A stretch of 64,000 nt of DNA from Candidatus Obscuribacteraceae bacterium (GCA_044229845.1 JBGASG010000002.1:608001-672000); one strand, 5' to 3'; counted from the stretch's first letter, positions 1 to 64,000 are shown. The notes: generated by a model not told the origin, from the letters alone. Program-made: numbers and translations.

Positions 1-1
1 C

Positions 2-793
2 GAAGTGGGCAGCGCCGTCACTCGCGTCAAGCGCGGCGATCGCGTCACTCCAATTTTCATGCAGGGCTGGATTGCCGGCGAGTGCAACAAACGCGCCGCC
101 AACACCGCACTCGGTGGCGCCATCGACGGCGTTCTTGCGAGCGAACGTGTCTTCAACGAAGAGGGTCTGGTGCACGTGCCATCTAACCTTTCGTATGAAG
201 AAGCAGCGACTTTGCCGTGCGCCGCAGTAACTGCCTGGCATTCACTTTTTGAGAAACGTCCGATCGTACCCGGCGACGTAGTGTTGACTCTGGGAACCGG
301 CGGCGTATCGATCTTTGCGCTGCAACTGGCTAAGGCTGCAGGCGCCAAGGTGATCATCACATCCAGCAGCGATGAGAAACTGGAACGCGCCAAGAAACTT
401 GGTGCCGACATCTTGATCAACTACAAGAAAGAAGCAGACTGGGACAAGCCGGTGCTGAAGGCGTTTCCTGACGGTGTCGATCATATTATTGAAGTTGGTG
501 GCGCCGGCACACTTGATCGCTCGCTGAAATCAATTCGCATCGCCGGACAGATTAGTTTGATCGGATTGCTGGCACAGGGTCAGTTCGATGCCACCAAACT
601 TCTGATGAAGACGGCTTGCATGCAAGGCATCTTTGTCGGGTCGCGTGAGATGTTCGAGCGGATGAACAAGGCCATCGAAACTCACGAAATCAAACCAGTA
701 ATCGACAAGACTTTCAAAGTCGATCAGATCAAAGAAGCACTCGAACTGATGGTCGGCGGCGGACACTTTGGCAAAATCGTCCTGAAATTCTAA
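2..793 (+). CDS. NAD(P)-dependent zinc-type alcohol dehydrogenase-like (MDR family) oxidoreductase, 5'-truncated by window edge
   Basis: EEAATLPCAAVTAW, TLGTGGVSIFALQLAKAAGA nucleotide-binding motif, C-terminal GGHFGKIVL. Confidence 0.9.
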   Translation, partial: EVGSAVTRVKRGDRVTPIFMQGWIAGECNKRAANTALGGAIDGVLASERVFNEEGLVHVPSNLSYEEAATLPCAAVTAWHSLFEKRPIVPGDVVLTLGTGGVSIFALQLAKAAGAKVIITSSSDEKLERAKKLGADILINYKKEADWDKPVLKAFPDGVDHIIEVGGAGTLDRSLKSIRIAGQISLIGLLAQGQFDATKLLMKTACMQGIFVGSREMFERMNKAIETHEIKPVIDKTFKVDQIKEALELMVGGGHFGKIVLKF

Positions 794-831
794 CCGCGGC
801 CGAGCGGCTGGGGGGGGCTTCTGACGCCGCC

Positions 832-981
832 TTGGAAAAAGTTGTTCTATACGATAACAAGGTCGCCGGTGGCAATAACTTTCGGCAGCGGCCGAAACGT
901 GCGCCACTACCGAGATACAGGCTTCCTAACCAACGAGGACCCGTCTATTTGGCAGTTATCGTATAGAACAACTTTTTCCAA
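832..981. repeat. 27-bp perfect inverted repeat pair enclosing 96 bp (MITE-like)
   Basis: ttggaaaaagttgttctatacgataac (832-858) is the exact reverse complement of gttatcgtatagaacaactttttccaa (955-981). Confidence 0.85.
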
Positions 982-1036
982 AGGCGCGGATTGGACCACT
1001 CCGACACGATATACAAGGGATAAAATCAGGAAAAAA

Positions 1037-3127
1037 TTAGTGGCGCGGTAAAATTTTGCCCGCGCGGCGCACAGCATCCGCCTCGGCAACGCGTCCGTCG
1101 TCGCGCAATGCGCGAATGTATTCATCGAGCGCCCACTTATAGAGAACGCTGTCGGTGTATCCGCGAGAGATTCTGCGCACCGCAACCATAGCCACGGACT
1201 GCGCTTCTTTGTAATTCCTGATCTCGCGCAGATAGCGAGACTTCATGACCAGCAGTTTGTCTTGCCTGCCCAGAGAAGCACGGTCGTCCCACTTGATCCA
1301 CGCGGCTACAGCTTCGTCCACAAGTTTGATCGCCTTGGGATAATCACGCGCTGCCGCCGCCACGTGCGCCGCGGCTTCCAGAGCCTGCGCCTGTAGATCG
1401 AACGGCGCCTTCGGCAACAAAGCCACAGTTTGATCGGCTATGCGTGCTGCTTCAGTGTAATCACCCATCTGCGAATACAAATCGATTCCCTCGCGCATTA
1501 CGCCCAGGCGAAACTCATCTTCCGGCGCATATTGTTTCTCACAAACTTTTGCCAGGTGCTGGAAGTACTTGCTGGAGTCTTTAAAATTGCCGCACCACAA
1601 ATTTGATCGACAGAGGCTCATCAGCGGCTCGGCGGATTCCTTGCTGTCCACGCCGTATTTCTTCTCGACCAACTCCAACCACTTCGTCAGGTAGGGCTGA
1701 GCCTCAACTTCGAAATTGTTCGAGTAATAGTTATTGCCCGCCTCTTTGTACGCGTCGATGAGACTGAGGTCACGCTTACTCTCCGGTCCCTTCATGGCGA
1801 TAGCGAATTGCGCGTCGAAAGCAGATTTGATATGCGGAGCCGTGTGCTGCGTGCGCATTTGTCGAATGTACAGCTTTTCCATCTGCCGGCACAAAGCGAT
1901 CATCTCGGGGGTGTCTGTTTGTCCGTGCTGCTGCATCCAGGCGAACGCCTTTTTGCCGGCCGCTTCAGCCTTGTCGTTGTTGTTCTTTGCGTCCTCAGCT
2001 TTGAATTCATCGACGAGTCGGGCAGCCATCTGACGGTCGTTCAACGGAATCGTGCTGGAATGACCGGCAAGAACGGCAATCACCACAACAAGCGCCACCA
2101 CAAACGGTGCCGGCGACATGCGTAAACGCAGACCGCGCATCATGCTGCGAAACGAACCCGACTCCGACTCAATGGAAGTCAGAACATCAAGTGCTTCCTG
2201 TATTGTTTGATAGCGCCGCTGCGGTTCTTTAGCCAGGCAACGAGAGATGAACTCTTGCAGTTCCAGCGGAATGCCACCTTCGGTAATGCGTTGCTGCACG
2301 TCGCTCTGAACGTGCTTGCTCATGATTTCGAATGCGGTGGTGCCGTCAACTGCTTTCTTGCCGCAAAGCATCTCGAAAAGCACGCAACCAAGCGAATAAA
2401 TATCGGTGCGCACATCCAGCGATTGACCGAGCACTTGCTCAGGGCTCATGTAGGAAGGCGTGCCGACCATATAGCCACTGCTCGCCACCTGTTCTTCCTT
2501 GTCGAGATCGAGCGTCTTCGCGAGACCAAAGTCGATCAGCTTGACGCGCTCGAGATCACCGGTCTTCATCACCATGATGTTGCTTGGTTTCAGATCGCGG
2601 TGAATGATGCCGCTGCGATGCGCTTCCTGCAAGCCTTCACCAATTTGCTTCGTCAGATTGATTGCGCGCGCCACGCTCATCGGACCTTCTTCGTTGAGCA
2701 CCTTGTTGAGGCTCTTGCCTTCAACAATTTCCATGACCAGATACGGTTGCCCGTTGCTGGTGATACCGAAGTCGTAGATGCGGCAAATATTGCGATGCAC
2801 GAGGCGACTGGCTAGACGCGCTTCGGTGCCGAAACGCTGGATCTTCTCAGCACTGGAGACAAGGTCTGTGCGCAAAAGCTTGAAGGCAACGGGCCGATCG
2901 AGTTCCACCTGATGAGCCCGGTACACCATGCTCGAACCACCCGCCCCAATCAGGTCGAGCACCTCGAATTTCTCGTCAATCAGTTTGCCAATCAGGGGAT
3001 CGCGTGTTATCGGCAACAAGATACTGTTGTCGTCACCGCAGGTTATTGAATCGTCGTCGGCAGCAAACCGGCGAGCGCAACCTGGGCAATACTTTTCTGG
3101 GGCGATCCCGTGCGGGCACATGGCCAC
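1037..3127 (-). CDS. Hanks-type Ser/Thr protein kinase with one TM helix and C-terminal TPR-like region
   Basis: IGAGGSSMVY, VAFK, HRDLKPSN, DFG, GTPSYMSPEQ, DIYSLG; TM FVVALVVVIAVLAG; helical repeat tail; N-terminal Cys-rich motif. Confidence 0.93.
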   Translation of the reverse strand: MAMCPHGIAPEKYCPGCARRFAADDDSITCGDDNSILLPITRDPLIGKLIDEKFEVLDLIGAGGSSMVYRAHQVELDRPVAFKLLRTDLVSSAEKIQRFGTEARLASRLVHRNICRIYDFGITSNGQPYLVMEIVEGKSLNKVLNEEGPMSVARAINLTKQIGEGLQEAHRSGIIHRDLKPSNIMVMKTGDLERVKLIDFGLAKTLDLDKEEQVASSGYMVGTPSYMSPEQVLGQSLDVRTDIYSLGCVLFEMLCGKKAVDGTTAFEIMSKHVQSDVQQRITEGGIPLELQEFISRCLAKEPQRRYQTIQEALDVLTSIESESGSFRSMMRGLRLRMSPAPFVVALVVVIAVLAGHSSTIPLNDRQMAARLVDEFKAEDAKNNNDKAEAAGKKAFAWMQQHGQTDTPEMIALCRQMEKLYIRQMRTQHTAPHIKSAFDAQFAIAMKGPESKRDLSLIDAYKEAGNNYYSNNFEVEAQPYLTKWLELVEKKYGVDSKESAEPLMSLCRSNLWCGNFKDSSKYFQHLAKVCEKQYAPEDEFRLGVMREGIDLYSQMGDYTEAARIADQTVALLPKAPFDLQAQALEAAAHVAAAARDYPKAIKLVDEAVAAWIKWDDRASLGRQDKLLVMKSRYLREIRNYKEAQSVAMVAVRRISRGYTDSVLYKWALDEYIRALRDDGRVAEADAVRRAGKILPRH

Positions 3128-3170
3128 ATACCTAAACCGCTACCCCAATATTATGCCCATCCGCGGCGTT

Positions 3171-4907
3171 TCAATCTTGGGACGTCGCTGATAGGTTCTG
3201 GCGTTCGATGAACTCAACGGCGGCAGAGATTGTCGGAAAAACGCTGTCTTCCGACAGGCGCTGCCCCAGACCGGTTTCTTGACTGCGAAACTTGAGCATA
3301 AACGTCTTCGGGCGGGCGAACAGAAGTTGTATGCCGCGTTTCTCCAGTTCAATAGAAAGTTCTTCTATCGATTTGGCGCCTGTCGCGTCCATCTGCGATA
3401 TCGATTCCAGACTGAGCAGAAACCATTTTGGGCATACTTCCGCCGTCTCGACAATCTGTCTGACGCGTGTTTTGAAGTAATCGCAGTTGAAGAACACCAG
3501 CGGTCCCTCGAACCGCCAGATGAGTATGGCGGGATCCGTTTTTGCATCCGGCGAGAGCGAGATGTCGTTGTATCCGTCCATCCCCGGTATCACACCCAGC
3601 GTTGTGTCCTCTGGTTTATAGATGCGCACCAAAACGATTATGAGCGCCAATGCGATCGCCACCGCCACACCGGGCAGAACTCCCAGCGTCAACACACCGG
3701 CCGTCGTCAGCAACGAGAGCCGCCACTCGAACGGGTCTATCACCTTCAGTTCTTTGTAGGAAGAAACATCTATCAGATGCCAGGCTGAATAAATCAGGAC
3801 GGCGGCGAGCGCCGCCAGCGGCAGTAGTCCCAGGGCCCCGGAAAGGAACATGACCACACAGGCGGTGGCAATTGCTGCCACCACCGAGGACAACTGCGTC
3901 TTGTTACCACTGTCCACATTGACGGCAGTACGCGAGTCGGCGCCAGTTATGGCGAATCCACCGGAGAATCCCGAAGCCAGATTGGCAACACCCAACGCCA
4001 GCATCTCGCGGTTTGCATCGATTGTCTGTCCGAGGCGGGCGGCGAAACTGCGAGCAGTCAACATGCCGCTCGTAAAACTGACAATCACCAGTCCCAACGC
4101 GCTGACGAGCAATCCTTGCCCGGCATGATAGCTGACCTGGGGGACAGCCAGGCGCGGCAAGCCGGCGGGCACGTGTCCGACCAGTTTGATGCATGACTCG
4201 GGACCCAGCAAATAATACGCACCGGCTGCGGCTGCTGTCAGCGCTATCAGCGAGTATGGAGCACGCGGAAAGAAGCGTTTTAACAGCAGGATCAGAACAA
4301 TGGTGGCAGCACCGACAGCAAGGCTCGGCAGGTGAAATTCTCGCATGCGGCTCACCAATTCGATGATAGAGGGAATGAAGTCGCTGTTCTGCAAAGCCAT
4401 GCCGAGTAGTTTCGCCATCTGCCCGACAATGATACTGGCCGCGACACCATTGAGAAATCCGATCAGAATTGGTCGCGCGAAGAAATTTACGATAAAACCC
4501 ATGCCGCGCCAGCCGCCGAGAATCATCAGCATGCCGGCAGTTAGCGATAATCCCGCTGAGAGGGCCACATATTTGACCGGATCGCCGAGTGCCAGGGGCG
4601 CCACCAGGGACGCCACCATCGTGCAAGTAGCCGCATCGGGACCGACGACGAGTTGTCTGGATGAACCGAGAAACCCGTAAACGACCACGGGCAGAATGCT
4701 GGCGTACAAACCCACCTCAGGCGAGAAACCAGCCAGTTGGGCATACGCCACTGCAGTGGGCACTTGCACCGCCGCCACCGAAACCCCGGCGATCAAGTCG
4801 CGCGGAAGCCACTCCAGCTTGTAGTGCTGCAAGTCGCCGACCAACGGACTGATTTTTGCGATCCCCACAGACTGGCGCCTCACGCGTAGGTCCCTTTCGT
4901 GTGGCAA
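3171..4907 (-). CDS. SulP family inorganic anion transporter with STAS domain
   Basis: DLIAGVSVAAVQVPTAVAYAQLAG, GSSRQLVVGP, SRTAVN, and STAS-type RFEGPLVFFN and MDATG motifs. Confidence 0.93.
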   Translation of the reverse strand: MPHERDLRVRRQSVGIAKISPLVGDLQHYKLEWLPRDLIAGVSVAAVQVPTAVAYAQLAGFSPEVGLYASILPVVVYGFLGSSRQLVVGPDAATCTMVASLVAPLALGDPVKYVALSAGLSLTAGMLMILGGWRGMGFIVNFFARPILIGFLNGVAASIIVGQMAKLLGMALQNSDFIPSIIELVSRMREFHLPSLAVGAATIVLILLLKRFFPRAPYSLIALTAAAAGAYYLLGPESCIKLVGHVPAGLPRLAVPQVSYHAGQGLLVSALGLVIVSFTSGMLTARSFAARLGQTIDANREMLALGVANLASGFSGGFAITGADSRTAVNVDSGNKTQLSSVVAAIATACVVMFLSGALGLLPLAALAAVLIYSAWHLIDVSSYKELKVIDPFEWRLSLLTTAGVLTLGVLPGVAVAIALALIIVLVRIYKPEDTTLGVIPGMDGYNDISLSPDAKTDPAILIWRFEGPLVFFNCDYFKTRVRQIVETAEVCPKWFLLSLESISQMDATGAKSIEELSIELEKRGIQLLFARPKTFMLKFRSQETGLGQRLSEDSVFPTISAAVEFIERQNLSATSQD

Positions 4908-5006
4908 TTAATTTAGCGCATATGCCGCATCTTTGGATCTGAAACCTTCCGCTGGCGACTCTCGTCTATGCCACGGTCCAGCTAATCGAAAACCGGAGAC
5001 AGAAAC

Positions 5007-5243
5007 ATGGTCACAGAAGAACTGAACAACGCCCAGGATCCAGACGCCAACCTCGGCGCCGTTGCCGAAGAGGATGATGAGATCAAACATCGTGCCGGCA
5101 ATGAAACGTCGAATGAGCCGCTGCCCGGCGAACGCGCGGAACAGCCCAGCGACAAGTCGGGTCTCCCCGCCGAGCAGAAGGAAAGCGAGGAGCGTAAGAA
5201 GCACGAGCACAAGAGCGACGGCTCCAGCGGCTGCAAACACTAA
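5007..5243 (+). CDS. Small hydrophilic hypothetical protein (78 aa)
   Basis: ATG preceded by GGAG; acidic/charged composition; followed by a hairpin. Confidence 0.5.
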   Translation: MVTEELNNAQDPDANLGAVAEEDDEIKHRAGNETSNEPLPGERAEQPSDKSGLPAEQKESEERKKHEHKSDGSSGCKH

Positions 5244-5278
5244 GTTCGGCGAGAGCCGCCCGCTGCTGGAAAGACAGT

Positions 5279-5309
5279 GAAGCCAGGCGCCCATGGGGCG
5301 TCTGGCTCA
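5279..5309 (+). terminator. GC-rich hairpin after the 5007-5243 ORF
   Basis: tgagccaggcgccc / gggcgtctggctca inverted repeat with one G-U pair; no strong U-tract. Confidence 0.45.
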
Positions 5310-5527
5310 TTGATTGGATTGGACACTAACGTACTCGTCCGCTACATCGCCCAAGATGATCTTCAACAATCCGCGAAAGCCACCAAATCACGTTAGTCGA
5401 AATTGTTTGGGTATGCGAAAGCTGCTATGCCGCAACGCTGGTAGCCGCTGGCAGCACAGCCACTGTCACATTTGATAAGAAAGCCGCGAAAGCCGGCATG
5501 ACTCTTCTGAAGCAATCGCTTAAGTGA
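5310..5527 (+). pseudogene. vapC: VapC/PIN-domain toxin remnant (frameshift and internal deletions)
   Basis: Hand translation: TTG at 5310 gives MIGLDTNVLVRYIAQDDLQQSAKATKSR*. A shifted frame from 5387 gives ITLVEIVWVCESCYAAT-LVAAGSTATVTFDKKAAKAGMTLLKQSLK*. These match the N-terminal, middle and C-terminal segments of the DTNVLVRY-type VapC. Confidence 0.75.
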
Positions 5528-5557
5528 AGAAACGCCTCCCGGGTGGGAGGCGTTTCT
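5528..5557. terminator. Probable bidirectional intrinsic terminator
   Basis: 13-bp perfect stem agaaacgcctccc-gggt-gggaggcgtttct between convergent units. Confidence 0.75.
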
Positions 5558-5585
5558 CTCGAACTTATTGCTCGGGTACCAGAGA

Positions 5586-6791
5586 CTAGCCGGCGGCGCC
5601 GACTGTAGCCAGTGCCGTCGGTGCGCCGGTGGGCTTGCCGTTGGCATAACGAATACCAAGGGCATCTTGCGCAATGATCAGGCGCTGAATTTCGCGGGTG
5701 CCTTCGTAGATGTTGAGCACTTTGGCATCGCGGAAATAGCGTTCCACAGGATACTCATCCGAGAATCCGTAACCACCGAAGATTTGCACTGCGTTGTGGG
5801 CAGCGCGGTTGGCTGCTTCGCCGCAGAACAGTTTGGCGATCGAGGTCTCCAGTGAGTTGCGCACGCCCTTGGTCTTCAGGTGCGCGGCGCGCAGATAGAG
5901 CAGGCGACCGGCTTCGCAGTCTGCCACCATGTCGGCGATCATGGCTTGCACTTGTTGGTGCTCACCGATCGGTACTCCGAAAGTGCGGCGCTGCATGGCG
6001 TACTTGGTGCACTCATCGATGCAACCTTGCACCAAACCGATGGCGCCGGCGGCTACGGAAAAGCGACCATTGTCCAGGGCGGACATGGCGACGGCGAAGC
6101 CATCACCGACTTTGCCGAGGATGTTTTCTGCCGGTACGCGAACGTTATCCAAGAAGAGCGACGATGTGTCGGAAGCGCGCAGACCAAGTTTGCCTTTGAT
6201 CGGTTGCGCTTCGAAGCCTTTGGCTTTGGTGTCGACGATGAAGCAGGTGATGCCTTTGTGTCCGAGTTTGGGATCGACGGTGGCGAACACCAGCGCATGC
6301 GTGGCGATCTTGCCGCAGGAGATCCAGGTTTTCTGACCACTCAACAGATAGTCGTTGCCATCTTTGACGGCGCGGGTCTGCTGGTTGGCGGCGTCACTGC
6401 CGGCTTCCGGTTCGGTCAAGCCGAAGCAGCCGAGAAACTCGCCGGTGCACATTTTGGGCAACAAAGCTTTCTTCTGCTCCTCCGTTCCCCACTTCAAGAT
6501 GGTCAGTGCCACCAGTGAAGTCTGGACGGAGAACAGTGTGCGGGTCGAGGAGCAAATGCGGTTTACTTCCTCGGTCATCAAGCCGTAGGCGATGTAGTCC
6601 ATGCCGAGACCGCCGTATTTTTCCGGCACCGGGCATCCCAAGAATCCTTCAGCGAAGATTTTCTTGGCGACGTCCCAGTCGAACTTGCATTCGCGGTCGT
6701 TAGACTGAGCAACAGGAGCCACGTTGCGCTCCATAAACTCGCGCATGTGTTTGCGCATCGAAAGTTGCTCAGGGGTGAAATCGAAGTCCAT
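5586..6791 (-). CDS. Acyl-CoA dehydrogenase
   Basis: GCFGLTEPEAGSD, GQKTWIS, KLGLRASDT, QIFGGYG, IYEGTREIQRLII; start moved to MDFDFT (6791) with AGGAGAGG RBS. Confidence 0.95.
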   Translation of the reverse strand: MDFDFTPEQLSMRKHMREFMERNVAPVAQSNDRECKFDWDVAKKIFAEGFLGCPVPEKYGGLGMDYIAYGLMTEEVNRICSSTRTLFSVQTSLVALTILKWGTEEQKKALLPKMCTGEFLGCFGLTEPEAGSDAANQQTRAVKDGNDYLLSGQKTWISCGKIATHALVFATVDPKLGHKGITCFIVDTKAKGFEAQPIKGKLGLRASDTSSLFLDNVRVPAENILGKVGDGFAVAMSALDNGRFSVAAGAIGLVQGCIDECTKYAMQRRTFGVPIGEHQQVQAMIADMVADCEAGRLLYLRAAHLKTKGVRNSLETSIAKLFCGEAANRAAHNAVQIFGGYGFSDEYPVERYFRDAKVLNIYEGTREIQRLIIAQDALGIRYANGKPTGAPTALATVGAAG

Positions 6792-6805
6792 TTGAATCCT
6801 CTCCT

Positions 6806-8353
6806 TTACTCTTGGGTTGCATGGGTGTCGATTTGAGCTTTCTGCAACCGACCGGAGTAATCGACATATATAGATTTCCACTCGGTGAACTGATCGATGG
6901 CGGTGGTGCCGGCTTCACGGTGTCCGTTGCCGGTTTCCTTGACGCCACCGAACGGCAGTTGAATCTCGGCGCCGATGGTCGGAGCGTTGATATAGACGAT
7001 GCCCGACTCCAGTTCGTGCATGGCGTCGAACGCGCGGTTGACGTCTTGCGTATACATAGAGAGAGACAAACCGTATTTGGTGCCATTGGCGACTTCGATC
7101 ATCTCTTCGTAAGAGTCGACCGGAATCAGGTCTGTAACTGGTCCGAAGATTTCTTCTTGTTCGATGCGCATGCCTGCTTTCACATCGCCGAAGATTGTCG
7201 GCTCGTGGAAGCAGCCTTCGCCGAACTTGCCGTCCGTGAGAATGCGACCGCCGTGAAGCAGCTTGGCGCCTTCTTTCTTGCCAATCTCGACGTAGCTGTT
7301 CACCGACTCCAATTGCGACTTGTTCACAACCGGGCCGATGTCATTGGCCGGATCGAGACCATCACCGATCTTCATTTGCGCCGTGCGGGCAACAAACTTC
7401 TCAGCGAATTCTTTATAGCGCGATCTGTGGATGATGATGCGGCTGGCGGCGGTGCAACGTTGTCCGGCGGTACCGAAGGCACCCCAGACAGCGCCTTCCA
7501 CTGCCAGGTCGACGTCGCCGTCGTCCATGACGCAGATGGCGTTTTTGCCGCCCAGTTCGCAGGAGACTTTCTTCATCAGTTCGCCGCAACGACCGGCAAC
7601 GCGCTTGCCGACATCGGTGGAACCGGTGAGGGAGATGGCGCGAATATGCTCGTTCTCAACGAGGGTCATGCCGACTTTGCTGCCGGAGCCAGTCACGTAG
7701 TTGAGGACGCCCGGGGGCAATCCGGCGTCTACCAGAGCCTGCACAAACATCAATCCGCAAAGCGGCGTGTCGGTGGCCGGCTTGAAGACGACGGTGTTGC
7801 CGGCGACCAACGCAGGAAGAATCTTCCAGCTGGGGATGGCGACCGGGAAGTTCCACGGGGTGATCATGCCGACCACACCGATCGGTTGGCGGATAGCCAT
7901 GGCGAACTTGTTGCGCAGTTCAGACGGAACCGTTTGTCCCATCAAACGACGTCCTTCGCCGGCCATGAACTTCGCCATGTCGATGGCTTCTTGCACATCG
8001 CCGCGGGCTTCTTTGATCACTTTGCCCATCTCGCGAGTCATGACGCGCGCGATGTCTTCTTTGCGGGTCTCGAGCAATTGGGCCGCTTTCAATATGATGT
8101 CGGCGCGCTCGGGAGCGGGCACGCGCTTCCACTCTTTAAAAGCTTTGGCAGCCGCATCGCAAGCGGCGTTCACATCTTCCGGACCGGACGATGCGAAGTG
8201 ACCAATTACTTCTTTGAGGTTGGCCGGGTTGTAGCTGTCGAACGTTTCGCCGCTCTTGGCTTTCACCCATTTGCCGTTGATAAAGTTGTGGTGTACTTCA
8301 GCCTTGCCGGACTTGGTGTCAGTCTGCTCGCGGCTTTCTGTCTTGGTGCTCAT
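6806..8353 (-). CDS. NAD-dependent aldehyde (semialdehyde) dehydrogenase
   Basis: ITPWNFP, TGSTDVG, ELGGKN, GQRCTA (catalytic Cys), [18 protein letters not shown]. Confidence 0.95.
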
Positions 8354-8430
8354 ACGCTCTCCTGAACTCTGTTAGTTCGTTCGTGTCGTTGTTGGGGAAC
8401 TCAAACCTGATAGATAGTTGGTCAGATCGA

Positions 8431-9735
8431 TTACTTGACGCCGGCGATCGCCTTTTCGAGAATCGCCAGACCCTTGTCGAGGTCTGCGTCGCTGACGTTC
8501 AGCGGCGGAATCAGTCTGATCACGTGACCGCTGGTGCCGCAGGTGAGAACAAGCAATTTGTTCTTGATGCACTCGGCGGCTACCTTGTCTGCAATGTCGT
8601 GGCTCGGGCTGCCATCCGGCTCGTTGAATTCGATGCCGATCATCAGACCCAGTCCGCGCACTTCACCGACAGCCTTGTTGCCGGCGGTAGCTTTCTGCAA
8701 CCGTTCAACAATCTGCTTGCCGAGTTTAGCGGCGCGCTCAGGAAGTTTCTCGCTTTCCATCACATCGATGGTGGCAAGAGCGGCTGCGCAAGAAACCGGG
8801 TTGCCACCAAATGTGGAACCATGGCGTCCAGGCTGCCACTTCTGAGTGATTTCTTTGCGGGAGATGAAACCAGAAAGCGGCATGCCGCCGGCGATAGCTT
8901 TCGCCATCAACATGATGTCGGGTTCGACGTTCGAATGCTCGACGGCGAACATCTTGCCGGTGCGACCGAAACCGGTTTGCACTTCGTCGGCGATCAGCAG
9001 GATGCCGTGCTTGTCGGCGATATCACGCAGGCGCTTCATGAAGCTGAAGGGCGGGACGACATAACCGCCTTCGCCTTGCACCGGCTCAACTAAGAGAGCC
9101 GCGATTTGCTCGGGGTGAACCAACTGAGTGAACAGTGCATCGAAAGCACGAATGCACTCGTCGACCAGGGCTTCCGGATTGCCGCGGTGGCTGGAGCGGT
9201 ATTCATATGGGAAAGGCAGGGTGTAGATCGAACCCGGCAGCGGCTCGTACATTTCGCGGTAATAGAGCTTGCTGGTGGTCAGAGCCGTAGTCATGAGGGT
9301 GCGTCCGTGGAACGAACCCTTGAAGTTGACGATTGCCGGACGGCGAGTGACGTACCGCGCCAGCTTCAGGGCGCCCTCGACGGCTTCGGCGCCGCTATTG
9401 GCAAGGAAGACCGAGTCAAGTTTGCCGGGGGCAATCTCGGCGAGCTTCTTGGCCAGGTCGATGTAGGGCTTGTTATGAGTGACCACCGAAGTGTGCATCA
9501 ACTGTGCAACCTGCTTCTGGACCGCTTCCACGACCTTGGGATGGCAGTGCCCGACGCTGTTCACGGCAATGCCTGTCGCAAAATCGAGGTAGGCGTCACC
9601 GTTCATGTCATAGATGTACGACCCTTCGGCGCGCTCAGCGACAATATGCGCGGTTCTGGACAGAACCGGGTTCACATGCGCTTCGTCGAGCTTGAGGTAG
9701 GCCTCATTCTTGTCTGTTTTCGAAACCGTCACCAT
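8431..9735 (-). CDS. Class III PLP aminotransferase (4-aminobutyrate/5-aminovalerate transaminase-like)
   Basis: NSGAEAVEGALK, FHGRT, EPVQGEGG, DEVQTGFGRTG, AKAIAGGMPL, STFGGNPVSC; start moved to 9735 (AAGGAG RBS). Confidence 0.93.
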   Translation of the reverse strand: MVTVSKTDKNEAYLKLDEAHVNPVLSRTAHIVAERAEGSYIYDMNGDAYLDFATGIAVNSVGHCHPKVVEAVQKQVAQLMHTSVVTHNKPYIDLAKKLAEIAPGKLDSVFLANSGAEAVEGALKLARYVTRRPAIVNFKGSFHGRTLMTTALTTSKLYYREMYEPLPGSIYTLPFPYEYRSSHRGNPEALVDECIRAFDALFTQLVHPEQIAALLVEPVQGEGGYVVPPFSFMKRLRDIADKHGILLIADEVQTGFGRTGKMFAVEHSNVEPDIMLMAKAIAGGMPLSGFISRKEITQKWQPGRHGSTFGGNPVSCAAALATIDVMESEKLPERAAKLGKQIVERLQKATAGNKAVGEVRGLGLMIGIEFNEPDGSPSHDIADKVAAECIKNKLLVLTCGTSGHVIRLIPPLNVSDADLDKGLAILEKAIAGVK

Positions 9736-10118
9736 CGCTGTCTCCTTCTGGTATCCGGCTAATCGGGGCTTTCCGCACCGGGCGTCCCCTGAGATGAGGC
9801 GCCGGCGGCAGTTTCCCGCCCTAGTCTGATCCACTCAGCAGACAACCATATTGCAAGCCCGCTAAAACGGGCTGATTGCCTGCCCCTCTGCTTTAAATGA
9901 CCTCAGATCTTAGCGCACAAGCGCTTTTCAAACCCCTGAAGCGCGCTAATCAAGCAAGATTCGACCCGCTATGGCTGTCATTGCCCGCGTGCACAAAGTT
10001 TGCACGCCTCAAAAACGGGCACCCGTGGACCTTTGCGGTTTTCACAATTTTTTCACGGTCGCAGGCTTATGCTGGGCTCGTTAGGCAGGACCCTGGGTTG
10101 GTCTCTAGCGGGGCGGAA

Positions 10119-10433
10119 ATGAATCCAATCTCTGATAGGCGGGGTGTACCCGCGCGAGTCTTAGGGTCGCTTCTGGCGCAAGCCAGAGTCATAGCTGACT
10201 ACCAATTTCTGGCTGAGCACTGCGGTGTCACCCGGGAAGAAATAGATGCGGTCACGGACGACGATCAATCTACCACCATATCCGGTGCAGCCTGGGCAGC
10301 GCATCGCACCACATGCGAAACCGCCGACGATGCAAAAGAACTGTTCGGCGCCGCGCTTGGGGCGAACGCACGCGTGCGTTTCCTCGACAGCCTGCGCTCC
10401 GACCTCAGCGATTGCAACTCGGCCATCGCCTAG
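10119..10433 (+). CDS. Hypothetical protein (~104 aa)
   Basis: 3' part of ORF 9897-10433 starting at MNPISDRRG; fills the gap between genes; no motif recognised. Confidence 0.45.
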   Translation: MNPISDRRGVPARVLGSLLAQARVIADYQFLAEHCGVTREEIDAVTDDDQSTTISGAAWAAHRTTCETADDAKELFGAALGANARVRFLDSLRSDLSDCNSAIA

Positions 10434-10440
10434 GCGGCCG

Positions 10441-13400
10441 CTATTCCATTTGTTCGTCTTGCGCAATTTGAATGGACGTGAACGCGTCTTTGATCGCGGT
10501 GTTGATGCGAATCAGCGCTTGCTCGGAAGACTTGCGCACCAGATAGGCATCCTCTTCCAGACGTGAGATCAATTCTTCTTGCAGTTGCTTGGCCCGCTCT
10601 TCCAGACTGGCGACGCTGGCATTCAGTGACTCGTGGATTTCTTGAGCGGCTTCGGAAGTTTTGGCATCCATGCGTTCCAAAACCGACTCACGCTCGTTCA
10701 ATAGATCCGCGTCGCCTTCGATATTGGCGGGGTCGCACAGCACTCGCACCGAGCGGTCCATTTCGGAAATCTGTTCTTCGGTGCGCTGGAATTTCGCCTT
10801 CGCATCCTCAATCGTGTCTTCGACGAAGGCGCGGAAGTCCATGTCGCAGCGGTCGGCATCGAAGCGCTGACGCTCCTCGACCGACTCGCGAATCTTGCTG
10901 GTCTGAACGATGACATCGGAGATTTGCTGTTTCTTGTCGTCCAGAATAGGCGCGAACTCTTCGATGATCTGGGCGGCTTTAGCTTCCAGGTCCGAAATCA
11001 ATTTGCTCTGAAACTCGCTGATCAACGCCCGCAGCGTATCGCGGTGCGTACGCAACTGCGGCGTCAACTGAGTCTGCACCGCATCCAGGCGAGCCGTGAC
11101 GAAATCCAGCTCTGCCGCCTGAATAGATTGTCCAAGTCGGGACAACACATCTTGATTGATGTGGTCGAGTTGTTTGCGGGCGCGGTCGTAGACCTGTCCC
11201 AGCTGGTTGTCCAGGTGTTCGTAGTTATCGCGCAGCGATTCGGCGGTGGACTTACTGCGGTCCTGCACCTGCTCGTTGACGTGCTCGATGATGCCGTCCA
11301 GTGCAAATGAATAGTATTCGTTTGCTTCCGTAAACTGATTGAGCAGCGACTCCATCAGTTGCCGCAAGTCAGCCATGGCTTTGGCACGCTGCGCATCGCT
11401 CGTTTCCTGGAAAGACCGCGCCAGCACTTCCGCTCGCACGCGCACTTCTTCGAACGACTCGTTGAGAGACTCGGTGAGCGACTTGTTTTTCTCATCGACG
11501 GCTTCTTCGCCTTCTTCGACGAAACGCTCGATCGCGTCGCGTCCGACGACAGCCTTCTGTCCTATGTCGACGCGCACATCGTTCATGGCTTGTTGCAGCC
11601 GCTCGGTCAGATAAGTGCGCAGTTCGTTGGTCTTTTCGATGCTGGCTTTTTCCGATTCGCGCACTTTCTCGACGGCAGACGAAAACGCGGAATTCAAAGA
11701 TTCGGAAATCTCTTCCAGCTGCTCTTCCAGCTTCGCGGACGCTTTGGTTGCCTGTTGCTCCAGCTTGGAGACCAGTCCGGCAACGCCGCTCTTCACGTTG
11801 AGCGGGTCTTTGAGGGCGCTGATACGGCTCTCTCCGAGCGGTCCCTCGGCTCTCTTCTTGCGCGGCGGCACGGCGGCGATCGACGACGGCGGCTCGATAC
11901 GCACCGGTTCCGGCACTTCGCGGGGCGGTTCCGGCTCTTCCGGTTCGGCTCCGAATGTGGCCAGAATCGGGTCGATCTTGGGCACGGAGATTTTCACTTG
12001 CGGCGGCGACGGCGGCGCGTCAGCATCGCTGCCTGCGCCCTTCACTTCCACAGGTCGCACCACTGACGGTGGCTCGATGTGCGGCTTTTGAATCTCAGTC
12101 GTAAACTCCGAGACGGGCAGCGGAGGCATGCCGGCATCGGCAGGCGGCGCCGGCGGCAATCCGGATCCCATAAAATCAATAGCCGGCGCGGCAGCCGGTA
12201 TTTCTGGCGCGGGCGCGGCGGTGCTTGTATCTGCAGCCGCAGCAGCTGGCGCCGGGGGCGCAGCGGGCGGTGCCGGTATTGTCGGTGCTGTCGGTGCTGT
12301 CGGTGCAGGTGTTGCCGGTGCAGGCGGTGTCGCCGCCGGTTCCGGTTCGCCGCCGCCGAATATATCTTGTGGCACCGGCGGTGGTGCCGGACCGCCACCA
12401 CCCAGCTTGGCAAGCGAATCCATGCCGGCGAACTTAGGCGGTTGCTGAGTCAAGCTACCCAGTAGTTTGCTGAAGCCGGTCGGTCCGCCGCTGCCGTCTT
12501 GGGCAGCATCACCACCGGGCGCATCCCAGGGCGAGGGTCCGCCGGGGGCAGAACCTGCTTCAGCGGCAGCAGCTGGTGGAGTTGACGGTGCATCGACAGG
12601 TGTTGGTGCCGCTTGCGGTGCGGTTTCCGCCGTATCTGCCGGCGGCGTCGCCGCTGCAGCCGGAGCCGCGCCGGCGTCGGCAGGTTGTTTGGATGGCGGC
12701 ACGGGAATCTTGATGGCCAGGCGACCGGGACGGGTGCTCGGCACCGGCGGTGGTGCGGGAGCTTCGACCGGCGGCGGTGGCGGGGCTGGCGGCACCGGCA
12801 ATTCGCTGGTGGCAGCAGTTGTGGGAGCAGCTGCAGGCGGAGTAGGCACAGACTCGGCAGACGGCATGTCCATTCCACCTTCGAAATCAGGCACTGGCGG
12901 TACACTTGGTTGGGCACCACCGGCGGGTGGCAGATTGCGCGGACCCAGTGAAGCCAGGATACCCGGACGTCCACCACCACCACCGGCGGCGGCAGGCGGT
13001 GTTGGTACGGCTGGCGCTGCCGGAGCTTCGGCAGCCGGCTGCGGCTGCGGTGCTTGCGGCACCGGCATAGACGGAATCTGCGGCATCGGAATTTTGATCT
13101 GGGGCTTCGGCTGGCTGGTGGTGATGGCTTCGCCAGGAGCGCCCGGGTCGGGAGTCTTGTTGTTGAGCGCGGCAGCTTCCGCCGCTTCCACAATCGCGCC
13201 CAGCAGAGCATCCTTGGCGTCGACACCAGGATTACGCTTCTGGAACTTAGCCAGCATCGGCATCGCGTCCATGGTCGCTTCCTGGTCGTCTTCCTTCTCT
13301 TCCAGATCCATATATAGGGCGGCGCGTTCACCGGTATTGGTCTTCGCAGCCGTTGCCACTTCCCCTGTCTCTTGCGCGCCAGCAGAACGTTCGTTGGTCC

Positions 13401-14049
13401 CCTCAAGGGCAACGAACACTTCGCGCATGTCAGGCAGCTTGGTGCCGGCCGGCGGCTCTTTGTCCGAGAAAAGCAAGAAGGCCAGTTGACCCGGATCGAG
13501 CACCGACTCGGTGAAACCCGGATCCATCTGCATGCCCAGCGTCGTTAAAAAAGTCATGACGGGATCGGGCAAATTCAATTGGTTGGCGCTGCGTGAACCT
13601 GAGCCGCCATACCGTGCCATCATCTCAGCCAGGCGCACATCGATCGTGTCGTCAATGTCCTGCTGTCTGCGTCCTACCGCATAGTAGAAGCCACCACCAT
13701 TGGATTTGGCGATTGCTGCCTGCACGGCAAGAAACTGTTCCAGCGGCTGCGTGTCGTACCGATCACCGGAAACATTGATGGCCATCAGCTGACCACCCTC
13801 GCCCTTGAGAATCAAGCACGCCTGCGCGACTTTAAAAGAATCGCCTTCCGAAACACCGATACCGCTGGTGGAGTCACCCCAGGGGCTGTAAATAGGATCG
13901 AGGAAGAAAAGCACATCGCCTGAACGCAGATTCTGCGCGTGGCGGGTCGCCCATACCTCCGGTGTGATGGTCGAAGACGGCTGCCAGTAACGAAGATACT
14001 GGCGCATCGTCTGGAAAGGTAGATTCTGCTGAAAAAGCAGGAAGCTCAT
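10441..14049 (-). CDS. Large hypothetical protein: N-terminal globular region, long Pro/Ala-rich disordered linker, C-terminal ~450-aa coiled-coil/apolipoprotein-like region
   Basis: 1202-aa ORF with clear compositional zones; ATGA overlap with the upstream gene. Confidence 0.8.
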   Translation of the reverse strand: MSFLLFQQNLPFQTMRQYLRYWQPSSTITPEVWATRHAQNLRSGDVLFFLDPIYSPWGDSTSGIGVSEGDSFKVAQACLILKGEGGQLMAINVSGDRYDTQPLEQFLAVQAAIAKSNGGGFYYAVGRRQQDIDDTIDVRLAEMMARYGGSGSRSANQLNLPDPVMTFLTTLGMQMDPGFTESVLDPGQLAFLLFSDKEPPAGTKLPDMREVFVALEGTNERSAGAQETGEVATAAKTNTGERAALYMDLEEKEDDQEATMDAMPMLAKFQKRNPGVDAKDALLGAIVEAAEAAALNNKTPDPGAPGEAITTSQPKPQIKIPMPQIPSMPVPQAPQPQPAAEAPAAPAVPTPPAAAGGGGGRPGILASLGPRNLPPAGGAQPSVPPVPDFEGGMDMPSAESVPTPPAAAPTTAATSELPVPPAPPPPPVEAPAPPPVPSTRPGRLAIKIPVPPSKQPADAGAAPAAAATPPADTAETAPQAAPTPVDAPSTPPAAAAEAGSAPGGPSPWDAPGGDAAQDGSGGPTGFSKLLGSLTQQPPKFAGMDSLAKLGGGGPAPPPVPQDIFGGGEPEPAATPPAPATPAPTAPTAPTIPAPPAAPPAPAAAAADTSTAAPAPEIPAAAPAIDFMGSGLPPAPPADAGMPPLPVSEFTTEIQKPHIEPPSVVRPVEVKGAGSDADAPPSPPQVKISVPKIDPILATFGAEPEEPEPPREVPEPVRIEPPSSIAAVPPRKKRAEGPLGESRISALKDPLNVKSGVAGLVSKLEQQATKASAKLEEQLEEISESLNSAFSSAVEKVRESEKASIEKTNELRTYLTERLQQAMNDVRVDIGQKAVVGRDAIERFVEEGEEAVDEKNKSLTESLNESFEEVRVRAEVLARSFQETSDAQRAKAMADLRQLMESLLNQFTEANEYYSFALDGIIEHVNEQVQDRSKSTAESLRDNYEHLDNQLGQVYDRARKQLDHINQDVLSRLGQSIQAAELDFVTARLDAVQTQLTPQLRTHRDTLRALISEFQSKLISDLEAKAAQIIEEFAPILDDKKQQISDVIVQTSKIRESVEERQRFDADRCDMDFRAFVEDTIEDAKAKFQRTEEQISEMDRSVRVLCDPANIEGDADLLNERESVLERMDAKTSEAAQEIHESLNASVASLEERAKQLQEELISRLEEDAYLVRKSSEQALIRINTAIKDAFTSIQIAQDEQME

Positions 14050-15779
14050 GGGGTACCTTCTCCCTGTCCAGGCGGTCTCTTCTCTGTCCTGGTGACGCGA
14101 ATCTTAGGATTGCGACGCACCTCGCCTTCCGGCTTGGCCTCGGGAGGTTTCTCCTCAGCATCTTTGTCTGCGGCGGCAGCGCTATCATCTCTGTCAGCGG
14201 CAGCAGCGCTATCATCTCTGTCAGCGGCGGCAGCACCCGTGCTGTCGGAATCTTTGTCCTCGTCCGTCAATGCCGAAGCGATTTCCGAAAGCATGCTGCT
14301 CTCGTCGTCACCGGACTTGGCTGCCGCGCCATCGCTGTCTTTGCCGTCTTCCTCGCCCTTCTCGCCACGCGGCAGAGCGATGCGTTTGCTCTTAGCCGGT
14401 ACCGGTGTAGTTTCCAGCTTCAGCGAAGAGTCACTGGCACCGCCACCGGTGCCGGCTTTGAGAATAATATCCAGCGCCATCTGTTTGCGGGCGTTAACCC
14501 GGTCGATAAAGACTGTCGCCAACGCTTCTATAGATGCGATGCGCTCTCCGGAGATCGTCTTGAACTCGGAGGCGGCCCCTTCCTGTGCGGTGGTGATGGC
14601 AGTTTCCGCCTCCGCGCAAATGCTCTTCAGCTCTTCCAGCGTCTTGGTGGCCAGTGAATTCAGTTTCTCACCGAACTTGGACTGTACATCCTCCAGCTCG
14701 TTCCAGATTTCCTGCACCAGGCGTCCGCGCTCGTCATCGAGCTCTTGCCTGAAAGTCTCACCCGATCTGATGCGGCGGGTCAGCTCATCGGTAAATGCCG
14801 TCATGTGCACGGTGCCCGACTTGCGCAAATCTTGTTCACGGTCGGCCAGATGGCTGATTATCGACTCGGCGAGGCTATCCATGTCGCGGCTCAAGTCTTG
14901 CGTTTTCATCGATAGATCGGCCATCGATGACTCGTGCAAGCTCTCCAGATCGGAAGCCGCCCGCACGGATGCATAATCGAATGAGCCGTTGGAATCATCG
15001 AGCGACTGTTTGAAGCTGTGCTGCAGATGCTCTTCGGCATCGTTGGTTTTTTCGGTAGCACCACGCAACAGCCGCTCGAGCACTTGCTTGATCTCAGTTT
15101 GCCCCTCGCGCGAGAAATTGGCGAAGCCCTTGGTGCAGGTGCTCAAGTTTTCGACGATGCGCTCTTCAGCATAGGTGACGCTGGTTTTTACCGAGCTCAA
15201 GTGTGTGAAGTAGGAGCCGAACAGTTTGTTTTTGGCTTCGTTTTCGTCTTCGACCAGCGTATGGAGGTTTTCTTCCACAGCCTTCTGCGATTCATCGACG
15301 GCGACGTTGCCGGTATCTTTGATTTGCTGTGCAGCCGACAAGCCATGGCGCAGCAAATTGGTGTGCACATCGTTGGCTTCCGCATCATGCTGGTCGGTGG
15401 CATCTTTAGATACGTCAGCCAGTCTATGCCCGGAAGAAACTTTCAGGTGATTGACCGACTCGGAAAACTTCTTTGTCAAAAGCACCAGTCCTTCGACAAG
15501 GTTTTTGACGCACTTTTCGTTTTCATGAATTTCCGACGCCACAGCTTTCTCGATACGTTCCAGTCCGCGATCGAGGTAAGCGCGCAGCTCTTCTTCCAGC
15601 TGCGCCGTTTTGTCTTCCAGCAGCTTGCGCGCCGCCGGCTCATCTTGAGTGTGTGTCGTCAGGTGACTTTCGGTAGCCTGTTCAATAGCATTCTTCTGGT
15701 TGACCTCGAGTTCTTCGAGGCGCTTTTCACCAGCGTCGAATATATCTTGAAGGCTCTTACCAGAAACGTTCACTGCCAC
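14046..15779 (-). CDS. Coiled-coil/apolipoprotein-like helical repeat protein with acidic tail
   Basis: 577 aa; helical region rich in E/L/S/A and nearly Pro-free; tail carries AAAADRDDS repeats. Confidence 0.8.
   Translation of the reverse strand: MAVNVSGKSLQDIFDAGEKRLEELEVNQKNAIEQATESHLTTHTQDEPAARKLLEDKTAQLEEELRAYLDRGLERIEKAVASEIHENEKCVKNLVEGLVLLTKKFSESVNHLKVSSGHRLADVSKDATDQHDAEANDVHTNLLRHGLSAAQQIKDTGNVAVDESQKAVEENLHTLVEDENEAKNKLFGSYFTHLSSVKTSVTYAEERIVENLSTCTKGFANFSREGQTEIKQVLERLLRGATEKTNDAEEHLQHSFKQSLDDSNGSFDYASVRAASDLESLHESSMADLSMKTQDLSRDMDSLAESIISHLADREQDLRKSGTVHMTAFTDELTRRIRSGETFRQELDDERGRLVQEIWNELEDVQSKFGEKLNSLATKTLEELKSICAEAETAITTAQEGAASEFKTISGERIASIEALATVFIDRVNARKQMALDIILKAGTGGGASDSSLKLETTPVPAKSKRIALPRGEKGEEDGKDSDGAAAKSGDDESSMLSEIASALTDEDKDSDSTGAAAADRDDSAAAADRDDSAAAADKDAEEKPPEAKPEGEVRRNPKIRVTRTEKRPPGQGEGTP
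14170..14235 (-). repeat. 27-nt coding tandem repeat (AAAADRDDS, ~2.5 copies)
   Basis: gcggc(g/a)gcagcgctatcatctctgtca repeated. Confidence 0.8.
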
Positions 15780-15783
15780 CTCG

Positions 15784-17205
15784 CTAATCCGCCCCGAACG
15801 ACAACATAGCCTTGCGATACGCTACGACCGTGATCTCCGCATCGCGTCCGGCTTTCTCTATCTGTTCGAGCTGCGATTCCAGCTCGGTGCACTGTTTTTG
15901 AAACTCCTTCATCGCCCGCTCTACATCTTTAGCCATCATGCGGCTTTCGCGTTCGAGCAATTCCACGGCACCAGCTTTGGTGCTCTCGATGCGCTGGTTA
16001 AACCCATCGGTCGACTTGACGAAGTCGCTGAGCAAAGTCTCGGAAGCACTGCGCACCGACTCGGTCAATCCGGCGCCCCAGCGCTTCAGGTGCGTGGTCA
16101 ACTGATCGCGCAACTTCTGATCTTTATGCTGGCGAGCAATACCTGTATAACGCAAGTCCGCATTGTGCTCGCTGATATATGTTTCGAGGCGCTTGAGCAG
16201 AGTTTCCAGTTTCTCCAGATATTCGCGTTCGAGCGCTCGCAAAGAAACTTCCAGTTCGCTACGCGTCAAACGAATCTTTTCCTGCGCCTGGTGTGTCAGT
16301 TCGCCCAATTCGTTGCGAGCCTGAGCGCCGACGTTAGCCAGTTTCGTCTCATAAGCTTCGCGCAGCACGGTACTCAAGTTGAGCAGCGAACTGTCGAAGT
16401 TGTCGCAGACTTCGCCGACCTGTTCTTTGAAATTGTCATTGGCGCGATCCAGTGCTTGCAGCGCCGTAGACTTTGCTGCTTTCACGGAATCAAGTCCGAC
16501 TTCGCTCTTCAAATTGAGCTGCTCGATAGTTTCTTCACAGCGCACGCTCAGATCGTCAGCCAGTCCATCGGTCTTGCCGCGCAGTTGTTCCTGGCAATCG
16601 GAGAGCGTGCGCGAAATCTGGCCGCGCGCGGAGTCGGTTTTGTCGACGATGCTGCCGGAGACCTGTCCCAACTTTTCCGCCAGCATGATTTCTGCCTGAT
16701 CTCTGCTGGAATCGATCGATTGACTGCTTTCGTCAAGAAACGTCTTGAGCGCCTTGATCGTCACATCGGAAGCGCTGCGAATCTGGCGCTCCGGTTCTTC
16801 GAGATAGGTGCGCAGTTCGGACATGCGCGTTTCGATCAAAGTGGCTATTTTCGATTCCAGCTCAGAGGAGTGATTGGCCAGCCTAGAACGCACATCGCGA
16901 CCGGATGCAAGTATTGCTTCCACTTCCGCCCGCTCGGCTTCGGAAAGCTCCTTCATGAGCTTCTCTTTGTCGCGCAGCAGATCTTCTAAATTGCTTTTCA
17001 CGCAGTAGTCGAACCGGCGCGACACGGCGCGCAGCTCTTCTTCAAATGATTTACCGAGGCTGTCGCTGAACGTAATTAAGTGCTCGGTGTAAGTCGACAC
17101 CGATTTCTCAAGCTCGACGCTGGCTTTTGCCAATGCCTCGAGCATCTGCTTAGCGGTTGAGTCAAAATTTTCAGCTGATTGTGACTTGCTGGTTGCCATT
17201 GCCAA
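15784..17205 (-). CDS. Coiled-coil/apolipoprotein-like helical repeat protein
   Basis: 473 aa, almost entirely amphipathic helix with one Pro; start may be the ATG at 17199. Confidence 0.8.
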   Translation of the reverse strand: MAMATSKSQSAENFDSTAKQMLEALAKASVELEKSVSTYTEHLITFSDSLGKSFEEELRAVSRRFDYCVKSNLEDLLRDKEKLMKELSEAERAEVEAILASGRDVRSRLANHSSELESKIATLIETRMSELRTYLEEPERQIRSASDVTIKALKTFLDESSQSIDSSRDQAEIMLAEKLGQVSGSIVDKTDSARGQISRTLSDCQEQLRGKTDGLADDLSVRCEETIEQLNLKSEVGLDSVKAAKSTALQALDRANDNFKEQVGEVCDNFDSSLLNLSTVLREAYETKLANVGAQARNELGELTHQAQEKIRLTRSELEVSLRALEREYLEKLETLLKRLETYISEHNADLRYTGIARQHKDQKLRDQLTTHLKRWGAGLTESVRSASETLLSDFVKSTDGFNQRIESTKAGAVELLERESRMMAKDVERAMKEFQKQCTELESQLEQIEKAGRDAEITVVAYRKAMLSFGAD

Positions 17206-17480
17206 AAGCGTCTAAAAACGACCAAAATCCCCAGTCATATAGGTTATGCCCACATCGAACCTCATATCTTATGCAAAATCGCCTAAAACCCGCCAGTAGG
17301 CTAGCCAAGCGGTCGCCGCCTAAATGCGGCTCGCCTGAGAAAACACGCGCCAGTGCTGACAAATGCAGGAAGTCAAGAACCGCTCGAAAAATTCGCGGTT
17401 ATTCCGAATATTAAGCAACCGCGTCTGATAAGGTTTCGCGGTCGCCGATAACGTCAGAGCTCAAGCGATATCGCTTCAGT

Positions 17481-20063
17481 TTATTTGACGCGACCGAGGG
17501 TCGGGCGGCGGCCGGTTTTGGTTGCACCGGTCACTTTTCTTTTGCCGTTTTTGCCGTTTCGTTCGCTTTGTTTGACTCTGGCGCTCGCTTTAGCGCTTGC
17601 CTTGCGGGTTGATGATGGCTTCTTGGTAGATCTTGCGGCGGTTTTGGATTTAGTAGCGGCACTCTTGACCGGCACCGTCTCTTTCCGTCCAGCTTTGGCG
17701 GTGGATTTCGGTTCGGCTTTCTTATCGGCTTTGCTGTCCGCTCTATTGAATGACAGTCTGAAGACCTCATCCAAGTGCGCGACCGGGATTAGCGTCAATT
17801 TTTCAGTGACGTATTGCGGGATGTCCTGCAAATCCTTTTCGTTGCCTTTTGGGAAAAGTACCGTGGTGACGCCGGCGCGCACTGCAGCCAGGACTTTTTC
17901 GCGCAGACCGCCGATGGAGAGCACGCGTCCGCGCAGGGTTACTTCGCCGGTCATGGCCAGACCCGGGCGCACAGCACGCTTGGCGAGCGCCGAGAAAAGC
18001 GCAACCGTAAGTGCAATACCAGCCGAGGGACCATCTTTGGGGATGGCGCCTTCCGGGATGTGTACGTGGATGTCGATGTGTTCCTGGAACGACGGGTCAA
18101 CGCCCAGACGGTCGGCGTGACTGCGTATATAGGTGAGCGCCGCCTGCGCCGATTCCTTCATGACGTCGCCGAGTTGTCCGGTCAACTGCAATTTGCCTTT
18201 GCCGGACATGATGTTGACTTCGATGGAGAGAATTTCGCCGCCGGTCTCGGTCCAGGCCAAGCCGTTGACGATGCCGATACGCGGACCGGGCCCGTGCACT
18301 TCTTCTTCGCGCAAAATCTTCGCCGGTCCCAGATACTTTGGCACCATAATCGGTACCATCTTCACGAGCGTGGAAGGTTCCATAACCACCTGGGTCGCCA
18401 CCTTGCGGCAGACGGTGGCTACTGCGCGTTCCAGCGAACGCACACCCGACTCGCGCGTGTACTCTTGAATGATCTTGCGAATCACATCTTTGGGCACCAC
18501 CAGCTGTTTCTCTTTCAGCCCGTGACGATCCATAGTCTTGGGAATGATGTGCTTCTCGGCAATCGCCACCTTCTCTTCTTCTGTATAACCGGAGAGACGA
18601 ATGATCTCCAGCCGGTCGTGCAGCGGTCGCGGAATATATTCCAGCGAGTTGGCGGTGGCGACGAAGAAAACTTCCTTCAACGAGAACGGTGCATCGACGT
18701 AGTGATCCACGAAATTATCGTTCTGATCCGGGTCGAGCACTTCCAACATGGCGGCGGTCGGATCGCCCATATAACTGCGGGTCATCTTCTCGATTTCATC
18801 GAGCAAAATAACCGGGTTGCGGGTGCCGGCTTGTTTGACAGCCTGCATGATGCGTCCCGGCATGGCACCAATATAGGTGCGGCGGTGTCCGCGAATTTCC
18901 GCTTCGTCGTTGACTCCACCAAGGCTGATGCGCACGAACTCACGGTTCATGGCGCGCGCAATTGATTTGACCAGACTGGTTTTGCCGACGCCGGGCGGAC
19001 CGACCAGGCACAAAATAGTCGCTTGCGGCTGCTTCGAAAGTTTCCGCACCGCCAGATATTCGATAATCCGCTCTTTGACCTTTTCCAGCCCGTGGTGATC
19101 GGCATCGAGAATTTCCTGCGAACGACGCAAGTCGAGAATATCGCGGGAACGCTTCGCCCAGGGCAGTGACACCAGCGTGTCCAGATAAGTGCGGATAACG
19201 GCTGCCTCAGCCGTTTGCGGCATCATTTTCTCGAGGCGGCTCAACTCTTTGTTGGCTTTCTCGAGCGCGATACCGGTGACTTTCGCTTTGGCGATCTTCT
19301 GCCTGTACTCAGCAATTTCGCCGACCGCTTCGCCTTCGGCATTCAGCTCTTCCTGAATGATTCGCATCTTCTCGCGCAAGTAATATTCGCGCTGCGTCTT
19401 CTCTAAATTGAAGCGGACGCGGTCGTGAATTTGCTGTTCGAGAAACGCCAGCTCCAACTCGCGTGAGAGCAGCGATCCTACGTATTCAAGGCGTTCGGCG
19501 CTGTTGATGATCTCGAGGCACCGCTGGCGCTCGGCAACATCAAGTCCAAGATACGTGGCGATGATGTCGGAGAGGCGCCCTGGTTGTCCGATTCCGGAGA
19601 CCGCCAGGAGCGACTCCGGATTGATCTTCTTGGTCGATTTGACGTACTGCTCGAATTTCTCCACCGTCAGGCGAATCAGAGTCTTGGTGTGGTTATCGTC
19701 GGGGACGACTTCGTCCTGTTCGATAACACTAGCCGTTAAGTGAGACTCGCCCTGGTAGAGCGCTTCCACACTGACACGACACGAACCTTCCACCAGCACC
19801 TTGACGGTGCCGTCCGGCAGCTTGAGCATCTGCATTACTTCAGCCAGCGTGCCGATGCGATAGACATCATCAGAGGTCGGCTCTTCCACGTCCGGATCGC
19901 GCTGGGCGACCAGCACGACCAGCTTGTCGTCCCGCAGCAGCGCCTGCTCGAGCGCCGAAATGGACTTGGCCCGGCTGACGAACAGCGGCGTCACCATCTG
20001 CGGAAATACCACCACGTCACGTAGCGGAATCAAAGGGAAAATGGTGTTGCTGATGTCCGCCAT
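17481..20063 (-). CDS. lon: Lon ATP-dependent protease
   Basis: [39 protein letters not shown] (catalytic Ser); basic K/A-rich tail. Confidence 0.98.
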
Positions 20064-20104
20064 GGCAGGAACAAACGCTGAATCAGTAATTGGTGGTCAG
20101 CTCC

Positions 20105-21400
20105 CTATGCGATCTCGCCCTTCAACTTGCCCGTGGGCAACTCGAGGAGTTCGGCCGTCGACCGTTTTTCGACCATCTCTTTATTGATGTGTACGGTCTT
20201 GATGTCTGAACGCGATGGCACTTCGTACATGATGTCGAGCATGATCTCTTCGACAATGGCGCGCAGTGCCCGGGCACCGGTTTTACGCTTGATGGCTTCC
20301 TCGGCGACTGCTTTGATGGCCGGCTCGTCGAATTTCAGTTCGACACCGTCCAGCGAGAGCAGTTGCTGGTACTGCTTGAGAATGGCGTTCTTCGGCTCGA
20401 CGAGAATACGCACCAGCGCATCGACATCGAGCGAATCGAGCACGGCAAGCACCGGCATACGACCGACGAATTCCGGAATCAAGCCGAACTTCAGAAGATC
20501 ATCCGGCACCACATCTTTGAGGATGCGGCTGGCGCGCTGGTCGCGCTCCCAGGCCGTCAGTGGTGCTTGCGATCCAAAACCGATGTTGCGGTTGCTGGAG
20601 ACGCGGCTTTCCACAATCTTGTCCAATCCGACGAAGGCACCACCGCAGATGAACAGGATGTTCTGCGTGTTGATCTGAATGAACTCCTGGTGCGGGTGCT
20701 TACGTCCGCCTTGCGGAGGAACGTTGGCAACCGTGCCCTCAATCATCTTGAGCAGCGCTTGTTGCACGCCTTCACCGGAGACATCGCGGGTGATCGAAGT
20801 GTTCTCCGATTTACGCGAGATCTTGTCGATTTCGTCGATGTAGATGATGCCGCGCTCGGCTTTCTTGATGTCGTAATCGGCAGCTTGATAGAGACGCAGC
20901 AAGATGTTTTCCACGTCTTCACCGACGTATCCCGCTTCTGTCAGCGTGGTGGCATCGGCGACGGCGAACGGCACATCGAGGAACTTCGCCAGCGTCTGCG
21001 CGAGCAGCGTTTTGCCGCAGCCCGTCGGTCCGATCAAAAGAATATTCGACTTTTGAATTTCGACTTGATCGGTCAGATCGCTGTTGTGGTTGATGCGCTT
21101 GTAGTGGTTGTAGACAGCCACTGAAAGCACTTTCTTGGGATCGGTTTGACCGATGATGTGCTGATCGAGGAAACCTTTGATTTCCTGCGGCTTCGGCACA
21201 TCGACCAGTTGCGGTACGCCAGACTCTTGAGGAGCCGCATTCGGACCGCCTTCAAACAGTTCTTCGTCGAGGATCTCATTACAGAGGTCGACGCATTCAT
21301 CGCATATGTAGACTCCAGGCCCAGCGATCAGCTTCTTCACCTGATCTTGGCTCTTTCCACAGAAGGAGCATTTGAGTCTGTTGTCGGATTGCTTAGGCAT
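20105..21400 (-). CDS. clpX: ATP-dependent Clp protease ATP-binding subunit ClpX
   Basis: CSFCGK...ICDEC zinc finger, [33 protein letters not shown] loop. Confidence 0.98.
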
Positions 21401-21482
21401 GCGTTGTGTACCTTCCTATCTCGTCTTGAGAGCAGAGCAGACGTAATCTACCGCACGAGCGGTTCCGGTCCGTTTGTCCTTT

Positions 21483-22151
21483 CTAGACGGCAGCCATATG
21501 CGGCTGATCCAATTTGACGATCACCTCGTCGACGATTCCATATTCTTTCGCTTCTTGAGCGGTCATGATGTTGTCGCGGTCGGTGTCTTTCTCGATTTGT
21601 TTGACCGATTGACCCGTATGCGACGCCATCAGTTCGTTGAGTTCGCGCTTGATGCGAATGATTTCGCGAGCGGCGATTTCGATGTCGGTTGCTTGACCCT
21701 GCGCACCACCGAGCGGTTGGTGAATCAGAATGCGCGAGTGCGGCAGAGCCAGGCGCTTGCCTTTGGTGCCTGCGCAGAGCAGGAACGCACCCATTGAAGC
21801 AGCCTGCCCGAGACAGATGGTGGAGACTTCCGAGCGGATGTGCTGGATAGTGTCATAAATAGCCATGCCGGCGGTTACCGAGCCGCCCGGGCTGTTGATA
21901 TAAAGTCTGATGTCCTTTTCCGGGTCTTCGCCTTCCAGCAGGAGGAGCTGAGCGACCACCAGGTTGGCTACGGTGTCGTCAATTGGCATACCCAAAAATA
22001 CGATGCGCTCGCGCAGAAGACGCGAGAAGATGTCGAAAGCTCTTTCGCCCCGCGCCGTCGTTTCGATGACGGTCGGCGGGTAGTAAGCCTGGGGAGTCAT
22101 GCTCCAGATATCGTATATGTCTTGCATCGACGGACGTTTGTTATTGAACAT
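21483..22151 (-). CDS. clpP: ATP-dependent Clp protease proteolytic subunit
   Basis: [40 protein letters not shown]. Confidence 0.97.
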
Positions 22152-22269
22152 GGTGAGTTTTGTTTGTCTCCTACTGGTTTATTAGATATTAGATTCTAGT
22201 TAGTTTAAGGCAACGATACCCTGTTGTCAGATTTAGTCAAGGCTTGACACTTGGGAATCCTCGCCCCAT

Positions 22270-23715
22270 CTAGGCTCCAGCGGTCTCTGCCGTTTTCTCG
22301 GCGGATTCTTCGGACTCCTGTTTTTCCTTGTCGGCATCCTTCTTCTTGTCAGATTTCGGTTTAGCAGATCCAGCGCCTTTTTTGCCTTTATCCTGCCCTT
22401 CCTCTTCATCCGACTCAGGCACATAAGTGATCTGCGCGTGACTCAAAAGAAAGTCCACGACTTTGCGGGTTAGAGCTTCCTCCATCGACTGTCGTTTAAG
22501 CTCTTCAAAAAAGCGTCTCAACTCTTCGTTGTGGGCAAGTTGTTCTATTGGAACATTATACCTGGCAACCATCTCCATCAGATAAGGCCGCCATTCTTCG
22601 TCGGTTACGCTCATGTTCTCAGCACGCACAATGGCACCGAGAACCAGCGAGGTACGCACGCGATTCGTGGCTTCCTCGCGGATTTCCGCGTATTTATCCT
22701 TGTACTCATCCGTCTGTATATACTCGTCCCACTTCTTGCGCTGCTGCTCGATCATCCGCTTGTGGTGCTGAAGCAGGAGGTTCGACTCACGGTCAATCAT
22801 GCTGTCGGGGATGGCGACATCGGCCCGTTTGACGATCTCTTCCACCACGGCTTTTTGGGCACGGGCTTCGTTTTCCTGACGCAGCTCTTCTTCCATGCGC
22901 TGGTTGAGGGCTTTCTTCAATTCATCCAGTGATTCCTGTCCGACGCTCTTGGCCAGCTCATCGTCGATGTCCGGCATCTGGCGTTCGCGCAGCTCTTTGA
23001 GGTCGACTTTGAACTCGGCATCCTTGCCGGCCAGCTCGGTGTTGCGGTATTCGGTCGGGAATGTGGCTTTCACTTCGGTCTGCTGACCGGGTTCTTTGCC
23101 GATCAACGCTTCGCAGAAGCCCGGCAGGAAGTTGCCTTCTTTGACTTCCAGCAAGAGCCCTTCGGCTTTTCCGCCTTCGACCAGCTCGCCGTTGACGAAA
23201 CATTCGAAGTCGAGCAAGACGGTGTCGCCTTCTTTAATCGGGCGCGGGTCGACTTTCTTCAGGTCGGCTTTCGCTTCGGCGATGCTCTCGAGCGCCTTGG
23301 CTTCGGCTTCGGGGGGCATTTTGGCTTCTTCAGCGGTGGCGGCGACGCCTTTGTAGTCGCCCAGTTTGACTTCGGGACGCACTTCGAACGTGGCCAACAG
23401 CTTGAGAGGCTCACCCAGCTCGAAGTTCGGCGGGTCTATTTGAGGCTCGGTGATCACATCGAGCTTTTCTTCGTAAATGGCTTGCCCGAGAACCTCAGGA
23501 ACCAGGCGTTCAAGGGTTTCTCGCTTGATAAAGTCCACGCCGACCATCTTTTCGACGATGTTGCGAGGCGCCTTGCCCCGGCGGAATCCTGGGATGTTGA
23601 TGCGCTGGCTGAGTTGTTTGCAGGCCACTTCATAGGCCTTCACCGCGCGTTCAGACTCAACTTCGACGTTGAGCTTGACGATATTTGTGCCTTCTCGATC
23701 CAGCGTGACCTTCAT
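22270..23715 (-). CDS. tig: Trigger factor
   Basis: IPGFRRGKAP ribosome-binding motif, FKBP-like middle domain, tig-clpP-clpX-lon synteny; alternative start 23724. Confidence 0.96.
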   Translation of the reverse strand: MKVTLDREGTNIVKLNVEVESERAVKAYEVACKQLSQRINIPGFRRGKAPRNIVEKMVGVDFIKRETLERLVPEVLGQAIYEEKLDVITEPQIDPPNFELGEPLKLLATFEVRPEVKLGDYKGVAATAEEAKMPPEAEAKALESIAEAKADLKKVDPRPIKEGDTVLLDFECFVNGELVEGGKAEGLLLEVKEGNFLPGFCEALIGKEPGQQTEVKATFPTEYRNTELAGKDAEFKVDLKELRERQMPDIDDELAKSVGQESLDELKKALNQRMEEELRQENEARAQKAVVEEIVKRADVAIPDSMIDRESNLLLQHHKRMIEQQRKKWDEYIQTDEYKDKYAEIREEATNRVRTSLVLGAIVRAENMSVTDEEWRPYLMEMVARYNVPIEQLAHNEELRRFFEELKRQSMEEALTRKVVDFLLSHAQITYVPESDEEEGQDKGKKGAGSAKPKSDKKKDADKEKQESEESAEKTAETAGA

Positions 23716-24090
23716 GTCGAACATCCCTCTCCATGTGAGTTTTTGGTTTTTCGCGGGCGAGCCTGGCTATGAACTGCTTCCGCCGCTGGGCTCCCGGCGA
23801 GGCCTGATGCTTGGGGCATTGTGCTGCACGAGCCGCTTGTTTTGCCGCAAGCCGTGCGCTCCAGGCCGGAGGGGATTGTAGCACAAAAGGCTTGCAAAGC
23901 CGCATGTAGTCGGGCTTAGCGATGATTGAGCTGCGCCCGAAAGGGGCACGGATTCGTTGCCGGATTTGAAGTTGTGTGTAGCGCAGCCGTTGTTCGCCGT
24001 GTTCGCCGCGTTCCCGTCCGTCCGCCGGCGCATCCTTCGCGGCTGCTCAATGCATGGGCAAGCACCATCTGACAACCGGGAGCGATGATC

Positions 24091-24180
24091 TGTCAACTTA
24101 CCAGCCCTGTTTGTTGACAAAACCGGCGTGCGGAGGCGGGTTTGTCAACTTACCAGCCCTGTTTGTTGACAAAACCGGCG
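24091..24180. repeat. Two direct copies of a 38-bp palindrome-containing unit (REP-like)
   Basis: tgtcaacttaccagccctgtttgttgacaaaaccggcg at 24091-24128 and 24143-24180; each contains the tgtcaac/gttgaca inverted repeat. Confidence 0.8.
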
Positions 24181-24202
24181 CGCCGGAGGCTGAAGAACGG
24201 CT

Positions 24203-24718
24203 CTACGGCATCGGGAGCATGATCGGGCGCTGGTGGGCGATGATTGCCGCGATGATGAGCGCCAGGTTGATGGTCAAAAATATCCCGAGCAGGCTGGAGC
24301 CCAGCATCAGTTGCCAGGTCAAAAGCGCCTGCCGGGGATGAAACGTGGTGACGATGCCGAAGCGGTTGGCGACGTACATCAAAAGTGCCAGTCCGACCAG
24401 GACGTCGGCGGCGAGAACGACGTTGACGCGCAGGTTTTCCAGTTGCGGCACCAGCAAAGTGCCCAGTGCGATGGTGCAACAAATGAGCAGGGCGATGGCT
24501 GTGGCCTTATCGCTGTCACGGACCGCGACTTCGTTGTCGCGCGATACGCTGCTCACATAGCGCAGGGCAGCCAGACTGCTTCTCCAGCGCGAGCGGCGGT
24601 TGATGACTTGCTCGGCCGGCAGACGCAAGGTTTCGACCGTGCCACCGGCACCCTCGACGGCGGTCGATTTGCCTGCGGCTTCATCAGCGGGTTTCTTTGC
24701 CGCTTGATCGTCTGACAT
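24203..24718 (-). CDS. Hypothetical membrane protein (about 3 TM helices)
   Basis: 171 aa; hydrophobic stretches in the C-terminal half; GGAGG RBS. Confidence 0.7.
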   Translation of the reverse strand: MSDDQAAKKPADEAAGKSTAVEGAGGTVETLRLPAEQVINRRSRWRSSLAALRYVSSVSRDNEVAVRDSDKATAIALLICCTIALGTLLVPQLENLRVNVVLAADVLVGLALLMYVANRFGIVTTFHPRQALLTWQLMLGSSLLGIFLTINLALIIAAIIAHQRPIMLPMP

Positions 24719-24990
24719 GTAAGCCTCCCAAAGACCGCTCTTGTGCGCCGCCGTACTGAGTATAGTCGAAACAAATCGCGCGAAAAGGTTTCGTCAGCTC
24801 CTTAATACCCAGCAGGCTAACTTCTCTAAGCTTATTCGGCGAAGATTTCTTATGGAATGTAATAAAACCGCGACGCCACCCCGCTGCCAAGGGTAGATAA
24901 GACGGACAGGGGCGGGCGCACCCGGACGGCGCCGCGATCGCCGATCAGTGTCGGATAATCAATCGGCGGGCACCACGTGCGGTATCACCC

Positions 24991-25572
24991 TCAGAGCGAT
25001 CCGGCGCTGCTTGTGCCATTGCCGGCGCCACCAAATTCGGCGGCAGCATCACGCAAAAACTGCTGCGCCTGCGCCGGATTCTTCAGTTGAAAAATGCGCA
25101 GGCGCGCACTTTCAGGCGATCGCAGCAATTCCTGATATTCACGTCGCCGTCGATGATAGGTCGTCAGCCCCCATAACAACACCGAGTCCCTGGTCATAAA
25201 GCTCATGCGCCACGATTCGCGGTTGCCTTTCCACAGTTCCTCTTGCGAGAAAGCGCGGCGCACCGTGCGCGAAAAGAGCCGCCACATGACCAGGTGAAAG
25301 TCGAAGTCCAGCCAGCACACGGCATCCGCGCGCTGCCAGACGAAGGGGCGCGCTTTGGAATAATTGCCGTCCACCACCCAGGCGGGCGCACTGGTGGCTT
25401 GATCGACCCGCGTGAGAAAGACATCGTCGGCAGCCTCGACCCAGTTCGGCTCCCAGTGCAGCGCATCCAGCTCGATGTGGGTGATGCCGCGCGCGGCCGC
25501 CAGCCGGCGTGCGAATGTGGTCTTGCCACTGCCGCTTGTACCAACTACAACGAATCGTCGCAGACTATCCAT
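24991..25572 (-). CDS. Adenylate kinase-like P-loop protein (topology modulation protein/FlaR-like)
   Basis: VVGTSGSGKTT, HIELDALHW, WVVDGNY, NRES; start moved to MDSLRR so that it does not overlap the tRNA. Confidence 0.85.
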   Translation of the reverse strand: MDSLRRFVVVGTSGSGKTTFARRLAAARGITHIELDALHWEPNWVEAADDVFLTRVDQATSAPAWVVDGNYSKARPFVWQRADAVCWLDFDFHLVMWRLFSRTVRRAFSQEELWKGNRESWRMSFMTRDSVLLWGLTTYHRRRREYQELLRSPESARLRIFQLKNPAQAQQFLRDAAAEFGGAGNGTSSAGSL

Positions 25573-25647
25573 TGAAGAAACGGCAGGCGCCCCTGGAAAC
25601 AACAACGCCGCGTTTCTCAAAAGAAGCCGCGGGCGCAGTGGAAAAAA

Positions 25648-25722
<75 letters not shown>

Positions 25723-25805
25723 AATAGTGGTGAGGAGTGATTATAGCGCGCTATCAAATTAGCGTGCAACGTCCTGTTTAAGAAACGTCATTCCGGTCCG
25801 GTCGT

Positions 25806-26936
25806 TTATTGCACAACCTGAATAATCGGGGTTGTCGGCGCCACGATGCCTGCCGGTTGCACCGGCGAACCGGCGCCGTTGCCATTACCGTTACCGGTCT
25901 GGGATGCCTGCGCAGCTGCGGCAATCTGGGCAGCCGTCGTAGGCGCCGGAATCGAGAGATTCGACGACTTGACTTGCGGTCGGCGTGCCAGACGGTCTTC
26001 GACTTCGGAAAGCACCCGCACCACTTGATAGGCGTTATTGGCATCGGTGCGCGGGCGCTGCCCGGTGACGACGCAATTGAGGAAGTGCTCGCACTCCAGT
26101 TGCAGCGGCTCGGCATCCGAATAAGACGGATACTCGACCACCATGCCACCGGACTTGGTGAGGCTGTGCAGCGCCAGTTTGTTTTCGGATGCGGTGTCAT
26201 TCAAGACTGCCGTCTTCAAACTGCCGTTGACGGTGAGGCGCACCAGTTTTTGCGGATCGATCCAGCTGTTGCGCACTTGACCGGGCACGCGACGGGCACC
26301 GGCGATCGGGAACACCAGATCGAGGTAAGCCACATCGACCAGTGAGTCTATTTGTGTGTCCCAGCCGCCGACGCGATCCACTTCGGGATGTTCGCAATCG
26401 AGCAGGTAAGACATCATCGAAATATCGTGTGGTGCCAGATCCCAGAGCACGCTCCAGTCACGTCTGCCCGTGTTGAAGTTCATGCGATCTGATCTGATAA
26501 ATCGCAGCTCGCCCAGTTCGCCGTCGCGAATCAATTCTTTCAAGCAATTGACGGCAGGATGGTAGAGAAGCAAGTGACCGACCATCAAGATCAGTCCGCG
26601 CTCTGTTGCCAGTTTGTCCAGTTCTTCCGCGTGGCGGGTGTCCCGCGCCAACGGTTTCTCAACATAGACGTGTTTGCCGGCTAACAATGATTGTCTGCCG
26701 AGTTCGAAGTGGCTGTCGCTTGGTGACGCGATCACAACTGCTTTGATCGATTCATCCTTCAACACGCTTTCGAACTGATCGGTGATACGCACACCGGGGT
26801 GCTCGCGACGCACCACATCCAGGCGAGCCAGGTCAATGTCACATACGCAACCCAGTGCTCCCAAATGAGCAAAGTTGCGGACGAGATTTTTGCCCCAGTT
26901 GCCGAAACCTATTACTGCTACTTTTGCTGATTCCAA
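25806..26936 (-). CDS. Gfo/Idh/MocA family oxidoreductase
   Basis: VAVIGFGNWG, GKHVYVEKP, LMVGHLLLYHPAV, WDLAPHDIS; TTG start at 26936 with GGAG RBS. Confidence 0.92.
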   Translation of the reverse strand: MESAKVAVIGFGNWGKNLVRNFAHLGALGCVCDIDLARLDVVRREHPGVRITDQFESVLKDESIKAVVIASPSDSHFELGRQSLLAGKHVYVEKPLARDTRHAEELDKLATERGLILMVGHLLLYHPAVNCLKELIRDGELGELRFIRSDRMNFNTGRRDWSVLWDLAPHDISMMSYLLDCEHPEVDRVGGWDTQIDSLVDVAYLDLVFPIAGARRVPGQVRNSWIDPQKLVRLTVNGSLKTAVLNDTASENKLALHSLTKSGGMVVEYPSYSDAEPLQLECEHFLNCVVTGQRPRTDANNAYQVVRVLSEVEDRLARRPQVKSSNLSIPAPTTAAQIAAAAQASQTGNGNGNGAGSPVQPAGIVAPTTPIIQVVQ

Positions 26937-27069
26937 TGCACAACTCCGCAACTCGGAAAGATTCGCGTGCAAATACGGCTGCAATAACAACAACCTTTGA
27001 GCCTATTCAAGCGCACAGATGTCTCTTTGAAATTTATCAAGATTAAGGTCGGACGAGACTTCGGCCGAT

Positions 27070-27351
27070 TTAACGTCGCTTGTTGACAGCTTCGCTAAAT
27101 TCTTTGCCAACTTTGAAACCCGGCACACGCTTGGCTGGGATTTCCAGAGGCTGATTGGTCTTGGGGTTTCTCCCCGTGCGGGCCTTGCGCTGGCGCACTT
27201 CGAATGTACCAAATCCAACAAGCGTTACTTTTTCGCCGGATGCAACACGTTTAACGATGGTTTCCATCATCTTATTAATGACGGTTTCGGCATCCTTTTT
27301 GGTGGTGCCGGCTTCCTTCGCAATAACGTCTACCAACTCAGCCTTGTTCAC
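27070..27351 (-). CDS. hup: DNA-binding protein HU
   Basis: (M)NKAELVD...VTLVGFGTFEVRQRKARTGRNPKT; GTG start at 27351. Confidence 0.96.
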   Translation of the reverse strand: MNKAELVDVIAKEAGTTKKDAETVINKMMETIVKRVASGEKVTLVGFGTFEVRQRKARTGRNPKTNQPLEIPAKRVPGFKVGKEFSEAVNKRR

Positions 27352-27566
27352 GCAGAAGTCCTCTTGTGTTGTGTGAAGTGGTACCAGGGACACCGGCGGA
27401 CAACAACTCGACATCGGTGTTTCGCCGAGCACTTTATAGACGAAGCTACGCGATGGCGATAGCAAAACCGGCTATATGCTTGCGATACACGATTTTGCCC
27501 ATGCTAGCATAAAGTGGATAGCTGGCAATGTTCACCTTCCTCTTTTCAGGCGAGAAATTACTAATC

Positions 27567-28748
27567 ATGCTTGCGCCACGCCAACCCATTGTTGCTTCGG
27601 TGAGGCGCGACGCGTGGGTCGAAATTGATCTTCTGGCACTGGAGAAAAACGTTGCCACCATCAAGAGCTGGTGTTCGCCGCACACCAAGTTGATGGCCGT
27701 CGTCAAAAGCGATGCTTACGGACACGGCGCTGTCGGCGTCGCGGAAGTACTCACCGCATCCGGTGCTTCATGGTTGGGCGTTGCATCGGTCGACGAAGGC
27801 TGCCAGCTGCGCGGCGCCGGTGTCACACAGCCGATCCTCTTGCTCAGTCCGGCGCCATCGTGGGCAATTACCACCGCGCTCGAAGCTGATCTGCAACTGA
27901 CGGTTTTGAATCGCTCGCAGATTGAAGACATTGTCAAAGAGGCGGCGCGGATAAACAAACCGGCCAACGTGCATTTAAAGGTCGACACCGGCATGCACAG
28001 GTTGGGGGCGCTGCCTGAAGATGTGCCTGACTTGCTGTCGACAATTGCGTCGGAGAAAGCGCTGCGGCTGGCCGGAATTTTCAGTCATCTAGCCAAAGCC
28101 GACGAAGCCGAATTCACCGGCAAGCAAAATGCGCAATTCCAGCGCCTGCTTGATATGGTGGCAAAGTCGGAAAGCCAGCCGCGGCTGGTGCACCTGGCAT
28201 CCGGTGATGCAACGCGGCGGTTTCCCGATACGCATTACGACATGGTGCGCGTCGGACTGTATTTATATGGATTAGAAGCGCGGGCAGTATCAGATGTGGT
28301 GACACCGGCCATGTCGGTGCGCGGGCGCATCAATCATTTGCAACACATAGAAACCGGTCAGTCGGTCGGTTACAACCTGACCTGGACGGCACAGCGACCA
28401 ACGCGCATCGCATCGATTCCGATCGGCTATGCCGACGGCGTCGACCGCGGACTGTCCAATAAGATGAAAGGGCTTTTGCTCGGACAGGAAGTAAAACAAA
28501 TCGGGCTGATCAGCATGGACCAGATGCTTTTCGACGTCACGGATGTTGCCGATGCCGATGAAGGTGACGTGATTACACTGATCGGGGAGGAGCACGCGCT
28601 GAAGTTTCGCGCGCGCGCCGGACACAAACAACTCTATCTGGCGGATTGGGCGGCCACGCTTGATACCATTACTTACGAACTGGCCTGTCGACTGCGCGCA
28701 CGCATGCCAAGAATGTACACGCGCTCGGTGCCGGCACACGAGGGCTAG
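27567..28748 (+). CDS. alr: Alanine racemase
   Basis: MAVVKSDAYGHG (PLP Lys), HLKVDTGMHRLG, PIGYADG, SMDQ. Confidence 0.96.
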   Translation: MLAPRQPIVASVRRDAWVEIDLLALEKNVATIKSWCSPHTKLMAVVKSDAYGHGAVGVAEVLTASGASWLGVASVDEGCQLRGAGVTQPILLLSPAPSWAITTALEADLQLTVLNRSQIEDIVKEAARINKPANVHLKVDTGMHRLGALPEDVPDLLSTIASEKALRLAGIFSHLAKADEAEFTGKQNAQFQRLLDMVAKSESQPRLVHLASGDATRRFPDTHYDMVRVGLYLYGLEARAVSDVVTPAMSVRGRINHLQHIETGQSVGYNLTWTAQRPTRIASIPIGYADGVDRGLSNKMKGLLLGQEVKQIGLISMDQMLFDVTDVADADEGDVITLIGEEHALKFRARAGHKQLYLADWAATLDTITYELACRLRARMPRMYTRSVPAHEG

Positions 28749-28757
28749 CAAAAAAAC

Positions 28758-29369
28758 ATGGCGGCACAACTGGGAGTTTTTTGCGGAACGTTCAATCCGA
28801 TTCATGTCGGGCATCTTCTGATTGCCGAGTTTGCCTGGGATCAGTTCGAGCTGGACAAAGTAATCTTCATTCCCAACTCGACGCCGCCGCACAAGAACAA
28901 GGACATCCTCGACAAAGAATCGCGCTACGAACTTGTGCAGGCCGCCATCGCCAACAACGAGCATTTCCAGATCTCGCGCATCGAGATGGATCGCGAGGGA
29001 CCTTCATACACGGTGGACACCCTGACGCAACTCAAGTCGCAGTGGGGAGAAGATACGCAGCTCAACTTGATCATCGGTCAGGACAATCTCGGCTATCTGA
29101 CCGAGTGGCATGACGCGCCGCGTCTTTTCAAACTTTGCCGCATACTGGTGGCATCGCGGCATCTGGTGAAAGCACCGCGTCAGGAGTCCGATGCCGAACT
29201 GAAAGCCATGGCACCGCCCGGCGCCAACGTCGAAATAATTCATTTCCCGGATTTTCCGGTGTCTTCCTCCGAGATACGCAATCGCTTGCGCGCCGGCGGC
29301 ACGGTGCTATATCTGGTGCCACCGGAAGTCAACCACATACTGCTGGAGAAACAACACTATGTCCGGTGA
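28758..29369 (+). CDS. nadD: Nicotinate-nucleotide adenylyltransferase
   Basis: GTFNPIHVGH, PPHK, SYTVDTL, IIGQD, VSSSEIR. Confidence 0.95.
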   Translation: MAAQLGVFCGTFNPIHVGHLLIAEFAWDQFELDKVIFIPNSTPPHKNKDILDKESRYELVQAAIANNEHFQISRIEMDREGPSYTVDTLTQLKSQWGEDTQLNLIIGQDNLGYLTEWHDAPRLFKLCRILVASRHLVKAPRQESDAELKAMAPPGANVEIIHFPDFPVSSSEIRNRLRAGGTVLYLVPPEVNHILLEKQHYVR

Positions 29370-30000
29370 CAACTTCGCGCACACCCCGGTTCCTGAGACG
29401 CATATCAATGGCATTCCGGTGAATGTGACGAGCGACTTTCTGCGTGAGTGGGTGCGCCCGCGCGTCAAGCCCAAACGGTTTCGTCACATCGAAGGCGTAG
29501 TGGCAGTGGCGAAGAAACTGGCCAAGCGCGCGCACTGCGACGAACATCTAGCCGAGATAGCAGCCTGGGTGCACGACTGCTGCAAGCACATCAAAGATGA
29601 TGAACTGGTGCGCATGGCGCGCGAATACGGGCTGGTGCTCACGGATCTGGAAGCGCACCACGGACACTTGCTGCATGGACCGGTGGCGGCGGAAGTGGCG
29701 ATGCACGAACTGGACATCACCAATGAAGACGTGCTGAATGCCATAGCTGAACACACTCTCGGCGCGGTGCCGATGAGCACTCTTTCGAAAGTCATTTATT
29801 TGGCGGACGCACTGGAGGAGAGTCGCCCGAAAGATTTCCGGCAACCGATCTGGGATGCGCTGGATTTCGAAGGCACCTGCGACCTGGACAATGCGTTGGT
29901 GGTGGCATGCGAGCAGAGCATCAGGCATCTGATTGCCGCCGGTAAGCCGGTACACCCGCGAACGGAAGAAGTGCGCGACTACTACGCCAATCTTCAGTAG
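29359..30000 (+). CDS. yqeK: HD-domain hydrolase (YqeK, Ap4A hydrolase-like)
   Basis: RFRHIEGV, HDCCK, LLHGPVAA, HTLG, YLADALE; adjacent to nadD. Confidence 0.88.
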   Translation: MSGDNFAHTPVPETHINGIPVNVTSDFLREWVRPRVKPKRFRHIEGVVAVAKKLAKRAHCDEHLAEIAAWVHDCCKHIKDDELVRMAREYGLVLTDLEAHHGHLLHGPVAAEVAMHELDITNEDVLNAIAEHTLGAVPMSTLSKVIYLADALEESRPKDFRQPIWDALDFEGTCDLDNALVVACEQSIRHLIAAGKPVHPRTEEVRDYYANLQ

Positions 30001-30010
30001 ATCGGGAGTT

Positions 30011-30244
30011 TTATTTATCCGGGGCGGCGGAGACGTCGCTAGCTTTTTCTTTGTCACGCTTGTGTGCCTGGGCACCGGCAAGCAGCATGAACAGCCCGAA
30101 AAACAACAATACAAAACCCCAGATGAGATTGAGGTTGGATTGCAGCCCCGGACTCATGTGGGACGGCATGAGGATGCCGTAGACAATCAAAACGACACCG
30201 TTGATGACGAAATATGCTCCGATTACTGTTCGCAGTTCAAGCAT
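30011..30244 (-). CDS. Small 2-TM membrane protein associated with the symporter
   Basis: 77 aa, two hydrophobic helices, directly after the SSS gene. Confidence 0.7.
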   Translation of the reverse strand: MLELRTVIGAYFVINGVVLIVYGILMPSHMSPGLQSNLNLIWGFVLLFFGLFMLLAGAQAHKRDKEKASDVSAAPDK

Positions 30245-30259
30245 GTTGGTTTCGTTTCC

Positions 30260-31867
30260 TCACCAGAAGATGATGTTGAAGATGAGGGCGAAGACGAGGA
30301 CGATCACAGCGACGATGGCGGGTTGTTTATACCAGGGCAAGTTCGCTACTTCAATGGGAGAAGCAGTTCCCCAGACCAGTCCCTGCAGTTCTTCGATGGG
30401 TTTCGGCTTGGTAAAGAAGGTCACCAGAACGGTAACGACGAAACAGATCGTCCAGGCGATGGTCGAACGCCAGAAGTTGCCCGCCATTTCAGAACCATAA
30501 TGGAGCATGCCGGCCTGTTGCATCCAGAAAAGAACGCCGGCACCGAGGGTGCCGCAAACCAGTCCGATGAACGCGCCCCATGGTGAGGTGCGTTTCCAGA
30601 ACATACCCAGTAAGAAAGTGGCGAACAGCGGCGCATTGAAGAATGAAAAGATGGTCTGCATGTAGTCCATGATGCTGGCGCTGTTCATAACCAGATACGC
30701 CGTAAAGATGGAAACGACGATACCGGCTGCGGTGGCAATGCGTCCCACCCACAGGTAATGCTTGTCGCTTTTGTCTTTGCCAAGATAAGTCTGATAGATG
30801 TCGTAGGTCCAGACCGTGTTGAAGGCGGTGATGTTGCCTGCCATGCCGGACATGAAGCTGGCGAGCATGGCGGTCAAGCCAATTCCCAGCATGCCCGGTG
30901 GGTAGAACTGAGCCAGCATGAGAGGCAATGCCTGGTTCCACGACAGGTCGGTCTTGTTGGTGCCCAGTCCGGGCACCAGCACCAGTGCCAGCATACCGGG
31001 TACAACTGTGATGAACGGAAACAGCACTTTCGGAAATGCTGCAATCAAAGGAGTGCGCTGAGCGGCGGGCAAACTTTCGGCGGCCAGCGCTCGTTGAATG
31101 ACGAGAAAGTCGGTGCACCAGTAGCCGAAAGACAGCACGAAGCCCAGTCCGGTCACCAATCCGATCCAGTCGATTTGCATCGGGTTGTGGTAACTGGCGG
31201 TGTGCGCCCACAAGTTGCCGTAGCCGGGCGGCATCTTGGCGATCATCGCCTGCCAGCCGCCGGTCTTCATCAATCCCAAAATTGTCAGCGGCACGAAACC
31301 GAGGACGATCAGGAAAAACTGCAGCACTTCGTTGTAGATAGACGAAGTCAGGCCACCAAGCATGGTGTAAGCCAGAACCACGGAAGCAGAAACGATGATC
31401 GAGGCGTTCATGTCCCAGCCTAGCAACAGCTTGAACACAAGCGCCATCGCGTACATGTTGATGCCCGACATGAGCACCGTCATCACCGCGAAGGAGACGG
31501 CATTGAACGCGCGCGTCGGTTCGTTGAAACGCAGTTTCAAATATTCGGGCACGCTGCGGATGCGCGAACCGTAGTAGAACGGCATCATGAAAACAGCCAG
31601 GAACAGCATGGCGGGAATAGCGCCCACCCAATAGAAGTGAGCCGTCATGATGCCGTACTGGGCACCATTGGCAGCCATACCCATCACTTCGATGGCGCCC
31701 AGGTTGGCAGAGATAAATGCCAATCCTGTGATCCAACTGGGAATCGAACGACCAGAGAGGAAGAAATCCTCGCTGTTCTTCATGTTGCGCTTCAGTGCAA
31801 TGCCGATGCCCAGAACAAACGCGAAGTAAATTCCGATGATCAGGTAATCGACAAAGCCAATATTCAC
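30260..31867 (-). CDS. Sodium:solute symporter (SSS family)
   Basis: DFFLSGRS, SVPEYLKLRF, YWCTDFLVIQRALAA, many TM helices. Confidence 0.94.
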   Translation of the reverse strand: MNIGFVDYLIIGIYFAFVLGIGIALKRNMKNSEDFFLSGRSIPSWITGLAFISANLGAIEVMGMAANGAQYGIMTAHFYWVGAIPAMLFLAVFMMPFYYGSRIRSVPEYLKLRFNEPTRAFNAVSFAVMTVLMSGINMYAMALVFKLLLGWDMNASIIVSASVVLAYTMLGGLTSSIYNEVLQFFLIVLGFVPLTILGLMKTGGWQAMIAKMPPGYGNLWAHTASYHNPMQIDWIGLVTGLGFVLSFGYWCTDFLVIQRALAAESLPAAQRTPLIAAFPKVLFPFITVVPGMLALVLVPGLGTNKTDLSWNQALPLMLAQFYPPGMLGIGLTAMLASFMSGMAGNITAFNTVWTYDIYQTYLGKDKSDKHYLWVGRIATAAGIVVSIFTAYLVMNSASIMDYMQTIFSFFNAPLFATFLLGMFWKRTSPWGAFIGLVCGTLGAGVLFWMQQAGMLHYGSEMAGNFWRSTIAWTICFVVTVLVTFFTKPKPIEELQGLVWGTASPIEVANLPWYKQPAIVAVIVLVFALIFNIIFW

Positions 31868-31894
31868 AGTTACGTGCTTTCGCGCTACTGGCGA

Positions 31895-32260
31895 TTACGC
31901 ACTGAAATCGTCTTGCGAGCCGAAATCACCACCGCCGCCGCCGGCGCTGTCTTTCTTGCTGCCGAGCAAACGCAGGTTGGTGCCGTGTATATACGGGCGG
32001 ACGTTTTTGACGCCGTCGTCGGCAGTCCAGCGGCTGAAATCAAGGCGGCCTTCGATGCCGATCAAACTGCCCTTGCGCACGTATTCGCCGGCGACTTCAG
32101 CTTGGCGACCCCAGAGCTCGATGTCAAACCAGTCGGTTTCACGTTCTTTGGTCGGACGATTGACGGCGAGGCTGAACGTTGTCTTGACTCGACCAGATTC
32201 GAAGTAGCGCATCTCCGGGTCACGACCGGCGCGACCGACGAGCATCACTGAATTCACCAT
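31895..32260 (-). CDS. ssb: Single-stranded DNA-binding protein
   Basis: LVGRAGRDPEMRYFESG, FSLAVNR, TDWF, YVRKGSLIGIEGRL; short cyanobacterial-type form. Confidence 0.96.
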   Translation of the reverse strand: MVNSVMLVGRAGRDPEMRYFESGRVKTTFSLAVNRPTKERETDWFDIELWGRQAEVAGEYVRKGSLIGIEGRLDFSRWTADDGVKNVRPYIHGTNLRLLGSKKDSAGGGGGDFGSQDDFSA

Positions 32261-32345
32261 TTAAGAAGCCCTCGCCATGCTGATTCCTGAGAATTATCCG
32301 GCATTCAGGACGCCATGTAATGAAATCGAGTAAAGAAGGGACAAC

Positions 32346-32936
32346 ATGTGTGAAACAACCACTGAGCAAAGCGCTCCAGACTCATTGAAACAGCCCGCCT
32401 GGCACGTGCTGGTTTTGTGTTGGGTCACTTCGATAGCCTACCTTATATATTGGTCCTACAAAAACTGGCGTGACTTTTCGAAACAAGCAGCGCTTTTTTC
32501 TGGTGATGCGGCTCAAGCCGAAGCCCTGAAACCGTTCAAAGACATCAGCCCACTGCTGCGTTCGATCGGGCTTTTCGTGCCGGTGCTGAACCTGTTTTTG
32601 ATCGTCACTCAGTTTTTGAGCATCGCCCAACTGGTGCCCGACGAGAAGTCGCTGCCGCGACGCAGCCCATTACTGGCAGCCGCAATCATATTTGGCTCGT
32701 TCATCAGCTTGACATTTATGTTCTGCTTCGCGCCGCCGTTTTTCTTTCTGGGACTTTTGTCGGCGATCCCCTTTGCTTTCGTGCAGCACTGGATCAACCA
32801 ATACTGGGACAGCGTCGAGCCGTCCGGGCGTGCCATGCGTCACGCCTTCTCGGTGAAGGAACTGATTGTCATCATATTTGGTGGCATGTTGCAGGGGCTG
32901 ACCGTGGCCGGCTACATGCTGGGCGTGAAACCTTAG
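32346..32936 (+). CDS. Hypothetical membrane protein (DUF4234-like)
   Basis: YLIYWSYKNW motif, several TM helices, QHWINQYW. Confidence 0.7.
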   Translation: MCETTTEQSAPDSLKQPAWHVLVLCWVTSIAYLIYWSYKNWRDFSKQAALFSGDAAQAEALKPFKDISPLLRSIGLFVPVLNLFLIVTQFLSIAQLVPDEKSLPRRSPLLAAAIIFGSFISLTFMFCFAPPFFFLGLLSAIPFAFVQHWINQYWDSVEPSGRAMRHAFSVKELIVIIFGGMLQGLTVAGYMLGVKP

Positions 32937-32953
32937 CCCACGCTGAAGAATAG

Positions 32954-33547
32954 TTAGAAGCCGTGTTTTTTAGCCCAGCGCACTAAATAGTCGCCGTTAG
33001 GCAGTTCCAGCTTTTCAGCCAGCGCTTCGAGAATCTGGTTGAGGTCAAACTCGGTGAGGCCCATTCTTTCGGCAGCCTTGGGAACGCCACCACGCTTGGT
33101 GACGTGCTTGAGAATATTGCGCTCCGCTTGATCGAGCTTGGTGATGTTGCGCGGCAGCGAGGGTGAGAGCACACCGGTAGAACCGCGGGTCACCATCAAG
33201 ATCGCCATGCGTGCCAACGCGGGCGGATCGGCTTTGAGAATGTAGGCGCAAGCACCGACATCAAGCAGGTCTTGCACTTCAGCGGCTTTGCTTTGACTGG
33301 CGTAGACGACAACGTGCGCGTTGCGCAGCGAAGCAAGTTTCTTGATCAAAACCTCGGTTTGCATCAGACCCGGCAGGTGCAAATCAAGCAGCACCACATC
33401 GGGCAGGAGTGCGCTCGCCATCTTCCAGGCTTCATCGGAGGTCTCGGCTTCGCCGATTACCTCGATAATGCCGTCCGCCTGCAGCGCAGTGACTGCGGCT
33501 TCGCGGGTGGGCGGGTGATCGTCAACAACCATAAGTCGAATGGGCAT
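32954..33547 (-). CDS. Response regulator (REC domain plus degenerate LuxR-like HTH)
   Basis: VVDDHP, PDVVLLDLHLPG, AYILK; C-terminal HTH-like AAERMGLT. Confidence 0.85.
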   Translation of the reverse strand: MPIRLMVVDDHPPTREAAVTALQADGIIEVIGEAETSDEAWKMASALLPDVVLLDLHLPGLMQTEVLIKKLASLRNAHVVVYASQSKAAEVQDLLDVGACAYILKADPPALARMAILMVTRGSTGVLSPSLPRNITKLDQAERNILKHVTKRGGVPKAAERMGLTEFDLNQILEALAEKLELPNGDYLVRWAKKHGF

Positions 33548-33622
33548 AGGTGCTTATTTTAGCGACCTTGAGCGCGTAATCGCAAAGTAATGGATAATAT
33601 GCACCGTCAAGAGGGCTGACAA

Positions 33623-34075
33623 ATGAAAAAGAAACTCGCGCTATTACTCGCATCTGCGATGGTTACTGTCGCCTGCGCCTCAGTGCAACCGGCGATTTCA
33701 CAAGGTGCCCCGGATCTGAAGAAGCTGGGCAAATTTGTTAAAACGCCGTCCGGCTTGCAATACAAAGACACCGTCACCGGCAACGGACCGTCGCCGCGCC
33801 CGGGACAGAGCGTCAACGTCCATTACACGGGCTGGTTGTTGATGAATGGCAAGAAGTTCGACAGCTCCGTCGATCGCGGACAACCGTTCAGCTTCGGGCT
33901 GGGCCGCGGAGAAGTCATTAAGGGATGGGACGAAGGCGTCGCTTCGATGCGTATCGGCAGCAAACGCATTCTTGTCATCCCGCCAAATCTGGGTTATGGA
34001 GCCGGTGGTATGCCGCCGGTAATTCCGGGCAATGCCACCCTCGTGTTCGAAGTGCAGCTTTTGGGCGCGCAATAA
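33623..34075 (+). CDS. FKBP-type peptidyl-prolyl isomerase, exported
   Basis: VHYTGWL, KFDSSVDRGQPF, VIKGWDEGV, GYG, TLVFEVQLL; signal peptide. Confidence 0.96.
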   Translation: MKKKLALLLASAMVTVACASVQPAISQGAPDLKKLGKFVKTPSGLQYKDTVTGNGPSPRPGQSVNVHYTGWLLMNGKKFDSSVDRGQPFSFGLGRGEVIKGWDEGVASMRIGSKRILVIPPNLGYGAGGMPPVIPGNATLVFEVQLLGAQ

Positions 34076-34104
34076 TAAGGCCCGCCAAATCATAAGCGTT
34101 CAGG

Positions 34105-34131
34105 AAAGCCCGATATCAATATCGGGCTTTT
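34105..34131 (+). terminator. Intrinsic terminator after the FKBP gene
   Basis: aaagcccgata-tcaa-tatcgggctttt. Confidence 0.75.
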
Positions 34132-34195
34132 CCGTGCAACCGCCCAGCCATCTGACTCGACTGATCCTCATGCGCCCTCACATAAGGAGAAAGCT

Positions 34196-34759
34196 GTGTT
34201 GAAGGTCTTGGTGCTGCAAGAGAAGGCAGAGAACGTATTCAATATCAGGGAAGCTTTACCAGATTGCGAGATTCAGCTATTCGATCACGTCAGTCAGGCG
34301 ATACAGGCGATCAATCGCGAAGATTTCGATCTGATCGTTTCGGCGGTGCATCTTGAGCACGACGGCAGCGTCTTTGATTTCTTGAAGACCGTCAAGACGA
34401 ACATACGTTTTCATCACATCCCATTTGTTTTTTACTGCAGCAAATCATCCACTTTCGCACGTTCGGTGCGGCACGGGCTACAGATTGCTGCGCACGCGCT
34501 GGGCGCCGAGAAGTACATCACCATGGAGCACTACGACCGCGCCACTCTTCGCGATGAGTTAATTTCGGTGCTGGATGCATACGGGTTGGGTAGGGATGCC
34601 GACCGAGAGACAGCGGAACACCCTGCATTCGACGAGTTCGACGAGCTCGACGCATTCAAGGCGCTCGATGCGCTGACACCACCATTGACACCACCGCAGT
34701 CGTCCTCCCAGACTGGACTACCCGGCTCGCCGGCGCAAAACATCGAGGGCAACGCCTGA
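34196..34759 (+). CDS. Receiver-like (pseudo-REC) protein
   Basis: KVLVL...EDFDLIVSAVHL...FDFLKTVK...HIPFVF...LGAEKYI follows the REC pattern but lacks the phospho-Asp. Confidence 0.7.
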   Translation: MLKVLVLQEKAENVFNIREALPDCEIQLFDHVSQAIQAINREDFDLIVSAVHLEHDGSVFDFLKTVKTNIRFHHIPFVFYCSKSSTFARSVRHGLQIAAHALGAEKYITMEHYDRATLRDELISVLDAYGLGRDADRETAEHPAFDEFDELDAFKALDALTPPLTPPQSSSQTGLPGSPAQNIEGNA

Positions 34760-34892
34760 TACCGCAGATTGTTGGCGTCTCAAATTTGATACGTTGGAGG
34801 GGTCCCAGCGTTCAAAAAAACCATTAAATCCCGGGTCCGTGTACAAAACTGCGACGCCGGAGGGTCCTCCGCGTAGCAGTATTGTAACGCTG

Positions 34893-35543
34893 TCACTTCG
34901 TCGCGTTCATGGCTGGCATTGCCGGTCGGCGCGGAGGCTTGGCGTGGACGACTCGTCCCATGATTTGACCCTGTCCTGGTTGCGCAGCGACTAACTCATC
35001 GTCGCTCAGATCAAGCGAGATGTCGTCTTCCTTCACCACGGGCAGTGCCTGGATTTGCCTCAACTCCACGGGAGATTGGAAATTTCGTGCCGCGTCGAAA
35101 ACAACCTCGAATGTCGACTCGCCGTAGACCGAAAATAAAAATGCGAAAGGCGCCACGCACCCGTCGCAGTCTGTCGATTGTTCAAGTGCGTGGATTGCGG
35201 CTTTGTCCAAAGCCGCATAACCTGATGATCGCGCGACTCGAACATCGACTGCGTTGCCGTCCTTGGAGAAGCGGAAATTGAGCACAACTTTGTGCGAACT
35301 TCCATCTATACAGGGGGGACTCCAATTCGATTGAACCTGTTGGATGACACGGGCACGAATCTTCTCGATGATATGCGCGGTTTTGATCATCGGCTCTCCA
35401 TCGCGATAAGCCTTTTGGGCTCCGCATTTGACCGACTGCGATAGAGGCGCCATCAGCGTATCCGCACGCGCGACGGCAGCGAAATTGCAGACAGCGAGAG
35501 CTGTCAAAACAACAACTAACGCAACACCACGCGATTTAATCAT
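34893..35543 (-). CDS. Secreted TonB/TolA C-terminal-like domain protein
   Basis: Signal peptide from MIKSRG (35543); NWSPP...VVLNFRFSKDG...RSSGYAALDKAAIHAL. Confidence 0.75.
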   Translation of the reverse strand: MIKSRGVALVVVLTALAVCNFAAVARADTLMAPLSQSVKCGAQKAYRDGEPMIKTAHIIEKIRARVIQQVQSNWSPPCIDGSSHKVVLNFRFSKDGNAVDVRVARSSGYAALDKAAIHALEQSTDCDGCVAPFAFLFSVYGESTFEVVFDAARNFQSPVELRQIQALPVVKEDDISLDLSDDELVAAQPGQGQIMGRVVHAKPPRRPAMPAMNATK

Positions 35544-36129
35544 TTGGTGGGTTCTTTTCGTCGTGATTGTCGCGCGCGCCGACAACTTTGCCGGTGATGC
35601 GCGCGGTGCCGGTGCTTTCGCCGGCATTCGATTGATCTCCTGGTTTTGGCGGGGCATCCTCCGCCGGTGCCAGGCGCAATCTCACAAGAATCGGTTTGCG
35701 CCAGCCGTAATTGAAGATCACGTCGAATGCCCCTTCTTTGTACATGTTGCGCAGCGCTTGAAACTCCGGCGCCTGATACTCGATAGCGTTCATGGCCGAT
35801 TCATCCATCAAAGAGTCGCCCGAGGATTCGACGATGTACTTCTCGCTTACGGAGCCGTGCATGTCCAGTTTCATCCGAATCACAGGACCCTTGCCGCGCC
35901 TCGGCGGACACCAATTGCGACCAATCGCAGCGCGCGCATCGTCAAAGGTTCTGTTGGAGTTTTCCTGCAGATAAACATCGACTTTGCCTGATTGAGAGTC
36001 CGGCTTCACATCCTTTGCCGTCGCCTTTACTCTCTTCGCCTTCTTGGGGTCCCCATAGATGACTTGCTGCGCGTCCGCTGCAGTTGCAAGAAACATCAGT
36101 GCCACCGCAAGTAGTGCGCCGCTTTTCAT
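35536..36129 (-). CDS. Secreted TonB/TolA C-terminal-like domain protein
   Basis: Signal peptide; NWCPP...IRMKLDMHG...ESSGDSLMDESAMNAI. Confidence 0.75.
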   Translation of the reverse strand: MKSGALLAVALMFLATAADAQQVIYGDPKKAKRVKATAKDVKPDSQSGKVDVYLQENSNRTFDDARAAIGRNWCPPRRGKGPVIRMKLDMHGSVSEKYIVESSGDSLMDESAMNAIEYQAPEFQALRNMYKEGAFDVIFNYGWRKPILVRLRLAPAEDAPPKPGDQSNAGESTGTARITGKVVGARDNHDEKNPPND

Positions 36130-36656
36130 TTCGCCGAGTTTCCCTCAACCGGTTTGGAACGCGCACCGACTACCTTGCCGGTGATTCGTGCGGTGCCGTC
36201 GCCGGATTGCTTGTCTTTGTTTCCCGACTGATCGCCGGTTGATGCGGCACGCAGTGTCACCGCATTGGCGTAATAGATGTTGCCGTCGAAGATGACTTCC
36301 AGCGAACCACCTGGGTACGCGGACCAGAGTGGAGGAAACGCCTTCGGCTGATCTTTGATTGCGTTCATTGCCGCCTGGTCGAAGATCGAAACACCCGATG
36401 ACTGAACCATCTGTTTCTCGCGCACGCCACCCTGCTCATCTACTTTGATGCGAATAACCGCAGATGGGGGACACGGGTTGCACTTAGGCGGATACCAGTT
36501 CATGCCGATGGCTCTGGTGGCAGCCTTTTCGATTTGAGAGCGGGATGCCGGTTTAGCCGGCTGCGGCTGAGCCGGACGACTGGCACTCGTTTGCGCCAGA
36601 GCTACCTGTCCAAGAGCAGCCACTGCAATGGCTGCGAGAATGCCACTTTTGACCAA
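36126..36656 (-). CDS. Secreted TonB/TolA C-terminal-like domain protein
   Basis: TTG start at 36656 with GGAG RBS; signal peptide; NWYPP...IKVDEQG...QSSGVSIFDQAAMNAI. Confidence 0.75.
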   Translation of the reverse strand: MVKSGILAAIAVAALGQVALAQTSASRPAQPQPAKPASRSQIEKAATRAIGMNWYPPKCNPCPPSAVIRIKVDEQGGVREKQMVQSSGVSIFDQAAMNAIKDQPKAFPPLWSAYPGGSLEVIFDGNIYYANAVTLRAASTGDQSGNKDKQSGDGTARITGKVVGARSKPVEGNSAK

Positions 36657-36831
36657 ACAAATTACTCCGGTCGGGGCTAAACGGGGACATATATATAGTA
36701 GGCGCCTGCGGACCCCAGACCTAGGGTAAAAACCCTGAGGCGCCAGTGGACCCCGCCTGAAACCAGAAACCCTCACCAGGCTGGCTTCGGACTCAACCGC
36801 TAAGAAATTGTTAGCGAACCGCACAAGGTTC

Positions 36832-36872
36832 TGGAACGAGTGTTCCAATATTTATTGGAACGGTTGTTCCAA
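36832..36872. promoter_or_regulatory. Two tandem palindromic operator-like boxes, TGGAAC-N4-GTTCCA
   Basis: tggaac-gagt-gttcca (36832-36847) and ttggaac-ggtt-gttccaa (36855-36872), upstream of the hsp20 pair. Confidence 0.65.
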
Positions 36873-36922
36873 ATCCCAATTAGAGTTTACCAATCATCAG
36901 TCAGGAGTAAGGGGGTTTTTCT

Positions 36923-37366
36923 ATGTTACTGCATGAGCTATCCCGTTCGCGCCTCTTTCAAGACACGTTCCGCGAGCTGGAGCGTAAGCAAGGCTTGCTT
37001 AACCGCATGTTTCATGCGCCGTCGCACGACGCGCTTGTCGAGTTTCCATCCCTGAACGTATGGACCTCCCAGGACGGAGCAGTAGTGACCGCAGAGATCC
37101 CTGGGTTGGCTCCCGAAGATATCGAAATTTCCGTAGTGAACGAAACGCTCAGCCTGCGCGGCAAGCGTACACAACCAGAACTGGAGGAAGGTTCGCAGTG
37201 GCACCGCCGCGAAAGAATATTCGGTGAATTCGCGCGCACCATTCAATTGCCGTTCCGCATCGATTCCGAAAAAGTAGAAGCGAACTTCACCAATGGTGTT
37301 CTGGAGATCAAACTGCCACGCAGCGAAGAAGACAAGCCTCGCAAAATCACAGTCAACGCCGGCTAG
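36923..37366 (+). CDS. Hsp20/alpha-crystallin small heat shock protein
   Basis: AEIPGL, RRERIFGEFARTIQLP, ANFTNGVLEIKLP. Confidence 0.95.
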   Translation: MLLHELSRSRLFQDTFRELERKQGLLNRMFHAPSHDALVEFPSLNVWTSQDGAVVTAEIPGLAPEDIEISVVNETLSLRGKRTQPELEEGSQWHRRERIFGEFARTIQLPFRIDSEKVEANFTNGVLEIKLPRSEEDKPRKITVNAG

Positions 37367-37428
37367 TCGCACGAAACACCCATCAGCATTCACTCACCAC
37401 GCACAGCAATAAAGGAAAGGTGCAAATC

Positions 37429-37857
37429 ATGACCGAGAAGACCTGCAACACCGAATCGCAAGCAGTGCAAACTGTGGAGAAACATGAGGCTCCAGAGGCG
37501 CACACCGAACAGATTCGTCAGCGTCGCGTTTTCACACCGCGCACCGACATTTTTGAAACCAATGAAGATATCGTGGTTCTGGCAGACATGCCGGGTGTTC
37601 ACGAAAACAACGTGGACATCACTCTTGAGCAGAACAACTTGACACTGAACGGATTCGTTGAAGCTTGCTCTCACGATGGGTACAGCTTGACGTTTGGTGA
37701 GTACGGGATCGGCGACTACTATCGCCGCTTCACCTTGCCGAATGCCGTCGACCGCGAATCTATTTCCGCGTCCATGAAAAATGGCGTGCTCAAGCTGGTC
37801 TTGCCCAAGAGCAACGGCGCTAAGACGCGGAAAATCACCGTCCGCGGCGAGGAATAG
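37429..37857 (+). CDS. Hsp20/alpha-crystallin small heat shock protein
   Basis: PRTDIFE, ADMPGV, YYRRFTLP, ASMKNGVLKLVLPK. Confidence 0.94.
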   Translation: MTEKTCNTESQAVQTVEKHEAPEAHTEQIRQRRVFTPRTDIFETNEDIVVLADMPGVHENNVDITLEQNNLTLNGFVEACSHDGYSLTFGEYGIGDYYRRFTLPNAVDRESISASMKNGVLKLVLPKSNGAKTRKITVRGEE

Positions 37858-37990
37858 TTCAGCCGGAACAACCGCACGCGGTACCAAAGCCGGGCCCGAC
37901 GCCCCCTCAATGACCAGAAGGGTCCGGCTTGGTATCAGGCGGTAATCAACTTTCAGTCACATCACATCCCCGCAAATCGCAAATCTCCTG

Positions 37991-38022
37991 GACCCCGCCA
38001 CTGCTCGGCGGGGTCATTTTTT
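37991..38022 (+). terminator. Intrinsic terminator after the hsp20 pair
   Basis: gaccccgcc-actgctc-ggcggggtc followed by atttttt. Confidence 0.8.
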
Positions 38023-38052
38023 GTCGCCCTGTCATGAGGCTAAAATAGTGCC

Positions 38053-38808
38053 ATGAGCGACATCGCGATAACTGCGGCTGTCTTTGTGGTTGCCCTTTTG
38101 TACTCCATGGTCGGGCACGGCGGCGCATCAGGCTACCTGGCGATTCTCTCGCTCGCTGGTACCGACAAGAAATACATGACGTCCACGTCACTTCTCTTAA
38201 ACGTGCTCGTCGCTTCGATGTCGACTGTTTTTTACTGGCGCGCCGGACACATGCGGTGGCGCATGGCGATACCGTTCATCGTCTTGTCTGTCCCGGCGGC
38301 GTTTATCGGCGCCATGATGCCCATCTCCGAAAAGATATACCTGTCAGTATTGGCGGCGGTCCTGGCTTATTCAGCAGTGCAGCTGGGCTTGCGGACGCAC
38401 AAACTACTCGAACAAGGAGAATACACTCCGCCACCACTTGCGGTTTCAGTGCCGGTCGGCGGTGCGCTCGGTTTGCTCTCCGGGATAGTCGGAGTCGGTG
38501 GTGGCATTTTCTTAAGCCCCTTGATGTTGCTCAGGCGCTGGGCTAATCCTCAGGAAACATCAGCCACATCAGCTTTGTTCATAGTGGTCAACTCGATAGC
38601 CGGCATCGCCGGCAAAATTGCGGGCAACAGCTTCGAGTTTACGTCCAGCCTGCATCTAATCGCAGCAGGATTTCTCGGCGGACTGCTCGGTTCACACCTC
38701 GGGGCAAACAAAATGTCGAGGGTGGCAATTTGTCGTGTCCTGTCCGTGGTTTTGCTGCTTGCCGTCTTGAAATTAGTAATCGCGATTTGCTCGCCTACCA
38801 AAGCATGA
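38053..38808 (+). CDS. Sulfite exporter TauE/SafE family membrane protein
   Basis: YSMVGHGGASGYLA, GLLSGIVGVGGGIFLSP, FIVVNSIAG. Confidence 0.9.
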   Translation: MSDIAITAAVFVVALLYSMVGHGGASGYLAILSLAGTDKKYMTSTSLLLNVLVASMSTVFYWRAGHMRWRMAIPFIVLSVPAAFIGAMMPISEKIYLSVLAAVLAYSAVQLGLRTHKLLEQGEYTPPPLAVSVPVGGALGLLSGIVGVGGGIFLSPLMLLRRWANPQETSATSALFIVVNSIAGIAGKIAGNSFEFTSSLHLIAAGFLGGLLGSHLGANKMSRVAICRVLSVVLLLAVLKLVIAICSPTKA

Positions 38809-39860
38809 TCAAACTGACTATCAATAATGTGAAGGTGCTGTTCATCAAGGCTTTTACAGCCGAGGATGTACAGACCATTTTGCATTTCGTCAGGGAAGCG
38901 GGCAGCTTTGCCAGGGGCACCGAGCCCACGGTTTTGTTTATCGACACGCCAATCACCTCTGCGACGGTGGAAGCGGTGGAGAAACTAAAACGAGAGCGCT
39001 TTAGAGTGGTGTTTCGCGATCACCACTATGTCGATGGAGAACCCCGAAACGATCGCGAGCGTCAAGTGGTGGCGGCAGCCGCGAAGCTGAAGAATTTGCT
39101 GCAAGACGACTGCGAAATCACGGTTAGGAAACTGCACCCGGCTTGCAGTACGCTGGTTGAAGTCGGCGAATTCGCGCACGCGGTGGCGATTGTTGCTGAC
39201 CCTGACGCCGATGGGCTGACGGCCGCCATGAAGGCTGCCGGTGTTTACTATGAAGGCTTAGATGAAGATGCGGCCAAGCTCGACAGCGAACCGCAACTGC
39301 AAGTAACCGGCACGCCGATCAGTCAACTGCTCGCCAAAGGCATCGCCGTGATTCCTTCCTATGACTCAGCAAATCCGAAAGAACGCGAGATTGCTCATCA
39401 GTATCTTTTTGAAGATTGGGTGAAAGCAGTCACAGGCAACGAACAGGCACTGCAACGCTTGAACGAACGCGTTGCGTTGTACGACGAGGCTGTAACTGTT
39501 GCACAAACGCTGGCAAGCACAGCGGAGACAGTTGCACCAGGAGTGGTGCTGGTCGACGTTGCACACAAACCTCTGTACGATCCGGGCACCCTGAATGCCC
39601 TTATGGAGAGCCTTGCAGGAACGAGTATAACGGTCGTTCGCAAGTCTCTAGGACCAATTGCAGCTCTGCACGGTATTCAATACAGCCTGGCGGTGGTTAA
39701 GTCTGAGCAAGCTCGAGTAGATTTACAAAATCTGGTGCCTACGCACGCTAAATCCGATCCTGAAGGTGGCATCATTTCCAATGTCTCATTTCTGCTGCAT
39801 GTATCTGAAGATATTTGGCAGCGTACTGTTCTGCCACTATTGCGCAACGGTCGAGTTTAG
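38805..39860 (+). CDS. Hypothetical DHH-like phosphoesterase
   Basis: VLFIDTP, VVFRDHH and ADPDADG motifs; ATGA-coupled to the TauE/SafE gene. Confidence 0.6.
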   Translation: MIKLTINNVKVLFIKAFTAEDVQTILHFVREAGSFARGTEPTVLFIDTPITSATVEAVEKLKRERFRVVFRDHHYVDGEPRNDRERQVVAAAAKLKNLLQDDCEITVRKLHPACSTLVEVGEFAHAVAIVADPDADGLTAAMKAAGVYYEGLDEDAAKLDSEPQLQVTGTPISQLLAKGIAVIPSYDSANPKEREIAHQYLFEDWVKAVTGNEQALQRLNERVALYDEAVTVAQTLASTAETVAPGVVLVDVAHKPLYDPGTLNALMESLAGTSITVVRKSLGPIAALHGIQYSLAVVKSEQARVDLQNLVPTHAKSDPEGGIISNVSFLLHVSEDIWQRTVLPLLRNGRV

Positions 39861-40015
39861 CTCTTCCGCAAACAGCTCCCCATGCCGCTTTTCGCATGCA
39901 TGTTTTTACGCACCGTTAACATAGAGATACTCATCGCGGAATACCCGAGCGAATGTAGGAATTTCCATGTTAGAACTCTGTAAGTCACATGCCACCACCC
40001 TGCCTGAGGTGCTCC

Positions 40016-40777
40016 ATGAAGCGCTCCCTTTGTGCCGCTTTAGCAACTTTTGCCGCCCTGATTCCGCTGAGCCTGAGCGCTGTTGCACAAGTTGGTATTC
40101 CATTTAGTATCAATCCTTTCGACACGTCACACTTCATGGACATGGAGTCAGCGCGTCGCACAGCTGCAATTTCTTCTGCTGAGATGGCGGAAAAGTTTCT
40201 TCGCGAAAAACAAGCTGTGCAAAAGGTCGCGCAGAAGCGCACCAAAACTATGCGCCTGCAGATGGCCAAGAGCGCTTTGATGACCGCCAAGCGCATGCAC
40301 AGCAATGGCTGGTGCTACAAGGGAGTCACCGATGCGCTGAAACCACTGGGCGTTGAATTATCTGGTCCCGCCGCGTACATGGCGAAGGATCTTCTGCAAA
40401 ATGATCCGCGCTTCCAGCCTGTGCGCATTGAAGATCCGACACAGTTGCACCCCGGCGATCTGATTGTCCACGGACCCACCGGCAGCCATCCCTATGGACA
40501 CATCGCCGTCTACCTCGGCAACAATCACGAGGCAAGCGATCATGTGCAAAAAGTTGTGCTCAATGCAATTGGACCGTACAGCTATTCAGTCGTGTTCCGT
40601 TACGACGAGGGCTTGATTGCCGAGAGCACCGTCGATGTCGAAAGCACTGAAGTGGTTCCCGCAGAAGATAGCGTCAGCGGAGAGAACAACACTACCGCCG
40701 ATGGTCTCGATGCGTTCGAGCAAGTGACCAGTGAACCCGCTGATCTTCTGGACTTCGTCTTGCCGGAGCGCGGATAG
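40016..40777 (+). CDS. Secreted CHAP/NlpC-P60-like cysteine amidase
   Basis: Signal peptide MKRSLC...AVA; GWCYKGV, PGDLIV, YGHIAVYLG (Cys/His), ASDH. Confidence 0.7.
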   Translation: MKRSLCAALATFAALIPLSLSAVAQVGIPFSINPFDTSHFMDMESARRTAAISSAEMAEKFLREKQAVQKVAQKRTKTMRLQMAKSALMTAKRMHSNGWCYKGVTDALKPLGVELSGPAAYMAKDLLQNDPRFQPVRIEDPTQLHPGDLIVHGPTGSHPYGHIAVYLGNNHEASDHVQKVVLNAIGPYSYSVVFRYDEGLIAESTVDVESTEVVPAEDSVSGENNTTADGLDAFEQVTSEPADLLDFVLPERG

Positions 40778-40787
40778 CGTTTCTTCC

Positions 40788-41903
40788 TCAAATGCGCTTC
40801 GTGAAATTGCCGGCATAGCCCGTCATTTCGACATATGCATCACCGGTGATGGCTTTGCCTTTCGCGGTACCAGTCACCTTGCAGCTGCCTTCCCAGTATG
40901 TGACGCCCGTAGATTTCGCCGTCACCAGCTCTTGTTGTTGCATAACAGGAGTTAGGTTGAACGTGGCATCCAGCGATGGCACCGCGACCTTCCAGCCCAT
41001 CGGATAGGTGGCACTCGAAGTCGGGCTCTTCCAGGTAGACAATGGCGCGATCTTGTAGTCACTCAGGGCTAGGTGTTTGGTGGTACCGTCAGGATATATG
41101 ATCGTTCCGGACGAGTTCGGATCGAAGCCGCCACTCTTGCGACGCATCACATAAAACATCAATTCGATATTGTTATCGAGTTGCACGCTGTACCAGTCCC
41201 AGCCGACCTGCTCCTCGGTCAGTTGGTTACTGCCGAACTCGTGATCCATCCAGGTGACACCCGTGACGGGAATCTGCTCTTTGCCGATTGTAATGGTGCC
41301 TACGGTATCCATATGAGTCAGCGAATAGTAATGCGAAGCGCATCCCTTGCAATTGGCCTTCTGACTGACGCCATTAACTCCATGCAAAATGGCAGGCTTC
41401 TTTGACGTCAGGCGCAGGTCGATGGAATAGGCAGGCGATCCCGAAGCGCCGGGAGAGCCAGCCTTGAGATGATGTGAATTGCCCTCCAACTGCGCAGACC
41501 AATCTCCATTTATGACGTGGTAACGCTTTTCGTCGGTCGCTGCCAGCGAGAGCGCCGGACGGTTCATCTTTTCATCGAAGAAGAAACGATTATTCTTTTC
41601 GTCGGTGACGGCAAAGTGCGCCGAATGCACCTCGGTGAGTGCCCATGCGGACTGGGGCATTTCATCGAGGTCGACGCCAAATCGGAAAAACGTCAACTCA
41701 TATCCAAACTTGCGACCATCTTTAGATCGCAAATGACCAGTGTAGTACCACCATTCGGTTTTGAAGGCTTTGTGCGCAGCATGGTCGGCGGGAAACTGAT
41801 ATTTGTACCCGGGCAAAGCCAGGCGCCAGGACTTTGTTGCCGCCGGCGCGGCAGCTTGTGCCACCACCAGCGCCAGGCAAAGAACTGCGAGCAGCAATTT
41901 CAT
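40788..41903 (-). CDS. Secreted lipocalin-like / CrtC-AttH family protein
   Basis: FPADHAAH, TEWWYYTGHL, SHYYS, WMDHEFGS, GWDWYS, YWEG, YVEMTGY. Confidence 0.9.
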   Translation of the reverse strand: MKLLLAVLCLALVVAQAAAPAATKSWRLALPGYKYQFPADHAAHKAFKTEWWYYTGHLRSKDGRKFGYELTFFRFGVDLDEMPQSAWALTEVHSAHFAVTDEKNNRFFFDEKMNRPALSLAATDEKRYHVINGDWSAQLEGNSHHLKAGSPGASGSPAYSIDLRLTSKKPAILHGVNGVSQKANCKGCASHYYSLTHMDTVGTITIGKEQIPVTGVTWMDHEFGSNQLTEEQVGWDWYSVQLDNNIELMFYVMRRKSGGFDPNSSGTIIYPDGTTKHLALSDYKIAPLSTWKSPTSSATYPMGWKVAVPSLDATFNLTPVMQQQELVTAKSTGVTYWEGSCKVTGTAKGKAITGDAYVEMTGYAGNFTKRI

Positions 41904-43303
41904 TTGTGATCCGCCGATTTGGTTTGCGAAATCGAGCAGGTATCGCTGAAGCGCAGGTCGTCGCCGTTCCAGGTGCGTTTCATGACTGGAGTTTGTTCCT
42001 GCATGCGGTCATCGAGAACTTCCTCTTCAACGCGCGTGCGCAGAGCATCGAAGGCCTGCGCCAGAGACGTCTGCGCGCCCTTGCAAGTAAGGCTCTCGAT
42101 CAGCTGCCTCGTGAATACGCTATTGGGATACTTCTTCGACTCCCAGGAAAGTTGATTAGCTAGGCTTGAACAAATGAAGATCTGTCCCTGACGTGGTGTC
42201 ACATTCATGACATCGAACGTCGCGGTGGAACGCGAGCGCGCCAGCCCCTTGTTGCCGGGGTCTGAGCTGGAGTCGGCGCTGCTGTCCGTCGCAGTCGAAT
42301 GCGCAGGCCCGACGGCGGTGGCAGCACCACTGTGACAAACATCGAGAAACACGACAACGCGGTCACTCTGAATCTCCTCTTCGATGATCTGGGAAAACCA
42401 TTCCATTGGAATGCCGTTGGCTAGCAGATTGCGCGCGTTGGCATCGTAAGGCAGAAGGAAGTTGAGCGGAATGGACGACTTCGAATCGGCACCACCGTGA
42501 CTGGAGACGTAGATGACGACCAGGTCGTTCTTCTTCGCCTTGCCCAAAAATCCCTCACCGACAGCATCGACAATATTGCTGCGATTGGCGTCGGCATCGG
42601 TGAGCAGTTTGACATGATCAGATTTGAAGTTGGCGCTGCCGGTGAGAAACTGTGCGAAGTCGGTCGCATCCTTGGCTGCGTACTTCAAACTGATCGCCGG
42701 GTCTTTGAATTGACTGACGCCAATCACCAGAGCCCACTTATCTTCAACCGGCGCGGACGCTGTGGCGGCTGCTTCTCCCTTCATCATAGTGACAACCGGG
42801 TTTTTCATAATCTCCATCGGCGGTGCACTGGGCATCGTCGATTTGATCTGCATAGCGCGATCTTCTATCGCCGCCGCTTTTTCAGGCGCGACCTTCTTGT
42901 AGATCTTGTTCAACAGATCGAGGTCGCGTCCCGCCTGGCAAGAATCTTTGCCGAACAGCTTTTCGTCAATCGCCAGCGCTCGCTTAGCCTGACTGTCGGC
43001 CTCGTGATACTGGCAGGCATCGAAGCTGTTGCGCGCCAACTGAACCATCACTTTAGCCACCTGTTCGCTTTCGGCACCAAAAACTTTCTCACGGGCCGCC
43101 AGCACTTTGAGCAGGATCTGCCGAGAATCTTCAAACTTACCCTGGCGACTGCGTTGCTCGGCCAGGACGCACCTGTCGTCCGCGGCGGCCGAGTCGAGCA
43201 CGCCGGTTGGCGATGCCGCAGCACCGCCAACTGGCAGCGCAGCAAACAAGATCGATGCGGCAAGCAAAGTGGAAAGCGATGTTTTCACGTGCCTGAATCC
43301 CAT
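41900..43303 (-). CDS. Secreted TPR + caspase-like (peptidase C14) protein
   Basis: Signal peptide; TPR-like repeats; KWALVIGVSQF, LKYAAKDA, YVSSHG (His), FLDVCHSG (Cys), SVFTRQLIESL, QTP. Confidence 0.88.
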   Translation of the reverse strand: MGFRHVKTSLSTLLAASILFAALPVGGAAASPTGVLDSAAADDRCVLAEQRSRQGKFEDSRQILLKVLAAREKVFGAESEQVAKVMVQLARNSFDACQYHEADSQAKRALAIDEKLFGKDSCQAGRDLDLLNKIYKKVAPEKAAAIEDRAMQIKSTMPSAPPMEIMKNPVVTMMKGEAAATASAPVEDKWALVIGVSQFKDPAISLKYAAKDATDFAQFLTGSANFKSDHVKLLTDADANRSNIVDAVGEGFLGKAKKNDLVVIYVSSHGGADSKSSIPLNFLLPYDANARNLLANGIPMEWFSQIIEEEIQSDRVVVFLDVCHSGAATAVGPAHSTATDSSADSSSDPGNKGLARSRSTATFDVMNVTPRQGQIFICSSLANQLSWESKKYPNSVFTRQLIESLTCKGAQTSLAQAFDALRTRVEEEVLDDRMQEQTPVMKRTWNGDDLRFSDTCSISQTKSADHK

Positions 43304-43403
43304 GAAGAGCCCCCCGTGTTGGAGACAACGATAGCCAAGTCAGTTGTAAGCCCTTCGCCCTTCATTCTACGCTATCAAGTGGAAGCTTGCATGAACCCAC
43401 CAC

Positions 43404-45980
43404 CTACTCGTCCCGAACGACTTCCGGGGCGGGCGTTGCCGCCGCCAGCTGCGCTGGGAAAAGCCCCGAGAGAATCGAGCAAGCCATGATCAAAGCAAAC
43501 GACTGCACCAGGAAATCGACCGGCACCGCGAACTGAATCGTCCAGCCGAACGACTGTTTGTTAATCACATCAATCAACAGCATCGAGAGCCCCATGCCGA
43601 CCACCACGCCAGACACGGCTCCGCACAATCCAAGAATCGCCGCCTGCGACAAGACAATCTGCCGCAAGTTGCCGGCGCTGGTGCCCAGATATTTGAGGAT
43701 GCCGAAGTCCCGGCGCATCTCGAGCGTCAGCGCGAACAATGCGTTCATGACGCCGAGAATCGCCACTGTGATAGCAATCGCGTGCAGCGCATAAGTTATC
43801 GCAAACGTATTGTCGAAGACGCGCAGAACGCTGGCTTTCAGTTCTTTGTTGGTGCGAATGTTGAGCAGGCTGTCGGTGCCAATCGCATCATAAATGCGCG
43901 AGCGAACCGTGTCGCCGTCCAGTGAAGGATCAATCCAGATCGCCACCGTGGTCGAATACCGGTCGTCGTAATGGCGAGCGAACTCCTCGCGGTCGATAAT
44001 CACATAGCCGAGGTCGCTGACATAGTCATAATAGATTCCCTCCACTGGTGCCGCCAGTTCGCCGCGAGGAGTCTGCAGTTTGACTACGTCACCCTTGTGC
44101 AAGTTATGCCTGGCGGCAAAGCTCTCCGTGACGATCGCACCATGATTGGCGCGCAGCCGGTTGAGCACCACAGATGATGGCTCTCGATCAAGAAACATCA
44201 AGTTGCCGCGGCGTGCCATTACCTGCATCTCGCCGGAACCCAGAAAGGCGGGCGCACCTTCGTATTCGATTGGAAACTCCACAAATTCGTCGACATCAAT
44301 CACACCGGGCACGTGACGCATCTTCTCCACCACCTCATGGGACAGCGAGCCGGTGCGGTTGCTGTAGCGACGCGCCACGGGTTCGATAAACAGGTCGGCT
44401 TTCAGAGACTGTTGCGTCCAGGCAATGACCGTCTCGCGAAAACTACCGATCATTACAGCCAGGCTGACCATCATGGCGATGCCGACCATCAGGGATGAAA
44501 CAGCCACGGACGTTCTGCCAAGTGTTCCGAACAGACTGAGCGCCGCCAGTCGAGGCAGGTTTGCCCCCAGTTTCTGCAAAATAGATGCCGTTGCGCGCAA
44601 GAACCATTTCAGAATCAGCGGCATCACGAAGGCGACGGCAAATACAGAGAGAGCCGCCGCGCAATAGCCGAACAGCGGAAATCCGTTGACCGCAGGCTGC
44701 TTGCCGCAGATGAATGCCACCACGCCCAGTATGACGCCGATCGTGCCAAGAAACTTCAGCGACCCGCGCACTCGCGACTCGTAGGCGCCGCGCCTCGATG
44801 CCTCGGCGGCGGTAACCGTTGATGCCTCCAGAGCCGGTGCCAACGCGGCGACCGCGGTCATCAATAGACCGCCGGCAAACGCGAGCGAAATCGCCGTAGG
44901 ATCCAAAACGATCTGCGCGGGCGGCTGGTCGACATACAGCGCCTGCACCGTGCGTGATACCGCCTTCACCGCATACTGAGCGCCGGCGATGCCCAGTGCA
45001 ATGCCCAGCGACGAGCCGACCAGTCCGAGCACGACTGCCTCACTCAGGAAAAGCGAAAAGATTGTCAACCGGGGCAAACCGAGCACACGCATGGTGCCTA
45101 TTTCAGGGCGACGGCGAATGACCGCGATCGACATGGTGTTGTAGATGACGAACATGCCGACGACGACGGCAATCAGACTGAGTGCCGCCAGGTTGTATTG
45201 AAAGGCGCGCACCATCTTTTCGATTTGCTCGCTGCGTCGCTGCGGCGCGTCGACCGCCACGCCGGGCGGCAGCAAACTTGAGATTTTCTGAACGAACTCC
45301 GCGCGCCTGTCTTCAGGGACAATCAAATCGATGCGAGACAGACGCCCTTGCATGGCGAAGGCATCTTGCGCACCGGAGATGTCCATGGCAACGATGTTGC
45401 CTCCGAAAGCCTTCCCGGGTCCCTCAAACTGAAGGATGCCTGCGACGGCGCAGTTCTGTTCATGGTCGCTGAGCACCAACGGAAACTGCTCGCCAACCTT
45501 CAGACCGAAGCGCTGCGCAAGTTTCTCACCGACATAAATGCGATTGCGGTCGAAGATGGCGAAGTCGCTGAGTTTCTCCCCCTGCGGAGCCATAGTCATG
45601 ACCCGAAAATCCGAGTCGCCGAACATATCAACGCCAAGCACCTGAACCAGCTCGGGCGAGTCGCGGCGAATCACACCGATCTCGTCGATCACCGGGGCGA
45701 ACTTCAGGCCTTCGGCGCGCAGGGGAAGCAGCTTGTCGATGATGTGTTCGTCGATGCCGGGTGCGTTGGCTGTATGTATCTCGAGATTGGCTTTGCCGGC
45801 AACAATGTCGACGCCTTCGCGAAACTGGTGCAGCGCGGCACCATTAGCTAAGTTGATGGCGAGAATCACACCAACACCAAGAGCGATACCAATCACGGTG
45901 AGCACGGTGCGAGCGATGTTGTGCTGCAAATGGCGAACGATGAATTTGTTGAGAAGCCAGATGAGCAATCTTAGATTCAA
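43404..45980 (-). CDS. ABC transporter permease (double MacB/FtsX-type)
   Basis: RTVLTVIGIALGVG, RRRPEIGTMRVLG, second FtsX half, INKQSFGWTI. Confidence 0.92.
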   Translation of the reverse strand: MNLRLLIWLLNKFIVRHLQHNIARTVLTVIGIALGVGVILAINLANGAALHQFREGVDIVAGKANLEIHTANAPGIDEHIIDKLLPLRAEGLKFAPVIDEIGVIRRDSPELVQVLGVDMFGDSDFRVMTMAPQGEKLSDFAIFDRNRIYVGEKLAQRFGLKVGEQFPLVLSDHEQNCAVAGILQFEGPGKAFGGNIVAMDISGAQDAFAMQGRLSRIDLIVPEDRRAEFVQKISSLLPPGVAVDAPQRRSEQIEKMVRAFQYNLAALSLIAVVVGMFVIYNTMSIAVIRRRPEIGTMRVLGLPRLTIFSLFLSEAVVLGLVGSSLGIALGIAGAQYAVKAVSRTVQALYVDQPPAQIVLDPTAISLAFAGGLLMTAVAALAPALEASTVTAAEASRRGAYESRVRGSLKFLGTIGVILGVVAFICGKQPAVNGFPLFGYCAAALSVFAVAFVMPLILKWFLRATASILQKLGANLPRLAALSLFGTLGRTSVAVSSLMVGIAMMVSLAVMIGSFRETVIAWTQQSLKADLFIEPVARRYSNRTGSLSHEVVEKMRHVPGVIDVDEFVEFPIEYEGAPAFLGSGEMQVMARRGNLMFLDREPSSVVLNRLRANHGAIVTESFAARHNLHKGDVVKLQTPRGELAAPVEGIYYDYVSDLGYVIIDREEFARHYDDRYSTTVAIWIDPSLDGDTVRSRIYDAIGTDSLLNIRTNKELKASVLRVFDNTFAITYALHAIAITVAILGVMNALFALTLEMRRDFGILKYLGTSAGNLRQIVLSQAAILGLCGAVSGVVVGMGLSMLLIDVINKQSFGWTIQFAVPVDFLVQSFALIMACSILSGLFPAQLAAATPAPEVVRDE

Positions 45981-46660
45981 ACTCGCTGCTCCTGTGCCAC
46001 CACTTTTCCATCCCGCATGCGAATGATGCGCGATGCGTAGCCGGCAGCTTCCTCGCTATGCGTAGCCATCAATATGGTGATGCCGGAGTCGCGGTTGGTA
46101 TCGCGCAGCAAGTCGAGAATCGCCTTGCCGGTGTCCGTATCGAGGTTGCCGGTTGGTTCATCGGCTAGCAGTACCATCGGTTTGTGAATCAGCGCGCGCG
46201 CAATGGCGGTACGCTGCATTTCGCCGCCAGACAGCTGCGCCGGGAAGAAACCTGCGCGATGGCTCATGCTGACACTCTCCAGCATGGATTTGACGCGCGC
46301 CGCGATGTCAGTGTGCGACAGTCCGCGTCCGATCTCCAGCGGCAACGCCACGTTTTCTGAGACCGTCAGGGTGCTGAGCAGGTTGAAGAATTGGAAGACG
46401 AAACCGATCTTGGTGCGTCGCAACTCGGTGGTTGCGGAATCATCCAGTGTGCTGACGTCTTGCCCGTTTAAGGAAACCGAGCCGGCGGACGGGCGGTCGA
46501 TGCCGGCGACCATGTTAAGCAGGGTGCTTTTGCCACAGCCGCTGGGACCCATGAGAGCCACGAATTCGGCTGCTTCAACGTCGAAGCTCACCCCGGAGAG
46601 CGCCTGCACCTGGTGCTCTCCATAACTCTTTGCGACCTCTTTGAGCTGGATGAATGTCAT
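45977..46660 (-). CDS. ABC transporter ATP-binding protein (LolD/MacB-like)
   Basis: GPSGCGKST, LSGGEMQR, LLADEPTGNLD, MATH; start MTFIQ at 46660. Confidence 0.95.
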   Translation of the reverse strand: MTFIQLKEVAKSYGEHQVQALSGVSFDVEAAEFVALMGPSGCGKSTLLNMVAGIDRPSAGSVSLNGQDVSTLDDSATTELRRTKIGFVFQFFNLLSTLTVSENVALPLEIGRGLSHTDIAARVKSMLESVSMSHRAGFFPAQLSGGEMQRTAIARALIHKPMVLLADEPTGNLDTDTGKAILDLLRDTNRDSGITILMATHSEEAAGYASRIIRMRDGKVVAQEQRV

Positions 46661-46758
46661 CAATCTGCGGCGTTTTTCGGGGGACCGGGGCGGTTGCACG
46701 ATTCATGATAAACCCAAGGAGGGAACTCTGGGTGAATCCTGCCGGGGCGGATAAAGCC

Positions 46759-47064
46759 TCAGCCTCGCGCAGCCAGGCGCCTGCGAATGATTGCAGATAG
46801 TCCCCGATATGTCGTTGCGTCCTTCGACTGCGGCTCCAGCAAAAGTGCGAGATTGTCATAAGCTGTTGCCATCTGCTCACTAATGAGGCCATGTTTTTCG
46901 TGAATCTCATCGATTGCTTCAAAATACAGGGTCTCTGCTTTGAGCCACATACCATCTGTGGCAGCATCGAGCACGACTGATTCGCGCTGCGCAAATCCCG
47001 CTATGCAACGCCAAGCAGACAGGCGACGCGACGTGGTTTCACCGGATGGATCGATAGTGTTCAT
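46759..47064 (-). CDS. Small TPR-like hypothetical protein
   Basis: KAETLYFEAIDEIHEKHG...MATAYDNLALLL resembles a TPR_12-type repeat. Confidence 0.55.
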   Translation of the reverse strand: MNTIDPSGETTSRRLSAWRCIAGFAQRESVVLDAATDGMWLKAETLYFEAIDEIHEKHGLISEQMATAYDNLALLLEPQSKDATTYRGLSAIIRRRLAARG

Positions 47065-47667
47065 AGAACCATTGTATGTCTCAGACGGAAGCTATGGAGC
47101 GCAAAGCGCGATCAAGTTTCCAACCTGTTTTGTTGGAAATCACACGACACACTCTTTTTTGTAGTCACCATCTGTGATACCGCTGCTGAGTTGAAGTGCT
47201 CGGGCACATATTCGCATCACGCAATGACCCGCTTTCTCCCCGTTGACTTGCTCAACACCGGGCGTGAAATTTCAATCACATTCTTGAGCGCAATCGTCGT
47301 CAAGTTTGACTGCAGCCAACTTCTCAGTCGCTCAGAGCTTCAACTGCACTCCTTTCGACAGACTTTGTGGCTGAAGGTCCGCTACCACTCACTCTTGTAG
47401 TTGAACCGTCACAATGAAGGCTAAGCCCACCCCTTACTTTCCTTACAGGCTTTCTGTTCCAAAAGAATGCGCAGGCATCTAGCGCAGTTAGGACCTTTCG
47501 GCTAAGGTAGAAATATCGGCTCATCAAAGCTGGACGTCGGCCCTCTGTTGTCGACCAACAACGTTCCTCGTCCAGAGCACCAGACTCTAAGGCACCATAT
47601 ATGGTGCTACTCGCCCTGCCTCGCAAAATAAACTTCTCCCCTAACAGAGCAGACATAAACATCATTC

Positions 47668-47946
47668 ATGCCAGACCTTTCTTCGATAAGAAGTCTCACA
47701 GTCACCAGCAAGGGGCAAGTCACGCTTTCCTCAACCGCACGCAAACAGCTAGGCATCGAGCAGGGCACCGGTTTGATAGAAGTGATTGTCGGTGACTGCC
47801 TGGTGTTGCTCCTCGAGTCTACCGTCATCGAACGGATCAGCAGTGACGCACAGGACGCCGCCAAAACAGTCAACGAGCATTTAGAAACCATCGTAGCCGA
47901 AGCGCGAAAGCAGCGAGCAAGCGACGGCAACTCCTCCCACGAATAG
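47668..47946 (+). CDS. AbrB/MazE/SpoVT-family DNA-binding protein (orphan antitoxin-like)
   Basis: TVTSKGQVTL...RKQLGIEQG swapped-hairpin signature. Confidence 0.8.
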   Translation: MPDLSSIRSLTVTSKGQVTLSSTARKQLGIEQGTGLIEVIVGDCLVLLLESTVIERISSDAQDAAKTVNEHLETIVAEARKQRASDGNSSHE

Positions 47947-47963
47947 CGGGGCCGGCGGCACTT

Positions 47964-48212
47964 ATGGTACCCCTGAGCTTAGAGCAGCTTTTGCAGTTGG
48001 CCGCGGAAAGCGAGTCCAACAATGACCCGCTCAAGACCGAGGAGTACTTCCAGGAAGCTGTTAGCGCGGCAATCAAGAACGAGGATCCTCTCCAACTCCA
48101 GCAAGCTTACCGGCAATTTGCAGCCTTCTTGCGCAGACAGAAACGCGAGGACGAAGCGATCACACTGGAGAAGATTGCAGAGGTCTGCTCGAATCGTCGC
48201 ATAGATCATTAG
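47964..48212 (+). CDS. Small helical TPR-like hypothetical protein
   Basis: 82 aa; TEEYFQEAV...AYRQFAAFLRRQKREDEA. Confidence 0.55.
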   Translation: MVPLSLEQLLQLAAESESNNDPLKTEEYFQEAVSAAIKNEDPLQLQQAYRQFAAFLRRQKREDEAITLEKIAEVCSNRRIDH

Positions 48213-48258
48213 GTTAGACGGATCGGATCGGCGTAAGTGAGCGCTTGCTTTAAGCACA

Positions 48259-49227
48259 CTAGAGGTGTGTGATGCCGCGGTCGATCAGGTTCTGAATTGC
48301 ATCCTGCCATTCAGGAAAAGTCTCGAAGCCTGGACCAGTTTCGATCAGTCCATTGGCACCGATTTGAAGCCGAAGTCCTTTAAGGAGAACTTGCTCCAAA
48401 TGCGGTGGCATGTCCGCAACTATTTCTGCGGGTCGCCGGATGTTCACAATCGGACTGAGGAAGTATTGTCCAACGTTTTCGTATCGCTTGGCCCAGGCCC
48501 GGACACTGTCCCCGGTGGCCGGCGAGCCCGCATCGTCGGGCATAAGCATCGGATGTTGTTTGCAAGCCACCTCCCACAGAATGATTCCAAACGCCAGCAA
48601 GTCATCCGGCTTCAAGAGGGGATAGTAAATTGGAGTCGTCAGTGCACAATCGAGCCCCTGTCCTTCATCGCAGTGAAGTGGTCCGAACCAGCCCGGGTCG
48701 ATGAGCCTGGGTGGCTGATCATCGACGAATATGTGCTCGGGCTTTAGGTCGCCATGATACTCACCAGCGTTTCTTGATTGATACTTGCTCAATAATCCGA
48801 AAAGCTGCACAAACGAACTTACAGGGACTCGCTCCGCTCGATTCAATAGCTCTCGAATTGTCGGCGCCTCGATAACATCCATGGGATACATGGGAAGCCC
48901 CTGTCGCACTTCATAGTGTGAAATCCACGGGTAACAGCCGTAGTAGCCGTATTGCATCGACCGATTCTGCAAAGATAGAACCAGTGCCGTGTCGGGATGG
49001 ACAGTGATTACTGCACCCTCAGTGATGGCATGAGTTCGAGTTTGAAACTGTGACTTTACTGTAGTTGTCCGATCAAGTTCCTTGGCGATTTTCACGGCTA
49101 CTCGAGTACCGTCATTTTGGTTTTCTGCCAGGAAGATCCGCGAATAGGTTCCATCGGCAATTTCTGCTTTGCAGACAAAATTGCCAACGAGCTGCAATCC
49201 GACTAGTGTTTCTGATGCTTTTAGCAT
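48259..49227 (-). CDS. Atypical protein kinase-like paralog K5
   Basis: IADGTYSRIF, VAVKIAK, HGDLKPEHI, IDPG, TTPIYYP, DLLAFGIILWE. Confidence 0.85.
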   Translation of the reverse strand: MLKASETLVGLQLVGNFVCKAEIADGTYSRIFLAENQNDGTRVAVKIAKELDRTTTVKSQFQTRTHAITEGAVITVHPDTALVLSLQNRSMQYGYYGCYPWISHYEVRQGLPMYPMDVIEAPTIRELLNRAERVPVSSFVQLFGLLSKYQSRNAGEYHGDLKPEHIFVDDQPPRLIDPGWFGPLHCDEGQGLDCALTTPIYYPLLKPDDLLAFGIILWEVACKQHPMLMPDDAGSPATGDSVRAWAKRYENVGQYFLSPIVNIRRPAEIVADMPPHLEQVLLKGLRLQIGANGLIETGPGFETFPEWQDAIQNLIDRGITHL

Positions 49228-49228
49228 G

Positions 49229-50197
49229 CTAGATGTGTGTGAGGCCGCGGTCGATTAGGTTTTGAATTGCGTCCTGCCATTCGGAGAAACTGCCGAAGCC
49301 TGGACCAGTTTCGATTAGTCCGTTGGCCCCAACCTGAAGCCGCATGCCTTTGAGGAGCGTCTGCTCCAAATGCGGTGGCATGCCTGGAATCAGTTCGGCA
49401 GGTCGTCTGATATTCACAATCGGGCTCAGGAAGTATTGCCCGACGTTTTCGTATCGCTTTGCCCAAGCTCGGACACTATCCCCGATGGCCAGCGAGCCCG
49501 CATCTTCGGGTATCAAGAACGGATGCTGTTTGCAAGCCACCTCCCACATCAGAATTCCAAGCGCTAGAGAGTCATCCGGTTTCATCAGCGGATAGTAAGC
49601 TGGTGTACTGAGTACACAGTCAAGCCCCTCTCCCTCGCGACAATTCAGAGGTCCAAACCATCCTGGATCAATGAAACGGGGCGGACCCTCCGTAACGAAT
49701 ATGTGTTCTGGCTTCAGATCGCCATGCCATCTATCGGACGCCTCGATCTGTTGCCTAGCCATCAGCTTGAACAACTTTGCAAAAAACCCGAGCGAGATCG
49801 ATTCCCCTCTATCCAAGACTTGTCGAATTGTGGGCGCTTCAAGAAAGGCTAGAGGATACATAGGAAGTCCCTGCCGCACTTCGTAGCGCTCAATCCATGG
49901 ATAGCAGCCATAGTATCCGTATTGCATCGAATGATTTTCCAACGCAAGAACCAGCGCTGTGTCCGGATGGACATCGAGTACACCACCCTCAACTACGGCG
50001 TAGGTGCGAGTTTGAGAGTGCGACCGTGCTCCAGTAGGTCCTTCAAGTTCTTTGGCGACTTTCACGGCAACCCTATCATCATCGCGCTCGTTCTCCGCCA
50101 GAAATATGCGAGAGTACATCCCGTCAGCAATTTCAGCCTTAACGACATAATTGTCGACGACTTCCAATCCGACTAGTGTCTCTGAGGCTTTTAGCAT
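49229..50197 (-). CDS. Atypical protein kinase-like paralog K4
   Basis: Start MLKASE at 50197 by paralogy; VAVKVAK, HGDLKPEHI, IDPG. Confidence 0.85.
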   Translation of the reverse strand: MLKASETLVGLEVVDNYVVKAEIADGMYSRIFLAENERDDDRVAVKVAKELEGPTGARSHSQTRTYAVVEGGVLDVHPDTALVLALENHSMQYGYYGCYPWIERYEVRQGLPMYPLAFLEAPTIRQVLDRGESISLGFFAKLFKLMARQQIEASDRWHGDLKPEHIFVTEGPPRFIDPGWFGPLNCREGEGLDCVLSTPAYYPLMKPDDSLALGILMWEVACKQHPFLIPEDAGSLAIGDSVRAWAKRYENVGQYFLSPIVNIRRPAELIPGMPPHLEQTLLKGMRLQVGANGLIETGPGFGSFSEWQDAIQNLIDRGLTHI

Positions 50198-50198
50198 G

Positions 50199-51170
50199 CT
50201 AAAGATGTGTGATGCCACGGTCGATCAAGTTCTGAATTGCGTCCTGCCATTCAGGAAAACTCTCGAAGCCTGGTCCAGTTTCAATCAGTCCATTGGCACC
50301 AATTTGAAGGCGTAGTCCTTTAAGGAGAACTTGCTCCAAATGCGGTGGCATGTCCGCAACTATTTCTGCGGGTCGCCGGATGTTCACAATCGGACTTAGG
50401 AAGTATTGCCCAACGTTCTCGTATCGCTTTGCCCAGGCTCGAACACTATCCCCAACGACCCGCGGGTCCGCATCGTCGGGCATAAGCATCGGATGCTGTT
50501 TGCAAGCCACCTCCCACATCACTATTCCGAACGCCAAGAGGTCGTCCGGCTGCAGAAGCGGGTAGTAGATCGGAGTCGTAACGACGCAATCTAGCAGGGT
50601 TCCTTCCGCACAGTTCATCGGAATGAAGCAGCCTGGATCAATCAAAGTTATGTATCGGTCCTCGACTAAGAAAATATGTTCCGGCTTTAAATCCCCATGA
50701 ACCTTGACTGGCGATCGTGTCCTCTGCTTCTCAAGTCGTTCTGCCAGGTTTGCCAAAAAGAGCAGGTCAATCCCTCGTCCTTCATTGAGGCGGCTTCGAA
50801 GAGTTGGCTCGCTGATGAACTGCATAGAATACATCGGCAATTCGTCCTCATCAGAGTACGGACCAACGTCGACGAAAGTCGGATGGTGGCTATATGCAAT
50901 CGCACGCTGTTGCTCGCGGAGAATTTCGGATGTACTCGGATTGACCGGAAGGACAGCGCCTTCGATGATCGTGTAGCAGCGGGTTTGAAAGGGCGAGTAC
51001 ACAGGATTCTCATACTGAGCTTCTTTGGCCACTTTAATGACTTGTCTGTCAGTTTCATCGGAGTGCAATTCTGTGAGGTATAGACGCGAATAAGTTCCAT
51101 CAGCGATGACGCTTTTGACGACATAGCTGCCAGCACGTAAACCGATCAGTGTCTCTGAATCTTTGAGCAT
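50199..51170 (-). CDS. Atypical protein kinase-like paralog K3
   Basis: VIKVAK, HGDLKPEHI, IDPG, TTPIYYP. Confidence 0.85.
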   Translation of the reverse strand: MLKDSETLIGLRAGSYVVKSVIADGTYSRLYLTELHSDETDRQVIKVAKEAQYENPVYSPFQTRCYTIIEGAVLPVNPSTSEILREQQRAIAYSHHPTFVDVGPYSDEDELPMYSMQFISEPTLRSRLNEGRGIDLLFLANLAERLEKQRTRSPVKVHGDLKPEHIFLVEDRYITLIDPGCFIPMNCAEGTLLDCVVTTPIYYPLLQPDDLLAFGIVMWEVACKQHPMLMPDDADPRVVGDSVRAWAKRYENVGQYFLSPIVNIRRPAEIVADMPPHLEQVLLKGLRLQIGANGLIETGPGFESFPEWQDAIQNLIDRGITHL

Positions 51171-51172
51171 AT

Positions 51173-52141
51173 CTATATGTGTGTGATGCCGCGGTCGATC
51201 AGGTTCTTAAGGGCATCTTGCCATTCGAGAAAACCATTGAAGCCCGGTCCAGATTCGATAAGCCCGTTCGATCCGATCTGAAGTCGAAGTCCTGTGAGAA
51301 TCACTTGCTCCAAATATGGTGGCATATCAGGCACCAGTTCGGCGGGTCGTCTTATGTTCCGAAGCGGGCTGAGAAAGTACTGCCCAACGTTTTCGTATTG
51401 CTTTGCCCAGGCATGAACGCTGTCGCCAACGATTCGGGAGTCGCTGTTGTCCGGCATCAACAGCGGGTGTTGCTTGCAGGCGATCTCCCAAAGCATAATC
51501 CCAAATGCTAACGAGTCATCTGGCTTCATGAGCGGGTAATAGATGGCTGTCGTGACAGCGCAATCGAGCTCGCGGCCTTCCTCGCAATTCAATGGATCGA
51601 ATCGTCCCGGAGAAATGAATGCCGAATAGTTGTCCTCCACTGCAAAAATGTGTTCGGGCTTCAGATCGCCGTGGTGGCGAACAATCGACATTCTCTGCTT
51701 TTCGAGATTCTTGCAGACATGGCTGAGCAGACTCATACTGATCGGAATTCCATCATCAAGTAGAGTTCGTAGGGTCGGTACCTTCATGAACTCCATGTTG
51801 TACATTGGAAACCCATGCCTTAATGAGTAGTCGCCAACCGATACGTAGCAGACGGTCGAACTATATCCAATGGCGTACTGCTGTTCTCTGACAACCTCCA
51901 GCGTGCTCGGGTGGACCTCCGTGACGCCGCCTTCGAAAACACTGTAGCACTGTGTTGCAAATGGAGACACGGGCTCTTGCGTACGGTCCATTTCTTTGGC
52001 AACTTTGATGGCTACCAAGTCCTGAGTGATTTGATTTTCGGTCAAGTAAATGCGTGAAAAGGTTCCGTCGGCGATCAATTTTATGACGACATAGTTGCCG
52101 ACAACCTTCAGTCCTATCAGTGATTCCGATGCTTTAAGCAT
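51173..52141 (-). CDS. Atypical kinase-like paralog K2 (predicted pseudokinase)
   Basis: VAIKVAK and HGDLKPEHI, but ISPG at the DFG position. Confidence 0.85.
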   Translation of the reverse strand: MLKASESLIGLKVVGNYVVIKLIADGTFSRIYLTENQITQDLVAIKVAKEMDRTQEPVSPFATQCYSVFEGGVTEVHPSTLEVVREQQYAIGYSSTVCYVSVGDYSLRHGFPMYNMEFMKVPTLRTLLDDGIPISMSLLSHVCKNLEKQRMSIVRHHGDLKPEHIFAVEDNYSAFISPGRFDPLNCEEGRELDCAVTTAIYYPLMKPDDSLAFGIMLWEIACKQHPLLMPDNSDSRIVGDSVHAWAKQYENVGQYFLSPLRNIRRPAELVPDMPPYLEQVILTGLRLQIGSNGLIESGPGFNGFLEWQDALKNLIDRGITHI

Positions 52142-52142
52142 G

Positions 52143-53108
52143 CTAAAGATGTGTAATGCCGCGGTCGATCAGGTTTTGAAGTGCGTCCCGCCATTCGGAG
52201 AAACTCTCGAAGCCTGGACCAGTTTCGATTAGGCCGTTGACACCAACTTGAAGCCGCATTCCTTTGAGAAGCACTTGCTCCAAATGCGGTGGCATACCCG
52301 GCACTAGTTCCGCGGGTCGCCTTATGTTCCGAAGAGGGCTGAGAAAATACTGCCCAACGTTTTCGTATCGCTGTGCCCAAGCTCGCACACTGTCCCCAAC
52401 GACCGACGAGCCCGCATCGTGAGGCATCAACAGGGGATGTTGTTTGCAAGCTATCTCCCAGAGCATAATTCCAAATGCTAACGAGTCATCCGGCTTCATC
52501 AAAGGGTAATAGATGGCTGTCGTGACAGCGCAATCGAGTTCGCGCCCTTCCTCGCAATTCAATGGATCGAATCGCCCAGGAGAAATGAATGCCGAATAGT
52601 TGTCCTCCACGAAAATATGCTCAGGCTTGAGATCGCCGTGGTATTGAACAATCGATACCCCTATTTTTTCGAGTTTCTTGCATATGTAACTGAGTAGAGA
52701 GACGCTGATTGAACTGCCCTCAATCAGCAGTGTCCGAAGAGTCGGCAAGGTTATGAACTCCATATGGTACATTGGAAATCCATGTCTCTCCTCGTAATGC
52801 CCAATCGATATGTAACAATCACTTGGACTGTATCCGATAGCACTCTGCTGTTCCCGCACAACTTCCAGCGTACTCGGGTGAACCTCCACGACGCTGCCTT
52901 CGACGACGTTATAGCATCGCGTTGCAAATGGAGATGTAGGTTCATGTGTGCGGTTCATTTCTTTGGCAACCTTGATGGCTACCAAGTCCTGAGTTTCTTC
53001 ATCTTCCGTCAGATAGATACGCGAAAACGTTCCGTCGGCGATCAATTTCGTGACCACATAATTGCCGACAAACTTGAATCCAATCAGTGTTTCCGATTCT
53101 TTAAGCAA
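52143..53108 (-). CDS. Atypical kinase-like paralog K1 (predicted pseudokinase)
   Basis: TTG start at 53108 ((M)LKESETLIG, matching the paralog N-termini); VAIKVAK, HGDLKPEHI, ISPG. Confidence 0.85.
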   Translation of the reverse strand: MLKESETLIGFKFVGNYVVTKLIADGTFSRIYLTEDEETQDLVAIKVAKEMNRTHEPTSPFATRCYNVVEGSVVEVHPSTLEVVREQQSAIGYSPSDCYISIGHYEERHGFPMYHMEFITLPTLRTLLIEGSSISVSLLSYICKKLEKIGVSIVQYHGDLKPEHIFVEDNYSAFISPGRFDPLNCEEGRELDCAVTTAIYYPLMKPDDSLAFGIMLWEIACKQHPLLMPHDAGSSVVGDSVRAWAQRYENVGQYFLSPLRNIRRPAELVPGMPPHLEQVLLKGMRLQVGVNGLIETGPGFESFSEWRDALQNLIDRGITHL

Positions 53109-53115
53109 GTGGCAC

Positions 53116-56100
53116 CTACTCCAGTCTTCCATCACCGGACACTCGATCTCTCGCTTCAAATCCTTGCTTCCTAGATCTGTGCATCGCAGCTGTCCAATCC
53201 ATTAACACTACTCTTCCTTGAGCATCGCGTCCAAACTGAGTATATTTCATGTCTGCAACTTCGATTCCATCTTTAGCCATTGTTCGGACAAGCTCGTCAA
53301 CGTCCCTCACATCCTGCAGATTTCTCGGGTTGCAGGTTTTGCAAGGCTCTTGCACATATATGAAGCTCTTGGTCGCAGCGATCTCCACTGGCGTAATCTC
53401 CGTTATGGCCCGAGCTTCCCAATAGTTGACTCCAGTCCCAGTCTTTTGATCAAAGTAAGCAAATTCCCTATCCGGCTCCGTCAACTTCAAGAAACCGCCA
53501 TGTTCCAACACTGTACCGTTGTAGACCGACCCGGGCTTCAGGTTCACACAAATAGATTCTCCTCCCAAAAGGATATCGCCTTCCGTTACCTGAAGATTTA
53601 GATATTCAACCTCTTTTGCCAGAGCCCACAGTCTCTTTCGATGAACACCCCTAACGTCTTCCTGCAAACCCGGAATGATTTCTGGCCGCGCCAGTGCTTC
53701 TCTGAGCCAAAGTGAGAGATTCTTCGGTTTTCCATACACAACCTGCGAGCCGATCTCACCGCGGGACTGGAGGAGTTCCTCAAGTCGAGAAGAGAGCCTT
53801 GGGAAACTGGCTGCTCCGTCCGCAGCTTTTTCAAGTGCACTTTCATTGATATCGATCAGGCGGCTATCATCGACGATGCACCATCGATCCCCAATTTTGC
53901 CAAACTCGACCAAGCCTCGATTTTTGCGGAGTTCGAGGTTGTTTTGTTGAGCGAATTCCGTCAGCATATCTATCACGCCACGAGGTGGTGCGCCAGCTTT
54001 CAAATCGACGAACTCTTGGACGTAAACTCGGGCTCGATAGCCGCCTCCTAAATCAACTAACTTAGGCGCCGACAATTGATGCGGTAGATAAGGTAGAGCC
54101 GGAATCGCCTGAAAAGTTGACTCATTGCTGACTTCAATTTTCAGTGTTGACTTGTTCGCGAAGGTCTGTCCATCAACTCGCGTTCCAACAGGTAGATCTA
54201 CCAGAATTGCTCCATTGGAGGCGTGAATATCGGAGCCTCTTACCTTCAAATCGCATTGAGAGAATACTCTGCTGAGCTCGAGAAGATGCCTATCCTCTGG
54301 CAGATGTTGCCACTCGTCCCGACCAAGAAAACTCTCCCTCCCTGCAGACAAATGCAGCAACCAACTCGCAAGTTCTTTTTGTGACTTGCCATCTGGATAT
54401 CGCTCGACAAGGTTCATCTCGGTAAGGAATTTTCGGAGAAGCTCGGAGGGACCTCTCAGCAGATCGCTGAGTTGTTCCACGCCGTACTCCCGAGTGCTCA
54501 ATTTGGCAATAGCCTCAGCTGATATCAGGAACCGCCAATCACAGTCTCGACTTCTCGCTGGAAGTTCCATCACCGAAAATTGGGGTGGTGGTCGCAGTGG
54601 CTCGGGATGTGCTTCGGGCGTTTTGATTCTTTCGACTTTTTCCGCCGGTTGTTCCTGCTGGTTGGAGGAGACACGGTCATGTTCCGGCTTAACAGCAGAT
54701 GCTGGCAGCGCAGGTTTCTCCGCAGTAGAGCGTGGTGGCGCAACCTTCTCCGACACAACCGGCTCAGGTGGAGTCTCGATCTTCACTGGCTCCCGACGCC
54801 CGTGCACCAAGTCATCAAGGTCGTTCACGAACGCGGCGTGATTTCTGACTTTGCCATCAGCTAATTGCTGCATATGAAAGTTGAAGTCTTTGACGACCGC
54901 CTCGTATTCCTTCCAGTTCTTGGTCTTCGCGGCGTTATCCGTGACCTTTGCTGCCAGCCCTTCGAGTCTCTCAACTTGCTGTGGTGTCAGCCCCAGCTCG
55001 GCGCGCACCGAACCGACTCGTCTTGCTTGCGCAAGCAGGCGAACATGGTCTGTAAACTCTATATATGAAGTCGCGTTCTTATCCAGTCTGGCGGCAGCAA
55101 GTTCCGGCAAGTTCCGCAGCAGCTGCTCCGGGCTGACGCGCATGACGACCGCGTCCTTCTTGAAGAGCACCAACTCACCGGAATGCTGATCGCGCGAGCG
55201 AATCTGCCAGCCACTATCAATGGTGCCATCCGGCTTGCGCAGGTGCACGCTCTCGCCGACCTTCAATTGTAATCCGGGATTAGCAGCCAGCAAATCCTTC
55301 TCATTGATGGTCATGGCGCCATCGTGCATGATGGTGACTTTGCCATCCTTGCCGACGGTCTTCACGACAGTCCAACCCGACTCGCCTTCCAGCGCTACGT
55401 TTGCGCCCAGCTCCAGCTTTGCAGGCGACACACCAAACCTGGACTCCGCCGGCATCTGGGACGCTGCCTTATATCTGTCGTGACGCGCCGAGTAGAAGTC
55501 TCCGTGCGTGCCTTGACGGGGATCGTAAATGCGGTCGCCCGACTGCACCCACATGTGGTTGACGGTATTGCTGCCGTCGGCACCATTCCCGGTGACCAGC
55601 CTGAAGTGCGCCTGCGGCAGCAGTTCGTCGCCAAGGAACTTCAGCAAAACAGCTTGCTGTGTGCACGAGCCGGTTCCGCGTTCGATGAACTCACCAAGAT
55701 TGACGCGCTTGCCGCCATTCGCCTTGATGAATTGCATGTAGTTGGCGTCCGCGATGGACTGGACTTTGTCGCCCGGAACCGCGGTTTGCATGAACTTCGA
55801 CTCGACGAATTGAGTCAATCTGGCTTGCTGCTGTTCCGCAGTGAGGTTGTGGTATCTGCCCATGTAGGCGCGTGCTTCATCAAGGGTTTTCTGCAGCACC
55901 TTGTCGTTAGGCAGGTCTACTACCGTCGCGGCAAATGGCGACGAACTGGAACCATCCGCGCTTACATACCTGCCTTTTCCAGCGAGGGTGAATCCCGGCT
56001 GCAGCGGCTCGCCGATTTCGCCCCTGGTTTGCAGCTTGTTGGACTGCGCCCGCGCCTCCGGCATGATCGGCGCCGCATCAGCAGCGACAGGTGAGCCCTT

Positions 56101-59100
56101 GAATGATGAGAGATCGAGTTGGTGCCCTCCTTCCTTCAAGCGGGGACGCAGGTCTACCTTGTCGTTCGGACCAAGAACATAAGGACGATCTGCTACCCAC
56201 TCCTTGCCATTAGCAAATTGGATGACGGTTCCCTTACCTACAATCAACTCTCCGTGAGAGTCTCTGGCGAGCAAGACGTGAGGCGGTTCTATGTGCCCGA
56301 AGAGTTTGCTGGCCAATGCGCTCGTCACGCCGAAGACCTTGTACATCACCGCGCCTTGCACGGCTGACTGCGGCAACGAACTCAACAGGTCATCCGAACT
56401 GACCAATCCGGCCGCTTCCTGCACGGATTCGCCGGCGACATTGGAGAGCGCGGCGCCGGAGGCGTTTCTCAACAGCTGTTCTGCCTCCAGCCTGCTGACT
56501 GCGCCTTGCTTTATATTGGCTTGCAGTTTCTCTAAGATAGCTTTCTCAAGCACAGGATCAACGCCACCATCAACAGTGACCTGCTTGACCAGTTTGTCGA
56601 TGGCATCCTTCGTATGCTTGCCGCCTGCGACAGCCTGTACATCGGTCAGATCCTGAAGTCCCCTGGAGATGATTTTCTCCGCGTCAGGTCTCAGTGCGCT
56701 AACGCCCTTCTGGGTAACGGCTTCCAGCGCGGCTCGCTCTGCAACCTTCTCGCTGATGCGAAACGCTCCGGTCAAGCCGAAGTGTTCCGGTCCCACCACA
56801 GCGAGCGGTCCGACGAGCGCACCTTCTACTCCATACTTGACCAGACCTTCGCGATCAAGTTTGGCGGACTTACCCTCGTACAGCGCGTGCACACCAATAC
56901 TGGTGGCAGCGCCACCGGCGCTGCTCGTTACGAGGAAGCCGATGGTCACCTCCGGCACCAGCAAAGTTGCAGCCATCGTGGCCAGCGTGACGCTGCTATC
57001 TACAAGAGCCTTGGCGGCACCACTCTTGGAGTTGATGTAGTCTTTCTCAGCCTGATAGTACTTGTTGAGCGCTTCATGAAACTCCTGGCGCTGCTTCTCC
57101 GTAACATTCGACTTGCCGTATTTGGCGAGAACACGATCGGCTTCGTCGAGTTTCTCATCGGCAGCGATTTGCGACCGATCCCAGATGCGTTCGTGAACAC
57201 CATCTGCCAGCGAACCGCTCTTATCCGCAACGTGGCGAGCGTCGATCAATTCTTGTTGCGGTGTGACGCCAACGTTAGACAGCAGATTGCGGAACGCGAT
57301 TTGATCCGTCGGTGGCATCTTGTCCAACACGTCCTTGCCCATGTCACGATGTCCATACTTGTTGAAATATGCGTGACTGGCGTCGCGGATCTGGGTTGGA
57401 GTCAAGGTGGACAGATATTCGCGCAGCCCATCCTGACTGTCGCCGGCGCCGACCGCGAAAGCGCGCAAGCGATCTTCCGGGTGCATCGTCTCCAATGACT
57501 TTTCGGGAGGACTCTGCTTCATCATCCGCAGAAGAAACTCTCGTTTCTCGCCCGTACCCAGTAGCTTGTCTTGAACTTCGATGTCTTTCGGGTCAAGCGG
57601 ATGCGGATCGAGCAGGCGTTCTCGGTCTTGGGCTGAGGCTCCCAAAATGTCCTTCATGACACGAGAGTTATCCGGCAGGAGCGTCTCCGAAATGCGGATA
57701 GGTAATCGACCAGTCTGCATGAATGAGTCAAGCAATGTCTGGTGACTTTCCTCCGGGAAGCCTGCGCCAAATGAAACACCATGCATTCGCGATTCCAGAA
57801 CATTTTTCAATTCGGTGTTAAACCTGGCAATTGACTCGGCGTCTTTTCGGGCGGCCGCGTCTTTCTCAGTTGCGGCAGGTTTTTCGGCTACGGTAGGTTT
57901 GGCACCGCGAAAGCGTGAGGGATCCTCATCAAATGCTTTTTCGATATTGGCAAATCCAACCAGACCCTTCTCCCCGTGGAGTTGATCCAATAACACCCTG
58001 TCAAAGGAATTGACCGGCGGCTTGCCGTCCCTGATGTTGCGAAGAACATCTCTGGCAAGTTCTTGTTCTAACCCGGGCTGCAGGTGCTGAGACACCAGGT
58101 TATCCACCGTTGTCCTAAACTTAACGTCCTTCCGATAGTCATCTTGCTCCGACGGTGACATGTGGGCAAGTGCCTCGACCTTTGCAGCCGCCTTGCCATG
58201 ACTGTTGAACACTGAGGCGAACGCGTGATCAAGCAGATTCTCTTCGTTGCGTTTGAAGACGTCGGCGACTTTAACTTCCGTCTTGCGCCCCAGGAGCGCA
58301 TTCTCCCATGCATCAAGCTGAGCCTTGTCGTTAAAACCTGAGGCTTCGTTGAGAGCTTCATGGATATCTTTGTAGTAGCGGCTGATTCGCTGCTCGTAAG
58401 GCTCTTTAGGACCAATACCGCCGGTGGTGAATTCGTGATGACCTTCCTGGAACAGCTTTCTCTCTTCAGGCTCGACATGCGCGATCGCATCTTCGATGAG
58501 CGCCTTGTTAGTGCGAAAGATGCGTCCATTACCTTCGATGCGCGAAGCCAGACTCAGGTGCCCGAACTGTGCATAATCCTGCGCGGTGGAAAGTTCGAGC
58601 GGATCGGTGAACACCTTTTGCAGGCGCTCCATCCCTGCGGGAGTACTGAATTCCTTGCGAGCCTCCGGATTTAGTTGCATCGCCTCCATGAAGATGTCCA
58701 GGCGATGATGTCGCAACCCGATTTCGGCGAGTTGCTTGGCGAAGGTAGGAGGATTGCCTTCCAATTTGTCTTTGCCGTTGAGGAGCACATGGATCGCTTC
58801 CTTAGTGGCAGTCGACAGATGGGGATTATCAAATTTCAGATTTAGTTCGGCAATCTGTTTGGAGTCCAGCTTCTGCAGCGTATGCAGAATAGACTTCTCG
58901 GCGGTTGCGTGATCATGTTCGTCATTGGCGTTTTGCCAGATGTTAAAGCCATGCTGGTCGAGGCGCGAACCAGTATCAGTGACTGTGCCGAGGTTGCGCG
59001 CCAGCGCGCCGGCGAAATCCGCCACGGTGTCGTTGCGATGCAGCACGGCTTGCAATTCTGCGACAGCCTCCTGATTGCCCTTCAGCTTGTCAGCGATGTC

Positions 59101-60075
59101 CTGCGAGAGATCGTGATTGGTGCGGTGTTTGTATTCCGCCATGACCTGCTGCCGCTGCACCGGCGACAGTGTTTGCAGTATGTTGAGCATCGAATTGACA
59201 TTCGGCTCCTCAGCGTTGAGGTGCCAGATATTGTGTTCGTTCAGTGCCGCAGTCACTGCATCGGTGCGGGCCGCCACTTCTTCAGGAAACAGCAGCGTCT
59301 TGTCTTGGTGCACAGGCGTGCTGTCCCACCGCGGAGGGGCCGGGACTGCATCGCGATGCTGCGTTACGTCATGTGCTACCGGAGGATGTGGAACCGCGTC
59401 ATGTGGAACAGTCGGGACTGGAGACGCATCATGCGGGCGAGTTGGATGTGGGGACCCGCCATCATGCGGCCCGTGTTGTGGTGCAGCATCCTTGTGAGTT
59501 GTCTGCGCGTTCGGATTGATCAGCTTATCGACCTCACCGGTCACGGCTTGCTGCGCCGCGGTGAGAAACGACCCTGCCTTCTTCAACATGTATTCGATTG
59601 AGTAGTTCGCCTTGATCTCTTCTTCGTGCGCAGACGAAGTAGCGGTCTTCAGGAGTTTTTGCAAACCATCCATGAACGACGCCCGCGGAACGTGCCGTTC
59701 TCCCTTGGATGAGTACTCTTTGCCTTCTTTTTTGTCTTCGATGACAAATTCGGAGACCGCAGCGGGTCCTGTCTTCTGCCCATCGTGGTGGGCATTGACA
59801 CGATTCATCAGCGCTTCCAGTGCCTGATCGCTTTCGCTGGGTGGATGAGACTTCGCCAGATGCCCATCTCGTGACCGCTCTACATGGCCGCCGCCCTGCT
59901 TGGGCAATGTCCTATCGTGCCCGCCGGAGAACGTGGAAAACTTCTTCTCGTACTTGGCGGCCTGTGGCTCATTAGTCACATTTTCGGCAGCAGACTTGCT
60001 CGACGCAGCGTTACTCTGCCCGTCGTCCTTGACGTGATCCGGCTTCTTGTCGGGTTGTTTCTCGCCGCGGGTCAT
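53116..60075 (-). CDS. Giant multidomain protein: annexin-like repeats, hydrophobic helices, EDR1/transglutaminase-like domain, two C-terminal kinase-like domains (candidate polymorphic toxin)
   Basis: 2319 aa. Annexin-like ILQTLSPVQRQQVMAEYKHRTNHDLSQDI and YLSTLTPTQIRDASHAYFNKYG. GSCTQQAVLLK...NHMWV...IYDP triad. C-terminal GGES...FLKL...YVQE...DMKYTQFG...LMDW. Confidence 0.8.
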   Translation of the reverse strand: MTRGEKQPDKKPDHVKDDGQSNAASSKSAAENVTNEPQAAKYEKKFSTFSGGHDRTLPKQGGGHVERSRDGHLAKSHPPSESDQALEALMNRVNAHHDGQKTGPAAVSEFVIEDKKEGKEYSSKGERHVPRASFMDGLQKLLKTATSSAHEEEIKANYSIEYMLKKAGSFLTAAQQAVTGEVDKLINPNAQTTHKDAAPQHGPHDGGSPHPTRPHDASPVPTVPHDAVPHPPVAHDVTQHRDAVPAPPRWDSTPVHQDKTLLFPEEVAARTDAVTAALNEHNIWHLNAEEPNVNSMLNILQTLSPVQRQQVMAEYKHRTNHDLSQDIADKLKGNQEAVAELQAVLHRNDTVADFAGALARNLGTVTDTGSRLDQHGFNIWQNANDEHDHATAEKSILHTLQKLDSKQIAELNLKFDNPHLSTATKEAIHVLLNGKDKLEGNPPTFAKQLAEIGLRHHRLDIFMEAMQLNPEARKEFSTPAGMERLQKVFTDPLELSTAQDYAQFGHLSLASRIEGNGRIFRTNKALIEDAIAHVEPEERKLFQEGHHEFTTGGIGPKEPYEQRISRYYKDIHEALNEASGFNDKAQLDAWENALLGRKTEVKVADVFKRNEENLLDHAFASVFNSHGKAAAKVEALAHMSPSEQDDYRKDVKFRTTVDNLVSQHLQPGLEQELARDVLRNIRDGKPPVNSFDRVLLDQLHGEKGLVGFANIEKAFDEDPSRFRGAKPTVAEKPAATEKDAAARKDAESIARFNTELKNVLESRMHGVSFGAGFPEESHQTLLDSFMQTGRLPIRISETLLPDNSRVMKDILGASAQDRERLLDPHPLDPKDIEVQDKLLGTGEKREFLLRMMKQSPPEKSLETMHPEDRLRAFAVGAGDSQDGLREYLSTLTPTQIRDASHAYFNKYGHRDMGKDVLDKMPPTDQIAFRNLLSNVGVTPQQELIDARHVADKSGSLADGVHERIWDRSQIAADEKLDEADRVLAKYGKSNVTEKQRQEFHEALNKYYQAEKDYINSKSGAAKALVDSSVTLATMAATLLVPEVTIGFLVTSSAGGAATSIGVHALYEGKSAKLDREGLVKYGVEGALVGPLAVVGPEHFGLTGAFRISEKVAERAALEAVTQKGVSALRPDAEKIISRGLQDLTDVQAVAGGKHTKDAIDKLVKQVTVDGGVDPVLEKAILEKLQANIKQGAVSRLEAEQLLRNASGAALSNVAGESVQEAAGLVSSDDLLSSLPQSAVQGAVMYKVFGVTSALASKLFGHIEPPHVLLARDSHGELIVGKGTVIQFANGKEWVADRPYVLGPNDKVDLRPRLKEGGHQLDLSSFKGSPVAADAAPIMPEARAQSNKLQTRGEIGEPLQPGFTLAGKGRYVSADGSSSSPFAATVVDLPNDKVLQKTLDEARAYMGRYHNLTAEQQQARLTQFVESKFMQTAVPGDKVQSIADANYMQFIKANGGKRVNLGEFIERGTGSCTQQAVLLKFLGDELLPQAHFRLVTGNGADGSNTVNHMWVQSGDRIYDPRQGTHGDFYSARHDRYKAASQMPAESRFGVSPAKLELGANVALEGESGWTVVKTVGKDGKVTIMHDGAMTINEKDLLAANPGLQLKVGESVHLRKPDGTIDSGWQIRSRDQHSGELVLFKKDAVVMRVSPEQLLRNLPELAAARLDKNATSYIEFTDHVRLLAQARRVGSVRAELGLTPQQVERLEGLAAKVTDNAAKTKNWKEYEAVVKDFNFHMQQLADGKVRNHAAFVNDLDDLVHGRREPVKIETPPEPVVSEKVAPPRSTAEKPALPASAVKPEHDRVSSNQQEQPAEKVERIKTPEAHPEPLRPPPQFSVMELPARSRDCDWRFLISAEAIAKLSTREYGVEQLSDLLRGPSELLRKFLTEMNLVERYPDGKSQKELASWLLHLSAGRESFLGRDEWQHLPEDRHLLELSRVFSQCDLKVRGSDIHASNGAILVDLPVGTRVDGQTFANKSTLKIEVSNESTFQAIPALPYLPHQLSAPKLVDLGGGYRARVYVQEFVDLKAGAPPRGVIDMLTEFAQQNNLELRKNRGLVEFGKIGDRWCIVDDSRLIDINESALEKAADGAASFPRLSSRLEELLQSRGEIGSQVVYGKPKNLSLWLREALARPEIIPGLQEDVRGVHRKRLWALAKEVEYLNLQVTEGDILLGGESICVNLKPGSVYNGTVLEHGGFLKLTEPDREFAYFDQKTGTGVNYWEARAITEITPVEIAATKSFIYVQEPCKTCNPRNLQDVRDVDELVRTMAKDGIEVADMKYTQFGRDAQGRVVLMDWTAAMHRSRKQGFEARDRVSGDGRLE

Positions 60076-60178
60076 CTGTCTCTAGGGTAGCTGCCCTATT
60101 TGATATACCCATATGCAGACACGGTCGCCCTATTGTGGACACCCCCACAGCCTTTAGATCCAACTCTCAAAAGGGCTC

Positions 60179-60601
60179 CTACGCGCGGACTGCGGACACG
60201 TGCCCGTCTTTCGCGTAGCGCAAAAGTCTCCGGTCACGAGTGACCACGACCGCATTTTCCATCCTGGCCGTGGCAACAATCAGACGATCAGCCGGATCCT
60301 GGTGCAAATCACCAGGTAAATAACAACTGTCTAGAGCAATTTCAGCATTGAGCGGCACCAAGCTAATGCCCGGCTGATTCAAAGCCTCGCGGACCCAATC
60401 GCGCGGATCCTTTTGCAGCACAAGGCGTCCCTTCAACTCAAGCGTCGCTACTTCCCAAACACAAATCGCAGGAATTAGAACCGCTCCCATCCTCGCAGCA
60501 TCGTCGATTAGAACGCGGATGCGGGGCGACAGCTGCAAGTTGCCGTCCACTAGCCAGATCCAAACATGTGTGTCGAGAACAACCCGCCGGCGCTCAGCCA
60601 T
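60179..60601 (-). CDS. vapC: Type II TA VapC (PIN) toxin
   Basis: VLDTHVWIW, ICVWEVA, HQDPADRLIVATA, VTRDRRL. Confidence 0.93.
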   Translation of the reverse strand: MAERRRVVLDTHVWIWLVDGNLQLSPRIRVLIDDAARMGAVLIPAICVWEVATLELKGRLVLQKDPRDWVREALNQPGISLVPLNAEIALDSCYLPGDLHQDPADRLIVATARMENAVVVTRDRRLLRYAKDGHVSAVRA

Positions 60602-60833
60602 TTGACTCCCATGCGTCGTCTGTAGGCTCGATAATGTCCCCGTAGGTCTTCACCGAACCCTTCATGCATCCGAAGAGGCTTTGCCACTCCTCGTCACAAG
60701 GAACGAGTTTTGCAATAGGCTTGCCTCGCTTTGTTATGACAATCTCGCGGCGCTGCTGCTGCACCTTGTCCATAAGTTGCAGGCACTTGGCTTTAAACTC
60801 GCCAGCTGCTACGTGCTCAGTTCCCTTCTTCAT
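60594..60833 (-). CDS. Type II TA Phd/YefM-family antitoxin
   Basis: AGEFKAKCLQLMDKV...IVITKRGKPIAKLVP; overlaps the vapC start; start could be 60845 or 60851. Confidence 0.92.
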   Translation of the reverse strand: MKKGTEHVAAGEFKAKCLQLMDKVQQQRREIVITKRGKPIAKLVPCDEEWQSLFGCMKGSVKTYGDIIEPTDDAWESNG

Positions 60834-60840
60834 TGAAATC

Positions 60841-60871
60841 ACCATGGTCACATGTCCATGGTCATATTATA
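60841..60871 (-). promoter_or_regulatory. -10 box and tandem operator repeats of the phd-vapC operon
   Basis: Minus-strand TATAAT at 60866-60871, then two TGACCATGG repeats with a palindromic CCATGG core (60856-60864, 60842-60850). Confidence 0.6.
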
Positions 60872-60893
60872 GACTCTCTTGCCGGAAGCGTCC

Positions 60894-61712
60894 TTACTGC
60901 GGACCACCCGGTCCACCGGGACCTCCCCCAAATCCGCCGCCTCCGCCGCCGAATCCGCCGCCACCAGGTCCGCCGCCTTGCATGCGCTGTTTGCGCTGCT
61001 CTCTGAATTGTTCTAGCTTCGCCTTCTCAGCGTCGTCCAGCACACCGTCGCCGTTGGCGTCGAATTTCTGCATCATGCGCTGATACATCGGTCCGCGCTG
61101 TCCACCACCACCGCCGCCGCCACCGTTCCAATTCACCACTCCGTTGCCACCACCGGCGCCACTAAAGCCACCTGGTCCGCCTTGCCCACCAAAGCCACCG
61201 GGACCGCCCTGTCCGCCGAAGCCGGGACTGCGGAAACCGGGACCGCCCTGTCCGGGTCCACCGCCGCCACGGAAACCGCCACCGCCCTGACCACTAAATC
61301 CCCCACCGGGACCTCCCTGACTGCCAGGTCCACCGAAGCCGCCGGGCGGTCCTCCGCCCTCGGCCGCTCGTTTCTGCAACCATTCTTGCAGCTTGCCTTT
61401 CTCCTGGTCACTGAGAACGCCATCGCCGTCGGCATCAAATTTTTGCTTCAGACGTTCGCGCATGCCGCCGCCCTGCCCACCGCCTCCACCGAACTGTCCC
61501 CCGCCGAACTGCCCGCCACCAGGGCCGCCGCCGTTTCCGAATCTCGGTCCGCCATCCTCACTCATCGGAGGCGGTGATTGCCCGGGAGGTCCGGGCGGAA
61601 TTCCAATCGACGATTCGATACCAGATGCGGTACCGCTCCCCGGATCAGCCTTGACCGCAGGGGCTGCGGACAACAAGACAGTAACTGCCAAAAGGAAAAG
61701 CCTGCTTCTCAT
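60894..61712 (-). CDS. Secreted Gly-rich protein with two EF-hand-like motifs
   Basis: Signal peptide from MRSRLF (61712); FDADGDGVLSDQE and FDANGDGVLDDAE; GGPGG low-complexity segments. Confidence 0.8.
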   Translation of the reverse strand: MRSRLFLLAVTVLLSAAPAVKADPGSGTASGIESSIGIPPGPPGQSPPPMSEDGGPRFGNGGGPGGGQFGGGQFGGGGGQGGGMRERLKQKFDADGDGVLSDQEKGKLQEWLQKRAAEGGGPPGGFGGPGSQGGPGGGFSGQGGGGFRGGGGPGQGGPGFRSPGFGGQGGPGGFGGQGGPGGFSGAGGGNGVVNWNGGGGGGGGQRGPMYQRMMQKFDANGDGVLDDAEKAKLEQFREQRKQRMQGGGPGGGGFGGGGGGFGGGPGGPGGPQ

Positions 61713-61731
61713 GGTAATGTCTCCAACGCAA

Positions 61732-63438
61732 TTAGTACTGCATAAACTCGGGACTGCCAATCAACGCGGCAGTCTTTTGATAGTCGGGCACGGCAGCGAT
61801 AGCCTGCTGCGTCTTGAGTGATAATCTGCCACCATTTACGGTGCTTTGAATCCATCGATAATCCAGCGGCTGGGCCCGCCGTTGCGCCTGCCCCAGCTTG
61901 GTCGCGAACTCCATTCGCTTCATCAGTCCATCGGGATTGAGCCATGTCTCCCGCGTGTTTTTGTAGCCGTCCGGTGTCTGGCACTGATAGAGCGGCTGCC
62001 CCTGCTGATTCAAGAAGAGTTGAATCTTCAGAGCAGAACCTGGGTCCGAGAGGTGCATATCCGTGGCGCGCAACGCGGAAATCGTATATCTATATGGATT
62101 CTTGAACTTGCAGTTGCGATACTGGGTATCCCAAAATTCAGTGCTCGAAAATAGTGTGACCAGCACCGACTTTATGTTTCCCCGCGTCTGCATGAACTTG
62201 GTTGAAAGTTTGTCAACGAGACTTTTAGGTGGTTCGTCCGCTACAAAATATTGGGCCAGTTGATAACTGACGTGCCGCGCGGTCGATGGATGGCGCGCCA
62301 GCATATCCAGCACTTGCTCGATTTCATCGCGTCCTGTGCCACGAATTGTTTGCCCCAACACGACCTTATCGCCAAAGTCGTGACGGCGCTGATCGAAGAA
62401 TGCACCATAACCACCGTCAGTTATCAGGTTTTTCCGCATTGCAGGCGGCATGCCCCACCCGGTGAGAACCCGTGCCAGCTCTTGCACGTCTTTCTGTGTG
62501 TATCCACCATCGACGCCCATGGTGTGCAGTTCCAGCAGTTCGCGCGCATAGTTTTCGTTGATACCATTCTTCGGATCGTTAGGATTGAGTGATTTAAATC
62601 CCGCCTTACTGTTTTGCGCGTTATCGAGATAGAACATCATGGCGGGATGGTGCATGGTGGCACCGAGCAGATCTCTGAAGTTGCCCATTAAGTGGGGGCG
62701 GATTGCTTGCTCTTCGTAGGCACCAACCAGTACTCTATCCATGCCTTTCGACATCGCAACATTGAAATGATTGAACCAGAAGTCAGTCATAACTTCCTGC
62801 AACTGTCGGGGACTTTCCACCGCGCGTACAAGTCGCGTCTTAATCACGCCTTGCTGAAAGCCATCTCTAAATGGACTGCCACCACCTTGTTGTCTCTGTG
62901 GCAATTTATTACCGCCAGGACCGAATTCTTGAATCTGCAACTGCGGCAACGGCGCCATCGCGGTCTGGTCCATCTGTCCCGATTGCTGCCCCTGCTGCTG
63001 TCCCGATTGCTGCCCCTGCTGCTGTCCCGATTGCTGCCCCTGCTGCTGTCCCGGTCGCTGCACCGCCTGCTGTCGCGGCTGCTGCCCGCCGTCCTCACCT
63101 TTCTGTCGCGCCTGCAATTTGCGAATCTGGTCAAAAAAGACAAGCATCAAATCCGCTGACGGCTGACTAATCTGTGGAGTCTTCTGAACCTGATCGATCA
63201 CAATCGTCGACTCAGGGATGCTCGAAGGCTGCAGTTGCATCTCGATGTATTTCTGAATGCCAATCTGCCTGACCTTTTGTATGTCACCAGGTCTGGCGCC
63301 CATCGTCAGCCTATTAAGTAGATGGACGATCTGTTCATCAGTCGCGGCCGCCGGCTGTTCGCTGGCACCCTGTTTCGTGCTCGCCTGGACCGGCGCCAGC
63401 ACCAATAGCCAGGCTAGAAGAAGGCTAGTAAATCTCAT
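61732..63438 (-). CDS. DUF1800 family exported protein
   Basis: HLLNRLTMG, QLQEVMTDFWFNHFNV, YLDN, NENYARELLELHTMGVDGGYTQKDV. Confidence 0.92.
   Translation of the reverse strand: MRFTSLLLAWLLVLAPVQASTKQGASEQPAAATDEQIVHLLNRLTMGARPGDIQKVRQIGIQKYIEMQLQPSSIPESTIVIDQVQKTPQISQPSADLMLVFFDQIRKLQARQKGEDGGQQPRQQAVQRPGQQQGQQSGQQQGQQSGQQQGQQSGQMDQTAMAPLPQLQIQEFGPGGNKLPQRQQGGGSPFRDGFQQGVIKTRLVRAVESPRQLQEVMTDFWFNHFNVAMSKGMDRVLVGAYEEQAIRPHLMGNFRDLLGATMHHPAMMFYLDNAQNSKAGFKSLNPNDPKNGINENYARELLELHTMGVDGGYTQKDVQELARVLTGWGMPPAMRKNLITDGGYGAFFDQRRHDFGDKVVLGQTIRGTGRDEIEQVLDMLARHPSTARHVSYQLAQYFVADEPPKSLVDKLSTKFMQTRGNIKSVLVTLFSSTEFWDTQYRNCKFKNPYRYTISALRATDMHLSDPGSALKIQLFLNQQGQPLYQCQTPDGYKNTRETWLNPDGLMKRMEFATKLGQAQRRAQPLDYRWIQSTVNGGRLSLKTQQAIAAVPDYQKTAALIGSPEFMQY
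62974..63053 (-). repeat. 24-nt coding tandem repeat (QQGQQSGQ x3) in the DUF1800 gene
   Basis: ctgtcccgattgctgcccctgctg at 62974, 62998 and 63022, plus a partial copy. Confidence 0.85.
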
Positions 63439-63788
63439 AACAACCTACGGAGAGGTGATTCATTACCTAGTACGTCGGCCGACCTCAAAAAGTTCAATCA
63501 TTCCGGGCTAAATTTGGCGATTTAACATTAATTGGACGTTGCCTCTTTGACATCATTTGCCACTTATGAAGACGACCAGTCACTGCCGGTCGGCATTCAG
63601 CACCGTATGTGGTGCAGGCTGCACCGGCATAAGTCCCTCAGAGAGCGGTGATCGGCGATCACATGACAGCAATAACCCGGTGGTACGCTCGTCGTTGTAT
63701 CTGGTTAAGAAACCTTGTTCGAACCCATCTCCTCCCCTAGGCAACACACATTAAGTGAATGATGATGGTTATAGCTCCTGGTATCGAC

Positions 63789-64000
63789 ATGTTCGAGGAT
63801 AAGACACTCTCGTGCAGAGACTGTCATCAGCCGTTCACCTTTACGGCCGGTGAACAGGAATTCTATGCAGTCAAAGGACTGGTCAACGAACCCAAGCGTT
63901 GCCCAGGCTGCCGATTGCTGCTGCGTCTGAAACGCGACGGCAAGGATCCGGGCTATTCAGCGGAGGTTCCGTGCGCCGTCTGCGGTATCACAACGCGGGT
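63789..64000 (+). CDS. Zinc-ribbon (CxxC) domain protein, 3'-truncated by window edge
   Basis: Hand translation: MFEDKTLSCRDCHQPFTFTAGEQEFYAVKGLVNEPKRCPGCR...VPCAVCG; absent from the ORF track because it has no stop codon in the window. Confidence 0.88.
   Translation, partial: MFEDKTLSCRDCHQPFTFTAGEQEFYAVKGLVNEPKRCPGCRLLLRLKRDGKDPGYSAEVPCAVCGITTR

Follow-up and report, generated by a model that had tools for sequence, protein, structure and literature searches.

A giant annexin-repeat protein with an exchangeable kinase-fold tip, encoded ahead of five small kinase paralogs in Candidatus Obscuribacteraceae

The tip of a 2319-residue protein of a Candidatus Obscuribacteraceae bacterium differs sharply between sister species in a gene that is otherwise nearly the same. 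In 17 of the 18 blocks of 100 residues up to residue 1800 the two proteins are 93-100% identical, and the remaining block, which contains a 23-residue gap, is 72% identical; after residue 1800, identity is 41-63% in the five full blocks. The blastn match between the genes ends at position 54587 of the window (the whole stretch of 64,000 nucleotides that was analysed), corresponding to residue ~1830. Upstream of the tip dN is 0.010 and dS 0.136; within the tip dN is 0.50 and dS is saturated. This comparison shows that recombination has exchanged the tip between genes that elsewhere are nearly identical, as happens with polymorphic toxins and effectors. The tip itself is predicted to be a pair of kinase folds, and its gene is followed by a tandem array of five paralogous kinase-like genes, K1 to K5.

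Results

Gene order and junctions

The host is a sludge bacterium, a relative of cyanobacteria. Six genes, as called from open reading frames, lie in a row on the minus strand: the gene of the giant and then the five paralogs, of 321-323 aa (Table 1). The TAG stop of the giant is separated by 7 nt from the TTG start of K1 (junction TAGgtgccacTTG). The K genes stand 1-2 nt apart, with TAGcATG at the K1-K2, K3-K4 and K4-K5 junctions and TAGatATG at the K2-K3 junction, and their start-to-start period is 967-973 bp. For K4 the ATG was chosen that matches the MLKASETL of the other paralogs; an alternative GTG lies upstream, at 50218. The array ends in the remnant of a K start, where an ORF (47979..48257) opens with MLKAS. 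There is no other small ORF between the tip and K1.

An earlier note on this DNA had described the 2319-aa gene, the 7-nt gap, the five ~322-aa paralogs with a ~970-bp period and the two kinds of junction, TAGcATG three times and TAGatATG once, and all of these are borne out by the coordinates and the sequence. Its proposal of a single operon agrees with the spacing; since a scan of the locus for promoters and terminators gave nothing above shuffled sequences, spacing is the whole of the evidence for that assignment.

Table 1. Features of the locus, in window coordinates
Feature	Coordinates	Strand	Basis or remarks
Giant gene, 2319 aa, ATG start, TAG stop	53116..60075	-	ORF and full-length homologs
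N-terminal ~259 aa, charged, low-complexity	59299..60075	-	Sequence, hydrophobicity, Pfam
Annexin-like repeats, residues ~260-1010	57046..59298	-	Pfam and PDB matches
Hydrophobic segment, residues ~1023-1053, one or two membrane helices	56917..57009	-	Kyte-Doolittle
EDR1/CTR1/ARMC3-type (transglutaminase-like) peptidase, residues ~1340-1530	55486..56058	-	PF14381 and invariant Cys/His/Asp
Middle region, residues ~1540-1760, beta-rich then helical	54796..55458	-	Conservation
Pro/Glu/Lys-rich linker up to the recombination breakpoint	54589..54798	-	End of blastn match
Tip domain 1, residues 1830-2074, helical part and kinase-like fold with degenerate motifs	53854..54588	-	AlphaFold2, alignment
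Tip domain 2, residues 2075-2319, kinase-like fold	53119..53853	-	Invariant motifs, structure matches
K1, 321 aa, TTG start	52143..53108	-	HGD kept; catalytic-loop Asn to His; DFG Asp to Ser
K2, 322 aa	51173..52141	-	Catalytic-loop Asn to His; DFG Asp to Ser
K3, 323 aa	50199..51170	-	Catalytic-loop Asn to His; DPG kept
K4, 322 aa	49229..50197	-	Catalytic-loop Asn to His; DPG kept
K5, 322 aa	48259..49227	-	Catalytic-loop Asn to His; DPG kept
Remnant K start, 15 nt, GTGCTTAAAGCAAGC (GTG CTT AAA GCA AGC)	48243..48257	-	1 nt past the K5 stop

Modules of the giant

Full-length homologs of the giant are found in the sister-species MAG (P0018, 85% identity) and in P0019 (37%). Within residues 1-260 neither a signal peptide (by eye and by hydrophobicity) nor a Pfam family was found; a protein of 300 aa encoded elsewhere in the genome matches residues 107-205 at 44% identity. 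The annexin family PF00191 passes its Pfam cut-off of 25 on the giant (E 4e-9, 36.8 bits), and on the segment taken separately it matches two stretches (E 2.5e-10, 40.7 bits); annexins in the PDB give weak matches at residues 293-337 and 865-932. The annexin region is shared with the RHS-bearing P0020 (22% identity over residues 259-1153, E 2e-44). A central hydrophobic segment similar to that of the window giant is seen on the Kyte-Doolittle scale also in the giants of relatives, and together with the annexin repeats it may bring the protein to, or through, a membrane.

On the peptidase domain of the window giant PF14381 scores 18.1 bits (E 0.0025), below its cut-off of 27; it passes in the homologous regions of L014 (40 bits) and L172 (28.9 bits), with both of which the window region aligns. 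All 19 of the aligned homologs have the Cys of GxCxQQ, the His of NHxW and the Asp of DPR, which probably form the catalytic triad of a transglutaminase/papain-like fold. The middle region, which matched no Pfam family, is kept together with the EDR1 domain in P0021, P0022 and several relatives. The Pro/Glu/Lys-rich linker is the place of a frameshift in G066.

The giant is a member of a modular protein family found across Obscuribacteraceae. Its N-terminal module is joined to RHS repeats in P0020 and in the L015 giant, the EDR1 domain, middle region and tip stand on other N-termini in P0021 and P0022, and the giants of relatives end in FHA-EDR1 or EDR1-middle parts; paralogous giants of the same family carry RHS repeats and LysM domains. 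Of the order's 107 genomes, 90 have modules of the giant and 3 have the tip. Most of the polymorphic-toxin layout proposed in the earlier note is real: the N-terminal part is long, and a hydrophobic segment and then a conserved Cys-His-Asp peptidase come ahead of the C-terminal tip. C-termini do vary among homologs, the N-terminal module being found on relatives with other C-termini that include RHS repeats.

Structure of the tip

An AlphaFold2 model of residues 1830-2318, built on a 7-row alignment, has a pLDDT of 84.0 and a pTM of 0.73. Its top Foldseek matches are kinases (E 2e-5 to 1e-3; best Rio2, 1zao, E 2.2e-5), and the matches include the pseudokinase-kinase tandems of JAK and TYK2. 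In a VIA search, which is independent of Foldseek, all 50 listed rows are kinase-like. VIA gives Z of 8.6 for MK2 and PKR, 8.3 for aminoglycoside phosphotransferase, 6.7 for Rio1, 6.6 for Bud32 and 6.2 for OspG; these Z values are middling, the alignments have an rmsd of 3.4-4.8 over 115-135 residues, and domain 1 is barely covered. For domain 1 there is one VIA row, in which FAK kinase covers model residues 4-240 (Z 6.2), and the sequence alignment retains LK and YVQE and lacks the catalytic-loop Asp; this domain is probably a pseudokinase. In domain 2 the GGESI, Lys, YxQ, Asp...QFG and DW/Y motifs are invariant in 7 of 7 sequences. The tip (~490 aa) is thus modelled as two RIO-like minimal kinase folds, the second of which appears to keep all catalytic-type residues. 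No Pfam or NCBIfam kinase family matches it, the only hit being SAICAR_synt at E 0.02; the nearest named clusters in the Atlas, OspG_kinase and Kinase-PolyVal at 0.92, are leads only.

The K array

A profile of the K family matches Stk1, StkP and PknB in the PDB at E 7e-20 to 1e-14. Singly, K1-K5 fall below the Pfam kinase cut-off (E 3e-4 to 4e-2), which a sixth paralog passes with 41 bits. All five keep the beta3 Lys and the HRD-type Asp and have His for the catalytic-loop Asn; K3-K5 still have the DFG Asp, which Ser replaces in K1 and K2. We predict that K1-K5 are cytoplasmic kinases of the Hanks type. The earlier view that the giant ends in kinase-like domains, and that tip and downstream genes alike have the kinase fold, is upheld by the tip model with its Foldseek and VIA matches and by the comparison of the K profile with the PDB.

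Pairwise protein identity within the array is 56-80%, far above chance (K2 to K1 79%, K4 to K5 72%). The second K of the sister species, Kb, is 98% identical to K1 and is also the best match of K2 (80%), which has no ortholog of its own there because Kb is the ortholog of K1. K3 corresponds to a truncated third K (85% protein and 97% DNA identity), and the best match of K4 (73%) is Ka, the ortholog of K5. Ka lies directly behind the other tip allele and is 95% identical to K5. Orthologs of K1, K3 and K5 are found at 94-98% in the genome with the other tip allele, under purifying selection (ortholog dN/dS 0.17-0.22), and each K appears to be a maintained gene.

The K family across the order

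The K family is present in 74 of the 107 genomes of the order. Tandem arrays occur only at the three tip-bearing loci, with five copies in G000, three in G072 and two in G066. Linkage to giants was counted over 60 loci, with the best K per genome and 2 kb covered downstream of each K, in related genomes that are not independent: K lies at most 230 nt downstream of a module-bearing giant at 8 loci, 1.6-3.9 kb from a giant at 14, and 9-10.4 kb away at 3, and at 15 there is no giant within 16.5 kb. Given these 15 loci, and a solo K clade whose operon also encodes a TrkA-type potassium channel and DUF1292, the family does not serve giants exclusively. K also follows giants without a kinase tip, their C-termini being FHA-EDR1, EDR1-middle or RHS; at the RHS-type loci two other genes separate the giant from K. 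The catalytic residues are complete in most family members, and all 70 sequences that cover the position of the beta3 Lys have it; catalytic loss is seen only in copies that are not solo (giant-linked, or on a contig too short to tell) and in 0 of 16 solo ones.

FHA domains, which bind phosphothreonine, are detected by Pfam in the giants of L159 (5e-18), L164 (1e-6), L167 (1e-25) and L169 (3e-15), and a local HMM adds L168 and L171, so that 6 of the 8 giants directly upstream of K have one. The window giant gave no FHA match, either with Pfam at E<=1 or with the local HMM of 17 sequences, and any argument from FHA is therefore carried over to it from relatives. Kinases abound in these genomes (144-325 first-look candidates in each), and any argument from a kinase neighbourhood is weaker for it.

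The earlier note had taken the five kinases for immunity matched to the tip; the distribution just described, with K in 74 genomes and the tip in 3, and with K behind tipless giants, does not bear this out in that form, nor does the family always follow kinase tips, as it follows related giants with other C-termini. In favour of a special link between tip and K there remain the restriction of arrays to tip loci, the difference in the adjacent K between alleles and the loss of catalytic residues in K1 and K2, against which stand the orthologs common to both alleles.

A search of the genome (88% complete) for a sheath protein, VipB and VirB4 found none of them, nor any known secretion system; with a signal peptide also missing, export of the giant is an assumption, and might take an unfamiliar route. 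Eukaryote-like domains (EF-hand, LRR, TPR-caspase) occur in and around these loci, and a TPR-caspase and an EF-hand protein are encoded near the one in the window.

Discussion

Relation to known systems

Annexins have been described as accessory domains of polymorphic toxin systems (Zhang et al. 2012, PMC3482391; Kodavali et al. 2014, PMC3894181). In the parts of these two papers on which we draw, as here, the annexin stands ahead of a C-terminal enzymatic toxin domain, a peptidase precedes the C-terminal domain, recombination diversifies the C-termini, RHS repeats occur in paralogs, and membrane segments adjoin annexin repeats. A Tox-Peptide Kinase toxin domain is listed among the polymorphic toxins in the same parts, without an immunity protein, and the main text of the annexin survey (PMC3894181) does not use the word 'kinase'. 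Unlike the proteins covered there, the giant has many annexin repeats rather than one, and neither a PVC metallopeptidase nor a recognisable secretion domain; its warhead would be a tandem pair of RIO-like kinases instead of a lantibiotic-synthetase-type kinase, and the downstream genes appear to encode full-size Hanks-type kinases.

In Rhs/CDI-type systems, C-termini are displaced and arrays of orphan immunity genes are left. Here, too, identity falls abruptly from ~99% to ~49% at a definite point, and diversified paralogs follow downstream in a tandem that is ordered differently in close relatives; however, the K array is free of orphan tip fragments, and K is a conserved, mostly catalytically intact kinase family, found also without such a tip. 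Ser/Thr kinases also pair with FHA partners, for example in the control of type VI secretion by the threonine phosphorylation pathway. In relatives of the host a Hanks-type kinase gene likewise adjoins an FHA-bearing giant, but the FHA domain sits inside giant annexin/peptidase proteins, and the window giant has none and ends in kinase folds; no phosphatase partner, unlike in such pairs, was seen among the ORFs examined.

Plant EDR1/CTR1 proteins (within the scope of Pfam PF14381) have an EDR1-type N-terminal domain and then a kinase domain. The same order, EDR1 to kinase fold, is found in the single polypeptide of the giant, and in relatives a kinase gene recurs beside EDR1-type domains; the bacterial domain, unlike the plant one, keeps a putative Cys-His-Asp triad, the fused kinases are minimal and RIO-like, and the adjacent ones are of bacterial Hanks type, not Raf-like. 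With the OspG-type effector and the RIO/Bud32 kinases the tip shares a small kinase fold without the lower C-lobe, yet it has no family match at the level of sequence, and the 2319-aa protein ends in two such folds in tandem. In the type VII toxin-antitoxin system TakA-TglT a kinase antitoxin neutralises the toxin by phosphorylation, which is a precedent for a kinase that neutralises a toxic enzyme encoded beside it; the likeness is by analogy only, as kinase family and toxin are different and TakA-TglT has no secreted giant.

Function of the locus

Tentatively, and with about as much doubt as confidence, if not slightly more, we explain the locus as a recombining effector with a kinase warhead, accompanied by amplified partner kinases that would be phospho-regulatory or neutralising. 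In the plan of the family, a disordered N-terminus is followed by annexin-like repeats that bind membranes, by a hydrophobic segment and by variable C-terminal enzymatic parts, which here take up ~1000 residues (peptidase, middle region and tip); the peptidase and the kinase part would act as the active warhead. K would be a phospho-regulatory partner of the giant inside the producer cell, which phosphorylates or binds its C-terminal enzymatic region and so restrains or licenses it; this role for K seems the most likely one because, across the bacterial family, K is encoded just downstream of giants whatever their C-terminus, and because these giants often have FHA domains. In this lineage the partner would have been amplified to an old, diversified array that partly lost its catalytic residues, and that may have gained an allele-matched neutralising role alongside the polymorphic kinase tip.

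Much of the same evidence bears on a rather unlikely reading, by which competitors receive the tandem-kinase tip as a toxin and K1-K5 provide allele-wise immunity through binding or phosphorylation, K1 being cognate and the others orphan. The tip is polymorphic by recombination, K1 holds the immunity position 7 nt past it, and the tip-adjacent K changes with the tip allele: K1 adjoins the tip here, a K5-like copy does so in the sister species, and both types are kept at 94-98% in both genomes. The dS of the K5/Ka pair (0.18) exceeds that of K1/Kb (0.04), as expected if Ka arrived with the other tip; arrays are confined to tip loci, the paralogs diverge mainly in residues 31-210 with a dN of ~0.52, similar to the 0.50 of the tip, and K1 and K2 have lost the DFG Asp. 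But K occurs independently of the tip (in 74 of the 107 genomes, the tip in 3), lies also behind FHA-EDR1, EDR1-middle or RHS giants, has full catalytic motifs in most copies, and, with ~320 aa and 30-40% identity across genera, is unlike typical immunity proteins, which are small and fast-evolving; orphan tip fragments are absent from the array and no secretion route was found.

Some parasites use arrays of pseudokinases to assist an active kinase, and K1-K5 might similarly be delivered together with the giant, as effectors or cofactors of the tip kinases in a tandem, polymorphic arsenal of kinases and pseudokinases aimed at a eukaryotic or bacterial target. We consider this improbable. It would fit the annexin repeats and the EF-hand, LRR and TPR-caspase proteins in and around these loci, the mixture of intact and degenerate kinases in the array, the age of the paralogs, each under purifying selection, and the ROP5 pseudokinase at rank 40 among the Foldseek matches of the tip, a match of fold only; however, on reading the sequences K has no signal sequence, and no delivery motif in common with the giant, the solo K clade sits in housekeeping-looking operons, and FHA domains inside giants point to a partner that acts on the giant itself. 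FHA domains and kinases depend on ATP, and the cytoplasm is their normal place of action. This, the lack of a signal peptide or a detected secretion system, and the TPR-caspase and EF-hand protein nearby would suit a non-exported, membrane-anchored scaffold, whose annexin repeats sense changes in membrane or calcium and whose peptidase and kinase tip form an intracellular signalling or defence module with K; in the same vein, a bacterial annexin-toxin protein was predicted to be cytosolic and membrane-anchored in an earlier survey (PMC3894181, in the part drawn on here). We give this slightly less credence again. Paralogous giants have RHS repeats and LysM domains, features typical of proteins that are exported, swapping of C-terminal tip alleles is the signature of exported polymorphic toxins, and PADLOC gave no match for the giant and, for K1-K5, only partial matches along the kinase domain to the kinase models PD-T4-6 and mad6 (E 1e-9 to 1e-2), which is generic kinase similarity.

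Conclusion

What is new at this locus is the joining of a giant that carries a swappable kinase pair, as predicted from its model, to five diversified small kinases, an arrangement previously undescribed.

A giant gene followed by five tandem kinase genes

This is a genuine locus of an unusual kind. The earlier note had described a giant gene followed by five tandem paralogs, 1-2 nt apart, and this arrangement, all on the minus strand, is confirmed by the ORF coordinates (see the table) and by the junction sequences, which read TAGcATG three times and TAGatATG once. The five kinase paralogs, K1-K5, share 56-80% protein identity. Past the stop codon of K5, 15 nt of a further K start remain, which suggests that the array grew by unit-wise duplication. 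A promoter and terminator scan of the locus gave results at chance level, and no Pfam family was found in two small convergent ORFs downstream of K5. The PIN-domain gene directly upstream of the giant is likely to be a small gene of the toxin-antitoxin type, a candidate neighbour whose membership in the locus is not implied. The synteny of the TPR-caspase and MacB-type transporter genes is kept in the sister species (G072).

Features of the locus and its surroundings (window positions)
Feature	Position	Strand	Remarks
TPR-caspase protein	41900-43303	-	Peptidase_C14, E 8e-24; PADLOC 'caspase', E 4.6e-14; downstream of the MacB-type transporter
MacB-type ABC transporter	43404-46699
K5	48259..49227	-
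K4	49229..50197	-
K3	50199..51170	-
K2	51173..52141	-
K1	52143..53108	-	TTG start, 7 nt past the stop of the giant
Giant gene	53116..60075	-	2319 aa
PIN-domain protein	60179-60601	-	PF01850, E 1.8e-15; directly upstream of the giant
EF-hand protein	60894-61760	-	upstream of the locus
DUF1800 protein	61732-63438	-	upstream of the locus

The genome (5.16 Mb, 22 contigs, 88% complete; the window is on contig C8) has Candidatus Obscuribacterales MAGs as its closest named relatives. Near-identical copies of the stretch are found in sludge and bioreactor metagenomes from 10 studies, and two DNA runs reach full cover of the locus (30 of 30 bins). Contigs of RNA libraries from two studies match K1/K2, the tip (the C-terminal ~490 aa of the giant) and other parts of the giant at an identity of at least 99%, with DNA carry-over possible; RNA-library cover is absent over K3-K5, which is uninformative on their expression. 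One contig of run X15 joins position 51608 (K2) to 52579 (K1), and so omits the 970 bp of precisely one repeat unit; assembly collapse, 32 nt being common to both sides, is as likely an explanation as a real K1/K2 fusion or copy-number variant. Two independent sludge runs have 21-28 differences at 56128-56740 (~1112-1316 in the giant) and part from the window sequence at 57442/57474, which is strain-level variation within the conserved part of the giant.

Modules of the giant protein

Annexin is matched in the giant above the Pfam cut-off (E 4e-9 with the whole protein; E 2.5e-10, in two stretches, on a segment), and annexins in PDB give weak matches at residues 293-337 and 865-932. A Kyte-Doolittle scan finds a single strongly hydrophobic stretch, at ~1023-1053, and no N-terminal signal; Pfam matches nothing in the N-terminal 260 aa. 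Elsewhere in the same genome, among glycosyltransferase genes, a 300-aa protein with no Pfam family (L212, contig C19, 7444-8346, minus strand) is 44% identical to giant residues 107-205.

Residues ~1377-1511 resemble the EDR1/CTR1/ARMC3-type peptidase-like domain (PF14381) at 18.1 bits, under the cut-off, which the homologous regions of relatives do pass (40 bits in L014 and 28.9 bits in L172). Cys, His and Asp of this EDR1 region are invariant in 19 of 19 aligned homologs and would form an intact catalytic triad, judging by sequence. The EDR1 region is followed by a beta-rich and helical middle (residues ~1540-1760), a Pro/Glu/Lys-rich linker, and the tip. Matches to TCAD9, SAICAR_synt, Pox_T4_N and the like, all at E>0.01, were dismissed as noise.

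These modules are shuffled among relatives. They are matched in 90 of the 107 genomes of the order, usually in several ORFs of 1100-3900 aa. Two database homologs, P0021 and P0022, align with the giant only over residues ~1313/1330-2300 (EDR1, middle and tip) and differ in their N-termini, and P0020 and the giant of locus L015 have the same annexin/hydrophobic module together with RHS repeats. EDR1-type regions also occur in open frames of 17,447 aa (G054, contig C138; two regions) and 9,897 aa (G005, contig C1).

The tip is an exchangeable cassette

The giant of the sister species, identical to database protein P0018, is 93-100% identical to ours in each 100-residue block up to residue 1800, except for one block with a 23-residue gap; past residue 1800, identity per block is 41-63%. 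At the DNA level, a blastn match of 95-96% ends at window position 54587 (residue ~1830), and the tip has no match. Before the tip dN is 0.010 and dS 0.136; within it dN is 0.50 and dS is saturated. This sharp breakpoint and the high dN and saturated dS of the tip indicate old alleles exchanged by recombination rather than fast drift of the tip. The proposal that the C-terminal end varies on a constant scaffold, on the plan of polymorphic toxins, is thus well supported by the identity profile, breakpoint, dN/dS and module swaps.

The tip itself is rare. An HMMER search of 1.84 billion representative proteins returned four matches (P0018, P0021, P0022 and P0023), and the tip is present in 3 of 107 genomes of the order: the window's own, the sister species and a third genome, G066. 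In G066, a frameshift in the Pro-rich linker (L119, contig C85, 8747-8849) separates the tip from the giant; the cause is a misassembly or else a genuine split by which the tip is released. A scan of metagenome contigs with the tip alignment gave 76 pattern matches, none of which was confirmed. Apparent tips in L156 and L165-L172 were an artefact of an HMM that contained EDR1 and middle columns, the alignment rows being full-length.

Kinase-like folds in the tip

The tip has no sequence family matches. AlphaFold2 modelled it poorly from the single sequence (pLDDT 37.6) and well from a seven-row alignment (pLDDT 84.0, pTM 0.73). Foldseek matched this model to 49 PDB entries at E<=0.001, those listed being kinases (best Rio2, E 2.2e-5); matches over ~450 columns include the pseudokinase-kinase tandems of JAK and TYK2 and a duplication of the EGFR kinase domain. 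VIA structure comparison re-aligned these matches with Z up to 8.6, over model residues 324-489. In a Foldseek-independent search of 48,161 chains, all 50 entries listed were protein-kinase-like, among them aminoglycoside phosphotransferase (Z 8.3), BRAF (7.7), Rio1 (6.7), Bud32 (6.6) and OspG (6.2); one row, FAK (model residues 4-240, Z 6.2), covers tip domain 1. The tool's own note rates such Z values as middling, and we assign the kinase-like fold because the matches are unanimous and the motifs conserved. Among named clusters of the Atlas, Kinase-PolyVal, OspG_kinase, T7 kinase and APH are nearest to the tip (0.92), as leads only.

In tip domain 2, all seven sequences have GGESI, the Lys of LKxT, YxQ, an Asp followed five residues on by QFG, and the Asp of LxDW/Y. 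These probably represent, respectively, the Gly-rich loop, the beta3 Lys, the hinge, the catalytic loop and the metal-binding Asp. The catalytic-loop Asp is missing from domain 1, which therefore looks like a pseudokinase.

K1-K5 and the K family

A profile of 53 K-family members matches the solved Hanks-type kinases Stk1, StkP and PknB with E-values of 7e-20 to 1e-14; K1-K5 taken alone fall under the Pfam cut-off. The beta3 Lys and the HGD Asp are kept in all five, the catalytic-loop Asn is replaced by His in all five, and the Asp of DFG by Ser in K1 and K2. PADLOC matches of K as defence genes were discarded as generic kinase similarity.

The eight K genes of the window genome and its sister species form one clade in the tree (support 100), and its sister group comprises two K genes of G066 and two that stand behind EDR1-ending giants. 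Gene order is unlike in the two species: in the sister species the tip is followed by a K5-like gene (Ka, 95%), a K1-like gene (Kb, 98%) and a K3-like gene with an N-lobe deletion, and K2 and K4 lack separate orthologs in that species, where they match best the orthologs of K1 (80%) and K5 (73%). Each member of the array has been maintained, ortholog pairs having dN/dS of 0.17-0.22, and the array is old, since dS among paralogs ranges from ~0.9 up to saturation. Paralog divergence is concentrated in residues ~31-210; in the last third of the genes DNA identity is 75-94% in most paralog pairs and 64-92% in pairs with K2, which is consistent with gene conversion.

The K family extends far beyond the tip. 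It is present in 74 of 107 genomes of the order (E<=1e-20), as compared with three for the tip, and a clean tip HMM, restricted to the query columns, found no tip in the best K loci of 60 further genomes. The expectation that this family would always follow kinase tips therefore fails. The classes of these loci, none with a tip, indicate that K is strongly enriched beside giants, whatever their C-terminus.

Neighbourhood of the best K locus in 60 further genomes (16.5 kb upstream and 2 kb downstream, contig permitting)
Class	Loci	Remarks
Module-bearing giant (annexin, hydrophobic or EDR1) on the same strand, <=230 nt upstream of K	8/60
Module-bearing giant 1.6-3.9 kb upstream of K	14/60
Module-bearing giant 9-10.4 kb upstream of K	3/60	biotin-synthesis genes between, in one examined
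Opposite-strand EDR1-bearing giant near K	4/60
K just upstream of an annexin-bearing gene	1/60
Other ORF >=1000 aa without module matches	5/60	three are large kinases
Nothing within 16.5 kb of K	15/60
Less than 10 kb upstream on contig, no giant seen	10/60

In one clade of solo K genes (L176, L161, L188 and L180), K shares a conserved operon with genes for a TrkA-type potassium channel and DUF1292, which suggests a housekeeping role for this clade, from which the giant-linked copies may be derived. The window genome has a sixth, solo K paralog, 33% identical, surrounded by ferritin, hydrolase and phosphatase genes; near it, a dual-specificity phosphatase (L008, contig C14, 13280-14131, minus strand) also matches the Pfam family 'Polymorphic toxin system, DSP-PTPase phosphatase' (E 1.2e-11). 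At loci of the L193-L202 type and L015, the genes around the RHS-type giants keep a set order: a ~688-aa kinase comes first, then the giant with its LysM, annexin and RHS parts, and after it a gene of ~171 aa, one of 365 aa or with TPR, and a ~400-aa K with an N-terminal extension. Behind the two K genes of G066 stands a pair of canonical Ser/Thr kinases of ~625 aa each, with a mutual identity of 53% (L119, 1699-5493, minus strand).

FHA domains bind phosphothreonine and partner with Hanks-type kinases. In giants of relatives that end just before K, an FHA domain lies upstream of the EDR1-type domain: Pfam FHA matches L159 (5e-18), L164 (1e-6), L167 (1e-25, two stretches) and L169 (3e-15, two stretches), and a local HMM built from these domains adds L168 and L171, making six of the eight K-adjacent giants. 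The local HMM also matches L182, four opposite-strand giants and one ORF downstream of K in L165. With Pfam and the local HMM, no FHA domain was detected in the window's giant or in the other tip-bearing proteins; a weak BLAST match of ~1287-1310 of the former to the final part of an FHA domain (E 0.012), lacking HMM support, was rejected as an FHA remnant. The FHA domains of K-adjacent giants, together with the known FHA-kinase pairing, point to K using phosphorylation to act on, or together with, the C-terminal region of such giants, and the homology of the K-giant pairing points to K1-K5 possibly doing the same here.

Possible roles of the kinase array

The best reading of the giant is a putative polymorphic effector that targets membranes and has, behind a conserved peptidase, a tandem-kinase warhead subject to recombination. 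K1-K5 are an amplified, diversified branch of the kinases that go with such giants throughout the bacterial family. It is quite possible, if short of probable, that they serve in the producer cell as phospho-regulatory or neutralising partners.

The earlier note had proposed that K1-K5 are immunity proteins matched to the tip. Only the three loci with a tip show close K paralogs in tandem, in 5, 3 and 2 copies; a second K-family gene (E<1e-10) is seen at none of the 60 other loci, some of which have more distant kinases beside K. The duplication in G066 is independent of that in the window's genus, according to the tree. None of 16 solo K copies has degenerate catalytic motifs, which are found among K copies of the other classes. 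The K gene adjoining the tip changes with the tip allele, and dS is higher for K5/Ka (0.18) than for K1/Kb (0.04). Arrays, degeneration, allele-linked K and dS contrast fit an immunity repertoire and an arsenal of cofactors equally well, and we regard tip-matched immunity as rather unlikely and co-delivery of K1-K5 as effectors as quite improbable. A complex prediction for the tip with K1 scored 0.00, without controls, and counts neither way on binding. A toxin-immunity system with kinase folds on both sides is conceivable, if unlikely: a recombining pseudokinase-kinase warhead would face an expandable, allele-matched repertoire of Hanks-type kinases and pseudokinases, which would stem from a kinase that once regulated the giant via phosphothreonine and FHA.

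A signalling scaffold, made of the giant and the kinases and never exported, appears improbable to us. The RHS repeats and LysM domains of paralogous giants argue, at the level of sequence, for exported proteins. In the window genome (88% complete), there was no match to Phage_sheath_1 or VipB, of type VI and contractile injection sheaths, or to VirB4; there was also no match to ShlB, a search that matched in no control genome either. At this completeness such negatives are weak evidence of absence.

In the part of the polymorphic-toxin survey of Zhang et al. 2012 (PMC3482391) available to us, annexin accompanies the toxins of polymorphic-toxin-related systems as an accessory domain, one kinase toxin domain is listed, without an immunity protein, and the present arrangement is absent. 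Fusions of bacterial annexins with toxin domains and membrane segments have been described, with kinases unmentioned in the accessible part of that account (Kodavali et al. 2014, PMC3894181). Full-text search found no paper on annexin proteins of Obscuribacter or on the ARMC3/CTR1/EDR1 peptidase.

If the preferred reading of the giant and its kinase partners is true, polymorphic effectors would gain a tandem pair of minimal kinases as a new warhead, and full-size kinases and pseudokinases as partner genes of a new type. The locus would offer a natural setting for asking if a secreted enzyme can be neutralised or licensed by a partner kinase. The combination of an EDR1-type domain with a kinase is otherwise known from plant signalling proteins, and here would be a bacterial example of the coupling of such a domain to kinase folds. 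A whole family of non-photosynthetic relatives of cyanobacteria, common in wastewater sludge, would maintain several giant effectors that contain annexin and are tied into signalling by Ser/Thr kinases and FHA.
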